Shown here: in pieces, positions 1 through 64,000 of the stretch
Layout: the number at the start of each line of letters is the position of its first letter
Position numbering within the stretch: the stretch's first letter is position 1
IMG/VR virus record: IMGVR_UViG_3300035422_000155
DNA from: an uncultured virus (IMG/VR IMGVR_UViG_3300035422_000155)
Taxonomy: Duplodnaviria > Heunggongvirae > Uroviricota > Caudoviricetes
Direction: 5' to 3' (one strand)
Length of the DNA: 64,000 nt
Notes under the pieces: model-generated
What the model saw: the letters and a program-made list of their open reading frames with translations, nothing else
The model's database searches: none
What the model was told of the DNA's origin: nothing
Program-made: the position numbers and the translations under genes

Positions 1-513
1 GCGGGGGTCCAGGAGGCGGGCAGGATTCTGGTGGTGGGCAACAAGGAGGCCCAGCGGAAGATGGTTTTGGAACTGGGGATGGAATCGGGGGACTACTGTG
101 ACAGCAGGACTCAGGATCCGGGTCAGTGGATCCGGGAGCGGACCGGCGGCCTGGGGGCGGATGTGTTCTTTGAGTGTGTGGGAAAGAATGAGACGGTGGC
201 CCAGGCGGTGGAAAACACTGCTCCAGGGGGGCGGATCTGTCTCATGGGAAATCCTGCCTCCTCCATGGCTTTGGAGATGGAAACCTATTGGAAAATTCTG
301 CGCCATCAGCTGCGGATCACGGGAACCTGGAACTCTTCGTTTACCCATGGGGCGGATGATGACTGGAACTACTGCATGGAACGTCTTGGGGCGAAGCGGG
401 TGGATCCCGGCAGGCTTATCACTCACAGATATTCTCTGGAGGAGCTGCATCGGGGGCTTCATATTATGCGGGATAAGACCCAGGATTATATTAAAATTAT
501 GACAATGTTTTGA
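1..513 (+). CDS. Zn-dependent (MDR) polyol/polyol-phosphate dehydrogenase, 5'-partial
   Basis: Frame open from base 1; GADVFFECVG, GGRICLMG, LITHRYSLEE..KIM C-terminal MDR motifs. Confidence 0.8.
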   Translation, partial: AGVQEAGRILVVGNKEAQRKMVLELGMESGDYCDSRTQDPGQWIRERTGGLGADVFFECVGKNETVAQAVENTAPGGRICLMGNPASSMALEMETYWKILRHQLRITGTWNSSFTHGADDDWNYCMERLGAKRVDPGRLITHRYSLEELHRGLHIMRDKTQDYIKIMTMF

Positions 514-626
514 ACTTGGCGTACATCTTTTTTCGGCACAGTTCTAAGGGCGGGAACGGGAAGATATCCGGCGGAGGAATGCCGTCGGACAGGAAATTCC
601 GCAGGCAGGAAAGGGATGGTTTCAAG

Positions 627-700
627 TTTTTTGGATCTGTTTTTTTGGATTTGGTTTTTCGGATCTGATATATCGGATCAGGTATATCGGATCCGGTTTT
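627..700. repeat. Imperfect 14-bp-period tandem repeat with GGATY core, 5 units
   Basis: GGATY at 633, 647, 661, 675, 689. Confidence 0.7.
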
Positions 701-745
701 AAGAATATGATTTAGGGCGCGTACAGTGCCCGGCAGGGGGCAGGA

Positions 746-2089
746 ATGAGAAATTTTCAGAAGAAGCAGTGCCTGGAGACCATAGAAGTGCTCAGTGAGG
801 CACATGGGGAGATTGTGAAACTGATTGAGAATAAACGGGTTCAGGGCGCGGCAGAGCTTATGGAGCAGTGTCAGCAGGGGGCCATAGGTATCGGCACTCT
901 GGTTGACAGTACGGAGGGGGAGGGGACGGAGACGGTCCGCTGCCTGGAGGAGTACTGCGAGGTTCTGTACCAGTTCTGTGAGAAGCTTCTGGAGGGAGCT
1001 TCCGTGAATACATGGCAGATGCAGAAAAAGCTCAGAAAACTTCTGGTGCGGGTGGAAAATTCCATCAACCATGAGATTCGGATTCAGAGGGAAGTGGTGT
1101 TTCTGCCTTATAAAGCTTCCATGTGGGATTCTCTGGAGTCTGTGTGGAAGGCGGCGGATGAAGATCCGGACTGCAGGGCACTGGTTATCCCTATTCCCTA
1201 TTATGACAAGAATCCTGACGGTTCTTTCGGGGAACTGCACTATGAGATTGCCCAGTACCCGGAGGAAGTGCCGGTGATGGGCTATGAATCCTATGATTTT
1301 GAGGCCAGACACCCGGATGTTATTTTCATTCACAACCCTTATGATGAGGGAAATTTTGTCACCAGTGTGCCTCCGTTTTTTTACTCTAAAAACCTGAAGC
1401 AGTTTACAGATAAGCTGGTCTATATTCCCTACTTTATCCTGGCCGAGATCGACCCCTCCGATAAGGAGGCAGTGGAAGGAATGGAGCATTTTGTCACCAC
1501 TGCAGGGGTGATGAATGCGGACCGGGTGGTGGTGCAGTCGGAGGCCATGCGGCAGATTTATGTGGATGTGCTCACCAGGCACACAGATGAGAGTCTTCGG
1601 CCTACATGGGAGAAAAAGATACTGGGACTGGGCTCCCCCAAGGTGGATCGGGTCTGCGGTCTGCGGAGAGAGGACTTTGAGCTGCCGGAGAGCTGGGACA
1701 GGCTGATTCAGAGGGAGGATGGCAGCCGCAGAAAAGTTATATTCTACAATACCAGCGTGACGGCCCTGCTGAAGGACAGTGAGGCCATGATGAAAAAGAT
1801 CAAGGAAAACCTGCAGATTTTTGAGGAGAACCGGGAAGATGTGGTGCTGCTGTGGAGGCCCCATCCGCTGACGGAGGCTACGCTTGCATCCATGCGTCCG
1901 GAGCTTATGGGGGAGTATGGGGAGATGGTGTGCAGGTACAGAGAGGCTGGCTGGGGCATCTATGATGACTCCCCCAGCATGGATCGGGCCATAGCGGTGA
2001 GCGACGGCTACTACGGCGACTGGAGTTCCATTGTGTGGCTGTATCAGAAAACAGGGAAACCTATTATGATACAAAATCCCAAACTCTGA
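746..2089 (+). CDS. CDP-glycerol glycerophosphotransferase (TagF-like) family protein
   Basis: FLPYKASMWDSLES, IHNPYD, LVYIPY, LGSPKVD, LWRPHP, YYGDWSS motifs. Confidence 0.7.
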   Translation: MRNFQKKQCLETIEVLSEAHGEIVKLIENKRVQGAAELMEQCQQGAIGIGTLVDSTEGEGTETVRCLEEYCEVLYQFCEKLLEGASVNTWQMQKKLRKLLVRVENSINHEIRIQREVVFLPYKASMWDSLESVWKAADEDPDCRALVIPIPYYDKNPDGSFGELHYEIAQYPEEVPVMGYESYDFEARHPDVIFIHNPYDEGNFVTSVPPFFYSKNLKQFTDKLVYIPYFILAEIDPSDKEAVEGMEHFVTTAGVMNADRVVVQSEAMRQIYVDVLTRHTDESLRPTWEKKILGLGSPKVDRVCGLRREDFELPESWDRLIQREDGSRRKVIFYNTSVTALLKDSEAMMKKIKENLQIFEENREDVVLLWRPHPLTEATLASMRPELMGEYGEMVCRYREAGWGIYDDSPSMDRAIAVSDGYYGDWSSIVWLYQKTGKPIMIQNPKL

Positions 2090-2176
2090 GGGAAATTTTT
2101 GTATTTCTTATCTGGCGGGCAGTTTGGGAAAAGACGGTTCAGGATAGCCTATTTGTCTTGGGCCAAGGGGGCGGTC

Positions 2177-2671
2177 ATGGGAGAGTACACGATTGTGCCG
2201 ATGAGAACAGATGAAGAAATCAGCGGTAAGGCGTTTGTGCATTTTCAGTCCTGGCATGAGACCTATGAGGGTCTGGTGGATGGGGAATATATGAAGACGG
2301 TGACACTTGAACGCTGTGAACAGATTGCCCGTGCATGGAGAGATAATCTGCTGGTGGCGAAGGATGGGAATAAGGTTATTGGCTTTGCGGGATATGGCAG
2401 ATATCGGGATGAAACCATGGCGGAATATGGTGAGATCTTTGCGCTCTATGTTCTGCGGGCATACCAGGGCAGGAAGGTGGGAATTGCACTTATGAATGAG
2501 GCGGTGGAAAGGCTTGCCGCCCACCCTGCAATCTGTCTCTGGGTGCTGAAGGGGAATGAGAAAGCGATAAGATTTTATGAAAAATATGGCTTTCGTTTTG
2601 ACGGCACAGAGCAGGAAATACTGCTTGGAACGCCCTGCATAGAGCAAAGGATGGTGTTACAGCGTTTTTGA
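2177..2671 (+). CDS. GNAT family N-acetyltransferase
   Basis: EIFALYV..YQGRKVG..LM and N..AIRFYEKYGF; ATG 2177 chosen as start. Confidence 0.85.
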   Translation: MGEYTIVPMRTDEEISGKAFVHFQSWHETYEGLVDGEYMKTVTLERCEQIARAWRDNLLVAKDGNKVIGFAGYGRYRDETMAEYGEIFALYVLRAYQGRKVGIALMNEAVERLAAHPAICLWVLKGNEKAIRFYEKYGFRFDGTEQEILLGTPCIEQRMVLQRF

Positions 2672-2967
2672 AGACTCTTTCTATAAAGTGTTTTTGTCAC
2701 GGAAAAATCGGTGGTTCAGGACTTCATGAATCGTTGCCAGCTCCAGCATTTTGGAACTGTGCTTTTAACAATTCCTTAGCCTCTGGCAGGGAGTCAGTCG
2801 CGGACAGCAGGGCCATATGCTCTGGGGCTGGCTATAGTTTAACATTTCAGGGCCTGGTTTGTCTAAACCAGGTTTTTTTGTCTGTGTGATTTTCAAATCT
2901 AAGCTTTGAATTCTAAATTTATAAATTTAAGTTCTGAATTCCCAATTTTCATATTTAAATTTGAAAT

Positions 2968-3630
2968 CTAAAATTTCAGTTCCCGAATATTCTGCAGGGT
3001 TTCGCCATAGGATTCTTTTTTTCCGAAGAGCAGTGTGGTGCCCAGCACAAACCCTTTCACTCCCTTGGGGGCATATTCCAGAATCTTGTCCGCACTGCAG
3101 GCGCCGTCCCAGCAGATCTCAAAGTCCATATCTTCTTTTAGGGCCAGCAGTTTGGTGATCTTTTTACCCACATAGGGCAGGTACATCTGTCCGGCATTTC
3201 CGGGGTTCACGGACATCACAAGCACTTTTCTCACAATGCGAAGAAGCTCCATTACCGTCTCCACAGAAGTGCCGGGATTGATTGCAATACCGGGAATCAT
3301 CCCTGCGTTGATGACTTTCTGCAGGGTGGTGGAAGGATGGTATTCCGCCTCCGGATGGATATATACCGTGTCGCCCTTACGAAGACACCCTAAAAAGATA
3401 CCGATATTATTGCAGGGGTGCTCTATCATCAAATGCACGTCCACAGGCTTTTTTGTGGCCATAGTGATGTACCGCAGATCGTTCAGGGACATGGCAAAGT
3501 TCGGCACATACCGCCCGTCCATGATATCTATATGGAAAGAGTCTATTCCTCCCTCCTCCAAGGCCTTTACTTCTTTTTCAAGATTGCCATAGTTGGCGCA
3601 CATCATTGACGCCATCAGCTCAAATTGCAT
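2968..3630 (-). CDS. rpe: Ribulose-phosphate 3-epimerase family (Rpe/AlsE-like)
   Basis: FHIDIMDG.YVPN, DVHLM, MSVNPG, DG motifs; RBS GAAGGAG before ATG 3630. Confidence 0.85.
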   Translation of the reverse strand: MQFELMASMMCANYGNLEKEVKALEEGGIDSFHIDIMDGRYVPNFAMSLNDLRYITMATKKPVDVHLMIEHPCNNIGIFLGCLRKGDTVYIHPEAEYHPSTTLQKVINAGMIPGIAINPGTSVETVMELLRIVRKVLVMSVNPGNAGQMYLPYVGKKITKLLALKEDMDFEICWDGACSADKILEYAPKGVKGFVLGTTLLFGKKESYGETLQNIRELKF

Positions 3631-3895
3631 ATAAATTCTCCTTCCGCAGTTTAGGAACCAGCCTTTTTTCGTTTTCTTCACTATGTATGAATGCTGTTAT
3701 ATGCTCATCAAAGCATAAATACATGGAAACTGCGGAGGGACGCCATGTATTGTGATTGCTGTGAAGAAGAGAGTAAAACAACACGAAATAAAATAAAGCA
3801 ACAGCCGATATACAGCACATCCCAGCTGGTGCTTCTTGATGTGGGTATTCGTAGAATAACTATTTCTACGAAACCTCTCTGGCGCAAAAGCCACT
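3631..3895 (-). promoter_or_regulatory. Long structured 5' leader of the epimerase gene with an anti-SD segment
   Basis: 3727-3740 complementary (13/14) to RBS region 3639-3652; further hairpins at 3718-3751, 3816-3843, 3848-3872. Confidence 0.55.
3848..3873. repeat. 26-bp dyad site, left copy (exact inverted repeat of 4273-4298)
   Basis: TTCGTAGAATAACTATTTCTACGAAA; 9-bp arms around a 7-bp spacer. Confidence 0.9.
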
Positions 3896-3901
3896 GTACT
3901 C

Positions 3902-3930
3902 ATTATATATACCGTCAAATAATTTGTCAA
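3902..3930 (-). promoter_or_regulatory. Consensus sigma70/SigA promoter pointing to the epimerase gene
   Basis: Minus strand TTGACA-17bp-TATAAT, perfect match. Confidence 0.85.
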
Positions 3931-4100
3931 TCACTTTTCAGGAATTAAGTTTTCAAGTAATTTCTGGCAGAATATTAAAGATATCGACAATAAATTATTC
4001 TAAAACTGTACAAACACTTTCTCTATCGACATAGGGATCCAGTTTCTTAACTTGTCAGAGAAAGTTTCTGATCAGAGAGGGCCTGAAAAAATTTTATTCG

Positions 4101-4232
4101 CCGTCAAAATTCTGGTCAAGGAAATGTCCTGGCTCTGTCTGGAAAAGGCGCAGAAAACAAGCTCTGCGGAGGGTGAGACGGGCGAAAAGGCGGTTCTTTC
4201 ATAAAGGTATTTACCGTCAAAATTCTGGTCAA
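4101..4232. repeat. 19-bp direct repeat CCGTCAAAATTCTGGTCAA (4101-4119, 4214-4232), related to 3912-3930
   Basis: Exact duplication; minus strand reads TTGACC-17-TAAAAT and TTGACC-17-TACCTT. Confidence 0.8.
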
Positions 4233-4272
4233 ACAAGCTTTGGGTGCAGAAAATATCAGGTTTGCGGCAGGA

Positions 4273-4298
4273 TTTCGTAGAAATAGTTATTCTACGAA
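4273..4298. repeat. 26-bp dyad site, right copy
   Basis: TTTCGTAGAAATAGTTATTCTACGAA, the reverse complement of 3848-3873. Confidence 0.9.
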
Positions 4299-4353
4299 AT
4301 TATACTGGAAGTCCTGGAGAGATTTATCGGGTGACAGAGGGTGGAAAAGATTT

Positions 4354-5679
4354 ATGGCCCAGGAGACAATATACAAGACAGTATATCAGTATAACAAGGA
4401 ACCGATTTCTGTCAGGGATATGGCAAGGCTGCAGGAGATTGCGGAAGATTGCAGAAAAGTTCGCAATTTTGTGTATGACCGGTATGGAGGTATAGGGGGG
4501 CTCCCCAAGATTTATCCAGGCTATACGGTGCAGAATGAAATGACCAAAAGCGGGCTGCGGGAGAGGCTGGGACTTCCATCGGTGTTCTTTTACCTCTCTA
4601 TCTTTGATGCTTTGGGTGATATTAAAAGCCAATGGACCCGTATCAAGAGCCGGATAGAGAAGAACATTCAGGTAAATGCAGAGCTGACTGCAGAAGACAG
4701 ACATTATTTGCGTTTTGTGATGAAACAGAGCCGCTGCTTTGAAGCGGTCCTGGCGGGAGGAGAACCGGATCTTCGAGGGGACTGGAGGGAGACTTATGGG
4801 GCCCTCAGAGCAGGTGTGGATGCATACAGGCTGGACCAGTATCTGCGCAGGCAGGTCAGGAGACACCTGGTAAAACCTCACACGGATACGGCGGATGGAT
4901 TTACCATTTCGCCCAAGGGATACAGATATGCCGATCATGGGATATACATTTCCATGAAAGAGAGTCGTCAGAGACTTTTCATTCTGCTCACGGATAACAA
5001 TCGCTACTCCAGGCAGATATACCTTCGGCTTTATCCGAAGGAAGGCAACATTACCTTGAATGTGCCGGTGGAGGTAAAGCAGAGGCACCCTAGAGGATAT
5101 GAAGGGGAAATCGGCCTGGCCCTGGGGCTTCGGTGCATGTTTGTCACTCATACGGGGCAGATGTATGGGGAGAAATATTTTGAATATCAGTCCGCGCTGA
5201 CGGAATATGTCAGGGAGCGGCTGTCCCGTCACCGCAGAAATGCGGAAAATAATCCGGGCATGAAAAAATATACTGCGGGAAAGAGGCGGCTGGAGACGGC
5301 GCTGCACGCTTATGTGAATGCGGAGATCAACCGGCTGCTGGAGACAGAAAAGCCCGGAGTGGTGTATATTCCAAAACTTCCTGGTATGGTGAAAGCAGGA
5401 GTGAACCGGAAAGTGAATGCGGGTCTGAACATGTGGCAGAGAGGCTATGTGAAAAAGAGGCTGGAACGCAAGTGCAGGGAACGGTCCGTGGAGCTTGCGG
5501 AGGTGTTTGGAAAGGGTATCAGCACCGAATGCTGCCGCTGCGGGGCGGAGGGCAGGAAGGAAGGGGATATATTCCGCTGCAATTCCTGCGGACAGGAGAT
5601 GCCGGAGAGACAGAATACAGCTGTAAATGTGCTGAACCGGGGAAAAAAGCTGAAGGCCGGGAATGCTGGTGAGACTTGA
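4354..5679 (+). CDS. TnpB/Cas12-like protein with inactivated RuvC (nuclease-dead, TldR-like), 441 aa
   Basis: C-terminal Zn ribbon STECCRCG..FRCNSCG then ERQNTAVNV; RuvC-I IGLALG (D>A), RuvC-II VVYIPKL (E>P), RuvC-III (D>Q); no tnpA adjacent. Confidence 0.8.
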   Translation: MAQETIYKTVYQYNKEPISVRDMARLQEIAEDCRKVRNFVYDRYGGIGGLPKIYPGYTVQNEMTKSGLRERLGLPSVFFYLSIFDALGDIKSQWTRIKSRIEKNIQVNAELTAEDRHYLRFVMKQSRCFEAVLAGGEPDLRGDWRETYGALRAGVDAYRLDQYLRRQVRRHLVKPHTDTADGFTISPKGYRYADHGIYISMKESRQRLFILLTDNNRYSRQIYLRLYPKEGNITLNVPVEVKQRHPRGYEGEIGLALGLRCMFVTHTGQMYGEKYFEYQSALTEYVRERLSRHRRNAENNPGMKKYTAGKRRLETALHAYVNAEINRLLETEKPGVVYIPKLPGMVKAGVNRKVNAGLNMWQRGYVKKRLERKCRERSVELAEVFGKGISTECCRCGAEGRKEGDIFRCNSCGQEMPERQNTAVNVLNRGKKLKAGNAGET

Positions 5680-5742
5680 GGCGTGGACGGCAAAGGATAG
5701 GCCGGAAAAAATTTGAATTAAGAGTTCAGAATAGATGTGATG

Positions 5743-6136
5743 ATGAAGCAGGTAAGGTTTGAATTGAGAAATAGATGACACAGGTTCATTATGAAGGATT
5801 CCGTGGATGAATGCGCCGTCAGGCTGTATTTGACCAGAACCGGAAACGGGAACAGGACTGCGGGAAAATTCTTTTGATAGCTTAAGGCAGGTACTGTCTG
5901 AGCAGATAAAAACAAGAACGGCATTGGAAGCCGTCCCTTTTGGGGACGGGTATTGGGTATGCCAGGACCCATGGGAACTCAGGCGCGGGATTCCGCAGAT
6001 GCAGCAGGTAATGGATGTGCATGGCACAGAAATGGCAGGCAGCATTCTGAGAAGTACCGGGAGCGAAGCGGGCAGGCGGGGAGTATGCAGGAGATTTTCA
6101 AACGCAGAAAGAAGAGTCTGTCAGCATCACCTGTAA
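5743..6136 (+). pseudogene. Degraded gene remnant, possibly GNAT-like
   Basis: Protein-like segments MKQVRFELRNR*HRFIMK.. and FDSLRQVLSEQ..GYWVCQD..RRGI broken by a stop and frameshift. Confidence 0.3.
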
Positions 6137-6341
6137 GGGTGACAAAATGTGCCTTATTATAATATATGGAATAGTCTTATGAATTGAATCATGATTGCTG
6201 ATATGTTAGACAAAATGGATAGTCAAGATCTGTTGATGATACCAGTAGTATGACAGCGGGTTTATACACAGGGAGGAATTTAGGGAGAATAGTTTCCTCC
6301 CCAGTTTGTGTACGTGCCATAGCGCGTGGATGGGGGCAGCT

Positions 6342-8903
6342 GTGAGGAAGGCGCAGAAAAAACAGGCGGAAGAGTTTACGGACTTATTGGAACAGGTCCA
6401 TGGGGAAATCAGAAGGCTGATAGAGACAGGCGGTGCTCTGGCAGCCATGGATCTGTTGGTACAATGTCAGGAAGGAGCTGTTCAGCTGGGAGAATTGATA
6501 GAGAAGACAGAAGGGGATGACTGTACAGTTATTCCCGTGTTGGAGAATTACTGTGAGCTGGCTTATCATATCCATGAAGAACTTTCTGCTGGAGTGGGAA
6601 TCACCCCCAATAAAATCCATAAAAGGCTGCACAGGCTGTTGATTCAGATCAAAAACAGGATACGAAATGACATCAAGGTGCGGTATGAGATGGTATTCCT
6701 TCCATACAAGGCATCCATGTGGGATTCCCTGGAGAGTGTGTGGCAGGCTGCGGATGCTGATCCGAACTGTGACGCCTATGTGGTTCCCATTCCTTATTAT
6801 GACAAAAATCCAGACGGTTCCCTGGGAGTGTACCATTATGAAGGAAACAATCTTCCCTCTTATGTGCCGGTAGTGCATTATGACACATATTCCTTTGAGA
6901 ACAGGAAACCGGATGCAATATATATCCATAATCCATATGATTATGCAAATCATGTCACAACAATTGAACCCAGATTTTATTCGGAAGAATTGAAGAAATA
7001 TACAGAATGCCTGGTCTACATCCCCTATTATGCCACCTCCGGCGGTATGGCCGAGGGGCAGATGCAGTGCCCGGCTTATTATCATGCGGATTATATCATC
7101 ATACAGGCAGAGAAATACCGCCAGTTTTTTGATCCGGCGCTGCCGGCGGAGAAACTGGTGCCGCTTGGTTCACCCAAGTTTGACAGGGTTATCCATATGT
7201 GTGAAAACCCACCCCAGCCGCCGGAGGAGTGGAAGGAGAAAATGGCGGGCAGGAAGGTGTATTTCTATAATACCAGTATCCAGGGGATGCTGGGGAACAC
7301 GGAGGCTTTCTTAAAAAAGATGGAGTATGTGTTCAATACCTTTCGGGGGAGGGAGGACGTCTGCCTGCTGTGGAGGCCCCATCCGCTGCTGGAGTCCACT
7401 TTTGAATCTTTGAGACCCATGTATAAGCCTGCGTATGATGCCCTGAAACATGGATTTATCAGTGAGAATCTGGGGATATATGATGAAACACCGGACATAG
7501 AAAGTACAATTGCGCTCTCGGATGTCTATATCGGAGATGGGGCCACAAGCGTCACATCGCTTTTTGGCGTTGCGGGGAAACCGATTTTTGTTTTGAATAA
7601 TAGTATTCACACATTGCCGGAGAAGGATGACTGGCGAGGGGAAGTGGTTAATCCTGCGTTTGATATGTGGGGAAATGACAGATTCCAAGTGACCAGGAAT
7701 AATCAATTGTGGTTCTCTGAGAATAATGATTATCACTATCATTTTTATATGGATCTGGAGACGGGTTATTCTTCAGGAGGATATTATATAAGAGCCATTG
7801 AGATAAAGGATAAAATTTATGTGCTTCCCGGTAATGCACAGAACCTGCTTATTGTAAAAGATAAGAAGATTAAAAAAATCAAGTTTAAGTATCAGATCAC
7901 ACAGCCAGGAGCCTTTTGTGGTTCTTGCTATAACGAAAAGTACATTTTTCTGATCCCATACAAATATCCGTTTTTGATTCGTTTTGATCTAGTAACGGAA
8001 GAAATCTATTATGTGGACGGAATAAAACAGTTTAATGTGAGAGATGTGGATGGAAAGTGGCAGGTGGGAGATGCGAACTATTATGAGAATGAGATAGTTT
8101 TTTCTTCTCCAGTAGATAATAATTTGCTGTTTCTTGACATGGATACATTAAAGACAAGGGTGCTCAATAGCAATTCAAAATGTAGTGTTGGAATTCAAGG
8201 TATTGTACCTGATGGGGATGATTTATGGCTCTTGCCTCTGAAGGGGATGACTATATCATGTTGGAATCCAAAAACTGGGGCAATAAGGGAATACGGAGAT
8301 TTACCCCAGAACTTTAAATCCATAAAATGGCCTTATGAACTGGAATGTGAGGAACGACCCTTTGGCGGAATAGCATTTTCCAGAGAAGGAAGCAGGGAAA
8401 ATATTGTCATTTCTCCCTTGTGGGGAAATATGTATTTGTCTCTTGACAGGGAGACAGGAAAAATGGAGAAATGGGATCTTCCAATATTGTGCGCAGATCG
8501 TAAAAAAAATGGATATTTTGGAACTGCAGGTATGGGCTATTTTGTTATTACAAGATTGCAGCGTGGGAAAGCCCGATGCCGGTTATGGTATGTGCCAGAG
8601 AGAAAATTTTACAATGTTAATATTGATACAAAAGAATTTGACGAAGTAGTTGTAAAATTTGACTATGAAGAACTAAAGGAATATGCCTCAGGTTTTATGG
8701 AGGAATCAGAGTGGCTGCAGTACAGTTTGAATGAAAGTGCATTTAACTCTCTGAAAAGCCTTCTGGATGAAAAAGTAATCGGAAATCAGTTTGACAGGGA
8801 AAGACAATTAAGGGCATTCTCTAAAATAAATGCGGATACAGCAGGAACATGCGGGAAACGAGTATATAGTTTTGTGGGGGAGAAAATCGGAAGGATTCTC
8901 TAG
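6342..8903 (+). CDS. TagF-like glycerophosphotransferase family protein with C-terminal beta-rich extension
   Basis: N-terminal ~430 aa paralogous to 746-2089 (FLPYKASMWDSLESVW, LWRPHP); GTG 6342 aligns with the paralog start. Confidence 0.7.
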   Translation: MRKAQKKQAEEFTDLLEQVHGEIRRLIETGGALAAMDLLVQCQEGAVQLGELIEKTEGDDCTVIPVLENYCELAYHIHEELSAGVGITPNKIHKRLHRLLIQIKNRIRNDIKVRYEMVFLPYKASMWDSLESVWQAADADPNCDAYVVPIPYYDKNPDGSLGVYHYEGNNLPSYVPVVHYDTYSFENRKPDAIYIHNPYDYANHVTTIEPRFYSEELKKYTECLVYIPYYATSGGMAEGQMQCPAYYHADYIIIQAEKYRQFFDPALPAEKLVPLGSPKFDRVIHMCENPPQPPEEWKEKMAGRKVYFYNTSIQGMLGNTEAFLKKMEYVFNTFRGREDVCLLWRPHPLLESTFESLRPMYKPAYDALKHGFISENLGIYDETPDIESTIALSDVYIGDGATSVTSLFGVAGKPIFVLNNSIHTLPEKDDWRGEVVNPAFDMWGNDRFQVTRNNQLWFSENNDYHYHFYMDLETGYSSGGYYIRAIEIKDKIYVLPGNAQNLLIVKDKKIKKIKFKYQITQPGAFCGSCYNEKYIFLIPYKYPFLIRFDLVTEEIYYVDGIKQFNVRDVDGKWQVGDANYYENEIVFSSPVDNNLLFLDMDTLKTRVLNSNSKCSVGIQGIVPDGDDLWLLPLKGMTISCWNPKTGAIREYGDLPQNFKSIKWPYELECEERPFGGIAFSREGSRENIVISPLWGNMYLSLDRETGKMEKWDLPILCADRKKNGYFGTAGMGYFVITRLQRGKARCRLWYVPERKFYNVNIDTKEFDEVVVKFDYEELKEYASGFMEESEWLQYSLNESAFNSLKSLLDEKVIGNQFDRERQLRAFSKINADTAGTCGKRVYSFVGEKIGRIL

Positions 8904-8966
8904 TTTTGGATAGGACGTACTCGATTTTTCTTTCTTTAGTTGGAAACATCGGAAAAGGGGAAATTT

Positions 8967-10319
8967 GTGGGAAAAGGGATTATAAAAGTAATTACATATG
9001 GTACATTTGACCTTTTCCATGAAGGGCACTATCGGTTGCTTCAGAGGGCAAAAGCTCTGGGAGACTATTTGATTGTAGGTGTCACTACGGAGACATATGA
9101 CAGGGCCAGGGGGAAACTGAATGTGGTGGATTCCCTGGCTACGCGTATTGAAAACGTGAAGAAGACAGGTTTTGCAGATGAGATCATCACTGAAGAGACA
9201 CAGGGCCAGAAGTTTAATGATATTAAAAAATTTCACGTTGATATTTTCACGGTGGGCTCTGACTGGACTGGTACCTTTGACTATTTGAAGGATTATTGCC
9301 AAGTTATTTACCTGGAACGGACAAGAAACATTTCCAGCACCATGTTACGGGAACAGAAACAGCAGATACAGCGGATAGGAATTATAGGAACCGGCAGGAT
9401 TGCCGGCAGGTTTCTTGTGGAGGCAAAACTTGTCAGCGGATGCAGTGTACAAGCAGCTTATAATCCTCATCCTGGAAGTGCGGCAAAGTTCGCTCAAAAG
9501 TGGGGGATTGACGCATACTTGGACATTGAAGATTTTTTTTCTGTTGTTGATGTGGTGTACATCGCATCTCCCCATGAGACTCATTACAATTACATTAAGG
9601 CAGCTTTGGAACATGGGAAACACGTGCTGTGTGAAAAGCCCATGGTGATGCAGGGAATCCAGGCGGAAAAACTGTTCAAATACGCGAAGGAACGGGGATT
9701 GATACTTTTTGAAGGAATCAAGACCGCATATTGTCCGGGATTCAGCAGGCTCCTGGGAATTGCATGCAGTGGGACGATTGGTAGTGTCCGAAATGTGGAA
9801 GCCTGTTTCACGAAGCTGGAGGCACCAGACACGAGGGAGCTGACAGATCAAAAGTACGGCGGTAGCTTTACGGAACTTGGAAGTTACTGCATGCTGCCTG
9901 TGCTGAAACTTTTTGGGAAGGATTACGAGAAACTGGAATTTGAGACAATCAGGGGAGAGAACGGGCTGGATCTTTTTACTAAAATATCTCTTCGTTACTT
10001 TGGAGGAATTGCCACTGCAACCTGCGGATTGGGGGTAAAGTCGGAGGGCAGACTTCTGATAGCTGGTACAAAGGGATACATTGTGGCAGAAGCACCTTGG
10101 TGGAAGACCGCCTATTTTGAGGTACACTATGAGGAGCCTGGAAAGGTGGAAAAATATTCCGAAAGTTTTCTGGGGGATGGCCTGCGTTATGAAATCAGCG
10201 ATTTTTTGTCCATGATAAACGGGAGTAGTGACAATGGTTTTAAACTGACCCGGGGTGAATCGATTGCACTGGCTGAGATTATGGAAAAATTTCTGGAAAC
10301 GGAAGACCGCATATTGTGA
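8967..10319 (+). CDS. TagD-like cytidylyltransferase fused to Gfo/Idh/MocA oxidoreductase
   Basis: TYGTFDLFHEGH and RT..ISST, then IGIIGTGRIA and HVLCEKP. Confidence 0.85.
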   Translation: MGKGIIKVITYGTFDLFHEGHYRLLQRAKALGDYLIVGVTTETYDRARGKLNVVDSLATRIENVKKTGFADEIITEETQGQKFNDIKKFHVDIFTVGSDWTGTFDYLKDYCQVIYLERTRNISSTMLREQKQQIQRIGIIGTGRIAGRFLVEAKLVSGCSVQAAYNPHPGSAAKFAQKWGIDAYLDIEDFFSVVDVVYIASPHETHYNYIKAALEHGKHVLCEKPMVMQGIQAEKLFKYAKERGLILFEGIKTAYCPGFSRLLGIACSGTIGSVRNVEACFTKLEAPDTRELTDQKYGGSFTELGSYCMLPVLKLFGKDYEKLEFETIRGENGLDLFTKISLRYFGGIATATCGLGVKSEGRLLIAGTKGYIVAEAPWWKTAYFEVHYEEPGKVEKYSESFLGDGLRYEISDFLSMINGSSDNGFKLTRGESIALAEIMEKFLETEDRIL

Positions 10320-10352
10320 AGATGAAAAGGCAGGAATGTAGGAGGTGCGAAG

Positions 10353-11135
10353 ATGAAAATATGGGCGCATAGAGGATGTAGTCAGATGTATCCGGAAAAT
10401 ACTCTACTTGCATTTGAGAAGGCGGCATCGCTGAAAAACCTGACTGGTATAGAATTGGATATACAGCTCACAAAAGATGGGGAAATCGTGGTTATCCATG
10501 ATGAGCGCGTGGACAGGACTACAGAGGGAACAGGATATGTGAGGGATTTTACCCTTTCCCAGCTGAGAAAGCTTCACATTTATGCGGACAATCATCCGAC
10601 TCAACAGGTGCCAACGATGGAGGAAGTCTTGGTTCTGTTGAAACCTGATTTGAAATCCGGTTTGCGAGATGCAAAACAAAATCTGGCACAGAAGGACGCA
10701 GGAGCCAGATCAGGGCTGATTCTGAATATAGAACTGAAAAACAGCATTTGTTTTTATGAGGGGATGGAAGAAAAAATCGTGGAGATGGTTCATAGACATG
10801 GTTTGCAGAGTGCAGTGGTATACTCCACTTTTCATGCAAAGTCGCTGGCTAAACTCAGAAGATTGGATGCAGATGCGGAGCTAGCCATTTTGGATACCAG
10901 GGTTTCGGACTGTCTGTATAAGGCAAAGGGCGGATGTGGTGCGTCGGCACTGCATCCCTTCTGGCAAGGTATTGATCTTCCGCCAGAAGAGCTTGTGGGT
11001 ATAACAGTGCGTGCCTGGATGTCAGGACATCTGTATCCGGAAAAACCAACAGGAACTAAACTGGATTTGACATACTTGGAAAAACAGGGAATTACAGATG
11101 TTATTTTGAATGAACCAGAGGTATATGTCATGTGA
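10353..11135 (+). CDS. Glycerophosphodiester phosphodiesterase family
   Basis: WAHRG..PENT, IELDIQLTKDG..VVIHD, NIELK. Confidence 0.9.
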   Translation: MKIWAHRGCSQMYPENTLLAFEKAASLKNLTGIELDIQLTKDGEIVVIHDERVDRTTEGTGYVRDFTLSQLRKLHIYADNHPTQQVPTMEEVLVLLKPDLKSGLRDAKQNLAQKDAGARSGLILNIELKNSICFYEGMEEKIVEMVHRHGLQSAVVYSTFHAKSLAKLRRLDADAELAILDTRVSDCLYKAKGGCGASALHPFWQGIDLPPEELVGITVRAWMSGHLYPEKPTGTKLDLTYLEKQGITDVILNEPEVYVM

Positions 11136-11221
11136 AAGTCAAAATAGTTACAGGGCGGCCCTATTATGACAACAGGAGATGATTTGACAAAAAGTAGCAT
11201 GAAGAGAGGGACATAAAGCAG

Positions 11222-12464
11222 ATGCAGCAGAATAGTGAAGATTGGATTGAACATATAGCTGAACAGGTACACTTGCATTATAAGGGGCGGAAAGTTGTCA
11301 TATGGGGTAGCTATGGGGTGGCGGATTCCATTAAAGGCAGCTTAAAAGAAAAGTTTGGAATTGACACCGCGTTTTATGTGGATGGTGATAAAAGCAAAGT
11401 TGATGGCAAGATGGTATTATCGCCAGAATATCTGGACGGAAAGTCAGGACAGTATTATGTTGTTGTACCTATAGCATTTTATTCTGCGGTAAAGGAACAA
11501 TTGGTTCAGGGGGGTACCGTAAGGATATAGATTACTTTTACTTTTGTGATTGTGTCCTGCGGCAGGAAGCGGATTATTATGAAGATGCACATGGAAATAA
11601 GATAATTGGAAATTATCAAGGTTTAAAATTTGCGTTTTCGGGGTTTCAGTCTGTGATAAAAATTGGAGAAGGAGTTCAATTTTGTGAAACCAGCATATAT
11701 CTTCATAATGGGGTAGAAGTTGTGATTGAGAGAGGAGTTCAATGTCACGAAAACCATATTTGTCTCTATAATGAAGCTAAGATTATTATTGAAGATGGAG
11801 TAGAGTTAAGAGAAAATCAGATAACAATGAATCAATTTTCAAAAGTTGCAATTGCCAGAAAAGCTGTACTGAAAAAGAGTCATATTACTATTGGAAAGAA
11901 TCCATATTTTATGACGACGATGGAGGACATATATATTTCGAGGTGGAGAAGGGGGCGGAATGTCATATTGGTGTTCAAGGAAAATTTATTGGATCAGGAA
12001 GCGTATTTTTGGGAGAAGATACACTGTTGAAGGTCGGAGGTGGCTTTAGCATAGGAGATAATTATCGGATAACCTTAAATCCCCATACCAGCATTATTAT
12101 AGGAGATGATTGTATGGCATCTTATGATGTTGTTATACGTAGTAATGATGGACATTCAATATTTGACGTGTGCTCGAAGGAAAATATAAATTCTTCATAC
12201 GAGATCAGCAGAGAGAGAAATGTGATGATAGGAGATCATGTTTGGCTGGGACAGCGTACAGTTATTTTATATTATACACAGATTGGGGATGGAAGCATTA
12301 TAGGGGCAAACAGTCTGGTTAAGAGTAAAATTCCCAACAATTGTATAGCAGTGGGGTGTCCTGCAAAAGTAATCAAGAGAAACATTGCCTGGAGCAGGAA
12401 AGAGGGGGCAGAACACATTGATGAGTGTGGAAAGAACTACGTTCATTATACAGAAGAAATATAA
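11222..12464 (+). pseudogene. Left-handed beta-helix acyltransferase split by two frameshifts
   Basis: Three fragments join if one base is added at G6 11509-11514 and one at ~11895; C-terminal IGDHVWLG..IGANSLV..AVGCPAKVI. Confidence 0.75.
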
Positions 12465-12509
12465 ATGAAGAAAACATGAAAGATATAAGCAAAAAGGAAT
12501 GCAGAATCT

Positions 12510-13346
12510 ATGAATGTGTCAGAATCAAAGCAGTACGATATATCTGCAGAGGAATTGAAACAGATTCAACTTATCCAACAGGATTTGATAAAAGAGGTGG
12601 TACGAATCTGTAAAAAATGTGATATTCATTTCAATATGGTGGGCGGCACCATGTTGGGGGCCGTCCGACATAAGGGATGTATACCATGGGATGATGATGC
12701 GGATATTGGTTTTCTGCGAAGTGAGTATGAAAAATTCAGGAAGGCATGTCGGACAGAGTTAAACCATGAGAAATACTATATGCAGGATTTGCGTGATACA
12801 GAAGGGTATCGCTGGGGGTATGGAAAATTACGCAGAAAAAATACTAAATTTGTGCGTCTGGGACAGGAATTTATGCCTTATGACCAAGGAATATCCATAG
12901 ATCTTATGCCGTTTGATAATGTTCCGGACGAATGGATTTTGAGGAGGTTTCATTTCTTTCGCTGTTTTTTGTACCGCAAAATTTTCTGGTCAGAAGTGGG
13001 GAGCAGGACGGAAAGTAAGAGACTGACAAGGATGGTATATAAATTGCTGAAGATGGTACCTATGAAAAGTGTGATAAGAAGTTACCAGCGGTTTATTGAT
13101 GCCGGACAGAGAAAAAAGAGCCGATTGGTTCGGATACTCACTTTTCCCACACCCAAAGGGGTATATGGATATGATAGAAAATGGTATACTCATTTGACAA
13201 AATATCGTTTTGAAAAAATGATGCTGCCTGGAGCCCGGGATTATGATGGCTATTTAAGGGTGAAATATGGAAACTATAAGGAATTGCCGCCGGCTGAGAA
13301 GCGCAAAACGCATCCAGTCTCGAAATTGGAACTGCCAGGGGAGTGA
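12510..13346 (+). CDS. LicD family phosphotransferase
   Basis: GGTMLGAVRHKGCIPWDDDAD, IDLMP, YL..KYGNY. Confidence 0.9.
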   Translation: MNVSESKQYDISAEELKQIQLIQQDLIKEVVRICKKCDIHFNMVGGTMLGAVRHKGCIPWDDDADIGFLRSEYEKFRKACRTELNHEKYYMQDLRDTEGYRWGYGKLRRKNTKFVRLGQEFMPYDQGISIDLMPFDNVPDEWILRRFHFFRCFLYRKIFWSEVGSRTESKRLTRMVYKLLKMVPMKSVIRSYQRFIDAGQRKKSRLVRILTFPTPKGVYGYDRKWYTHLTKYRFEKMMLPGARDYDGYLRVKYGNYKELPPAEKRKTHPVSKLELPGE

Positions 13347-13352
13347 TGGGGA

Positions 13353-13787
13353 TTGGGAGCAGAAAAGAGATATAAAGTAGGATATACTGACGGGGTATAT
13401 GATTTGTTTCATGTGGGTCATCTGAATATGATTCAGGCTGCGAAGAAGTATAGTGAATACTTGATTGTGGGAGTGCATGGAGACGATGTTGTGGAGGGAT
13501 ACAAGAATCGCAGGCCCATTATTCCGGAAGAAGAGCGCAGGCGGATTATCGGGGCGATTAAAGGTGTTGACAGAGCAGAAATCAACCGTTTCAGGGACAA
13601 GTTAAAGCTATGGGAGTTATACCGTTTTGATGTAATATTCATTGGAGATGACTGGAAAGGAACAGACCGTTGGAATCAATTTGAAAAACAGCTGGAGAAA
13701 GTTAATGTTGATGTGGTATATGTCCCCTATACAAAAGGAATATCCACTACAGAGATTCGCGAAAAAATTATGGGGGAATTGGAATGA
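13353..13787 (+). CDS. Cytidylyltransferase (TagD-like)
   Basis: GVYDLFHVGHLN, GDDW, YTKGISTT. Confidence 0.9.
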   Translation: MGAEKRYKVGYTDGVYDLFHVGHLNMIQAAKKYSEYLIVGVHGDDVVEGYKNRRPIIPEEERRRIIGAIKGVDRAEINRFRDKLKLWELYRFDVIFIGDDWKGTDRWNQFEKQLEKVNVDVVYVPYTKGISTTEIREKIMGELE

Positions 13788-14824
13788 AGCCTAAAAAGAA
13801 AATAGCTCTTACAATGGGTGATCCAGCAGGAATAGGACCTGAGATAATTATAAAAGCACTGAGCCATGTAGAAATCTACCAGAAATGTATTCCTATTGTG
13901 GTAGGAGACCAGGCGGTGTTGGCAGATGCGGTTCGATTTTGTGGCTTGCCGCTAGAAATACAGGAGATTTCAGATGTGGAGGAAGCCAGGGGAGAATTTG
14001 GAAAGATAGACTTGATTAACTTGAAACAGGTTATGGCGGGAGCTTGGGAATACAAGAGAAACAGTGCGGAATGTGGGGAGGCATCTTTTCAGTATGTAGT
14101 ATATGCCATTCGGCTGGCGATGGAAAAAAAGGTACAGGCAGTGGTGACGGCGCCCATTAACAAAAAATCTCTCAATATGGCAGGGTACCATTACAGCGGA
14201 CACACAGAAATATTTGCGGAATATACCGGAACAAAAGATTTTGCAATGCTGCTTGCCAGCAAAAGTCTGCGTGTGATCCATGTTTCAACACACTGTTCTC
14301 TGCGAGAAGCCTGCGACAGGGTTAAAAAGGACAGAATACTGAAGGTTATCCGTCTGGCACATGAGGGGATGCAGCAACTTGGATGTCTGCATCCACGTAT
14401 TGGGGTTGCAGGCTTAAACCCGCATTGTTCTGAAAATGGTCTGTTTGGAACTGAAGAAGAGTGTGAGATTTTACCTGCTATAGAAGAAGCCAAAAAGGAA
14501 GGGCTTCACGTTGCTGGACCAGAGTCACCGGATACTGTTTTTGTAAAATGTCAGGCAGGACAATATGATATTGTTGTGGCAATGTATCATGATCAGGGAC
14601 ATATTCCGTTAAAGCTGAGTGGTTTTAAGTATAATCTTCAAAAGGACAGATACGAATCAGTGAGCGGGATTAATTGTACAATCGGTCTTCCGATTGTGAG
14701 AACTTCAGTGGACCATGGGACGGCTTTCGGGAAGGCTGGGGAAGGCCGGGCCAATGAGGAGAGTATGGTGGATGCTGTTTTTGCGGGAGTAATGATGGCA
14801 GAAAACAGGAACATATATGGTTAA
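13784..14824 (+). CDS. pdxA: 4-hydroxythreonine-4-phosphate dehydrogenase (PdxA) family
   Basis: TMGDPAGIGPE, GHTE, LNPH, MYHDQGHIPLK, RTSVDHGTAF. Confidence 0.85.
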   Translation: MKPKKKIALTMGDPAGIGPEIIIKALSHVEIYQKCIPIVVGDQAVLADAVRFCGLPLEIQEISDVEEARGEFGKIDLINLKQVMAGAWEYKRNSAECGEASFQYVVYAIRLAMEKKVQAVVTAPINKKSLNMAGYHYSGHTEIFAEYTGTKDFAMLLASKSLRVIHVSTHCSLREACDRVKKDRILKVIRLAHEGMQQLGCLHPRIGVAGLNPHCSENGLFGTEEECEILPAIEEAKKEGLHVAGPESPDTVFVKCQAGQYDIVVAMYHDQGHIPLKLSGFKYNLQKDRYESVSGINCTIGLPIVRTSVDHGTAFGKAGEGRANEESMVDAVFAGVMMAENRNIYG

Positions 14825-14852
14825 AATATAGTCAGTGAAAAAGGGAAATAAA

Positions 14853-16010
14853 ATGGAGAATAAAAGGATTTTAAATAAACTGTCACCTGAGTGGAATGAG
14901 ATCAGTGAAATTGTGGTATATGGTTTTGGAAGAACTGCAGTCAGGAATGTGGATAAGCTGGCAGAAGATTTTCATATTTCTTTAATTATAGATAAGGATC
15001 CTCAAATACATGGAAAGCAGTACGGCGATTGCAGAGTTCAGACGTTTGATGAAGTAAAAGAGAACTTGCCGGGGAAAAAAGTAGTCGTAGCAACAAGTTC
15101 TGTGGCTTATACGGATATTTCCAGACAGCTGCAAAGTCTGGGGATGAAAGAGCATATAGATTTCTGTCGTCTGAAAGATTTTATGGCGGAGTGGTATTGG
15201 AAAAACCGCCATCAAGTGTGTCTAAGCCAGACGTTTTCATCTGTGACATCACGCTGTACATTTCGGTGTAAACATTGCAATTTCTTTGCTCCATATTTTA
15301 AAGAAGGCATTCATTATGATTATGATGAAATTGATATTTTAAAAGATTTCGAGGGCTACTTCAAGGTCGTAGATTATGTTGCCAGTTGGTCCATCATAGG
15401 AGGAGAACCGCTTATAAATAAGCGGCTGCCTCAAATTATTGAGAGTGTATTTGAAAAATATGGGAATCATATCGGCTATATACAGATTATTTCTAATGGA
15501 AGTCTGGTGCCGGATAAAGAATTATTGGATGTAATGAAAAAAACTAATGCGCGTATGCGTTTGTCGGATTATACTCATGTACTACCATATCAAAAGAAGC
15601 TTGAAGAAGTAAAGCAGTGTCTGAAGGAAAACGGTATTCCATATGATATGAGTGTATATGAACAGTGGTTTGACTTGGGTATAAATACAAGTGATATACC
15701 AGAATTTTCGGGAAGTACCGCTGACACAGCACGCCACATGAGATTATGTGCAACAGGCTGCCATCAGTTAAATGATGAAAAATTCTTTTTTTGTGGACAA
15801 GGATTTGCGCGTACCAAAAGAGGATTTTGTTCTCTGCAGGAGGGGGATTGTATTGACCTGACTGCCTGCACCGGAAGCATAGAGGATAAGGAGACAATGC
15901 TGAGTTTTTGCATGGGTTATCCACCAAAGGGATATATCAGTGTATGCAAGACTTGCTATGGCATGGGAAGCGATAACAATCGTATTGTAGGAGTAGCGGA
16001 ACAGATGTAG
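14853..16010 (+). CDS. Radical SAM protein with N-terminal Rossmann-like domain
   Basis: CTFRCKHC (CxxxCxxC), GGEP, ISNG; C-terminal Cys residues. Confidence 0.85.
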   Translation: MENKRILNKLSPEWNEISEIVVYGFGRTAVRNVDKLAEDFHISLIIDKDPQIHGKQYGDCRVQTFDEVKENLPGKKVVVATSSVAYTDISRQLQSLGMKEHIDFCRLKDFMAEWYWKNRHQVCLSQTFSSVTSRCTFRCKHCNFFAPYFKEGIHYDYDEIDILKDFEGYFKVVDYVASWSIIGGEPLINKRLPQIIESVFEKYGNHIGYIQIISNGSLVPDKELLDVMKKTNARMRLSDYTHVLPYQKKLEEVKQCLKENGIPYDMSVYEQWFDLGINTSDIPEFSGSTADTARHMRLCATGCHQLNDEKFFFCGQGFARTKRGFCSLQEGDCIDLTACTGSIEDKETMLSFCMGYPPKGYISVCKTCYGMGSDNNRIVGVAEQM

Positions 16011-16045
16011 AGAGTAAATATGCTTTGGCGTGGAGGGTGGACTAG

Positions 16046-17245
16046 ATGGAGTACCAGTTTAAAGATGAGGTTCGTAATGCAAAGCGCGCTGCCATGGGAG
16101 AGATGTTTCATTTGGCCAAGGCGCATCTGGGAGAGCAGGACAGGCTGATTAACTTCGCCAGCGGACATCCGTCCACAGAAGTATTTCAGGATGCATTTAT
16201 CAAAAAATATATCAACACCGCGATGAAAGAAGCGGACAAGGACATGTTTCAATATGGGGCGCATGTGGGGTATGAACCATTGCGGCAGGTTTTTAGACAA
16301 TTTGCGAACAAAAAAGGGAATGTGATCAAATCTGATGATAAACTAATCATTACATATGGTTCTGTGGAAGCTATCTTTCTGACAGCATTTGCTTTGGTTG
16401 GAAGAGGGGATAAGGTCATTGTTGAAAATCCCAGTTATGTGAATGCAATAAAAGCTTTTCAATTACTGGGAGCAGAAGTTGTGGGTGTTTCCATGGAAGA
16501 GGATGGTGTTAATCTGGACGAGCTGGAGAAGGCGATGTGCCAAAAGGCAAAGTTGTTTTATACAATACCTGATTTTGGAAATCCTTCTGGTATTACCACA
16601 TCGCTGGAGAAGAGAAAAGCAGTCTATGATCTGGCGGTTAAAAAACATGTGATGATTTTAGAGGACGATCCTTATGGTGCATTAAGGTATAGGAATGAGA
16701 GAATTCCCCACATTAAAGAGTTTGATATGGAGGGGGCGGTTGTGTATACAAACTCAATGTCAAAATTGATTGCTCCTGCAATGCGGGTAGGATTCATGGT
16801 GGCGGACAGGAATTTTACGAGTAGGATTGTCCCGATTAAAGCGGTCAGTACAAATGGAGTTACAACCATTGTACAGTATGCATTGTGGAAAATGTTTGAA
16901 GAAAATGACATGTATGCACAGATACAGAAAGTGTGTGACGTATATGCAGAAAAGCTGTTTCTAATGGAAAAATGTATGAAAAGGCATTTTCCTAAGCAGG
17001 TCAAATATTCTTCTCCTGATGGGGGGATGTATATCTGGGTGACGATGCCGGAAGGGACTGATGTTCAGGAGTTTTGTAGAGAGTCAGCGATAAATCTCCA
17101 TATACCAATTACACCAGGAAATGGATTCTGTACGATACAACCGGAGAAATGTACCAGCATGCGATTTAATTTTGTGAAAGAAAGTCCAGATGATATAGCT
17201 TACGGCATAGAGAGGGTTGGAGAATTGATGGAGCAATATGTATAA
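16046..17245 (+). CDS. PLP-dependent aminotransferase class I/II
   Basis: NPSG, LEDDPY, SMSKLIAPAMRVG. Confidence 0.9.
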   Translation: MEYQFKDEVRNAKRAAMGEMFHLAKAHLGEQDRLINFASGHPSTEVFQDAFIKKYINTAMKEADKDMFQYGAHVGYEPLRQVFRQFANKKGNVIKSDDKLIITYGSVEAIFLTAFALVGRGDKVIVENPSYVNAIKAFQLLGAEVVGVSMEEDGVNLDELEKAMCQKAKLFYTIPDFGNPSGITTSLEKRKAVYDLAVKKHVMILEDDPYGALRYRNERIPHIKEFDMEGAVVYTNSMSKLIAPAMRVGFMVADRNFTSRIVPIKAVSTNGVTTIVQYALWKMFEENDMYAQIQKVCDVYAEKLFLMEKCMKRHFPKQVKYSSPDGGMYIWVTMPEGTDVQEFCRESAINLHIPITPGNGFCTIQPEKCTSMRFNFVKESPDDIAYGIERVGELMEQYV

Positions 17246-17274
17246 GTTTGAATGAATTTGCAGGGAGAAGAATT

Positions 17275-18291
17275 ATGTTGCCAATACTGAATGAACTTCG
17301 TGAGACATTGGATGATATTATGTTGAAGGCTATGCATGACAGTGTCTTGCTATATGGCTATGAGAGTTATACCGGACGATTTATTAAATGGTATGCGGAA
17401 TATTATCACAATATTAAGATTGACTGGCTGGTATCAACGGATATGAGCAGAGGGCGGGCATATGATATGGAGATTTTTCGCCCCAGTGTGATTGGCTTTA
17501 ATTATAAGAATGTGCGTCAGGCAATTATATGGGTTGTAGAGCCTATGACAGATGGGATCCGCGCTTATTTGGAAGAGAATGGATATGTGGAAGGCAGGAC
17601 ATACTTCGACTTTTATAAGGCGGTATATGGAGAGGATATTTACGGCACCAATGATGAATATACCACCATTTTTACAAAGAGAAAAGAGGGAAAAAGGGAT
17701 ATACAATTTTTAGAGTGGCTTGAGTGGAAATACGGTTGTAATTTTGTGACACGTATAGACCATGACTCTCTTGAAGTGGCTAAAGAGCATGGAGAAGGAT
17801 ATGGGTGTACCACACAAAAGGAGATATTTCCTATATTGGATCATTGCCATTGTATTCCTCAGCCTAAGGATGCCATTTTTGATTTTGGATGCGGAAAAGG
17901 TGGAGCGTTGGTTTCCTTCCTGGACTATGGTTTCACACAGGCAGGCGGGGTAGAATATGAGCCTAAAATTTATGATGTTCTAAAGGAAAATATAAGAAAA
18001 CTACATTTGGAAGATAAGATGGAATTACTTTATGGAGATGCCGGTGAACTGGCACAGGAGTTGGATGCTTATAACTGGTTCTATTTTTATAATCCATTTG
18101 ATGATGTAATATTAGGGGAATGTATTAAAAACATAGCGGAGAGCTATAAAAGGAAGCAGCGAAAGCAGTATATTGTATTTTTTTCTCCTAAAAATTATAA
18201 CTGTATAGAGGAGACAGGAGTTTTCCGGCTGACTAACCAGTTTACAATTGATATGAGACAAAGGGTCGTGTCAATCTTTGAGAGCTGTTAG
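17275..18291 (+). CDS. Class I SAM-dependent methyltransferase
   Basis: FDFGCGKG, GVE, GDA, FYNPF. Confidence 0.75.
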   Translation: MLPILNELRETLDDIMLKAMHDSVLLYGYESYTGRFIKWYAEYYHNIKIDWLVSTDMSRGRAYDMEIFRPSVIGFNYKNVRQAIIWVVEPMTDGIRAYLEENGYVEGRTYFDFYKAVYGEDIYGTNDEYTTIFTKRKEGKRDIQFLEWLEWKYGCNFVTRIDHDSLEVAKEHGEGYGCTTQKEIFPILDHCHCIPQPKDAIFDFGCGKGGALVSFLDYGFTQAGGVEYEPKIYDVLKENIRKLHLEDKMELLYGDAGELAQELDAYNWFYFYNPFDDVILGECIKNIAESYKRKQRKQYIVFFSPKNYNCIEETGVFRLTNQFTIDMRQRVVSIFESC

Positions 18292-18368
18292 CATGAATAA
18301 ACAGATCAACGGAGTTGCAATGCTTGTTTTATAGAGCATGAAACGACGGCGGTTTGAGGAGGAGAATA

Positions 18369-19673
18369 ATGAAATATGTCATTTGGGGGGCAGGGCTGCG
18401 TGGTAAGAGGCTGCTTAGCCATCTGAAAAATGAGGATGTTATTGCCTTTGTGGATAAAAATGAAGAAAAAGCCGGAAGCATTTTCCAGGGGAAAGAAGTT
18501 ATCAGTTTGCAAAAGTTTGCAGAGCAATATTCAGATGCAATATTGGTTATTGCACATGTATATGAACAGGAGGCAATAAAAGAATTAAAGGCACTTGGCA
18601 TAGCATGTTATATGTGCTTATCGGACTGTCCGGGAGAACTTCAAGGAGATAGCACAAGCTTGTATTTAAAAAACTATCTTAAAAGTATGATACACAGTGA
18701 TGCCCGGTACGGAATATGGGGATGTACGGTATATGCACTGGAATTGTATTCCTGGCTGAGCGACTGGGGGAATAAGAACTCTTGCTTAATTATTGAAAAG
18801 AATACAAAACCAGAACTGGTCCGTATGATAAAACAAAGCGGATATCAGGTTGTACCAGAAGAAGAGGTGTGTTCTCAGGGCTTAGATTGTGTACTAAACT
18901 GTAAACGCCTGGAAAAAGACCACGGTATACAGATCTATGACGGAATAGAGCAAAAAGATATTTATGATTGTTCGGATTTTATTCCAGAGTATTATAATGC
19001 TCAGATAAAAAAATTAAACAACATCAACAAGGGGAAAAGATGCGTTATAGTTGCAACCGGTCCAAGCTTAAAAGTGGAGGATTTAGATAAGCTGGCTTCC
19101 GGCAATATTATGACTATTGGAGTGAATAATATAGGATATGCATATGCTTCAACAAGGTGGAGACCAACGTATTATGTTGGTATTGACAAAGTATTAATAG
19201 AGAGTGAATATTTTGATACAATTAAACCGGAAGAACAGTGTGAATATTCATTTGTATCGGACTTGAGTGAGGAATTCTGGGAGAAGTACCATAAAGAAAA
19301 TATATTAAAGATTCATTCCTGCAATATATGGCCGCTTGGATGGTATCCGGAGTTTTCGGAAGATTTATCGAGAAAAGTATACATAAGTGGAACAGTTGTG
19401 TATATGTGTATACAATTGGCTGTGTATTTGGGCTTTGCGGAAATCTATCTGTTAGGAACAGATTTTACAGGAGTAAACAACTATGGCAGCAAATACGGCC
19501 ATTTTTACGATGAAAAAGATTTGGATTCTGTCTGTTACACGGATCAGGTCAAACTCGGTTATGAAAAAGCGAAACAGTATGCTGACTGTCATGGGATAAA
19601 AATTTTCAATGCCACCCGAGGGGGAAATTTGGAAATATTTGAGAGGGTGGATTTTGATTCTTTATTTCAGTAG
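18369..19673 (+). CDS. Maf/DUF115-type glycosyltransferase-like protein
   Basis: CVIVATGPSL, QLAVYLGF.EIYLLGTD, IFNATRGG.LE.F. Confidence 0.75.
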   Translation: MKYVIWGAGLRGKRLLSHLKNEDVIAFVDKNEEKAGSIFQGKEVISLQKFAEQYSDAILVIAHVYEQEAIKELKALGIACYMCLSDCPGELQGDSTSLYLKNYLKSMIHSDARYGIWGCTVYALELYSWLSDWGNKNSCLIIEKNTKPELVRMIKQSGYQVVPEEEVCSQGLDCVLNCKRLEKDHGIQIYDGIEQKDIYDCSDFIPEYYNAQIKKLNNINKGKRCVIVATGPSLKVEDLDKLASGNIMTIGVNNIGYAYASTRWRPTYYVGIDKVLIESEYFDTIKPEEQCEYSFVSDLSEEFWEKYHKENILKIHSCNIWPLGWYPEFSEDLSRKVYISGTVVYMCIQLAVYLGFAEIYLLGTDFTGVNNYGSKYGHFYDEKDLDSVCYTDQVKLGYEKAKQYADCHGIKIFNATRGGNLEIFERVDFDSLFQ

Positions 19674-19686
19674 AGAAGGTGTGAAC

Positions 19687-20202
19687 ATGCAAAAGGAAAA
19701 GTGGAATCACATCACGCTGTTGGTAAGCGATTTTGACGGGGTTATGACAGACAATCGTGTCCTGGTGGATGAAGAGGGAAAAGAATCTGTATATGTAAGC
19801 CGTGCGGATGGACAGGCAATTCATATACTACGGTCCATGGGTATTGATTTGATGATTATGTCTACAGAAATTAACGGTGTGGTAGGAAAAAGGGCGGAAA
19901 AGCTGCGGGTTAAATGTATTCAGAGCGTCTCCGACAAGGCAGAATGTCTGAAAAGATATTGCATAGAAAACAATATTCCGTTGAAAAGCATTGCTTACAT
20001 AGGAAATGATATCAATGATTATGAGGCCATGAGGATAGCAGGGCTTAAAATTGTTCCCCAAGATGCTTACGGCACAGTGAAAGACATTGCAGATTATGTA
20101 ACAGAAACAAAGGGTGGACATGGGGTTATTCGAGAAGTTGCGGATGTATTTTACAAATTTAAAAATCTAAGACCGGACGAAATAATCAACTTGACTATTT
20201 AA
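19687..20202 (+). CDS. KdsC/YrbI-type HAD phosphatase
   Basis: DFDGVMTD, YIGNDIND, GGHGVIRE. Confidence 0.85.
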   Translation: MQKEKWNHITLLVSDFDGVMTDNRVLVDEEGKESVYVSRADGQAIHILRSMGIDLMIMSTEINGVVGKRAEKLRVKCIQSVSDKAECLKRYCIENNIPLKSIAYIGNDINDYEAMRIAGLKIVPQDAYGTVKDIADYVTETKGGHGVIREVADVFYKFKNLRPDEIINLTI

Positions 20203-20285
20203 ACACTAATTTGTATACGGGAAAAGTGCTGGAAGCTGCAGGTGTACGTATATTGAAGTGAACAGCACAAGGTGGGAGACAGGAA

Positions 20286-21167
20286 ATGGCTAAGAGCGAA
20301 ATTTCACTGGGAAATTATGTTGTAAATGAGACTTCTTTTCCCTATATCATAGCGGAGATAGGAATCAACCATAATGGTGATTTGCAGATTGCAAAGAAAT
20401 TGATAGATGCAGCCAACGCTTGCGGATGGGACTGTGTGAAGTTTCAGAAGCGCGAACCTGAGAAGGCGGTTCCAGAGGAACAAAAGAATGTGATGCGCGA
20501 TACTCCTTGGGGAAGAATTACATATCTGGAATATAAGAAAAAGGTTGAATTCGGGAAGGCTGAATATGACTATATAGATGCCTATTGCAGGGAAAAACCC
20601 ATTGCCTGGACAGCCTCTCCATGGGATGTACCAAGTATGGAATTCTTGCTGGAGTATGATCTGCCGTTCATTAAAATTGCATCTGCAGGTAATTCGGACA
20701 GGGAACTGCTAAAGCTTGCCTGCGAAAGCAGAAAACCGCTGCTGGTATCCACAGGAATGAGCACCCTGGAGGAGATAGACAGAACAGTTGACTTTCTGGA
20801 GAAGTATTCGGACGGAAGTTATATATTACTTCATACAAATTCAGCCTACCCGACACCTGCATCAGAACTAAACTTAAAGATGATTACAACTCTCAAAAAA
20901 AGGTACAAATGTATTGTAGGTTACAGTGGACATGAATATGATTTGGAGCCAACTGTTGTAGCGGTTTCACTGGGAGCAAAAGTTATAGAGCGTCATGTGA
21001 CGCTGGATCACAACATGTGGGGAACCGATCAGGCGGCAAGCCTGACAGTGGGTGCCATGGCCATGATGCATGGGCGGGTAAAGGACATACTGCTTATGCT
21101 TGGGGATGGAAAGAAGGTCATAACAGAAAAAGAAGCGAAAGTCAGGAAAAAACTGAGAGGAAGTTGA
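20286..21167 (+). CDS. N-acetylneuraminate synthase (NeuB) family, short form
   Basis: IAEIGINHNGD, VKFQKR, KIAS, STGMS, GYSGHE, IERHVT. Confidence 0.9.
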   Translation: MAKSEISLGNYVVNETSFPYIIAEIGINHNGDLQIAKKLIDAANACGWDCVKFQKREPEKAVPEEQKNVMRDTPWGRITYLEYKKKVEFGKAEYDYIDAYCREKPIAWTASPWDVPSMEFLLEYDLPFIKIASAGNSDRELLKLACESRKPLLVSTGMSTLEEIDRTVDFLEKYSDGSYILLHTNSAYPTPASELNLKMITTLKKRYKCIVGYSGHEYDLEPTVVAVSLGAKVIERHVTLDHNMWGTDQAASLTVGAMAMMHGRVKDILLMLGDGKKVITEKEAKVRKKLRGS

Positions 21168-21189
21168 CAGCAGAGGCGGGGAATAGGGA

Positions 21190-22023
21190 ATGGGATATTT
21201 AGACAAATTTTTTTTGGATGGGGATATATGTGTTATTACAGGAGGTGCGGGACTGCTTGGAAGAAAGCATGCGGAAGCTGTGCTGGAAGGGAAAGGTATT
21301 CCTGTGCTTCTGGATGTTTCAGCATCTGCACTGACAGTGGCGAAGGAAACGATCCTTCAGAAATATCCGCAGAGCGAAATTGAAATATATCAAACAGATA
21401 TAACAGATCAAACGGAACTGAGAAGAATCAAAGAGGCACTGTTGGAGAAGTATGGGCATATTGATGTTTTAATCAATAATGCGGCAAACAACCCTAAAGT
21501 GGAAGGCGGTTCAAAGAACCTGGGAGCGGCAGGATTTACAGAATTCTCTTCACAAATCTGGAATGAGGATATTGCAGTAGGCCTTACAGGTGCATTGTTC
21601 TGTGCGCAGGTTTTTGGGGAGGTGATGGAAAGTCAGAACAAGGGAGTAGTCTTAAATATTGGTTCGGATTATGGGATTATTGCTCCGGATCAGAGGGTTT
21701 ACAGGAAAGAGGGAGTACCGGAGGAGGAACAGATAATAAAGCCTGTTTCTTATTCTGTGGTAAAGCACGGTTTGATTGGTCTGACAAAATACCTTGCTGC
21801 ATACTGGGGAGATAAGGGGATTCGTGTCAATACTTTGTGCCCGGCAAGCTTATACAACGGACAGGATGAGGAGTTTGTCAATAAACTGTCCCAGCTGATC
21901 CCTATGGGGAGAATGTCCAGGCCGGAGGAATATGTGTGTACGGTATTATACATGATTTCCGGGGCAAGCAGCTATATGACCGGGGCAACGGTGGTCCTTG
22001 ATGGCGGAAGAACGATAATATGA
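21190..22023 (+). CDS. SDR oxidoreductase (PtmA-like)
   Basis: TGGAGLLG, INNAA, YSVVK, VLDGG. Confidence 0.85.
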   Translation: MGYLDKFFLDGDICVITGGAGLLGRKHAEAVLEGKGIPVLLDVSASALTVAKETILQKYPQSEIEIYQTDITDQTELRRIKEALLEKYGHIDVLINNAANNPKVEGGSKNLGAAGFTEFSSQIWNEDIAVGLTGALFCAQVFGEVMESQNKGVVLNIGSDYGIIAPDQRVYRKEGVPEEEQIIKPVSYSVVKHGLIGLTKYLAAYWGDKGIRVNTLCPASLYNGQDEEFVNKLSQLIPMGRMSRPEEYVCTVLYMISGASSYMTGATVVLDGGRTII

Positions 22024-22054
22024 GATTCCAATAAAAGTATTGGAGGGAAGACAT

Positions 22055-22816
22055 ATGCAGGAAAGATATGTGCAGGAAGCATTAGATGAATGGCTTATTA
22101 TGGACGAACAGAATATGAAATTTCATATGGGACAATATGAAAGACCCTATCGGAGCACAGTGAAATTTGCGGAATTTCTGAAGCAAAAGGATCTTAGGGG
22201 AGGCAATGGAAGGATTCTGGATGTGGGATGCGGTGCAGGCGCAGTGCTGGGATATATTCTGGATTCTGATAAGCGAATAACGCAGGGGTATGGGGTAGAT
22301 ATCAACAAAGATTTGGTTGAAACAGGAAATAAAATCCTGAAGGAACGCAATATAAATAACTGCGAATTGATAGCGGGAGATTTTTTCCAGATGGACAGAA
22401 GTGTTTTTGGTGAAATTGATGGTGTTATTTCTTTACAGACTTTCAATTGCCTGCCTGATTACAGGGAGATTGTGCAGTATATATGTAACATGAAGCCAAA
22501 ATGGATTGCATTCTCTCTGCTGGGTTTTGAAGGATTGATCGACTATAATATCAGATTGTTTGATTATACTAAAAACAAACAGCATGGATGTTCAGAAGTG
22601 TTTTACAATGTATATTCGATTCCTAAAATGAAAGAAGTCTTCTCTGGTTTGGGATATTCTAAATTTGATTATCGGGAATTTGAAATGGATATTGATCTGC
22701 CGCAGACAAACAAAATGGGAAGGGGAACATATACAGTGAAAACAGAGCAAGGGAAACGGATACAGATATCGGGAGGTATGATGATGCCCTGGTATTTTGC
22801 ATTTGCAGAGAGATAA
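22055..22816 (+). CDS. Class I SAM-dependent methyltransferase
   Basis: ILDVGCGAG, GVD, GDF. Confidence 0.8.
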   Translation: MQERYVQEALDEWLIMDEQNMKFHMGQYERPYRSTVKFAEFLKQKDLRGGNGRILDVGCGAGAVLGYILDSDKRITQGYGVDINKDLVETGNKILKERNINNCELIAGDFFQMDRSVFGEIDGVISLQTFNCLPDYREIVQYICNMKPKWIAFSLLGFEGLIDYNIRLFDYTKNKQHGCSEVFYNVYSIPKMKEVFSGLGYSKFDYREFEMDIDLPQTNKMGRGTYTVKTEQGKRIQISGGMMMPWYFAFAER

Positions 22817-22843
22817 ATTAATGGTTGACGAGGGCAAGAGGGG

Positions 22844-23602
22844 ATGAAAAAAGCAATTTTTGTGACAGTCCGGATGGATTCAAGCAGGCTTCCAGACAAA
22901 ACAATGAAGAAAATATTAGGTAAACCTGTGTTGGAACATATTATTAACCGTGCGAAACAGACCACAATGTTTGACGGGATAATTGTATGTACGACAGAGC
23001 GTAAAATAGACGACCAAGTGGCGGAAGTGGCACAGGCTTGCGGCGCCAGAGTCTTTCGTGGGAGTTTGGAGGACAAGCTGGATCGGTGGAATGGCGCCGC
23101 AAAGTGCTATGGCGTGGATTATATTGTTACTTTTGACGGGGATGATTTGTTCTGTGATCCGTACCTGCTGGATAAAGGGGCTGAGCAGATTGCAGAGGGA
23201 AAATACGATTTTATTGAGGCCCCTCCAGGACTGATATGCGGTGCGTTTACCTATGCGTTTACAGGCAGGGCATTGGAAAAAGTATGTGAGATAAAAGACA
23301 CTGATGATACAGAAATGATGTGGACATACTTTAAGGACTCAGGTTTATTCAGGACAGGGTGCCTGGAAGGAGTGGAGGAGGATTATTTCAGTGACAAATA
23401 CCGCCTTACTTTGGATTATCCGGAAGATTTAGAGTTCTTTACAAAGGTTTTCACCCATTTTAACTGTGTGGACAACGATATTCCGCTGAAAGAGATTGTG
23501 GCATATTTTAAGGAACATCCTGAGATTCCGGAGATCAATATCGGCAGACAGCAGGAGTTTCTTGAAAACCAGAGAAAGAAAACAAAACTTGTGTTGAAAT
23601 AG
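22844..23602 (+). CDS. Ulosonic-acid cytidylyltransferase (SpsF/KdsB-like)
   Basis: VRMDSSRLPDK, FRGSLED, RLTLDYPED. Confidence 0.8.
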   Translation: MKKAIFVTVRMDSSRLPDKTMKKILGKPVLEHIINRAKQTTMFDGIIVCTTERKIDDQVAEVAQACGARVFRGSLEDKLDRWNGAAKCYGVDYIVTFDGDDLFCDPYLLDKGAEQIAEGKYDFIEAPPGLICGAFTYAFTGRALEKVCEIKDTDDTEMMWTYFKDSGLFRTGCLEGVEEDYFSDKYRLTLDYPEDLEFFTKVFTHFNCVDNDIPLKEIVAYFKEHPEIPEINIGRQQEFLENQRKKTKLVLK

Positions 23603-23637
23603 TGTTGATACTGGCAGAAAATGCGGGGAGGAAGGAT

Positions 23638-24855
23638 ATGGGAAGTGCGGTTGAAAATCCGTCAAAGTATCTTGGAAATGAACTGGAATATCTGCAGAAA
23701 GTTCTGGAAGGAGAATCCTGGTCTGCAACCGGGGGCAGTTGGACCATAGGGCTTGAGCAGGCATTTTCAAAACGAATTGGAACAAAGTATGGGGTTGCAT
23801 TTAACTCGGGCACTTCCACACTGCACGCAGCATTGGAAGCGGTAGGAGTGGGGCCAGGGGACGAAGTGATCTCCCCGGCGCTGACAGTTATCATGGACTC
23901 TACGGCAACATTTCATGCCAACGCCATACCGGTCTACTGCGATATTGATGAAAGTACCTTCAACCTTGATCCGGATAAACTGGAGGAACTGATTACGCCG
24001 AAGACTAAGGCAATTATAGCGGTGGCGTTATATGGTCTGTCCCCTGATTTTGACAGGATACTGGAGATTGCCGGAAGGCATCATATTCCGGTTATTGAGG
24101 ATGACGCACAGGCGGTGCTGAGCTTTTATAAGGGAAGGATGTTAGGAACCATAGGGGATATCTCCAGCTTCAGTTTTGAGAATACAAAACACATTTCCTG
24201 CGGTGAGGGAGGCATGATACTGACTGACAGGGAGGAATATGCGGAAAAGTGCAGGAAGTTGGGCGGGCATGGTTTTAAGAACCTCCGGGCGGAAGACGGA
24301 AGGGTACGTTTAAACCAGGAAGTATTTCAGAATCCGGAGTATAAACGCCATGATGTTCTTGGGTGGAATTACCGTATGCCTGAGTTTACTGCGGCGGTGG
24401 CCTTTGCACAGCTGGAGAGGGTGGACGAGCTGGTAAAATTGAGACAGGAATCAGCCAGGATTTTTATGGATGTCATGGAGGGGTGTGACTTTCTGCTTCC
24501 CCAGGAGACGCCGGAGGGCTGTGTAAACTCCTATTATTCCCTTGGGGTCCGGTATCTGGGAAAAGAACAATTAGGGGTATCGTGGCAGGATTTCAGGAAG
24601 GAATATGTGGAAATGGGAGGGGACGGCTACTACGGCGCCTGGAGCGTGCCTTATCTTGAGCCGGTGATCGCAGAAAGGGTGTTTGCAGACAGACTGCCCC
24701 ATATATATGAAGGGATAAAATATGAACAAGGCCTGTGCCCTGTGGCGGAAAAGGTGCAGAGGCAGATTATGCAGATTAAGACAAACTACCGTGACCTGGA
24801 TCTGGCGAAGCGGAAAGCAGATGTTTTGGAGAGACTGATAAGAAAATATAAATGA
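23638..24855 (+). CDS. DegT/DnrJ/EryC1/StrS aminotransferase
   Basis: NSGTSTLH, IEDDAQ, SFENTKHISCGEGG, GWNYRM. Confidence 0.9.
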   Translation: MGSAVENPSKYLGNELEYLQKVLEGESWSATGGSWTIGLEQAFSKRIGTKYGVAFNSGTSTLHAALEAVGVGPGDEVISPALTVIMDSTATFHANAIPVYCDIDESTFNLDPDKLEELITPKTKAIIAVALYGLSPDFDRILEIAGRHHIPVIEDDAQAVLSFYKGRMLGTIGDISSFSFENTKHISCGEGGMILTDREEYAEKCRKLGGHGFKNLRAEDGRVRLNQEVFQNPEYKRHDVLGWNYRMPEFTAAVAFAQLERVDELVKLRQESARIFMDVMEGCDFLLPQETPEGCVNSYYSLGVRYLGKEQLGVSWQDFRKEYVEMGGDGYYGAWSVPYLEPVIAERVFADRLPHIYEGIKYEQGLCPVAEKVQRQIMQIKTNYRDLDLAKRKADVLERLIRKYK

Positions 24856-24960
24856 GAATCAGGTGAGGTGCTGATAACAGTGATAGGATAATAAAGGGTG
24901 CCAGCGAATCAGGTATGATATACACAAAGACAGCCAGAAAGATAAGGAGGCCTCAGGCAT

Positions 24961-26265
24961 ATGGAGCAGGCAGAACATATAGCAGTCAGCGTGATTATAC
25001 CCATCTTTAATGCAGAAAGACATATGGAGGAATGTCTGGATTCCTGTTTTGGACAGACGTTGACCAATATAGAAATCATCTGCATTAATGATGGCTCTAC
25101 AGATAAAACAGAAGAAATTTTGGAAAGGTACGCCCAAGGCCATAACAATATGCGTGTACTGAGCCAGGAAAATCAAGGGGCTGGGGCTGCCAGAAATCTG
25201 GGCATGAAGTATGCGAAGGGCGAATTTATTGCTTTTATGGATTCAGATGATTATTATCCGAGTAAAGAGGTTTTACAAAAATTATATCATCAAGCTCTCA
25301 GTGAAAATGTATTTGTATGCGGTGGTTCGGCTTTGTTTCTGAAAGATAAAGGGATAGATGCAGAACAACTGGATTTTTACTTTCAGACAAATAAAAAAAT
25401 ATGCTATAAGGATTTCCAGAAAGAGGGGGGATTTACCTGCTTTATTTATAATAGAAAGTTTATGGAAAGTCATGAATTGCTTTTTCCAGAGTATAGGTAT
25501 TTTGAAGATCCTCCTTTTTTTGTTCGTACAATGGCGGCTGCGAAAATATTTTGTGTAATTAGTGATTATGTTTATGCAATCAGAAATACAGATAAGATTT
25601 TACGTTATGACAATAAGAATATTATTATTAATGCACTTGATGGAATTTGTGATATTCTAGAAATTGCGAGAAAAGAAAAGTATTATATGTTGCGCGATAA
25701 TATGCGCATTGCTTTGAGAGGATATCTACCTTTTATCTATAAGGCTATTTATAGGGGAAATGAAGATATCAGAAAACGATATGATAGAGTATTATTAATT
25801 TATGAAGAATGTTTTACAGAAAATACAGATCATCTTGAAGAAGAGAACTTTAAGTTATTATCAAATGATGAAATTAATCAAATGGTCATTACTAGCTTAA
25901 AAAGAGAAAAAAAGTTTATGAAGAGAATTAAGAAATTTAGTCAAATTCTGATTTATGGCGCAGGCAGAGGAGGACGATGGTTGTATGATTATATTATGCA
26001 AAGAGGATATAATGGCAATGTGGAATTTATGGTTTCATCCAAAGAAGTAAAAGATGAAGCTTGTGGAAAAAAAGTAAAAAGTATATGTGAGTGCGCAAGG
26101 TATAAGGATGATGCATTGGTTCTGATTGCCAATAAAAATAGTGCTGACCAAATGGAGGAAAATGCACATAAGCATCTATTTAAAAATGTAGAAAAGATAC
26201 CTTATGAAGAACTGATGCTATTTGGTGCAGATTTAAAAGAGGATAATTATATCACTATTTTTTAG
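24961..26265 (+). CDS. Glycosyltransferase family 2
   Basis: VSVIIP.FN, NDGSTD, ARNLG, FMDSDD. Confidence 0.9.
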   Translation: MEQAEHIAVSVIIPIFNAERHMEECLDSCFGQTLTNIEIICINDGSTDKTEEILERYAQGHNNMRVLSQENQGAGAARNLGMKYAKGEFIAFMDSDDYYPSKEVLQKLYHQALSENVFVCGGSALFLKDKGIDAEQLDFYFQTNKKICYKDFQKEGGFTCFIYNRKFMESHELLFPEYRYFEDPPFFVRTMAAAKIFCVISDYVYAIRNTDKILRYDNKNIIINALDGICDILEIARKEKYYMLRDNMRIALRGYLPFIYKAIYRGNEDIRKRYDRVLLIYEECFTENTDHLEEENFKLLSNDEINQMVITSLKREKKFMKRIKKFSQILIYGAGRGGRWLYDYIMQRGYNGNVEFMVSSKEVKDEACGKKVKSICECARYKDDALVLIANKNSADQMEENAHKHLFKNVEKIPYEELMLFGADLKEDNYITIF

Positions 26266-26377
26266 AAATGATAAAAATGCTTGCCATTATCGTTTTTTGC
26301 AAGGGAAAGATTTTGTAAAATAAAATATATTTACTTAGCATGATTGAAATAGTTCCTGATAGGAGAACCCAATTTAT

Positions 26378-27910
26378 ATGAAACAATTAAATATAGCATT
26401 TTTTCTGAGTGTCTCAACAAATTGCCTGGGAGGTGCTGACAATACTCTTTTTATGCAGGCATTGCTTTTGAAGCCGTATCATAATGTGACAATAGTCCTA
26501 CCTTGTGATGAGGAAGGAAAAACAAACACAATTTTTCAGCATAAATGTGAGATACATAGGCTGCAATATCGCATTTTTTCTTATAATGCGGCTACTGCCA
26601 TTCGATTCATTGATTTGGTTGATTATAAAAGGGATCTCCAAGATATTGAAAAGTTTGTAATAGCTAATAAAATTCATGTTTTGCACAGTGTTCAAATAAA
26701 TCCGGCGGTTGAATTTATTTCAAGAAAGCTTGGCATTCCCCATGTTATGAATATCTATTCGTTGGAAGATTGGGAATGGAATATACCATATCTTGATATT
26801 TTTCCACAGTATGTATCCAGTGATTCGGAATTTTTTCTACAAAAGTGGAAGCACTATTTAAACTGTAAAGGGAGATGTATCAGGGTATTTGATGAGATAG
26901 GCATTAAAAAAGAAAACCAGAAGAATAAATCTCGTATAGTAATTGGAGCGGCAGGCACAATCTATACTTTTAAAAATCAGCTTGCAATCATAAAAGCTGT
27001 TGAGTTTGAAAGAAAACAGGGAAGACAAATTCAACTATTACTTGCGGGGGAGGACAGCTCTTATTATGCAAACAGCTGTAAGGAGTATGTTGAAAAACAT
27101 CAGCTACAGGAGGATATTATTTTCCTTGGATTTGTTGAAGATATGAGTTCTTTTTTTGACAGAATAGATATTTTTATCTGTGCTAGCAGAAGAGAATCCT
27201 TTCCGGCCTCCATTGTAGAAGCAATCTCATGCAATATACCTGTTATTTCGACACCTGTTGGAGGGGTGCCAGAGATATTGGCTGATAGACATAACGCTTA
27301 CATTACGAGGGGGTATTCAGCAGCAGGACTGGCAGAAGCAATTGAAAAATATTATAGTGATCAGGAAGAGGGAAGGCTAGTATATATACTTGATAATGAG
27401 GCTAAAACTTATCAAAAATACTTCTCAGCAGAGGCAGTAAAACATCAGTTGGAAGAAATGTATGTGGAAGTGTGTGGTCTTGAAACAGGGAGTGTTGAGA
27501 GCAGTTGTTGGAATGATATAGAGGGAAAACTATTTTCTATGACAAGTTACAAGGGAATAGAGACATTGGAGAAGAAAGATAAGAAATGTTTCTTTAGTAA
27601 GTTGTTATACTTGTATCAAATAAAAAGCTTTATTAAAATGGGTGGGTGTTACATATGGGGAGCTGGAAAGTGGGGTAAAATTACAAAAGTACTTGTTGAA
27701 TGCCTGGGAGGAGAGCTGGAAATAAAGGCTTTTGTGGACAGTAAAAAGACAGGATATTTGGATGGAATCAGAATTATAAAAAAAGAGGAAATGGAACTAA
27801 AGGAAGATACAATAATATTTATTGCATTTACTGATGAACAGTGGAAGGCTGTGGAGTACTTGGAAGGCCAGCATATGAAATTTCTAAAAAATGTTTTTAT
27901 TATTGCATAA
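26378..27910 (+). CDS. Glycosyltransferase family 4
   Basis: LGGA, KNQ, ESFP.SIVEA..PVIST.VGGVPE. Confidence 0.85.
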   Translation: MKQLNIAFFLSVSTNCLGGADNTLFMQALLLKPYHNVTIVLPCDEEGKTNTIFQHKCEIHRLQYRIFSYNAATAIRFIDLVDYKRDLQDIEKFVIANKIHVLHSVQINPAVEFISRKLGIPHVMNIYSLEDWEWNIPYLDIFPQYVSSDSEFFLQKWKHYLNCKGRCIRVFDEIGIKKENQKNKSRIVIGAAGTIYTFKNQLAIIKAVEFERKQGRQIQLLLAGEDSSYYANSCKEYVEKHQLQEDIIFLGFVEDMSSFFDRIDIFICASRRESFPASIVEAISCNIPVISTPVGGVPEILADRHNAYITRGYSAAGLAEAIEKYYSDQEEGRLVYILDNEAKTYQKYFSAEAVKHQLEEMYVEVCGLETGSVESSCWNDIEGKLFSMTSYKGIETLEKKDKKCFFSKLLYLYQIKSFIKMGGCYIWGAGKWGKITKVLVECLGGELEIKAFVDSKKTGYLDGIRIIKKEEMELKEDTIIFIAFTDEQWKAVEYLEGQHMKFLKNVFIIA

Positions 27911-27960
27911 GTATTTGAATGTGAGTAAGAGGGAGATTTGCTATTTGAGGGGGAAATAAA

Positions 27961-28746
27961 ATGAAGTGGCAAAGTAAAAGACACGAGTTTGATGATTATG
28001 CGAAGCAATTAATTGCTGACTTAGATTTGCACAACAAGAAATACTATATTTTTGGAGCAGGAAAGGTAGGAAGAACACTTTTGCCAGTGTTTGAAGCCTA
28101 TAATTATACAATTGCTTTTATTGATAATAGCGTTGAAAAACAGCAAGACAAGGTTAATGGGGTGAAAGTGATCTCTCTGGATTATTATTTGAGGAAAAAA
28201 GATGCTCCGATAATTGTTGCTGTATCCATAAAAAACACATTAAGTATCGTTGAACAATTAGAAGAGAATGATTTGAAAAGAGGAAAGGATTATTTTCTCT
28301 ATGAGGAATTTACAAATTATATTTTTCCGGTTATTTCAACCTATTATTATGACAAGGTATTTGTATCGCTGGCACAGATTTGTGTGACGGAGCGTTGTAC
28401 ACTAAAGTGTAGAAAATGTGCGCATGGATGTTATGCGGTTGATAATAGAAACGCCAAAGATTTGACACTTGAACAAATACATAAAAGTGCAGATTCTTTT
28501 TTTGGAAAGGTGGATTTTATTCGAGAGTTTGTTTTGATTGGAGGAGAACCACTACTTTATAAAAACTTATCAGAGGCAATTCAATATATAGGAAAATATT
28601 ATAAAATCTCACTACACATCGAACGGCGTCTAAAGCCGCATAAATACGGGATTGTCGAAGTGGTTAAGAGTGGTAAAAAGCAGAGAAATGTAGGTAACTC
28701 CTATTTTATTCCTGCACCACTCCTACACCACTATTCCTATACATAA
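27961..28746 (+). pseudogene. Radical SAM gene truncated by prophage insertion near 28600
   Basis: CTLKCRKC and GGEP present; similarity to paralog 14853-16010 stops after IGKYY, before the NG motif, and the tail reads into att-arm-like DNA. Confidence 0.75.
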
Positions 28747-28758
28747 TACAAGTAGGAG
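28689..28758. repeat. Putative integrase arm-type sites (TCCTRYW-like motifs)
   Basis: TCCTATT 28699, TCCTGCA 28710, TCCTACA 28721, TCCTATA 28735; inverted TGTAGGT 28689 and AGTAGGAG 28751. Confidence 0.5.
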
Positions 28759-28776
28759 AAGTCTATTAAAGAGAGG

Positions 28777-28814
28777 AAAAGGAGACGGTTGCTGGTAACA
28801 ACTATCTCCTTTTT
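28777..28814. terminator. Bidirectional intrinsic terminator
   Basis: AAAAGGAGA..GTTG/CAAC..TCTCCTTTT hairpin with A and T tracts on the two sides. Confidence 0.6.
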
Positions 28815-28821
28815 GTGTGAA

Positions 28822-28923
28822 TCATACGAACTTGACATTCAAAATGGGATTGTCGTTGTCGCGCCAAAAAGAAACAGGGTGAAAGTCTTTCTTTGGCTTA
28901 TAATATTGTCGGTAATCTGTCAA
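28822..28923 (-). CDS. Putative 33-aa peptide MTDYRQYYKPKKDFHPVSFWRDNDNPILNVKFV
   Basis: GAGGAGG RBS 8 nt before TTG; extended -10 TGTTATAAT upstream (~28988-28996); terminator downstream. Confidence 0.45.
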   Translation of the reverse strand: MTDYRQYYKPKKDFHPVSFWRDNDNPILNVKFV

Positions 28924-28998
28924 GTCATTCGCCTCCTCTCTTTAATAGACTTTTTCTTCTTTCAAGTAACTGCGGCTTTTCTCCACCATTATAACATC

Positions 28999-30234
28999 CT
29001 ATTTTATTTTTTCTATTTCTGTTTTCAGCCAATCAAATTCTCTTTGAGTATAAACCTTTTCTGTAATATCTGAAATCTTATGACCAACCATGTACTTGAT
29101 AGCATATTCATCCACGCCGTATTTCTTTGCCATCGTTACAAAATGTTTTCTGCCGTCATGGGGTCTGTGTTCCGGATTCAGATTTAATTCGGTTCGTATT
29201 AAATCAAAAGCTTTTGTATACCGGTTATAGGTGAGCTTTATATTTTTCTTATTCCGGGCGTTCGGGTCAACCCAGTTCAGAAAATACTTACTGCCAAGTT
29301 CTTCAGCTTCTTTATATTTCTTTTCCACTAAAGAACGAATCTTGCTGTGGATCGGAACTATCCGTTCGCTTCCGGCTTCGGTCTTCATACCGCCTTTAAA
29401 CGTTCCCTCTGTCAAATCTACATTCGCCAATTCTATCAATCCAAGTTCCTGAGGGCGCCACCCAGAATAGCATTGAATCAAGAGGATGTCTATACCTCGT
29501 TTATCATTTACATGTTGCCATAGCAGTTCAATCTCTTCTTCAGTAAATGTGATATGCTCCCGTTTGACATTATGGCACTCTTTCACAACTTCATCGGTCA
29601 GTTTAAAGGTTCGGGAATAGTTCCTATCCACGATCTCATATTCCAAAGCATAATCCAGCATCAGGTTAAACAGTGACTTGATTTTATTCTTCATAGTTGC
29701 GGTCGGAGTCTGCTCCACACCTTTGATAACTGCAACACCTTCATCCATACATCCTTTGATGTGTCTGGCACGAATATCCATCACCCTCATACTGTAAACA
29801 GCGGAGCAATACTCCCAGGCATTCTCAGCAGCCTTTGGGTCTTTGACCGTCTTCTCATACTCAGGGAACCATTTGTCGTAGAGTTCCTGCATGGTGATGG
29901 CAGGCTGCAAGTCATATGGATTCTTGTTATATTCTACGAGGGCTGTATACGCATCATTGTATGTAGGAAAGTAGGATTCCGGTTTCAGCGGTTTACAAAT
30001 AGGTCTGCCGGTTGCTGTCTTACCAACGGTAATCATAGCCCGGAAGGGATTGCGCAGGTTCCGGTTCTTAATCTCGCTGATTTGTCCGAATCCGTTTGGC
30101 AATCTTCTTCTCTTGTTATTTTTGTTTCGGGGTTTTCTCGGTTTTACGTCCGGCTGTATTGGATATCCACAGTGCGGACAGAATGTTGCTTTGTCGCTTA
30201 CCTGCAATTCACATTCAGGGCATTGCATCAACAT
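28999..30234 (-). CDS. int: Tyrosine integrase with N-terminal Zn ribbon
   Basis: CPEC/CPHC; RLPNGFG arm-binding region; catalytic R (GWRPQE), K, HDGR, VGH, VY. Confidence 0.92.
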   Translation of the reverse strand: MLMQCPECELQVSDKATFCPHCGYPIQPDVKPRKPRNKNNKRRRLPNGFGQISEIKNRNLRNPFRAMITVGKTATGRPICKPLKPESYFPTYNDAYTALVEYNKNPYDLQPAITMQELYDKWFPEYEKTVKDPKAAENAWEYCSAVYSMRVMDIRARHIKGCMDEGVAVIKGVEQTPTATMKNKIKSLFNLMLDYALEYEIVDRNYSRTFKLTDEVVKECHNVKREHITFTEEEIELLWQHVNDKRGIDILLIQCYSGWRPQELGLIELANVDLTEGTFKGGMKTEAGSERIVPIHSKIRSLVEKKYKEAEELGSKYFLNWVDPNARNKKNIKLTYNRYTKAFDLIRTELNLNPEHRPHDGRKHFVTMAKKYGVDEYAIKYMVGHKISDITEKVYTQREFDWLKTEIEKIK

Positions 30235-30262
30235 TGTATATCACTCTCCTTCCACAACCAGC

Positions 30263-38331: not shown

Positions 38332-39102
38332 ATGAACACAAAACCACTGTCTAAGGCTCTCCGAAACATGGAAGATGCTCTTAGAAAGCACAGTCCGGAG
38401 ATACTTACCGGGATTGGCATTGCCGGGATGATTACAACAACAGTTCTGGCAGTACGGGCAACACCCAAAGCTCTGATTTGTATTGAGGATAAGAAAGAAG
38501 AACTCGAAACGGAGAAATTGCCGCCGAAAGAGCTTATTCTTGCTACATGGAAATGTTATATTCCGGCAACAGCGATCGGTACGGCATCTGTACTTTGCCT
38601 CATTGGAGCAAGCTCTGTGAATGTCCGTAGAAGAGCCGCATTGGCGACTGCATATAGCCTGTCAGAATCGGCATTCCGGGAGTATCAGGAAAAAGTCGTT
38701 GAGGCTATAGGCGAAAAGAAGGAAGAATCAATACGGGACTCAGTTGCCAAAGAAAAGATTGAGCAACATCCCGTAAGCACGCAGCAGGTCATTATCACGG
38801 AAAGAGGTAATACCCTTTGTTACGACTCTGCATCCGGAAGATATTTCAAGTCAGACATGGAGAAGCTGAAAAAAGCTGAGAATGAGTTGAATCGGCGGAT
38901 GCGGGATGAGATGTTTATATCCTGGAATGACTTTAACTACGAGGTAGGTCTGCCGCATATGAGTATGGGCGATGACCTTGGCTGGAATATCGATACTGGA
39001 TATTTGGAACTGCGGTTCAGTTCACAGATTGCTGATGACGGGACGCCTTGTCTGGTGATCGACTACCATGTAGAACCCAGATACGATTTCCGTAACGGCT
39101 AA
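38332..39102 (+). CDS. DUF6353-like phage protein, paralog 2
   Basis: HSPEILTGIGIAG..AVRATPKA; CYDSASGRYF. Confidence 0.65.
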   Translation: MNTKPLSKALRNMEDALRKHSPEILTGIGIAGMITTTVLAVRATPKALICIEDKKEELETEKLPPKELILATWKCYIPATAIGTASVLCLIGASSVNVRRRAALATAYSLSESAFREYQEKVVEAIGEKKEESIRDSVAKEKIEQHPVSTQQVIITERGNTLCYDSASGRYFKSDMEKLKKAENELNRRMRDEMFISWNDFNYEVGLPHMSMGDDLGWNIDTGYLELRFSSQIADDGTPCLVIDYHVEPRYDFRNG

Positions 39103-39174
39103 AAATTCGCAGATTTTACAAGCACTTTAATGGAGAGAACCACTAATTTTTCTTAACACGAAAGGAGAACAAAA

Positions 39175-39459
39175 ATGGAACCTAATGAAATGATGGTTAA
39201 TGAAGAGGTAGTTGAAACAGCAACAGAGGCAACCGAGGAGATCGTGAAGAAGAGTTCTGGCAAAGGATTCAAGATCGTAGCCGGTGTTGGTCTGGCAATC
39301 GTGGTTGGCGGGTTAGCCGTTAAGTACGTTATCATTCCGACAGCGAACAAGATCAAGGCGAAGAAGCAGCAGAACTCTGCTCCGATTGACGTGGAGGCAG
39401 AGGTAGTTGACGAGGACAGCACCGAACCGGAAACCGAAGAAGAGGATTCCGAGGAGTAA
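39175..39459 (+). CDS. Single-TM protein with acidic termini (cassette gene)
   Basis: Motif upstream, TAACA hairpin downstream. Confidence 0.65.
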   Translation: MEPNEMMVNEEVVETATEATEEIVKKSSGKGFKIVAGVGLAIVVGGLAVKYVIIPTANKIKAKKQQNSAPIDVEAEVVDEDSTEPETEEEDSEE

Positions 39460-39557
39460 TTAAAAACGGAATAAGGAAATAGTCGTTCTGGCTAAGGGAA
39501 AGTATCTGTAACAAGGTGCTTTCCCTTTTGTTGTTTGGAACGGACTGGAGGTGTTTT

Positions 39558-39746
39558 ATGAACAGATACAGTTATAAGGGTCCTGTCATGGAATTTGAAC
39601 AGTGCGTTTCAAATAACTGGGAAGGAACCACTTACGCCTCGTCTGAGAAGAAAGCAAGGAGTAATCTGGCTTATCAGTATAAGAGGCAATTCAATAAAAT
39701 AGCCGCAACAAGAATAACTCTTCCGGGAAAACTGGTGAAAGTATAG
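39558..39746 (+). CDS. Phage hypothetical protein
   Basis: GGAGG RBS, 62 aa. Confidence 0.6.
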   Translation: MNRYSYKGPVMEFEQCVSNNWEGTTYASSEKKARSNLAYQYKRQFNKIAATRITLPGKLVKV

Positions 39747-39760
39747 AAAGGAGAAAAACC

Positions 39761-40315
39761 ATGAGCAAAACTGATTGTGATTGGGTATTTGGTTTTGGGA
39801 TGATGGTAGTCGGTCTTGTTGGACTTGGCTACGGGATCGGCGTCCATTGTAAGATGAAAAAGCTTTGTGAGAAGTTGGATATAACGATTGAGGATTTATC
39901 GAATGACGTTCCCATTGATATTCCGAAGGAAGTCATTGATCAGGCAGTGGAAAGAGCTGCTGAGAGGCGTGCCCGTTATGCTGTGGATAATGCAGCGGCA
40001 GATGTTATCAACAAGATCAAGACCGACATTCACAGCGAGGTTTCTTCTGCTGTATCGGATGAGCGAAAGAAAATTTCGGAACAGGTCACAGATAAGATTG
40101 CAGAGAAAGTGTCCAAGATTGACGAAGATGAATTGCGCAAGGATGTTGTCAACAAGGCAAAGGAGCAAATTGCCGCAAAATTTGACAATAAGCTCGATGA
40201 TATTCTGGAGGACTTCAACTCGAACCTCAGTAACGTTTCGAGGATTTACAGATCTATTGCGCAGACTATCGCCGGGACACAGAATGCGAGAGATGTGATG
40301 TTTAAGATGGTATAG
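39761..40315 (+). CDS. Membrane-anchored coiled-coil phage protein
   Basis: N-terminal TM segment; helical body. Confidence 0.65.
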   Translation: MSKTDCDWVFGFGMMVVGLVGLGYGIGVHCKMKKLCEKLDITIEDLSNDVPIDIPKEVIDQAVERAAERRARYAVDNAAADVINKIKTDIHSEVSSAVSDERKKISEQVTDKIAEKVSKIDEDELRKDVVNKAKEQIAAKFDNKLDDILEDFNSNLSNVSRIYRSIAQTIAGTQNARDVMFKMV

Positions 40316-40323
40316 GAAGGAGA

Positions 40324-40959
40324 ATGACAATGGAAGAATACGGAGGGAACTCTCACAAAATGAAGGATGAGCAGAAGGCTCTCCCCGACAAATCATCAGA
40401 AAAAAAGAAAGCTGAAAAGGTTATCAGCGGTGCTGCTAAGCCTAAGAAGAAAGGCGAGATACAGAAGTTTGCTGATGTCTTCATTTCGGAAGATGTCGGA
40501 AACGTGAAATCTTATATTTTCATGGAGGTGCTTGTGCCGGCGGTAAAGAAAGCAATCTCGGACATCGTGACGAATGGCGTTGATATGATTCTTTACGGAG
40601 AAACCAGGCAGAAGAAAAACTCTAACACAACGAAGGTTTCTTATGGGAAGTATTACGGGAACGGCGGAGATCAGGAGCGTCGGAGCAGCAGTTACCGACA
40701 GTCGGGGCGGACGGGTTTTGATTATGATGACATTATATTTGAAACCCGTGGCGATGCAGAGTCGGTTCTGGATGCCATGAACGAGATTATCAGCCAGTAT
40801 GGAGTTGTGAGCGTTGGCGATCTGTACGATCTTGCGGCTGTATCTACCGATAACTTTGCGGTGAATAAGTACGGCTGGACGGATATTGCCGGGTGCAAGG
40901 CAGTGAGGGTACGTGACGGTTATATTCTTAAACTGCCGAAAGCATACCCGCTGAATTAA
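40324..40959 (+). CDS. Phage hypothetical protein
   Basis: 211 aa; YGVVSVGDLYD..KYGW. Confidence 0.7.
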   Translation: MTMEEYGGNSHKMKDEQKALPDKSSEKKKAEKVISGAAKPKKKGEIQKFADVFISEDVGNVKSYIFMEVLVPAVKKAISDIVTNGVDMILYGETRQKKNSNTTKVSYGKYYGNGGDQERRSSSYRQSGRTGFDYDDIIFETRGDAESVLDAMNEIISQYGVVSVGDLYDLAAVSTDNFAVNKYGWTDIAGCKAVRVRDGYILKLPKAYPLN

Positions 40960-40973
40960 GGAGGAAATGTGTA

Positions 40974-41267
40974 ATGGCTGAAACAATATTAAGGCGTGAT
41001 CAGATTTTGGATACCGCCAAGACCATCATCAATGGGGAACGTGAGGGTACATACGGAAAGGCAGAGAACAGCTTTGCTTCTATCGGTGCATTGTGGAGTG
41101 CGTATCTGAAGCACGAAGTCACTCCTACGGACGTCGCCAACATGATGGTCTTGATGAAGGTAGCTCGTAATATATCCGGTGTCTACAAGGAAGACAACTG
41201 GATTGATATTTGTGGGTACGCCGCATTAGGCGGAGAAATTCAGGAAAAGGAGAATATGCAGAAATGA
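40974..41267 (+). CDS. DUF6378-like phage protein
   Basis: R..YG..ENSF..I..LWS..MM.LMKVAR..D.WIDI.GYAA. Confidence 0.65.
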   Translation: MAETILRRDQILDTAKTIINGEREGTYGKAENSFASIGALWSAYLKHEVTPTDVANMMVLMKVARNISGVYKEDNWIDICGYAALGGEIQEKENMQK

Positions 41268-42229
41268 AAAAAGAAGAAATCATGAATAAGATGAGCGGAG
41301 TTTTCAGTAATGTCAGCTTCAAGATGAAGAAACACAGCCCGGAGATTCTTATGGTGGCTGGTGTTGCCGGCGTGGTCGTGAGTGCTGTCATGGCGTGCAA
41401 GGCGACTCTTAAAGTCGATGCGATCATGGACGAAACCAAAGAGAAGATGGATAAGGTCCATGAAGCAGAAGAGACCGGAACCACAGAGGCTGGGGAGGAT
41501 TACTCCAAAGAAGATGCGAAGAAGGATACGGTAATTGTGTACGCACAGGCAGGTCTCAAGCTGGCGAAGACTTATGCACCTGCGGTTGCAATCGGGGCTT
41601 TGTCGATCACGAGTATCCTTGCATCGAACAATATTCTTCGTAAGAGAAATGTGGCGCTGGCAGCGGCTTATGCGACAGTTGACAAGAGTTTCAAGGAATA
41701 CCGCAGCCGTGTGATCGAGAAGTTTGGTCAGGAAATTGACCGGGAACTGAAGTACAACATTAAAGCCGAAAAGGTAACGGCTACCGAAGTGGACGAGGAG
41801 ACCGGGAAAGAGAAAAAGGTTAAGAAGAATACCTTTGTCGTGAATCCGTCCGATGTGAGCGGCTATGCCCGGTTCTTTGAGAAATATACGGTCGATGAGG
41901 ATGGAAACTCGATCCTAAATCCCCACTGGGAGCCGAACAACGAATACAACATCATGTTCATCAAGGCACAGGAGAACTATGCGAACGATTTGCTCAGGGC
42001 AAAGAAGCGCCTGTTCCTGAATGATGTGTATGAGATGTTGGGACTGCCCCGCACCAAAGCCGGTCAGGTTGTAGGCTGGATTTATGACAAAGATAAACCT
42101 GTTGGCGACAATTATGTTGATTTCGGACTGTATGCGGACAACCTGAGCTATTCCGATTTTGCAAACGGTCTTGATCCGGCGATTCTGTTAGATTTCAACG
42201 TTGACGGCAACATTTGGGAGATGATGTGA
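41264..42229 (+). CDS. DUF6353-like phage protein, paralog 3
   Basis: KHSPEILMVAG..ACKATLK; FLNDVY..LG; LLDFNVDG. Confidence 0.65.
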   Translation: MKKEEIMNKMSGVFSNVSFKMKKHSPEILMVAGVAGVVVSAVMACKATLKVDAIMDETKEKMDKVHEAEETGTTEAGEDYSKEDAKKDTVIVYAQAGLKLAKTYAPAVAIGALSITSILASNNILRKRNVALAAAYATVDKSFKEYRSRVIEKFGQEIDRELKYNIKAEKVTATEVDEETGKEKKVKKNTFVVNPSDVSGYARFFEKYTVDEDGNSILNPHWEPNNEYNIMFIKAQENYANDLLRAKKRLFLNDVYEMLGLPRTKAGQVVGWIYDKDKPVGDNYVDFGLYADNLSYSDFANGLDPAILLDFNVDGNIWEMM

Positions 42230-42344
42230 AGGAACGGACTCGATGGTATCGGTTCGGGGGATTGGTGCCGGACGATGACTGACTATCCTTGTCTCGGCCC
42301 AAAGGAGATGAGGATAGTCTAATTATATTTGAAGGGAGTTTCAC

Positions 42345-42884
42345 ATGCGTAAAGTAACTATGGTCGCGGCTCTTCTTCTATCGGTTTTGATGTTCTTCCA
42401 TATGGATGTTCCTGTGGAAGATGAAGTTGTGTATGCAAGTGAGGTTACGATAATACATAGTGTGATTCCTGAACCGATATTTGTTGAAGCGTCGCCAATA
42501 ATAACCGAAGAATCATTGAAAGAAGAGGAAGAACTTTTGTCATACGAGGATATTTCGCTGATTGCGCTTGTCACAATGGCAGAAGCTGAGGGCGAATGCG
42601 AAGAGGGGAAACGTCTCGTGATTGATACGATTCTTAATCGTGTGGATTCCGAGCATTTTCCGGATAACGTTTATGACGTTATTTATCAGAGAAGCCAATT
42701 CTCGTCAATCTGGAACGGACGTGTTGATCGGTGTGTAGTAAGAGAAGATATTTGTGAACTTGTGAGGGAAGAATTACAATCCCGCACAAACACTGATGTT
42801 ATATTCTTCACAGCCGGTGAATACAGCAAGTACGGCGTTCCAATGTTTCAAGTAGAAAACCACTATTTTTCAAGCTATGAATGA
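42345..42884 (+). CDS. Cell wall hydrolase (SleB/Hydrolase_2 family)
   Basis: AEAEGE..V..ILNRV..FP..VIYQ..QFS, ..NHYF; N-terminal signal/TM. Confidence 0.85.
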   Translation: MRKVTMVAALLLSVLMFFHMDVPVEDEVVYASEVTIIHSVIPEPIFVEASPIITEESLKEEEELLSYEDISLIALVTMAEAEGECEEGKRLVIDTILNRVDSEHFPDNVYDVIYQRSQFSSIWNGRVDRCVVREDICELVREELQSRTNTDVIFFTAGEYSKYGVPMFQVENHYFSSYE

Positions 42885-42897
42885 AAGGAGAAACATT

Positions 42898-43002
42898 ATG
42901 AGTAATTTTATGTCTGTGTTCGTATCTTATACCCTTGCAGCGTTGGCCGGGGTCTGCTTTGTCGGGGGCGTTGCGCTCTTATCAGATGGCAGGAGGGCAT
43001 GA
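42898..43002 (+). CDS. 34-aa hydrophobic peptide
   Basis: GAAAGGAG RBS; single TM-like segment. Confidence 0.55.
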   Translation: MSNFMSVFVSYTLAALAGVCFVGGVALLSDGRRA

Positions 43003-43003
43003 G

Positions 43004-43168
43004 ATGATGGAAGGATTTGAAAGAACAATCTCAATTTTGGATTATGTGCTGGATACACCGAAGAAAAGGCATATTACAGGAGGTATCCTTTTGAGTGTAT
43101 CTATGCTCTTTACGGGGCTGGCACTTACAGTGATGACGATCAGAAGGGAGGACATGAATGATGAGTAA
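43004..43168 (+). CDS. Small membrane protein
   Basis: AGGAGG RBS; C-terminal TM-like segment. Confidence 0.55.
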   Translation: MMEGFERTISILDYVLDTPKKRHITGGILLSVSMLFTGLALTVMTIRREDMNDE

Positions 43169-43739
43169 AGTAACAGGGCTTATTATATTTGTCCTCGGAG
43201 CTGCAACGGGTTCTGCTGTGACATGGCAGTTTGCGAAAAAGAAATACGAGCGGATTGCCGAGGAAGAGATCAACTCTGTAAAAGAGGTGTTCTCAAAGCG
43301 TGAGCAGGACATGGCAGACGTTGAAATAACCGTGGAGCCTAAGCCGAGCGTAGAAGCAAGTCTGAAGAAGTTTGAGGAGAAGCCTGATATCTCCACCTAT
43401 GCGGGGATATTAAAGAACGAAGCTTATGTACCGGAGGGAACGGAGATGGCAGAAAACAAGCCTTATGTAATCTCGCCGGAAGAATTTGGCGAGTTTGAGG
43501 ATTACGACACAATAAGCCTTACATACTACGCGGATCAGGTTCTGGTGGATGATGGAGGCGACAAGATTGAAGATGTGGATGACGTAGTCGGCATGGAATC
43601 TTTGACCCGTTTTGGCGAGTATGAGGACGACTCTGTCTTTGTGAGAAATGACAGGCTGAGATGCGACTATGAGATCCTCATGGACGAACGGACTTATTCG
43701 GAAGCCCGGAAGGAACGTCCGCATCAGAGGGAGGTATAA
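43158..43739 (+). CDS. Membrane-anchored acidic phage protein
   Basis: N-terminal TM; PYVIS.EEF..LTYY.D..VFVRN. Confidence 0.7.
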   Translation: MMSKVTGLIIFVLGAATGSAVTWQFAKKKYERIAEEEINSVKEVFSKREQDMADVEITVEPKPSVEASLKKFEEKPDISTYAGILKNEAYVPEGTEMAENKPYVISPEEFGEFEDYDTISLTYYADQVLVDDGGDKIEDVDDVVGMESLTRFGEYEDDSVFVRNDRLRCDYEILMDERTYSEARKERPHQREV

Positions 43740-44288
43740 ATGACGAGGAGCGAGCTGAATAACAAGTATTTTAAGTGGATGTGCCAGCTCGTATTGGATC
43801 GGCGATATTCCAAAAGTCTGTCCTATCGTAAACTTTTGCGGTTCCTGAATCGTGTAGACTTTTCCTATACGATTCCTATGGACGGGAACCGGGAAGGCGA
43901 TGGGATAGACTTACGATATCGTTTCGGTTACGAGAATTCATACAAGAGTTCCGAAATCGCAACATATTTGGATAATCGGCCCTGTAGTGTTTTAGAAATG
44001 ATGATCGCCCTCTCCATTCGTTGTGAAGAACATATCATGGACGACCCGGATATCGGTAATAGAACGGGTCAGTGGTTCTGGAACATGATTGTAAATCTCG
44101 GTTTGGGTTCTATGACGGACGCAAAGTTTGATGAAGATTATGCAAACGAAGTGATTGAACGGTTTCTGAATCGGCGATATGCACGGAATGGCGAGGGCGG
44201 TTTGTTCACCGTAGAGCATTGCAGCCGGGATTTACGGACGGTTGAAATCTGGTATCAGATGTGTTGGTACTTGGATAAATTTGTATGA
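43740..44288 (+). CDS. Phage hypothetical protein
   Basis: 182 aa; D.NR..DG..LR, SVLEMM, GGLF, EIWYQM. Confidence 0.7.
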   Translation: MTRSELNNKYFKWMCQLVLDRRYSKSLSYRKLLRFLNRVDFSYTIPMDGNREGDGIDLRYRFGYENSYKSSEIATYLDNRPCSVLEMMIALSIRCEEHIMDDPDIGNRTGQWFWNMIVNLGLGSMTDAKFDEDYANEVIERFLNRRYARNGEGGLFTVEHCSRDLRTVEIWYQMCWYLDKFV

Positions 44289-44303
44289 ATTCGGAGGTAC
44301 TGG

Positions 44304-44513
44304 ATGGCACATGGAGATGTATACAAATGGTTTGAATTATATTTCCCGAATTATGCAGGTGGAAATGTAGAAATATGGTTCCCGAATGGTAAGAACAGTA
44401 TACGGGTGAGGCAGACGAATAAACAGGAATTCATATTCACCTACAACGGGAAAGACGATTGGCGATTTGAAACGGCCAAAAGCTTTATTAAGGAAGGAAA
44501 GGAGAAAAGGTAA
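44304..44513 (+). CDS. Phage hypothetical protein
   Basis: GGAGG RBS. Confidence 0.6.
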   Translation: MAHGDVYKWFELYFPNYAGGNVEIWFPNGKNSIRVRQTNKQEFIFTYNGKDDWRFETAKSFIKEGKEKR

Positions 44514-44517
44514 TGAA

Positions 44518-47500
44518 ATGATCGACTTTTTAACGATTTCGACACGTAGCAAGAAGCGTGGTGTTATAGAAATCTATCCAAAGTTCATTATCAAGAAAAG
44601 CGGCGATCTTATGATAAGAGGCGGTGATTTTTACGCTATCTGGATTGAAGAACGCGGTTTATGGTCTACGGATGAGCAGGATGCATTACAGCTCATCGAC
44701 CGCGAACTGGATAGATATGCTGAAGAAAACCGCCAACGCTTTGACTCCGATATCATTAAAGTCCTGCATATGTGGGACGCTGAGTCCGGCATGATTGATT
44801 CATGGCATAAGTATTGTCAGAAGCAGTTGAGAGATTCCTTCCATATGCTGGATGAAAAACTTATATTTTCAAACACGCCTACGAACAAAAAAGATTACGC
44901 CAGTAAAAAGCTGAACTATCCGCTTGAAGCTGGCGATTTGTCTGCCTACGACAAGCTGATGTCTGTGTTATATTCCGAGGAAGAAAGGCGCAAGATTGAA
45001 TGGGCGATTGGCTCTGTTGTGTCTGGAGATTCAAAGAAATTGCAGAAATTTATGGTCTTGTACGGGGCGGCGGGAACGGGTAAGTCCACTGTCCTTAACA
45101 TTATTCAACAGCTTTTCGAGGGGTACTATTCCGTGTTTGATGCTAAGGCTCTTGGCTCTGCAAGTAATTCGTTTGCACTGGAGGCATTTAAGAGCAATCC
45201 TCTTGTGGCGATTCAACACGATGGCGATTTGTCAAGGATAGAGGATAACACAAGACTGAACAGTCTGGTTTCTCATGAGTTAATGACAGTAAACGAGAAG
45301 TTTAAATCTACCTACGCTAACCGGTTTAAGTGTTTTCTCTTTATGGGTACAAACAAACCTGTAAAGATTACAGACGCGAAATCTGGTCTTATCAGAAGGT
45401 TGATCGACGTTTCTCCGAGCGGGAACAAGCTGAGTCCCAAGGAGTACAAAACTATCGTAAAGCAGGTTGGATTTGAGCTTGGCGCGATTGCGTATCATTG
45501 TCAGGAAATCTATTTGAGTGACCCCGGTATGTTCGATGATTATATCCCGATCAGTATGCTTGGGGCATCGAATGATTTCTACAACTACATCATTGACTCA
45601 TACCATGTGTTCAAAAGAGAGGACGGGACAACACTGAAAGCGGCCTGGGAAATGTATAAGACCTACTGTGATGAGGCGAAGGTTTTATATTCTCTGCCGC
45701 AAAGAGCATTTAAGGAAGAACTCAAGAACTATTTCAGGAACTATGACGAACGGTTTAATATGGATGATGGTTCGAGAGTCCGCAGCTACTATTCTGGGTT
45801 TAGAGCAGACAAATTTGAACCCGAAAAAAATCCGGGAGGTGAAAACGGGAAAACAAAACCAAATTCCTGGTTATCTTTTCACAGTGCGAAAGAATGCACG
45901 AACATATTTGACGAACAGTGCGGAGAATGTCCGGCTCAGTATGCAAGTTCAAAAGAGACCCCTTCAAAAAAATGGGACGATTGCAAGGACCTGCTCTCTG
46001 GCCTTGACACATCAAGACTTCACTATGTCAAAGTCCCGGAGAATCACATAGTTATCGACTTTGATATTCCTGATAAGGACGGCAATAAATCCTTTGAAAA
46101 GAATCTCGAAGCAGCAAGTAAATGGCCGCCGACTTATGCAGAATTGAGCAAGAGCGAAGCCGGAATACATCTTCATTATATTTATACCGGCGATCCAACG
46201 ATGCTGAGTCGAATATACGATGAACATATAGAAGTTAAGGTGTTCAGTGGCAAGAGTTCGCTGAGACGCAAGTTGTCGAAGTGTAATGATTTGCCTATCG
46301 CAACAATTAGCTCTGGTTTACCGATGAAAGGAGAAAACAAAATGGTAAATTTTGAAGCAATCAAAAGCGAGAAAGGGCTTAGAACACTTATTAAGCGTAA
46401 TCTGGAGAAAGAAATACACCCCGGAACTAAGCCCAGTATAGACTTTATCTACAAGATACTGGAGGACGCATACGCCAGTGATCTGAACTATGACGTCACG
46501 GATATGCGGAATGCGGTATTGGCTTTTGCCGCCAGCAGTACCCATCAGGCAGATTACTGTATCAAACTCGTAAATAAGATGCAGTTTAAGTCTGCGGACG
46601 CATCAACAGGCGTTAAGAATGATGAGGCGAAACTTATATTTTACGATGTGGAGGTATTTCCGAACCTGTTCCTTGTAAACTGGAAGATCGAGGGCGAGGG
46701 GAAGCCTGTTGTGCGGATGATTAACCCGACGCCGACCGAGATTGAGGAACTGATGCGGTTCCGGTTGGTTGGTTTTAATTGTCGCCGCTACGATAATCAT
46801 ATATTGTATGCGAGGCTGATGGGATATACGAACGAACAGCTCTACAACTTGTCCCAGAAGATTGTCGGGGCAAAGAAAGGAGCTAACCGGGACTGTTTCT
46901 TTGGCGAGGCATATAACGTGTCTTATACGGACGTTTATGATTTCGCTTCCGCTGGAAACAAGAAGAGTTTGAAAAAGCTGGAAATTGAAATGGGGAACAT
47001 TTCGGTAAAAGAGCTGGAGAAGAAAGGTTTCTCAGAAGAGGAAATCCGTATTATAAAGGCAGGGACGCATCACCAGGAGTTGGGGCTTCCGTGGGATGAA
47101 CCGGTTCCCGAAGAACTTTGGACCAAGGTTGCTGAGTATTGTGATAACGATGTTATTGCAACAGAAGCAGCCTTTGTTTATTTGAAGGCGGATTGGACGG
47201 CAAGACAGATTCTGGCAGACTTGGCAGATATGACGGTAAATGACACAACCAACACGCTCACAACCAGAATTATATTTGGAAATGAGCGGAAACCGCAGGA
47301 TCAGTTCCACTATCGGAATCTTGCAGAGCCGGTATACAACATTGATGCTGAAACTTATAATTTCCTGGCAGAAGCTTGTCCGGAAATGATGCATCAAACG
47401 CACGGTGAGGCAGGAAGCCTTTTGCCATATTTTCCGGGGTATACTTTCGAGAACGGAAAGTCTGTATATCGTGGAGAGGAAGTCGGAGAAGGCGGTTATG

Positions 47501-48840
47501 TATATTCTGAGCCTGGTATGCACGGAAATGATGCATTGCTGGATATTGCTTCTATGCACCCGCATAGTGCGATTGCAGAAGTTCTGTTCGGCGTGAAGTT
47601 TACAACAGCGTTCCGTGACATTGTCGAGGGTCGTGTCAGCATCAAGCATGAAGCTTGGGAGATTGTGAACAAGATGCTGGATGGCAAGCTTACACCTTAT
47701 ATTCAGAAGGTGATCGATGGTGAGATGACATCTAAGCAGCTTGCTGATGCTCTGAAGACCGCGATCAATTCGGTTTATGGTTTGACTTCGGCATCGTTCG
47801 AGAATGCGTTCCGTGATCCGAGAAACATTGACAATATCGTGGCTAAGCGTGGGGCTTTGTTCATGGTGGATCTGAAGCATGAGGTACAGAAACGTGGATA
47901 CACGGTTGCCCACATCAAGACCGACTCCATCAAGATTCCTGATGCGACGCCGGAGATTATCCAGTTTGTTATGGATTTCGGCAAGAGATACGGCTACACA
48001 TTTGAGCATGAGGCTACATACGACAGAATGTGTCTGGTGAATGACGCTGTTTATATTGCCAGATACAAGGATGGGGATGGTCTCGGAAAATGGACGGCAA
48101 CAGGAACTCAGTTCCAGGTTCCGTATGTCTTCAAAACTTTGTTTAGCAAAGAAGAGATTCTCTTTGAGGATATGGCGGAAACGAAAGAGGTTAAGACAGC
48201 AATATATTTGGATATGAACGAGGGATTGCCGGATGTATCTGAATTTGAAAAGCAGTTCGCCAAGGCGGAAAGCGATTACAAGAAAGGATTGCTGTCGGAT
48301 ACAACTTTCGAGAAGATATGCGCGGAGCTTCAGCCGGAAATCGATAAGGGGCATAACTATCGCTTCATCGGAAAAGTTGGACGCTTCTGCCCGGTTAAAT
48401 CGGGTACTGGTGGCGGTGTGCTTCTCAGAGAGCAGAACGGTAAGTATTATGCAGTAACGGGATCATCCGGGTATCGCTGGCTCGAATCTGAAATGGTCCG
48501 TGAGCTGAATAAGGAAGATGACATCGACCGGTCTTATTACGACAAGTTGGTAGACGATGCTATTAAGACTATCTCGGAGTATGGAGATTTCGAGTGGTTT
48601 GTGTCGGATGATCCGTATGTTAAGGAGCTTGGAGCAAACGACGCAGATACTGATATTCCTGAGCCGTGGCTGCCGCCGTGTGGCGATATGAAATATGCTA
48701 CGTGTTTTGATTGTCCGAAGTTCCATGATGACAAGTTCCACATGGATTGTGACCTTGGGTATGATATTTCCGAAATTGTCGCTAAGCGTGAATTCATGAA
48801 TCAGCCTGAAGATGATGAGGAAGGTCTACCCTTCAACTAA
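44518..48840 (+). CDS. Fused SF3 helicase / primase-polymerase / 3'-5' exonuclease / family-B-like DNA polymerase
   Basis: GAAGTGKST and MGTN; VIDFD..SKS.AGIHLHY; YDVE, FN..YD, YC.ND; DIASMHP, KTAINSVYG, KTDS. Confidence 0.85.
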   Translation: MIDFLTISTRSKKRGVIEIYPKFIIKKSGDLMIRGGDFYAIWIEERGLWSTDEQDALQLIDRELDRYAEENRQRFDSDIIKVLHMWDAESGMIDSWHKYCQKQLRDSFHMLDEKLIFSNTPTNKKDYASKKLNYPLEAGDLSAYDKLMSVLYSEEERRKIEWAIGSVVSGDSKKLQKFMVLYGAAGTGKSTVLNIIQQLFEGYYSVFDAKALGSASNSFALEAFKSNPLVAIQHDGDLSRIEDNTRLNSLVSHELMTVNEKFKSTYANRFKCFLFMGTNKPVKITDAKSGLIRRLIDVSPSGNKLSPKEYKTIVKQVGFELGAIAYHCQEIYLSDPGMFDDYIPISMLGASNDFYNYIIDSYHVFKREDGTTLKAAWEMYKTYCDEAKVLYSLPQRAFKEELKNYFRNYDERFNMDDGSRVRSYYSGFRADKFEPEKNPGGENGKTKPNSWLSFHSAKECTNIFDEQCGECPAQYASSKETPSKKWDDCKDLLSGLDTSRLHYVKVPENHIVIDFDIPDKDGNKSFEKNLEAASKWPPTYAELSKSEAGIHLHYIYTGDPTMLSRIYDEHIEVKVFSGKSSLRRKLSKCNDLPIATISSGLPMKGENKMVNFEAIKSEKGLRTLIKRNLEKEIHPGTKPSIDFIYKILEDAYASDLNYDVTDMRNAVLAFAASSTHQADYCIKLVNKMQFKSADASTGVKNDEAKLIFYDVEVFPNLFLVNWKIEGEGKPVVRMINPTPTEIEELMRFRLVGFNCRRYDNHILYARLMGYTNEQLYNLSQKIVGAKKGANRDCFFGEAYNVSYTDVYDFASAGNKKSLKKLEIEMGNISVKELEKKGFSEEEIRIIKAGTHHQELGLPWDEPVPEELWTKVAEYCDNDVIATEAAFVYLKADWTARQILADLADMTVNDTTNTLTTRIIFGNERKPQDQFHYRNLAEPVYNIDAETYNFLAEACPEMMHQTHGEAGSLLPYFPGYTFENGKSVYRGEEVGEGGYVYSEPGMHGNDALLDIASMHPHSAIAEVLFGVKFTTAFRDIVEGRVSIKHEAWEIVNKMLDGKLTPYIQKVIDGEMTSKQLADALKTAINSVYGLTSASFENAFRDPRNIDNIVAKRGALFMVDLKHEVQKRGYTVAHIKTDSIKIPDATPEIIQFVMDFGKRYGYTFEHEATYDRMCLVNDAVYIARYKDGDGLGKWTATGTQFQVPYVFKTLFSKEEILFEDMAETKEVKTAIYLDMNEGLPDVSEFEKQFAKAESDYKKGLLSDTTFEKICAELQPEIDKGHNYRFIGKVGRFCPVKSGTGGGVLLREQNGKYYAVTGSSGYRWLESEMVRELNKEDDIDRSYYDKLVDDAIKTISEYGDFEWFVSDDPYVKELGANDADTDIPEPWLPPCGDMKYATCFDCPKFHDDKFHMDCDLGYDISEIVAKREFMNQPEDDEEGLPFN

Positions 48841-48867
48841 ATAAAAATAGAAAAGGAGAACGAAAAA

Positions 48868-49353
48868 ATGACTAACAGAGTAAATGACAATATCATCATG
48901 GAGAATGCAAGAATTATATTCAGGAACTTCTCTGGTAAAGAATCCAAGTATAACCGTAAAGGCAGCCGGAACTTCTGCGTCATCATCGATGACGTGGATC
49001 TGGCAAAGAAACTCGGCGATGAAGGCTGGAATATCCGCATCCTGGAAGCCCGTGAAGAAGGCGATGAGCCGAAGTATTATCTTCAGGTGCAGGTGAGCTA
49101 CGAGAACATCCCGCCCAAGGTATATATGGTTACGAGGAAGACCAAGACCCTGCTGGATGATGAGTCGATCGATTCCCTGGACTATGCGGAGATTCGCAAT
49201 GTTGATCTGACTATCAGACCGTATAACTGGACCGTCCAGGACAAAACCGGTGTTAAGGCATATTTGAAGACTATGTATGTGACTATTGAGGAGGACGAGT
49301 TTGCGGAGAAGTACGATTCCATGGAAGGGCCGGATGAAATCCCGTTCAACTGA
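48868..49353 (+). CDS. Putative single-stranded DNA-binding protein
   Basis: Directly follows the polymerase; beta-rich with acidic C-terminal tail ending DEIPFN. Confidence 0.6.
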
Positions 49354-49361
49354 TTTATATT

Positions 49362-49397
49362 TGAGGGCCACTGTCTGAATTGGCGGTGGCTCTTTTT
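49362..49397 (+). terminator. Intrinsic terminator after the SSB-like gene
   Basis: GAGGGCCACTG..CGGTGGCTCT followed by a T-run. Confidence 0.6.
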
Positions 49398-49412
49398 GCG
49401 AAAGGAGAAACT

Positions 49413-50408
49413 ATGCCATTTTGGAAGAAAAAGAAGTCGAAGCAGCAGAAGTCCACAGCCAAAAAGAAACCTACTGTTGCTCCGGTGAAACCGCTTCCTA
49501 AAACAGAAGTAAAACAGAGACCTTCTTCTCTGCCGCCCAAGTACGAACCACCGAAGATTCCGGATTATATTTTGGGAAAAGAAGATGCGTTGAAGACAGC
49601 TATTAACTCAGCTTACGGTTATAAGCCTAAAAAGAAGACAACATCTCAGGAGCCACAGCAGAAGAAATTGGATGCGAGAAAGGAATTTCTAAGGGCGTTC
49701 GGACGGCTGACCACCCGTCATCGCGCATGGGATGTATGGAGAGATTTTGTGGTGATGTTTGCCTGTTCTCTGTCCAATCCGGTTGACAAGAGCCACTACG
49801 ATGAGAGGGAGAAAAGATATTTGAAAATCATCAATAAGTACAGCAAAGAGGAACAACAACTGTTTCCTGAACTTGCCGCTCATACAGTCATGGCTTTGGA
49901 AGAAAATCCGGAGCAAGACTTCCTGGGCGGTATTTTTATGGAATTGAATCTTGGCAACGGCAAAAACGGACAGTTCTTTACTCCGTATCATATTTGCAAT
50001 CTCATGGCTAAGATAGCTGTCGATGATGTTTCAAAAGAAATTGATGAGAAAGGGTATGTTACAATCCACGATCCGTGTTGCGGAGCAGGAGCAACATTGA
50101 TTGCCGGAGTCCATGAAGTCAGACGGCAGTTGGAGAAGAAAAACCTTAATTATCAGAACCATGTACTTGTGGTGGCGCAGGATATTGATGAAGTTGTTGC
50201 ATTGATGTGTTATATTCATCTCTCGCTTCTTGGTGTAGCCGCATACATCAAGGTTGGTGACGTGTTTTGCAATCCAATTAAAGAGGGTGACTCGACTGAG
50301 AACTACTGGTTTACCATGATGTACTTTTCAGATGTTTGGCAGACCAGACGGATAGTTCACAGAATGAATGATATTTTGAAAGGAGAAAGTAACGATGATA
50401 AACATTAA
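49413..50408 (+). CDS. N-6 DNA methyltransferase-like protein lacking an NPPY/F motif
   Basis: GQFFTP, DPCCGAG, AQDID; no NPPY/F seen. Confidence 0.65.
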   Translation: MPFWKKKKSKQQKSTAKKKPTVAPVKPLPKTEVKQRPSSLPPKYEPPKIPDYILGKEDALKTAINSAYGYKPKKKTTSQEPQQKKLDARKEFLRAFGRLTTRHRAWDVWRDFVVMFACSLSNPVDKSHYDEREKRYLKIINKYSKEEQQLFPELAAHTVMALEENPEQDFLGGIFMELNLGNGKNGQFFTPYHICNLMAKIAVDDVSKEIDEKGYVTIHDPCCGAGATLIAGVHEVRRQLEKKNLNYQNHVLVVAQDIDEVVALMCYIHLSLLGVAAYIKVGDVFCNPIKEGDSTENYWFTMMYFSDVWQTRRIVHRMNDILKGESNDDKH

Positions 50409-50976
50409 AGGATTAAGTAAAGCAAAGGTGCTTGCTGCGTTATACAATGCTTCAAAACCGTTAGGGTTGGGGATTCTTCAATATGACCCCCAAAATATGT
50501 CAGAGAAAGAGGCCGCGGAACTCTTAGAAGAACAGTCTTACTTTGACTACCTGAAAGGGCGAGTCATGAAAGTGGATCTTTCGTCTGACGAAGAATTTGA
50601 TGAGTGGTTATATGACCGTGATAACGGTATTGGGGCCGCAAAAGAAGCCATAAATGGTATTTTGAAAGAAGAGGTTATCGTAACAAAGAAAACACCTAAG
50701 TTTGAACTCGGTCGAGTTGTTGTGACGCTTGGTGTTGATACGAAAATGAAAAAGGACTCATCATTTGCAGCCTTTGTTCAGCTTTCGCTCGGAAGGTATT
50801 GTCAATGCGACTGGGGCGATACCTGCGATGAGGATAAACAGACAGCCAACGAGGCTTTAAAAGATGGAGAGCGGATTCTCGCGGTTTACAAACATAAGGA
50901 GTCCGGTACTAAGATTTGGATTATTACGGAATGGGACAGGAGTGCTACAACTATTCTGTTCCCCGATGAATATTGA
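50395..50976 (+). CDS. Two-domain phage hypothetical protein
   Basis: N-half VLAALYN..YFDY..GR; C-half GRVVVT..DWGD..WIITEWDRS.TT.L.P.EY. Confidence 0.65.
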   Translation: MINIKGLSKAKVLAALYNASKPLGLGILQYDPQNMSEKEAAELLEEQSYFDYLKGRVMKVDLSSDEEFDEWLYDRDNGIGAAKEAINGILKEEVIVTKKTPKFELGRVVVTLGVDTKMKKDSSFAAFVQLSLGRYCQCDWGDTCDEDKQTANEALKDGERILAVYKHKESGTKIWIITEWDRSATTILFPDEY

Positions 50977-50998
50977 TATTTGAAGGGAGATAGGCGCG

Positions 50999-52234
50999 AT
51001 GGGGCTTGAATTATACGATTACCAAATGAAAGCCGTTAATCAAATGAAAAACGGCTGTGTCCTTTGTGGTGATGTTGGTTCTGGTAAATCGAGGACGGCT
51101 CTTGCTTATTACTTCTTTCTGAACGGCGGAGAACTTCTTGGTGGTGTTGCCGGTGACAACTATATGCCGATGGGAGACCCACCGATGGATTTGTATATCA
51201 TAACAACTGCCCGGAAACGGGACACGAAGGAATGGGAGGGTGAGCTTTCGCCCTTCCTTCTTTCTACGAATCCGGAAGTGAGCCTATACCAGAACACGGT
51301 AATCGTTGATTCATGGAACAACATAAAAAAGTATTCGGAGGTTACGGATACTTTCTTTATATTTGACGAGCAGAGAGTGGTCGGGTCCGGAGCATGGGTA
51401 AAGTCATTCCTGAAGATAGCGAAACACAATCAGTGGATTTTGCTGTCGGCTACTCCGGGGGATACATGGCAGGATTATATTCCTGTTTTCATTGCCAACG
51501 GATTCTACAAGAATCGAACAGAGTTCACCAGAGAGCATATCGTCTACAGCCGTTTCAGTAAGTTTCCAAAAGTGGATCGGTATTTAAACACTGGGAAACT
51601 AATCCGGCACAGGAATGATATTTTGGTAAACATGGATTTCAGACGGACAACCGTTTCACATCATGAGGACATTATTGTTTCATACGACATTGAGACATAT
51701 AAAGACGTGGGACGAACACGTTGGGACCCTTATAAAAATGAGCCGATTCAGAATGCCGGCGGGCTTTGTTATATTTGGCGGAAAATAGTCAATACGGCAG
51801 AATCACGGCAGATTGCCTTGTTGGAGATTATTGAAAAGCATCCACGGGCAATTATATTTTACAACTTCGATTACGAGTTGGAGCTTCTCAAAAATCTTTT
51901 TTGTCCGTTTCAGGAAAGTGATTATGAGATTGCTGAATGGAATGGACATTGTCACCAACCTGTACCGGAATCGGAGCAATGGATCTATCTGGTTCAGTAC
52001 AATGCAGGAGCGGAAGGGTGGAACTGTATCAAGACGGATACGATTATATTTTACTCACAGAACTACTCTTATAAGATTATGAAGCAATCTGCTGGAAGAA
52101 TTGACAGGCTAAACACTCCGTATAAGGACTTATATTATTATCACTTGAAATCTCGTTCAGGAATCGACTTGGCTATCAGCAGAGCTTTAAAGGATAAAAA
52201 AGATTTCAATGAGAGCAGTTATGTGAAGTGGTGA
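50999..52234 (+). CDS. SF2 helicase (SNF2/DEAD-like)
   Basis: VGSGKS, FDEQR, LSATP, EGWN, QSAGRIDR. Confidence 0.85.
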   Translation: MGLELYDYQMKAVNQMKNGCVLCGDVGSGKSRTALAYYFFLNGGELLGGVAGDNYMPMGDPPMDLYIITTARKRDTKEWEGELSPFLLSTNPEVSLYQNTVIVDSWNNIKKYSEVTDTFFIFDEQRVVGSGAWVKSFLKIAKHNQWILLSATPGDTWQDYIPVFIANGFYKNRTEFTREHIVYSRFSKFPKVDRYLNTGKLIRHRNDILVNMDFRRTTVSHHEDIIVSYDIETYKDVGRTRWDPYKNEPIQNAGGLCYIWRKIVNTAESRQIALLEIIEKHPRAIIFYNFDYELELLKNLFCPFQESDYEIAEWNGHCHQPVPESEQWIYLVQYNAGAEGWNCIKTDTIIFYSQNYSYKIMKQSAGRIDRLNTPYKDLYYYHLKSRSGIDLAISRALKDKKDFNESSYVKW

Positions 52235-52278
52235 AACGCAGTATTTACAAGTCCTTTAATGAAAGGAGGTCATTTTAA

Positions 52279-52503
52279 ATGATTAAATCTAAATTTGGAC
52301 CGATAACAAACCCTAAAACAGGTGAAACAAAAGATATTGTTGTAAATGCTTTATCAAAGAGAAGCCTTAGAGACATTTTAATTGGTGGGGGCATTATAAT
52401 GGTAGGTATTACTTACCTTACAATATCCACATTTAAGAATGGAGCGATGGCATTTGAAGAGGCTGAGTACAAAACATTAGAAGAGCTTGATCTGTTTAAG
52501 TGA
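52279..52503 (+). CDS. Small TM protein (isolated cassette gene)
   Basis: Motif at 52236 upstream, exact hairpin at 52548 downstream; AT-rich. Confidence 0.65.
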   Translation: MIKSKFGPITNPKTGETKDIVVNALSKRSLRDILIGGGIIMVGITYLTISTFKNGAMAFEEAEYKTLEELDLFK

Positions 52504-52590
52504 CCAATCGGTGCACAAAAACATTATTTAAAAACCTATAAACGAAGGAGTCCTAACAAGGGCTCTTTCTTCTTGTTTGGGGGGGAACAA

Positions 52591-53338
52591 ATGAGATACC
52601 GAAAATGTGATCGTTGTGGAAAAAGGATTGTATCCGGTGCTGATTTTTATCCCGCAATGATAAAGGGGTATTTGGCAGAAGAGGTTACAGTCAAAAGTAT
52701 TTGGGTGTCAACCACGAAACATCCCAGATGCCAGTTTGAATTATGCGATGGTTGCGGACAAAGCTTTGCTGACTGGTTTAATGAGAAAGGAGAAAAAGAT
52801 GGGACTGAAAAACAAATCTGATACTTTCCTTGTAAGTTTCGACTACACACATGGGGATATTCCGGTGCTGATTATCGGAAGACGAGGAAAGGAAAAAGAG
52901 ATTGATATTATTAACGCTTTTCAGGGAGATGAGGCGAGCGAACTATACAAAAAACTAACAGATAAGAAGGTGAGTGGATGACGTTTGCTAAGTTTTGCGA
53001 GGCGGTTATCGGGCGCCCCCTGTTTGAATGGGAAAAGAAACTTACGGAGTTTTTAGAAGAACATCCAGACGCAAAATTGGTGCATCCGATAGCTCGCGGA
53101 AGTTCTAAAATGCCATATCAAGAACGTTTATCTATATTGTTTGCTTTATATAAAGCTTGCGGAAAGGAGAATCATGAAACAACCGAAAAGATTGACACGG
53201 GAACAGAAGGAATGCTTAACGGCTCACTGTCTTAATTGGAAGGACTGGATGTTTGTTGGGGAAACAGAATTCTGTTACCGCATTATCAACAAGAAAACCG
53301 GCGCTGTTAAAGGTGTTGATAAATTCAGGAGGAGATAA
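52591..53338 (+). other. Four small overlapping phage ORFs (52591-52821, 52799-52981, 52978-53235, 53174-53338)
   Basis: RBS or coupled starts; first has CDRC..CDGC. Confidence 0.55.
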
Positions 53339-53719
53339 ATGAAAATCTATACAAGTTATTTTGCTAACTTGAAAAATATTCCGGTCGGCATTGTTCCAAT
53401 CTCCATATGCCGCAGAGCGCCGAAAGGATATGGTGGGACAGAATACAAATTACTCGCTCCTTCGGGTGCTTTATTGTCGGAATGGCGCAAAAATCATGAT
53501 GAGGCTGAATATAGATTCAAGTTTGCTAAACAGTTGACTTCGTTAGATGCATCAAAAATTGTAGATGTACTGAATTATATATCAGGTGGCCTGGACATTG
53601 TCTTGGTCTGTTATGAAGGCCCGTCAAAGTTTTGTCACCGCCATATTGTTGCGGAATGGCTTAATAAGCATGGGTATGAAGTTACGGAATGGAAAGGAGA
53701 AGAGCATGAAAACAGATGA
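53339..53719 (+). CDS. DUF488-like protein
   Basis: IYTSYF, LAPS, LVCYE..FCHRHIVAEWL. Confidence 0.7.
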   Translation: MKIYTSYFANLKNIPVGIVPISICRRAPKGYGGTEYKLLAPSGALLSEWRKNHDEAEYRFKFAKQLTSLDASKIVDVLNYISGGLDIVLVCYEGPSKFCHRHIVAEWLNKHGYEVTEWKGEEHENR

Positions 53720-53963
53720 AAAAGGAAAGAAGCTCGCCAATGATATTTTGGACTATGTGAACAATTTGGCCTGTGATGAAGAAACTTTCGCAAATACTAT
53801 TTGCCACTCACACAGGACTTTGCAGCAGTCAACGATGAGGCTCTTTATCACAACAATTTGTAAGATGGCCGAGAATGATACGGACGCAAGAAACGAAGCA
53901 GCCGTAGAACTGGCGAAGAAAATAACGGAGATAGCACAAAATCATCCGTTACCGTTGGTTTGA
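53706..53963 (+). CDS. Phage hypothetical protein
   Basis: RBS; HRTLQQS segment. Confidence 0.6.
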   Translation: MKTDEKGKKLANDILDYVNNLACDEETFANTICHSHRTLQQSTMRLFITTICKMAENDTDARNEAAVELAKKITEIAQNHPLPLV

Positions 53964-53994
53964 TATTTCAGCAGGAGAATGAAAGGAGAAAAGA

Positions 53995-54336
53995 ATGGAA
54001 ATCAGAAATGCGCAAATCACATCAACTATGCTCGGCCGGGAAGACCACGGAATCATGACCTTTTTTATATTTGTTAAATGGGGAGGTTCTGTATGTGGAA
54101 TAGGAGGATACTCACTCGACGGATATGATAAAGAATCAAAGTTGAGGGTATTTTCTGTAAAAAGTTTTGAAGCCATATCAAAGATACTCGAAACAGTCGG
54201 TGTGGATAAGTGGGAAGATTTACCCGGAAAGTATATCCGAATCAAAGATAACGGCTGGGGTTCTACGGTTGATGAGATCGGAAACTTGATGGAAGAAAAG
54301 TGGTTTAACATTCGGGAATTCTTTAAGGAGAGCTAA
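53995..54336 (+). CDS. Phage hypothetical protein
   Basis: RBS; 113 aa. Confidence 0.6.
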   Translation: MEIRNAQITSTMLGREDHGIMTFFIFVKWGGSVCGIGGYSLDGYDKESKLRVFSVKSFEAISKILETVGVDKWEDLPGKYIRIKDNGWGSTVDEIGNLMEEKWFNIREFFKES

Positions 54337-54372
54337 CCAAACCAGAAATTTATATTTTGAAAGGAGAAAAGA

Positions 54373-55398
54373 ATGAGTTCTTATATTATTGCAACAGATT
54401 TTGATGGTACGATTTGTGAAAACAAGTACCCGGAGATTGGAGAGCCGAGAAACAAAACCATTTTATATTTGAAGGAGAAGCAGAAAAACGGAGCCAAAAT
54501 CGTCCTGTGGACTTGTCGGGTCGATGAACTCCTTGATGCAGCAGTCAAATGGTGCCGTAACAAGGGCTTGATATTTGATGCGGTGAATGAGAATCTACCG
54601 GAGGTAATTGCTGAGTTCGGCGGTGATACCAGAAAGATATTTGCCAACGAGTATATAGATGATCGGAACGGAAAACTTCCTGATGAATGCGAGTCTGGTA
54701 TGCTTGCCTGGGCGAAAATGGAGATAGAGGCAGCTTGCAAACATGAGCGAGCAGAGGCACCGGAAGAGGAGTTCGACTATGGATGTGCCTGCTATGAATC
54801 TGCTTTAAAGGCGTTTGAAAGTCTCTGTGAAGATGGACATAGCGGTTTCAGTATTGGGCTTACAAAACAAATTCTCAACCGACTGATTGATGGTAAGCCG
54901 CTTTGCCCTATTGAGGATACCGAAGAGACATGGAATTGTGTTTGTAATACGAACGGTCTTCCAGAAGGAAAAACAATTTATCAGTGTAAGCGAATGAGCA
55001 GTCTGTTCAAATATGTCTACGCTGATGGTTCGGTTAAGTACCGCGATAACGACCGGTTTATTATGATCGAAAAAGTAACTGATACGGTTTGGAGTTCGGG
55101 TTTGGTTGACAAGATTCTTGAAGAACTCTATCCGATTACCATGCCTTATATTCCCAGCGATAAGCCCTATAAAGCTGTGTGTGAGGAGTATTTAACAGAC
55201 CGTAAAAATGGCGACTTTGATACTGTCGGGATTTTGAAGGTTGTTGAACCGGACGGCAAGACGGTTGAAATCAACAGATATTTTAAAGATGTTCCGGATG
55301 GATGGGAAGAAATCGACCTTGAAGAATTTAAGAATCGCCGGGCAATGCATTATGAGAGAATAAACAATGAAAAGGAGAAAAATCATGAAAACAATTAA
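54373..55398 (+). CDS. HAD-like phosphatase domain fused to an unknown domain
   Basis: DFDGT, LWTCR, K..A..YIDD; C-terminal GHSGFS domain. Confidence 0.7.
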   Translation: MSSYIIATDFDGTICENKYPEIGEPRNKTILYLKEKQKNGAKIVLWTCRVDELLDAAVKWCRNKGLIFDAVNENLPEVIAEFGGDTRKIFANEYIDDRNGKLPDECESGMLAWAKMEIEAACKHERAEAPEEEFDYGCACYESALKAFESLCEDGHSGFSIGLTKQILNRLIDGKPLCPIEDTEETWNCVCNTNGLPEGKTIYQCKRMSSLFKYVYADGSVKYRDNDRFIMIEKVTDTVWSSGLVDKILEELYPITMPYIPSDKPYKAVCEEYLTDRKNGDFDTVGILKVVEPDGKTVEINRYFKDVPDGWEEIDLEEFKNRRAMHYERINNEKEKNHENN

Positions 55399-55942
55399 AG
55401 AAAACTGGAAAGTAGCGTTGATCGTAGCAGCCGGAGTTGTGGCTGTTATTTTATTGTGTGTATTTGGAGTGCAAAGTGCTCAGAACAAGGCGTTTGCGTT
55501 GGAAGAACAGGTAAACACTGCCCAGTCCGACATCAAGGTGCAGGAAAAACGCAGAGTTGATTTGGTGTATAACCTTGCTGATTGTGTCATGCAATACGAT
55601 AAGCATGAGGCGGAAACATTAACTGCGATCGTGGAAGGCCGTGGCTCTACCGGCGATATTGAAAATGTTACAACCGCAATAACGGCTGTGTCAGAAGCGT
55701 ATCCGGAGTTGAAGTCTAACGAGAACTATAAAGAGCTGATGAATGAGCTGTCTATTACTGAAAACCTGATTGCCGAGTATCGCAGCAACTATAACAAACA
55801 AATAAAAGAATATAACCGTTATGTGAAAAAATTCCCGACAAGGATATTTTTGAATATGCTTGGATACGAGAGACAGAACTATCCGTATCTGGACTATGAG
55901 GCTCCGGTTGATGCTCCGCAGAATTTATTCAGGGAGGATTGA
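55385..55942 (+). CDS. LemA family protein
   Basis: N-terminal TM; RR.DL..NL, EAYPELKSN, YN..I..YN..FP. Confidence 0.85.
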   Translation: MKTIKENWKVALIVAAGVVAVILLCVFGVQSAQNKAFALEEQVNTAQSDIKVQEKRRVDLVYNLADCVMQYDKHEAETLTAIVEGRGSTGDIENVTTAITAVSEAYPELKSNENYKELMNELSITENLIAEYRSNYNKQIKEYNRYVKKFPTRIFLNMLGYERQNYPYLDYEAPVDAPQNLFRED

Positions 55943-55945
55943 TGC

Positions 55946-56716
55946 ATGGGATATTACAGGCATAGAAAAAGAGGATTTGATTTCGGAGATTTTGAAATAA
56001 CGAAACGTGAAATCCTCGCAAGCATATCCATTATTGCTATTATGCTGCTTATTGGTGTTCTGATTGCTGGCAAAATATCGGAGCATGAGTTAGATCAGAA
56101 TGAGAAGTATAACAAAGCAATAAAAATTGACACGCAGGAGCTTTTTGAGTATGGTATGCGAACCAATGTCGGTAATGCGTTTGTCTACGGTGATTTAAAA
56201 GCCGTAGACACCGTTACCTATCCGGAACTCGACGATTCGTATATGTATGTGGAAAAAATAAAAGAGCGATATACAAAACATACTCGACAGGTTGCACATA
56301 CCAGAACGGTCAACGGAAAATCTCAAACATATTATACAACCGAAACATATTGGACGTGGGACAGAGTCGGCAGTGAGGAACAAATCTGTAAAGAGATTTC
56401 ATTTCTGGGGCATGTTTTTTCATCTGATACGATAGATCTTCCCGGAACAGAGTATATTGACACAATAAAGGAATCAAGCCATGTAAGATACAAATATTAC
56501 GGCGTTGGTTTGGAATTTACTGGGACTATTTTTACAGAATTGAAAAACGGAACCATACCAAGCAATACTCCGTTCTATGAAAATAAATCAATAGAAGAAA
56601 CTGTTGAGCATCTGGAATCTGGGTCATCTGTAGCAATCTTCTGGATATTTTGGATTGTTTTAACCGGGTTCTGCGTTTATGGTTTCTATTATATCGATAA
56701 TGAATGGCTGGAATGA
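55946..56716 (+). CDS. Two-TM membrane protein
   Basis: TM segments at both ends; follows lemA-like gene. Confidence 0.7.
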   Translation: MGYYRHRKRGFDFGDFEITKREILASISIIAIMLLIGVLIAGKISEHELDQNEKYNKAIKIDTQELFEYGMRTNVGNAFVYGDLKAVDTVTYPELDDSYMYVEKIKERYTKHTRQVAHTRTVNGKSQTYYTTETYWTWDRVGSEEQICKEISFLGHVFSSDTIDLPGTEYIDTIKESSHVRYKYYGVGLEFTGTIFTELKNGTIPSNTPFYENKSIEETVEHLESGSSVAIFWIFWIVLTGFCVYGFYYIDNEWLE

Positions 56717-56812
56717 TTAAAAACGGGAGAGGGTCGAGTAATAATGAGGGCGACCACAAGATGGATATAGTAGTTGCATAAGGGATGAGTCCATCATAAG
56801 AAAGGAGAAAAA

Positions 56813-64000: not shown

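Follow-up and report, generated by a model that had tools for sequence, protein, structure and literature searches.

A probable site-specific inversion switch between an epimerase gene and a nuclease-dead TnpB-like gene, upstream of a glycopolymer gene run

In the window, that is, the whole 64,000-nucleotide (64-kb) stretch of DNA analysed here, two 26-bp inverted repeats stand ahead of a gene for a nuclease-dead TnpB-like protein, and we put the probability that they are the recombination sites of a site-specific inversion switch (inverton) at roughly 85%. This reading had been offered in the original prediction, and it is now supported by contigs in which the segment is flipped at the repeats, by the occurrence of both orientations in relatives and by spacers that are matched between the partners of each pair. 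In the mechanism that we propose, a tyrosine recombinase would act at both sites and invert the 399-bp interior; this enzyme would be supplied in trans in the window's organism, and in most relatives a gene for such an enzyme lies inside the segment. As oriented in the window, the consensus promoter of the interior would be directed at the epimerase gene; once flipped, it would read across the proximal site, first into the TnpB-like gene and then into a guide-RNA-like scaffold. Because no plus-strand terminator is predicted, transcription may also run on into the glycopolymer operon. The features of the locus are collected in Table 1.

Table 1. Features at and around the proposed switch, with positions in the window.
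Feature	Position	Strand	Remarks
Ribulose-phosphate 3-epimerase family gene	2968..3630	-	Pfam Ribul_P_3_epim E 2.8e-44; NCBIfam rpe E 1.9e-47, under the model cut-off
Distal inversion site (left inverted repeat)	3848..3873	.	Arm TTCGTAGAA, spacer TAACTAT, arm TTCTACGAA; joint of the flipped X15 and X16 contigs
Invertible interior, 399 bp	3874..4272	.	No recombinase gene; small ORFs without Pfam match
Sigma-70-type consensus promoter TTGACA-17-TATAAT (predicted)	3902..3930	-	12/12 match; reads outward through the left site; -10 hexamer 28-29 nt from the site
Second, weaker promoter-like copy TTGACC-17-TAAAAT	4091..4119	-	10/12 match; 25-nt repeat unit at 4095-4119
25-nt repeat, third copy: TATTTACCGTCAAAATTCTGGTCAA (TTGACCAGAATTTTGACGG... 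on the minus strand)	4208..4232	-	Shares 92% identity with the copy at 4095-4119
Proximal inversion site (right inverted repeat)	4273..4298	.	Lies 56 nt ahead of the start codon of the TnpB-like gene
Weak promoter-like site TAGAAA-17-TATACT	4278..4306	+	9/12, a consensus match only; overlaps the proximal site, outside the invertible interior
Nuclease-dead TnpB-like (TldR-like) gene, 441 aa	4354..5679	+	Pfam Cas12f1-like TNB domain
Conserved structured non-coding RNA region (omega-RNA/guide-RNA-like scaffold)	5770..6159	+	Directly 3' of the TnpB-like gene
Variable stretch after the scaffold, candidate guide	6160..6185	+	Varies between loci; putative
Gene for an 865-aa protein, no Pfam family	6306..8903	+	First gene of the plus-strand glycopolymer synthesis run to ~28.7 kb

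Results

Structure of the inverted repeats

The two repeats are reverse complements of each other at 100% of their 26 nt (3848-3873 and 4273-4298), with 399 nt in between. Either copy contains the dyad TTCGTAGAA-N7-TTCTACGAA, and the copies are distinguished solely by the 7-nt spacer, which is reverse-complemented between them (left copy, TAACTAT; right copy, ATAGTTA); at the proximal site, the palindrome grows to 11-bp arms across 4272-4300. The site motif occurs twice in the 64-kb window, and two or more matches were obtained in 0 of 100 dinucleotide shuffles. The complementarity and the shuffles bear out the description from which the analysis started, namely exact 26-bp inverted repeats with 9-bp arms and an asymmetric 7-bp spacer.

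Core sites of tyrosine recombinases, such as loxP, FRT and dif, consist of two inverted binding arms around an asymmetric crossover region of 6-8 bp that is identical in the partners, and the layout found here, with inverted arms of 9-11 bp and a 7-nt spacer shared by the partners (as reverse complement), agrees with this plan. Between directly repeated sites, these enzymes carry out excision or integration, and between inverted sites they carry out inversion. As the two sites are inverted relative to each other, recombination between them would invert the 399-bp interior and would not delete it.

The repeats could instead bound an integrative or transposable element, as its attachment sites or its terminal repeats, in which case the two orientations would stem from independent insertions, and a 2023 survey of TnpB (Altae-Tran et al.) took the same architecture as attachment sites. 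The inverted placement of the two sites argues against this explanation, as do the flanks at the repeats (GGGTA and ATTAT), which show no target-site duplication.

The enclosed promoter segment

The perfect leftward promoter that had been described within the segment was found as a 12/12 match to TTGACA-17-TATAAT, reading from 3930 to 3902, and in the window orientation this predicted promoter faces the epimerase gene (2968-3630, minus strand). The right repeat does overlap TAGAAA-17-TATACT, as had been claimed, with the match (9/12) lying at 4278-4306. Likewise, the identities given to the flanking genes, an epimerase on the left and a dead TnpB on the right, were confirmed by Pfam and NCBIfam matches and by the absence of catalytic residues. 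The promoter function of the interior is predicted from consensus matches. The promoter-like repeat motif is seen again inside other cassettes; in a DNA search of the intergenic segment against 61 relatives, no homologous locus was found, and the sole match was a 28-nt promoter-like motif in one genome.

Orientation of the segment in public assemblies

Of 24 public runs, four (X6, X15, X16 and X19) were compared with positions 3000-5400 of the window in the form of Logan contigs, which, as assembled contigs, drop minor variants. In record 1 of X15 (12,458 nt, depth 33.9), the segment 3874-4272 lies on the opposite strand to the flanks 3000-3873 and 4273-5400, and 0 other letters differ from the window across 2,401 nt. 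The identical flip of 3874-4272 was present in record 9 of X16 (2,553 nt, depth 5.05), which belongs to another study than X15. The joints of the flipped contigs fall at 3873/4272 and 3847/4298, with 26 letters compatible with both sides. The contigs of X6, a run from which the window itself may derive, carry the interior in the window orientation, and so does X19, in two records that are each collinear across one repeat. All four JGI metagenome contigs with the exact repeat (L027, L032, L033 and L034) were collinear with the window at 99.0-99.7% identity. The window orientation alone was thus found in 4/4 JGI contigs and in two of the four Logan runs, and the flipped one in the other two.

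Logan assembly uses 31-letter words; since these are longer than the 26-nt repeat, orientation-specific words would need to occur in the reads. The flipped segment of X15 and X16, set against the unflipped one of X6, X19 and the JGI contigs, shows that genomes almost identical to one another carry the segment either way round, the breakpoints falling at the repeats. A single orientation throughout reads and relatives, which the original prediction had regarded as evidence against a switch, is not what was found: X15 and X16 are flipped, and related loci occur both ways. That the flip in place is the only difference between X15 and the window also speaks against independent insertions of a mobile element. 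It could also be that the flip has recently become fixed in some strains and not in others.

The module in related genomes

Within the nearest genus, 8 of 37 genomes contain homologues of the TnpB-like protein; such homologues were seen in 0 of 24 genomes taken from the order's other families and in 16 of 401 genomes sampled family-wide. Among species-representative genomes, 444 stretches encode a TnpB-like relative; the best 80 of these 444 come nearly all from Lachnospiraceae, many of them from the mouse gut, and the relative in an uncultured Acetatifactor sp. (L093) is 100% identical to that of the window. The best 80 of the 444 loci were searched for perfect inverted repeats 14 nt or longer, with the proximal arm no more than 200 nt from the TnpB-like gene. 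By this exact-match criterion, a repeat pair is present at 55 of the 80 loci and at none of the remaining 25. Arms of the TTCGYAGA type, which is that of the window (class A), were found at 36 of the 55, with the proximal site 26-171 nt upstream of the gene. A gene for a tyrosine recombinase of the Phage_integrase family lies between the sites at 28 of the 36 class A loci (Pfam E 1e-26 to 1e-30 for four in-module recombinases); in these 28, the sites are 1.1-3.9 kb apart, and ~1.4-1.5 kb in 14. The remaining eight class A loci, the window's twin among them, have segments of 180-425 bp without a recombinase. A second set of 27 loci gave the same picture; it overlaps the 80-locus set in genomes and is not independent of it. 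A second locus class has repeat-flanked segments of 95-146 bp, with a Resolvase-family gene directly upstream in three of the six examined.

In the recombinase-bearing segments, the stretch that separates the recombinase start from the adjoining site contains a match of 11-12/12 to TTGACA-17-TATAAT, which diverges from the recombinase and points outward through that site, and a promoter match of at least 11/12 was present at 29 of the 36 class A loci. The direction of the predicted promoter goes with that of the recombinase: at 14 loci, the recombinase is co-directional with the TnpB-like gene and the promoter points away from that gene, and at eight loci, the recombinase is opposite to the TnpB-like gene and the promoter points into it. 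No locus was discordant for either direction of the recombinase, and 6 of the 28 have no promoter of at least 11/12. In the eight short segments without a recombinase, the promoter points away from the gene in five and towards it in two, and one has no match at the threshold. The loci L081 and L083 on the one hand and L090 on the other have near-identical sites, a spacing of 1441-1442 bp and 153 nt to the gene, and they are in opposite states, which is a prediction of cassette inversion.

In the 13 related TTCGYAGA-type loci displayed, the spacer is the same in both partners of each locus and variable among loci, which is the behaviour expected of crossover regions. The arms change in pairs between loci, as in TTCGTAGAA/TTCTACGAA compared with TTCGCAGAA/TTCTGCGAA (T-A to C-G). 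Symmetric arm changes of this kind would suit a dimer equally to a recombinase, and the repeats might be regarded as palindromic operators at which one dimeric regulator controls two divergent genes, the inversion in the assemblies being a rare accident between short repeats. Each copy does contain a dyad, and the right one overlaps a weak promoter-like site while the left one lies just downstream of the strong promoter. However, an operator would not need an asymmetric 7-nt spacer that is identical and inverted in every locus, nor would it account for a recombinase gene between the sites at more than three-quarters of the related loci (28/36) or for both orientations being common, and flips in two of four runs are too frequent for a rare accident. 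We consider this explanation highly unlikely; a secondary role in which the sites additionally serve as operators is compatible with the inversion switch.

The distance between the proximal site and the TnpB-like gene is near-constant, although the genes are just 40-80% identical, which points to a long co-residence and away from separate insertions of an element. On the other side of the segment, the outward promoter and the first gene past the distal site converge at 24 of the 36 loci and run in the same direction, as with the epimerase gene, at eight, and there is no gene nearby at four. As the distal-side gene is convergent at 24/36 loci, the TnpB-like gene is the constant partner; the epimerase gene is a passenger or an addition that is specific to its locus. 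The original prediction that inversion would redirect the promoter from the epimerase to the dead TnpB is in keeping with these results, with the qualification that the epimerase side is not the conserved one.

A candidate recombinase in trans

It had been stated that no invertase gene is adjacent to the repeats, and this agrees with a tblastn search of the 64-kb window for the recombinase of the relatives, which gave no close homologue (best E 0.11). The sole Phage_integrase gene in the window (28999-30234, minus strand) lies beside prophage-like genes. A near-identical genome (G462) carries the identical locus together with four homologues of the cassette recombinase. Three of these lie within their own repeat-flanked cassettes beside unrelated operons, and the fourth, at C22:2417-3535, is a stand-alone gene without repeats up to 9 kb away. 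The C22 recombinase is 65-73% identical to the in-module enzymes of L076, L105, L087, L107 and L084, the loci whose sites are most like those of the window; compared with the other 25 enzymes, it showed at most 40% identity to 24, and 59% to that of L108_C over just 68 residues. Because the window contains no such recombinase, we infer the acting enzyme from the near-identical genome, in which the stand-alone C22 recombinase is a likely candidate for the trans-acting invertase of the window's sites.

The same genome has three TnpB-like paralogues and extra copies of the site; two of its contigs (C10 and C135) carry lone sites with the window's spacer and no partner within 9.6 kb, which are unexplained. 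The presence of the same site at other loci of G462 would be in keeping with an integrative or transposable element. However, the sites bracket a recombinase and a promoter rather than the TnpB-like gene, and in view of this and of the evidence given above, we regard such an element as very unlikely. An insertion sequence or MITE was rejected on the grounds that there is neither a target duplication nor a repeated whole element, the other copies in G462 being single or having different interiors.

The TnpB-like protein and its RNA

The TnpB-like protein matched the NCBIfam model guided_TnpB with an E value of 5e-15 (55.6 bits, below the cut-off of 100), and a 24-member profile matched Cas12f and TnpB chains in the PDB (E 3.6e-9). 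The AlphaFold2 model of the protein has a mean pLDDT of 85.4, and the top 50 PDB matches obtained with it in Foldseek all belong to the Cas12/TnpB superfamily (Cas12 subtypes, TnpB, Fanzor2 and TranC; best E 7.4e-13). At the RuvC D/E/D positions, 24/24 aligned members have A/S, P/V and no conserved acid, respectively. In the same 24-member alignment, the four zinc-finger cysteines are invariant and the mean column identity is 55%.

For the RNA region that follows the gene, RNAalifold gave 38 pairs, 26 of them with compensatory changes. Pairing was possible in 90.4% of cells, compared with 36-45% in slid controls, and the covariation score of 0.488 compares with at most 0.11 and was reached by 0 of 500 shuffles. 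The conserved 3' motif of the scaffold, AAATGTGCCTTATTA, occupies 6145-6159. An Rfam scan of window positions 1-12000 with E values up to 1 returned two sub-threshold chance matches only, and none for the scaffold. To judge from the sequences, the TnpB-like protein and the downstream RNA have the anatomy of a TldR with a guide RNA, the guide itself being a putative one.

For the 26 nt after the 3' motif, a comparison with each locus and with its paralogue in the same genome gave nothing above chance level (exact matches of 10 nt or more, or 14 nt with at most two mismatches; guides are possibly as short as 9 nt). Two 20-mers gave the self-match only when searched with up to three mismatches against the incomplete 2.9-Mb assembly of G462. 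As no target was found in these searches, we treat the guide as presumptive.

It had also been suggested that the repeats form a guide and target pair, one copy being part of a transcribed guide and the other the DNA target of the dead TnpB-like protein. The adjoining gene does encode a homologue of RNA-guided proteins with a structured RNA, and an outward transcript would include a copy of the site in both orientations. However, the conserved RNA scaffold sits 3' of the gene, and no match to the repeats or the interior was found in the variable stretch that comes next (at least 10 nt exact, or 14 nt with at most two mismatches); this alternative of the original prediction was not supported. 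In addition, the sites also bracket recombinase cassettes away from any TnpB-like gene (C43, C111 and C112 of G462). A guide and target relationship between the two repeats is, in our judgement, extremely unlikely.

The downstream glycopolymer genes

The plus-strand run that begins with the gene for the 865-aa protein contains cytidylyltransferase/oxidoreductase, GDPD, LicD, NeuB, aminotransferase and glycosyltransferase genes. The Atlas neighbours of the 865-aa protein include a cluster in which 62% of the members have Glyphos_transf. In the relatives, homologous large genes and similar genes come after the TnpB-like gene, and the relatives examined that have identifiable neighbours head teichoic-acid-like glycopolymer operons.

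Discussion

We propose that switching may be reversible and frequent and would set the expression of the TnpB-like gene and of the operon that follows it. On this view, Lachnospiraceae, chiefly those of the mouse gut, would harbour a large family of TldR-like genes under phase variation, and the ON/OFF alleles that occur naturally in public strains could serve for finding the targets of these proteins. Inversion of the promoter cassette would also explain the published 'seemingly random orientation' of the tyrosine recombinase between the repeats by inactivated TnpBs.

In gut Bacteroides, surface polysaccharide loci have invertible promoters, which are served by Mpi or Tsr recombinases, as well as UpxY/UpxZ regulators, and one recombinase in trans may serve several loci. 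Like these loci, the module described here has inverted repeats around a predicted promoter that heads glycan operons, and the first genes of the operons would be regulators. It differs from them in the phylum and in the recombinase families, and its first gene encodes a homologue of RNA-guided proteins and not an antiterminator/inhibitor pair. The fim switch of Escherichia coli and the RecV switches of Clostridioides difficile also depend on tyrosine recombinases, which invert a promoter segment between short inverted repeats. In those systems, the recombinase is encoded outside the segment, whereas in most relatives of the present locus it is encoded inside and flips with the promoter.

A more speculative extension, which we offer as a possibility of rather low probability, is that the dead TnpB-like protein and its RNA act as an RNA-guided trans-locus regulator that is turned on together with its own glycopolymer operon, that the guide silences paralogous surface-polymer loci or some other target, and that recombinases of two unrelated classes, tyrosine and serine, came to phase-vary one regulator family. 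If so, one polymer would be displayed per cell at a time. Such a regulator would be an RNA-guided counterpart to the UpxZ capsule logic of Bacteroides, and it would parallel the cross-targeting of flagellin paralogues at csrA-tldR loci.

According to a 2026 preprint, the characterized TldRs belong to fliC-, csrA- and oppF-associated clades. In the account given of the csrA-tldR loci of Oscillibacter and Flavonifractor (Nat Microbiol 2026, PMC13418256), hin genes and inversions of ~120 bp with a FliA promoter are described upstream of these loci. As far as that account goes, the two systems share an invertible promoter, a predicted one in our case, immediately upstream of a nuclease-dead TnpB in gut Firmicutes, with several paralogous loci per genome, and our second locus class, with its segments of 95-146 bp, is of the hin kind. 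They differ in that the csrA-tldR loci, as described there, have a serine invertase (Hin) encoded outside the segment, whereas the relatives of the present locus have a tyrosine recombinase inside it. The passages on csrA-tldR also concern a FliA-dependent promoter and flagellin, in contrast to the predicted sigma-70-type promoter and the teichoic-acid-like glycopolymer genes found here.

The closest precedent lies in the main text of the 2023 survey (Altae-Tran et al. 2023, PNAS, PMC10691335), according to which fully inactivated TnpBs are associated with phage-integrase-like tyrosine recombinases, on three branches of its tree, and are 'often surrounded by inverted repeats', and the recombinase is sometimes missing with the site retained. 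The architecture set out in that text is the same as ours, and the window corresponds to the case in which the recombinase is missing and the site is present. There, the repeats are treated as attachment sites, under transposase associations, and here they are read as inversion sites; neither 'phase' nor 'inversion' appears as a word in the main text of PMC10691335. In our survey of the literature, which took in the main text of PMC10691335, we found neither a tyrosine-recombinase inverton driving a dead TnpB nor a TldR tied to glycopolymer loci. The inversion mechanism is classical, and the association of dead TnpBs with recombinases has been noted before. Beyond the main text of PMC10691335, the present work adds an inversion in place at one locus, a consensus promoter that points outward, the strict coupling of promoter direction to recombinase orientation, and the context of glycopolymer operons. 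What is new, in comparison with the systems known so far, is the reading of the repeats as inversion sites, the demonstration of inversion at the present locus and the tie to glycopolymer operons.

Surroundings of the probable invertible segment

The leader of the epimerase gene contains a 14-nt inverted repeat (93% complementary), one arm of which covers the likely ribosome-binding site of the gene; this repeat may form a translational or attenuator hairpin. Downstream of the TnpB-like gene, the conserved structured RNA-like region ends in a 3' motif that lies 480 nt from the stop codon in the window; in the 18 relatives for which this distance was measured, it is 210-324 nt. Farther along the window, prophage-like genes follow a Zn-ribbon integrase of the phage type.

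Features of the window and related sites in G462, a near-identical genome with the same locus
Feature	Sequence	Position	Details
Inverted repeat, epimerase leader	window	3639-3652 / 3727-3740	
Segment matched by L031	window	4156-4553	includes proximal site
Added sequence of RNA region	window	5680-5770 and 6010-6130	5' end and two internal loops
Prophage-like region	window	28999-60000	two DUF6353 proteins; DUF5906 primase-like protein (1,457 aa); N6 methylase; Tad3-like Thoeris inhibitor
Lone site	G462:C10	26330-26354	
Lone site	G462:C135	4523-4547	

Two further sites in G462 (L170, L171; also L028-L030) share the spacer of the window's sites, and no partner site was found near either of them. 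One sits before a TnpB-like paralogue (63% identical); at the other, a Pnkp-like/RNA-ligase flank is joined to an outward promoter shortly before the end of the contig. These lone sites may represent the ends of a large inversion or, alternatively, breaks in the assembly. The proximal site also recurs in L031, a metagenome contig of 1,712 nt that matches the window at 96.5% identity and then runs on, past the window-like part, as an ORF of 444 aa. Over its first ~190 residues this ORF shares 61% identity with the N-terminus of the TnpB-like protein, and a Pfam PucR match falls in its middle part; the ORF may be either a mosaic gene or the product of chimeric assembly.

Other switch-like loci

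A second type of repeat, CCAAAAAGTACAC...TTTTTGG (class B; for example, L135, L145 and L151), was found at 18 of the 80 homologous loci compared, which are the best 80 of 444 stretches encoding a TnpB-like relative. Class B repeats flank just 95-146 bp, and a Resolvase-family (Hin-like) gene of ~200 aa lies directly upstream in three of the six class B loci examined; therefore, in some lineages serine recombinases appear to drive the phase variation of this same dead-TnpB family.

Three more tyrosine-recombinase cassettes are present in G462 (C43, C111 and C112; L172-L174), each with its own inverted sites, of the TTCGTRAAA-N7-TTTYACGAA type. None of them adjoins a TnpB-like gene, and the operons beside them start with proteins of 263-272 aa and ~600 aa, both without a Pfam family. 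It seems that this organism uses the self-contained recombinase cassette as a general switch.

The promoter-like unit of the window's interior, TTGACnAGAATTTTGACGG, is repeated in tandem at two loci of G060 (L001 and L005), a genome from another family of the order. There it lies inside segments of ~410 bp, the bounding inverted repeats of which, GAAGTAATCTACTTCATGAA, differ from those of the window. Cassettes similar to that of the window are therefore not confined to Lachnospiraceae.

Follow-up and report, generated by a model that had tools for sequence, protein, structure and literature searches.

A nuclease-dead TnpB-like gene and a structured RNA behind an invertible promoter in Lachnospiraceae glycan loci: a candidate TldR-like regulator

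What does a TnpB-like protein do when its nuclease is gone, and why does it sit at the head of a glycan operon? The question is raised by one gene in the window, by which we mean the whole 64,000-nucleotide stretch of DNA analyzed here. Our answer is tentative, and we give it somewhat less than an even chance of being right as a whole: the gene would be a domesticated dead TnpB of the TldR type, not a transposon gene, and together with an adjacent RNA it may constitute a new RNA-protein regulator of phase-variable glycan operons that acts by RNA-guided DNA binding. The locus is laid out as follows.

3848-3873 (no strand): left lox-like site, IR-L, with 9-bp arms TTCGTAGAA / TTCTACGAA and an asymmetric 7-bp core
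3874-4272 (no strand): invertible segment of 399 bp, in which a promoter-like module occurs as three direct repeats (3906-3930, 4095-4119 and 4208-4232)
3902-3930 (minus strand): sigma-70 consensus promoter, TTGACA-17-TATAAT, 12/12 matches, facing away, i.e., OFF; if inverted, it would lie at about 4216-4244 on the plus strand
4273-4298 (no strand): right lox-like site, IR-R, lying 56 nt before the start codon
4354-5679 (plus strand): nuclease-dead TnpB-like protein of 441 aa, with A256, P340 and P417/R419, and CxxC...CxxC at residues 393-412
5783-6162 (plus strand): structured RNA scaffold in the omega-RNA position, from conservation, covariation and RNA contigs
6163-6329 (plus strand): variable post-scaffold leader, putative guide region; conservation ends at 6162 and a hairpin lies at ~6272-6303
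6330-8903 (plus strand): first biosynthetic gene, with an N-terminal half that is TagF-like and a C-terminal half of no known type; longest ORF from 6306 (TTG)
8940-28746 (plus strand): co-oriented glycan genes, from Pfam

A TnpB fold without its catalytic triad

The preliminary description of this DNA had noticed an intact 441-aa ORF of TnpB kinship, and both points hold. Translation of 4354-5679 (plus strand) is free of stops over all 441 residues, and the product, P0001, passes the cut-off of Pfam PF07282, Cas12f1-like TNB (27.2 bits; cut-off 26.3). On the NCBIfam model guided_TnpB (NF040570) it reaches 55.6 bits, under the cut-off of 100; P0154, an outgroup relative, reaches 117 bits on it. 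An AF2 model from a 56-sequence alignment has a pLDDT of 92.5 and was used in place of one built from 27 close homologs only (pLDDT 53), which was set aside. In Foldseek it matches Cas12f and TnpB structures best (E 9e-13 to 1e-8), with 8j1j as the best solved match (E 9e-13), ISDra2 TnpB (8h1j) at a target-normalized TM of 0.67, and the dCas12f-gRNA complexes 9n9c and 9n9m also on the list. At the level of fold, P0001 belongs to the TnpB/Cas12f superfamily, which is defined by WED/REC, a split RuvC and an inserted Zn-ribbon TNB. The narrower suggestion of kinship with the IS607/Cas12n branch is not borne out: P0001 has no IS607_TnpB match, and active relatives score roughly 30-42 bits where the cut-off is 350.

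We mapped the triad by aligning P0001 against 37 full-length sequences from more distant relatives, which retain Asp-I (37/37), Glu-II (37/37) and, in 27 of the 37, the DADxNAA motif. At D-I, P0001 carries A256 (codon 5119), and at E-II P340 (codon 5371) followed by K341; these are the replacements first read as GxD>GLA and ED>PK. The third loss, which had been placed at 5611, is equally real, with P417 (5602) and R419 (5608) in place of the Asp pair of motif III. Position 5611 encodes Q420, the residue preceding the conserved Asn, and the earlier coordinate was therefore one codon off. A check for D-E-D in close homologs had been proposed: the triad is absent from 27/27 close family members and from 13 more distant members of the dead clade, and the Zn-ribbon cysteines described as kept (C393, C396, C409 and C412) are invariant in all 27. 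Querying 151 Lachnospiraceae genomes with P0154 returned no catalytically active close relative, only more dead-clade members. Lacking D-E-D and scoring under the NF040570 cut-off, P0001 falls outside the RNA-guided endonuclease TnpB proteins.

At least 1469 Lachnospiraceae proteins make up the family, and species-representative genomes contribute 378 loci. The carriers are mouse-gut Lachnospiraceae, and cultured isolates are among them according to record titles (Acetatifactor muris DSM 23669, Schaedlerella arabinosiphila DSM 106076 and Sporofaciens musculi WCA-9-b2), so experiments are feasible. Purifying selection is strong: dN/dS is 0.036-0.119 (~0.08) over 68 evaluable pairs, that is, 0.04-0.12 after rounding and well away from the value of about 1 that the preliminary description would have counted against its reading. 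The gene is intact at 77 of 80 loci, and 22 of 25 strain variants are synonymous. There are 2-7 paralogs per genome, intact and diverged, every one at a glycan locus; same-genome paralogs share 50-73% identity with P0001 and are therefore not recent copies. Occurrence is patchy, the gene being found in 4/41 related genomes.

The reported lack of an adjacent tnpA or CRISPR array holds: no tnpA-like gene recurs among the neighbors at 80 loci, and Tandem Repeats Finder detected no CRISPR-like array in window positions 1-12000. Synteny is conserved across the 80 loci, with a tyrosine recombinase (PF00589) and glycan genes as the recurrent neighbors. An IS200/IS605/IS607 element would be expected to show an adjacent TnpA, defined ends and several near-identical copies, and the locus does not fit that picture. 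The proposal of a domesticated RNA-guided DNA binder divides in two: domestication agrees with intactness, dN/dS, synteny and the absence of D-E-D, and on the side of guided binding our searches found no guide target.

A structured RNA, an invertible promoter and glycan genes

The RNA partner that had been expected has a clear candidate, since the gene is followed immediately on its 3′ side by a structured RNA that also turns up in metatranscriptome contigs. The scaffold region is conserved at 66/80 loci, its 5′ end falls at -27 to +47 nt from the stop codon at 48 of 56 loci, and its 3′ motif is present at 69/80 loci with a sharp boundary. Length is about 280 nt at most loci; the window version carries two insertions (range 280-380 nt). 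RNAalifold predicted 56 pairs, with pairing in 96.5% of cells versus 38-47% in slid controls and compensatory changes at 28 pairs, values matched by 0/500 shuffles. Rfam returned no family for the scaffold, only a chance snoRNA match (E 0.08). All 12 BLAST matches are confined to the neighborhood of dead-TnpB genes, and the scaffold occurs at 14/14 paralog loci and at 0/4 invertons without the gene. It always forms part of the leader, ahead of every biosynthetic gene, regardless of which genes follow. Some RNA-library contigs span IR-R, gene, RNA and next gene, while others cover the RNA alone; RNA contig ends also fall at 5803/5804. Depth was 30.5 and 62.9 for RNA-only contigs versus 5-14 over the CDS in the same runs, although such depths cannot rank expression. 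This arrangement suggests that the dead TnpB and the scaffold form an RNA-protein complex.

Upstream, IR-L and IR-R constitute a perfect 26-nt inverted repeat. Related lox-like sites precede the homolog at 66/80 loci, with at least 20 matching bases in 59, and the lox-like pattern is enriched in 5 genomes relative to a reversed-pattern control. Homologous segments lie in the plus orientation at three loci (L065, L038, L016) and in the minus orientation at four (L044, L035, L030, L015). A perfect promoter at one segment end, present at 31 loci, points away from the gene in 19 and toward it in 12; across genomes the promoters number 28 away and 13 toward, and their direction is tied to recombinase orientation at 22/22 loci. 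The segment is an inverton, in that a repeat pair surrounds a promoter and both orientations are seen across genomes, and the gene is the first cistron behind the invertible promoter, co-transcribed with the glycan genes. In two studies, RNA contigs stop precisely at 4273/4274 and leave no loose end, a weak hint that they branch or start there and of flipping in the window's own population. As a side observation to which we attach no evidential weight, 3796-4272 was bare of RNA contigs in four runs.

A tyrosine recombinase lies within or beside the switch at 41/80 loci. None is adjacent in the window; the assembly from which the window comes has a 73%-identical recombinase homolog on another contig, and the integrase at 28999-30234 is just 21% identical.

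The flanking genes bear out the surface-glycan setting given in the preliminary description. A homolog of the gene at 6330-8903 follows on the same strand at 62/80 loci. Its TagF-like half is a distant relative of PF04464 glycerophosphotransferases; the gene has no match in Pfam, NCBIfam or PDB sequences, and among Atlas look-alikes of the paralog at 746-2089, PF04464 is found on 16-42% of members. The genes at 8940-28746 comprise cytidylyltransferases, GDPD, LicD, PdxA-like, radical SAM and aminotransferase genes as well as MptE/Maf-like, NeuB, CMP-sugar synthetase-like, DegT, GT2 and GT1 genes; flippase, polymerase, ABC-exporter and Bac_transf families are all missing from their Pfam matches. 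In 5/5 genomes csrA is on other contigs or about 1 Mb off, and flagellin-domain genes are near 1/19 copies only, the nearer one about 10 kb away; the gene neighborhood is not that of csrA/flagellin-associated Clostridial TldRs.

What the proposed RNA-protein complex may do

Because every characterized nuclease-dead TnpB/Cas12 relative is, to our knowledge, an RNA-guided DNA-binding transcription regulator, we tentatively read the present one in the same way. A tyrosine recombinase would flip the promoter between the lox-like sites; the dead TnpB and its 3′ RNA are the first units transcribed behind it and would assemble into a complex. Because protein and RNA come first behind the invertible promoter, this complex would be made only while its own glycan operon is ON. 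It would then most likely serve its operon as a dedicated transcription regulator that binds DNA under RNA guidance, for example by silencing competing surface-structure loci while its own locus is ON, as FljA of the Salmonella Hin switch and UpxZ of Bacteroides silence competing loci. In this reading the mutual binding of protein and RNA, the guide role of the post-scaffold sequence, the contact with DNA and the choice of target are all inferred.

An RNA contig of a relative diverges after 6160. Even divergent paralogs of one clade have a conserved post-scaffold sequence, which forms a hairpin and so does not have the look of a free guide there, and at about 20/68 loci only 21-47 nt separate the scaffold from the next start codon. 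Our guide searches, which were blind to guides of 9-11 nt (the oppF TldR type) and to targets outside the searched sequence, gave no target. Putative guides matched their own upstream regions at 12.48 of 20 positions and foreign ones at 12.39; with matches at background level, we rejected guides aimed at their own inverted repeats or upstream region. Cross-paralog matches did not go beyond chance, and guides aimed at same-genome paralogous loci were not supported, same- and different-genome match distributions being alike; the sole 13-nt match, from L084 to L071, falls in homologous 5′ leaders. None of four putative guides had a significant second genomic site. Genome-wide, with up to 3 mismatches in 20 nt, the window guide matched only itself, and a 13-of-14 match within a coding region was dismissed as chance. 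The conserved "GAGCC..." element was as frequent as its control genome-wide, the extra match being another paralog locus. The L019 guide has one 17-of-20 match, unconserved in the sister genome, and the L031 guide is A-rich, with a match count near control. A riboswitch-like control of the RBS was also discarded, as the constant spacing between scaffold and start codon that we looked for is absent.

A serious rival, which we consider doubtful as a complete account, places the action in cis: the dead TnpB would sit on the nascent leader RNA and promote read-through of the roughly 22-kb glycan operon, or stabilize or license the mRNA, without guide-directed DNA binding. In 4/4 same-site invertons that lack the gene, a NusG-family paralog is the first recognizable gene, followed by DegT and Bac_transf. 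Neither the 80 loci nor the 14 paralog loci nor the window contain a NusG-like gene (a recurrent 167-aa neighbor, cluster 3, was ruled out as NusG-like), and the two are therefore mutually exclusive in the slot. The models for such an action are lambda N, which binds nut, and the EAR element and LoaP or UpxY, which work with leader elements. An RNA that always precedes the biosynthetic genes, RNA-library contigs that run unbroken from the gene into the next one, and the empty searches for targets in trans all agree with this account, and the NusG-family slot of the sister invertons fits a cis elongation role at least equally well. However, the protein retains a full bilobed DNA-targeting fold and the Zn ribbon, the distance from scaffold to next gene varies from about 20 to >400 nt, and the positional argument draws on 4 comparison loci from 2 genomes. 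Moreover, no TnpB/Cas12 relative is known to work as a cis elongation factor.

It is conceivable, if rather doubtful, that a TnpB-derived RNA-protein complex replaced a NusG-family (UpxY/LoaP-type) factor heading Lachnospiraceae phase-variable glycan operons. With similar reserve, and taking the two forms jointly, the replacement might be an RNA-tethered antitermination/licensing device or an RNA-guided "one locus at a time" silencer. In either form it would connect OMEGA/TnpB-derived RNPs with phase variation by DNA inversion for the first time.

We regard it as improbable that the complex is an accessory factor of the switch, acting near the lox-like sites or the recombinase to bias or lock inverton orientation. 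The gene does lie right beside the right recombination site at 66/80 loci and has a tyrosine recombinase as upstream neighbor at 41/80, and by eye the post-scaffold sequences of L062, L066 and L081 recall the short-type repeat motif; but the match of putative guides to their own repeats is at background, same-site invertons operate without the gene in the same genomes, and many loci, the window included, have no local recombinase. Finally, a decaying or still selfish IS remnant devoid of host function, as patchy occurrence, several copies per genome, source annotations of "transposase" and a cassette edge at the scaffold 3′ end between close relatives (e.g., L019 versus L031) might suggest, is already disfavored and very hard to credit beside a dN/dS of ~0.08, 77/80 intact copies, family-wide triad loss, diverged paralogs and a conserved slot between inverton and glycan genes with no recurring TnpA.

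Relation to known systems

Nuclease-dead TnpB derivatives are a recently recognized class of natural RNA-guided regulators. Three clades of dead TnpB regulators have been characterized and others are still to be, according to one report (10.64898/2026.09.22.753285). The regulator of the TldR type that we favor shares with TldRs a triad-less TnpB homolog (at least two triad residues mutated), no transposase and a conserved association with non-transposon genes. It also shares an adjacent downstream scaffold with a conserved, sharp 3′ junction: in the TldR preprint, the guide RNAs lie 3′ of the gene and have a sharp 3′ end with variable sequence after it (10.1101/2023.11.30.569447). The csrA-clade proteins of that preprint measure about 390 aa (10.1101/2023.11.30.569447), and in sequence they are unrelated to the window family, which is a protein family of its own. 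Further differences are a far longer scaffold (about 280 nt), the placement behind an invertible promoter that comes with a tyrosine recombinase, the absence of csrA alongside (0/5 genomes) and of flagellin near all but 1/19 copies, and the empty target searches. Three family peptide motifs had 0 matches in the five supplementary files of 10.1101/2023.11.30.569447, among them the TldR protein table; its final journal version may list the family, and the context, which is not linked to csrA or flagellin, appears to be undescribed, as the preliminary description had supposed. The inverton, the recombinase, the structured RNA and the equivalence of the NusG slot go beyond that description.

In Bacteroides capsular loci, an invertible promoter is followed by UpxY, a NusG-like antiterminator, and UpxZ, a trans-inhibitor. 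The likeness is that a genome has several such phase-variable loci for glycans, in each of which an inverton precedes a locus-specific regulator as the first gene, and the same Lachnospiraceae genomes also hold operons of the order inverton, NusG-like gene, polysaccharide genes. Here, however, the slot holds a dead TnpB and an RNA and not a NusG paralog, the host belongs to the Firmicutes, and the invertible segment often contains the recombinase. This position raises the question of whether an RNA-guided protein substitutes for or complements processive antitermination and locus exclusion. The Hin switch of Salmonella places hin in the invertible H segment together with a promoter that drives fljB and the repressor gene fljA. 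Recombinase and outward promoter are likewise combined in one invertible segment here, with a regulator among the first products, but the recombinase is of the tyrosine and not the serine type, the genes are for glycans and not flagellin, and the regulator is TnpB-derived.

The family is abundant in gut Lachnospiraceae, has a large and well-defined RNA partner, and is tied to a different regulatory logic, site-specific DNA inversion over surface or protein glycans. Lox-like invertons with tyrosine recombinases over many glycan loci of Firmicutes gut commensals also bear on phage and immune interactions.

Cas12k serves type V-K CASTs. Like it, dCas12f-sigmaE, which is reported to carry out RNA-guided transcription (PMC13472631), belongs to a nuclease-dead TnpB/Cas12 lineage exapted beyond cleavage; in contrast to both, the present gene has no CRISPR array, sigma factor or transposition genes adjacent. 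Active TnpB proteins of IS200/IS605/IS607 elements (ISDra2, 8h1j/8exa; ISFba1, 8iaz) resemble P0001 in fold (target-normalized TM 0.58-0.67), in the Zn ribbon and in an RNA encoded at the 3′ end of the gene. The P0001 family differs from them in having neither D-E-D, TnpA nor mobile copies, in the score of P0001 under the NCBIfam TnpB cut-off, and in a larger N-terminal half.

The dead TnpB-like protein and its family

The gene at 4354-5679 encodes a domesticated dead TnpB (P0001) with a cognate structured RNA (the scaffold), and holds a fixed place as first cistron in phase-variable glycan operons. The locus comprises the following elements:

3848-3873 and 4273-4298: IR-L and IR-R, perfect 26-nt inverted repeats
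3930 to 3902 (minus strand): TTGACA-17-TATAAT promoter between the repeats, 12/12 consensus matches
4354-5679 (+): uninterrupted ORF of P0001, 441 aa
5783-6162: scaffold RNA, with two insertions relative to other loci
8940-28746: cytidylyltransferases, GDPD, LicD, PdxA-like, radical-SAM, MptE/Maf-like, NeuB, CMP-sugar-synthetase-like, DegT, GT2 and GT1 genes

The preliminary description had proposed an intact TnpB/Cas12-like ORF, and both sequence and fold agree with it. The Cas12f1-like TNB domain is the one Pfam family whose gathering score P0001 reached (27.2 vs 26.3 bits); NCBIfam guided_TnpB scored 55.6 bits, under its cut-off of 100, and the closest solved structure by sequence is ISFba1 TnpB (8iaz, E 8e-5). 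With 27 close homologs as input, AF2 gave a poor model (pLDDT 53); with a 56-sequence alignment that included distant relatives, pLDDT was 92.5 and pTM 0.78. Cas12f and TnpB structures are the top matches of the AF2 model (8j1j at E 9e-13; also 8iaz), which aligns to ISDra2 TnpB (8h1j) with a TM of 0.67 (target-normalised) and an rmsd of 5.6.

The loss of the RuvC triad is real. An exhaustive profile search (E up to 0.001) returned 1672 proteins, and the triad was read from an alignment of 50 full-length representatives, P0001 and five close homologs. Distant relatives (P0154 to P0264) carry the GxDKG Asp and the xxExL Glu in 37/37 cases each, and an Asp two residues ahead of the conserved Asn in DADxNAA in 27/37; all five that were scanned (P0154, P0164, P0168, P0192, P0210) match guided_TnpB at 84-117 bits. 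At these columns P0001 has A256, P340 followed by K341, and P417-E418-R419-Q420-N421, so that the replacement of all three catalytic positions noted earlier holds. Codon positions 5119 and 5371 were exact, and 5611 is Q420, one codon past the Asp-equivalent R419 at 5608. Close homologs do not keep the triad: it is lost in 27/27 close members, with Ser for A256 in one and Lys for R419 in two, and also in 13 more distant members (P0123-P0146, P0270). All four Zn-ribbon cysteines are, as first described, retained, being invariant across the 27 family members. That the acidic triad may have relocated elsewhere in the fold is improbable, as the aligned first RuvC strand of the dead clade contains no acidic residue at all. 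Residue 266 (5149-5151) is His in P0001, where at least 90% of the 27 members have the Asp of an FVTD motif.

A word-indexed search scored 8000 candidates and placed at least 1469 of them in the family (67-99% identity for the best 120), and 378 stretches of species-representative genomes encode a relative. Neighbourhood and locus counts rest on the best 80 of these 378 loci (L008-L087, L008 being the window itself). Homologs are intact in 77 of the 80; of the others, L059 is split, a contig end truncates L065, and L075 is shorter. Nei-Gojobori dN/dS, far from 1, was 0.036-0.119 in 68 evaluable pairs (70 at 80% amino-acid identity or more, two with saturated dS), and 22 of 25 strain-level differences in the CDS from RNA-library contigs are synonymous. 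Judged from these substitution patterns, the family is selected rather than decaying, and the suggested domestication is borne out. Its spread is patchy (4/41 related genomes). Five genomes hold 2, 3, 3, 4 and 7 full-length copies free of internal stops, 50-73% identical to P0001. Some cassettes are clustered tens of kb apart (G043:C2 at 2.158, 2.188 and 2.215 Mb; G042:C1 at 5.589, 5.628 and 5.747 Mb), an arrangement that suggests arrays of alternative phase-variable glycan loci.

An invertible promoter segment

Each repeat arm consists of two inverted 9-bp half-sites flanking an asymmetric 7-bp core, as loxP/FRT-type tyrosine-recombinase sites do. The promoter in the window points away from the P0001 gene; once inverted, it would lie about 110 nt ahead of the start codon. 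A script that required the right arm to lie no more than 260 nt from the start codon located a repeat pair in 66 of the best 80 loci; at least 20 bases match in 59 of the 66, and upstream sequence is missing in 5 of the other 14. Three layouts occur: segments of 1.4-2.6 kb with the recombinase gene within, segments of 300-400 bp (the window's type), and, in the most distant clade, segments of about 100 bp bounded by another repeat. A perfect promoter stands at one segment end in 31 loci, directed away from the gene in 19 and toward it in 12 (28 and 13 when weaker promoters are included). Homologs of the window's segment are found at other loci in both orientations, and recombinase orientation and promoter direction are coupled in 22/22 loci where both were scored; together, these observations provide direct comparative evidence that the segment inverts. 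At one locus, a perfect inverted repeat of 135 nt, unusually long, surrounds a 109-bp segment upstream of the homolog (L078:1293-1671).

The lox-like pattern is enriched relative to a reversed-pattern control in five genomes (8+8 vs 0 in the window's assembly, G046). Another contig of that assembly carries a site identical to the window's, asymmetric core included (G046:C135:4523-4547), and a single site with one mismatch stands alone upstream of a paralog, L032 (G046:C10:26330-26354). The recombinase encoded on contig C22 shares 73% identity with those linked to the loci, and no sites lie beside its gene. Recombination between loci could occur wherever their sites have a core in common, in which case one promoter segment could be shared among several operons.

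The structured RNA and the function of the complex

One stretch of the 626-nt spacer 3′ of the stop codon is conserved in 66/80 best loci. Where both ends were located (56 loci), its 5′ end lies at -27 to +47 nt from the stop codon in 48, most commonly at -8; its 3′ end is a conserved motif in 69/80 best loci, beyond which conservation is abruptly lost. RNAalifold (32 sequences) predicted 56 pairs in 13 helices. Pairing holds in 96.5% of cells, vs 38-47% with partners slid, both-side changes occur in 28 pairs vs 10-15 in slid controls, and none of 500 shuffles reached the observed pairing values. Rfam held no matching family. The scaffold is tied to the P0001-family protein: across five genomes, 12/12 BLAST matches sit immediately 3′ of a homolog's gene, and its HMM found it in 14/14 paralog loci and in 0/4 invertons that have no dead TnpB gene.

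Contigs from RNA libraries came from four metatranscriptome runs of four studies, with strand and level not readable and DNA carry-over possible. Two of them, starting at 4274 or 4273, span gene and RNA into the next gene (ends at 7000 and 6786); a third begins at 4280. The first two thus end at the inner edge of IR-R, without a loose end, a weak hint of an assembly-graph branch between two orientations. RNA-only contigs cover 5804-6336 (library X18) and 5803-6160 (library X19, from a relative that diverges right past 6160, the scaffold boundary). The letters beyond the ends at 5804, 6336 and 5803 are presumably Illumina adapter, suggesting, for two studies, a discrete RNA end at 5803/5804.

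By analogy with TldR (nuclease-dead, TnpB-derived RNA-guided regulators), Cas12k, Cas12m and dCas12f, the default function of the complex would be RNA-guided DNA binding. Candidate guides matched their own upstream regions no better than foreign upstream regions (12.48 vs 12.39 of 20), and no target was found for them at paralogous loci of the same genome, nor for four of them in whole genomes. One clade has a hairpin-forming post-scaffold sequence, conserved across divergent paralogs, and the gap between the scaffold and the start codon that follows it varies from about 20 to over 400 nt. In L104, L105 and L106 (tandem loci of G043) and in L121 (G132), a second copy of the 3′ terminal motif stands 25-55 nt further on, so that the sequence resembles repeat-spacer-repeat. 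One genome holds both L117 and L121, and these differ by exactly this insertion, 58 nt long, at the scaffold boundary. The hairpin clade, the repeated motif and the variable distance count against a simple guide model.

Specialised NusG paralogs are known as UpxY in Bacteroides and LoaP in Firmicutes. In 4/4 invertons with the same lox-like sites and no dead TnpB (L125-L128: G043:C2 at 1.871, 1.889 and 2.300 Mb; G044:C51 at 0.244 Mb), a NusG-family paralog follows, immediately preceded in three by a small ORF (122-152 aa). The biosynthetic genes behind it include DegT in every case, Bac_transf in L125 and an HpcH/HpaI aldolase in L128; L128 also has a recombinase within the segment and a collagen-repeat protein upstream. 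A NusG-like gene was found in none of the best 80 loci or 14 paralog loci, nor in the window. Dead TnpB and its RNA thus occupy the slot of specialised NusG paralogs in sister operons, and this comparison shifted the balance between functional readings. The shared slot agrees with either of two readings. We tentatively favour a trans-acting, locus-specific regulator; antitermination in cis by an RNA-tethered device is a somewhat less probable but serious rival.

The arrangement was not found in the TldR/TnpB, phase-variation and Lachnospiraceae invertible-promoter literature, so that, within the literature covered, the regulatory context appears not to have been described before. In the part covered, PMC13648699 deals with Bacteroidales invertons, and the TldR paper (10.1101/2023.11.30.569447) with 506 dead TnpB-like proteins, three groups of which were studied. 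Its five supplementary files (preprint version 1), which include a protein table with sequences, contain none of three conserved P0001-family peptide motifs (first 400 residues), nor the names Lachnospiraceae, Acetatifactor, Schaedlerella or Sporofaciens. The P0001 system is TldR-like; its protein family, RNA and regulatory context are all new.

The glycan operons and their surroundings

ORFs called in the best 80 loci were clustered into neighbour families. The protein at 6306-8903, which by sequence matched nothing in Pfam, NCBIfam or PDB, has a same-strand homolog downstream of the P0001-type gene in 62/80. Atlas look-alikes of its paralog at 746-2089 carry PF04464 (TagF-type glycerophosphotransferase) on 16-42% of members, which makes a TagF-type assignment no more than a lead. 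In 41/80 the neighbouring gene upstream codes for a tyrosine recombinase (PF00589), and DegT, epimerase, NeuB, cytidylyltransferases and GT2 recur downstream. Together with the content of 8940-28746, this bears out the glycan-gene island seen initially. Flippase, polymerase, ABC-exporter and Bac_transf families are all absent from the matches in 8940-28746, so cytoplasmic protein glycosylation (e.g., of flagellin) or a teichoic-type polymer would fit. In 5/5 genomes csrA is single-copy and far from family loci; flagellin-domain genes lie near one of 19 copies only, the nearer about 10 kb off.

Upstream of the P0001 gene, the 447-aa paralog at 746-2089 corresponds to the TagF-like, N-terminal half of the protein at 6306-8903 (865 aa); tandemly repeated 14/28-nt units (622-700) precede it and a GNAT acetyltransferase (2099-2671) comes after it. 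The region 28999-64000 is mobile-element or prophage-like, opened by a different tyrosine integrase (28999-30234, minus strand) with an N-terminal Zn ribbon and 21% identity to the switch recombinases. It also holds three DUF6353 genes, a cell-wall hydrolase, a 1457-aa DUF5906 protein, an N6 methylase, LemA and, at 54373-55398, a homolog of Tad3 (anti-Thoeris).
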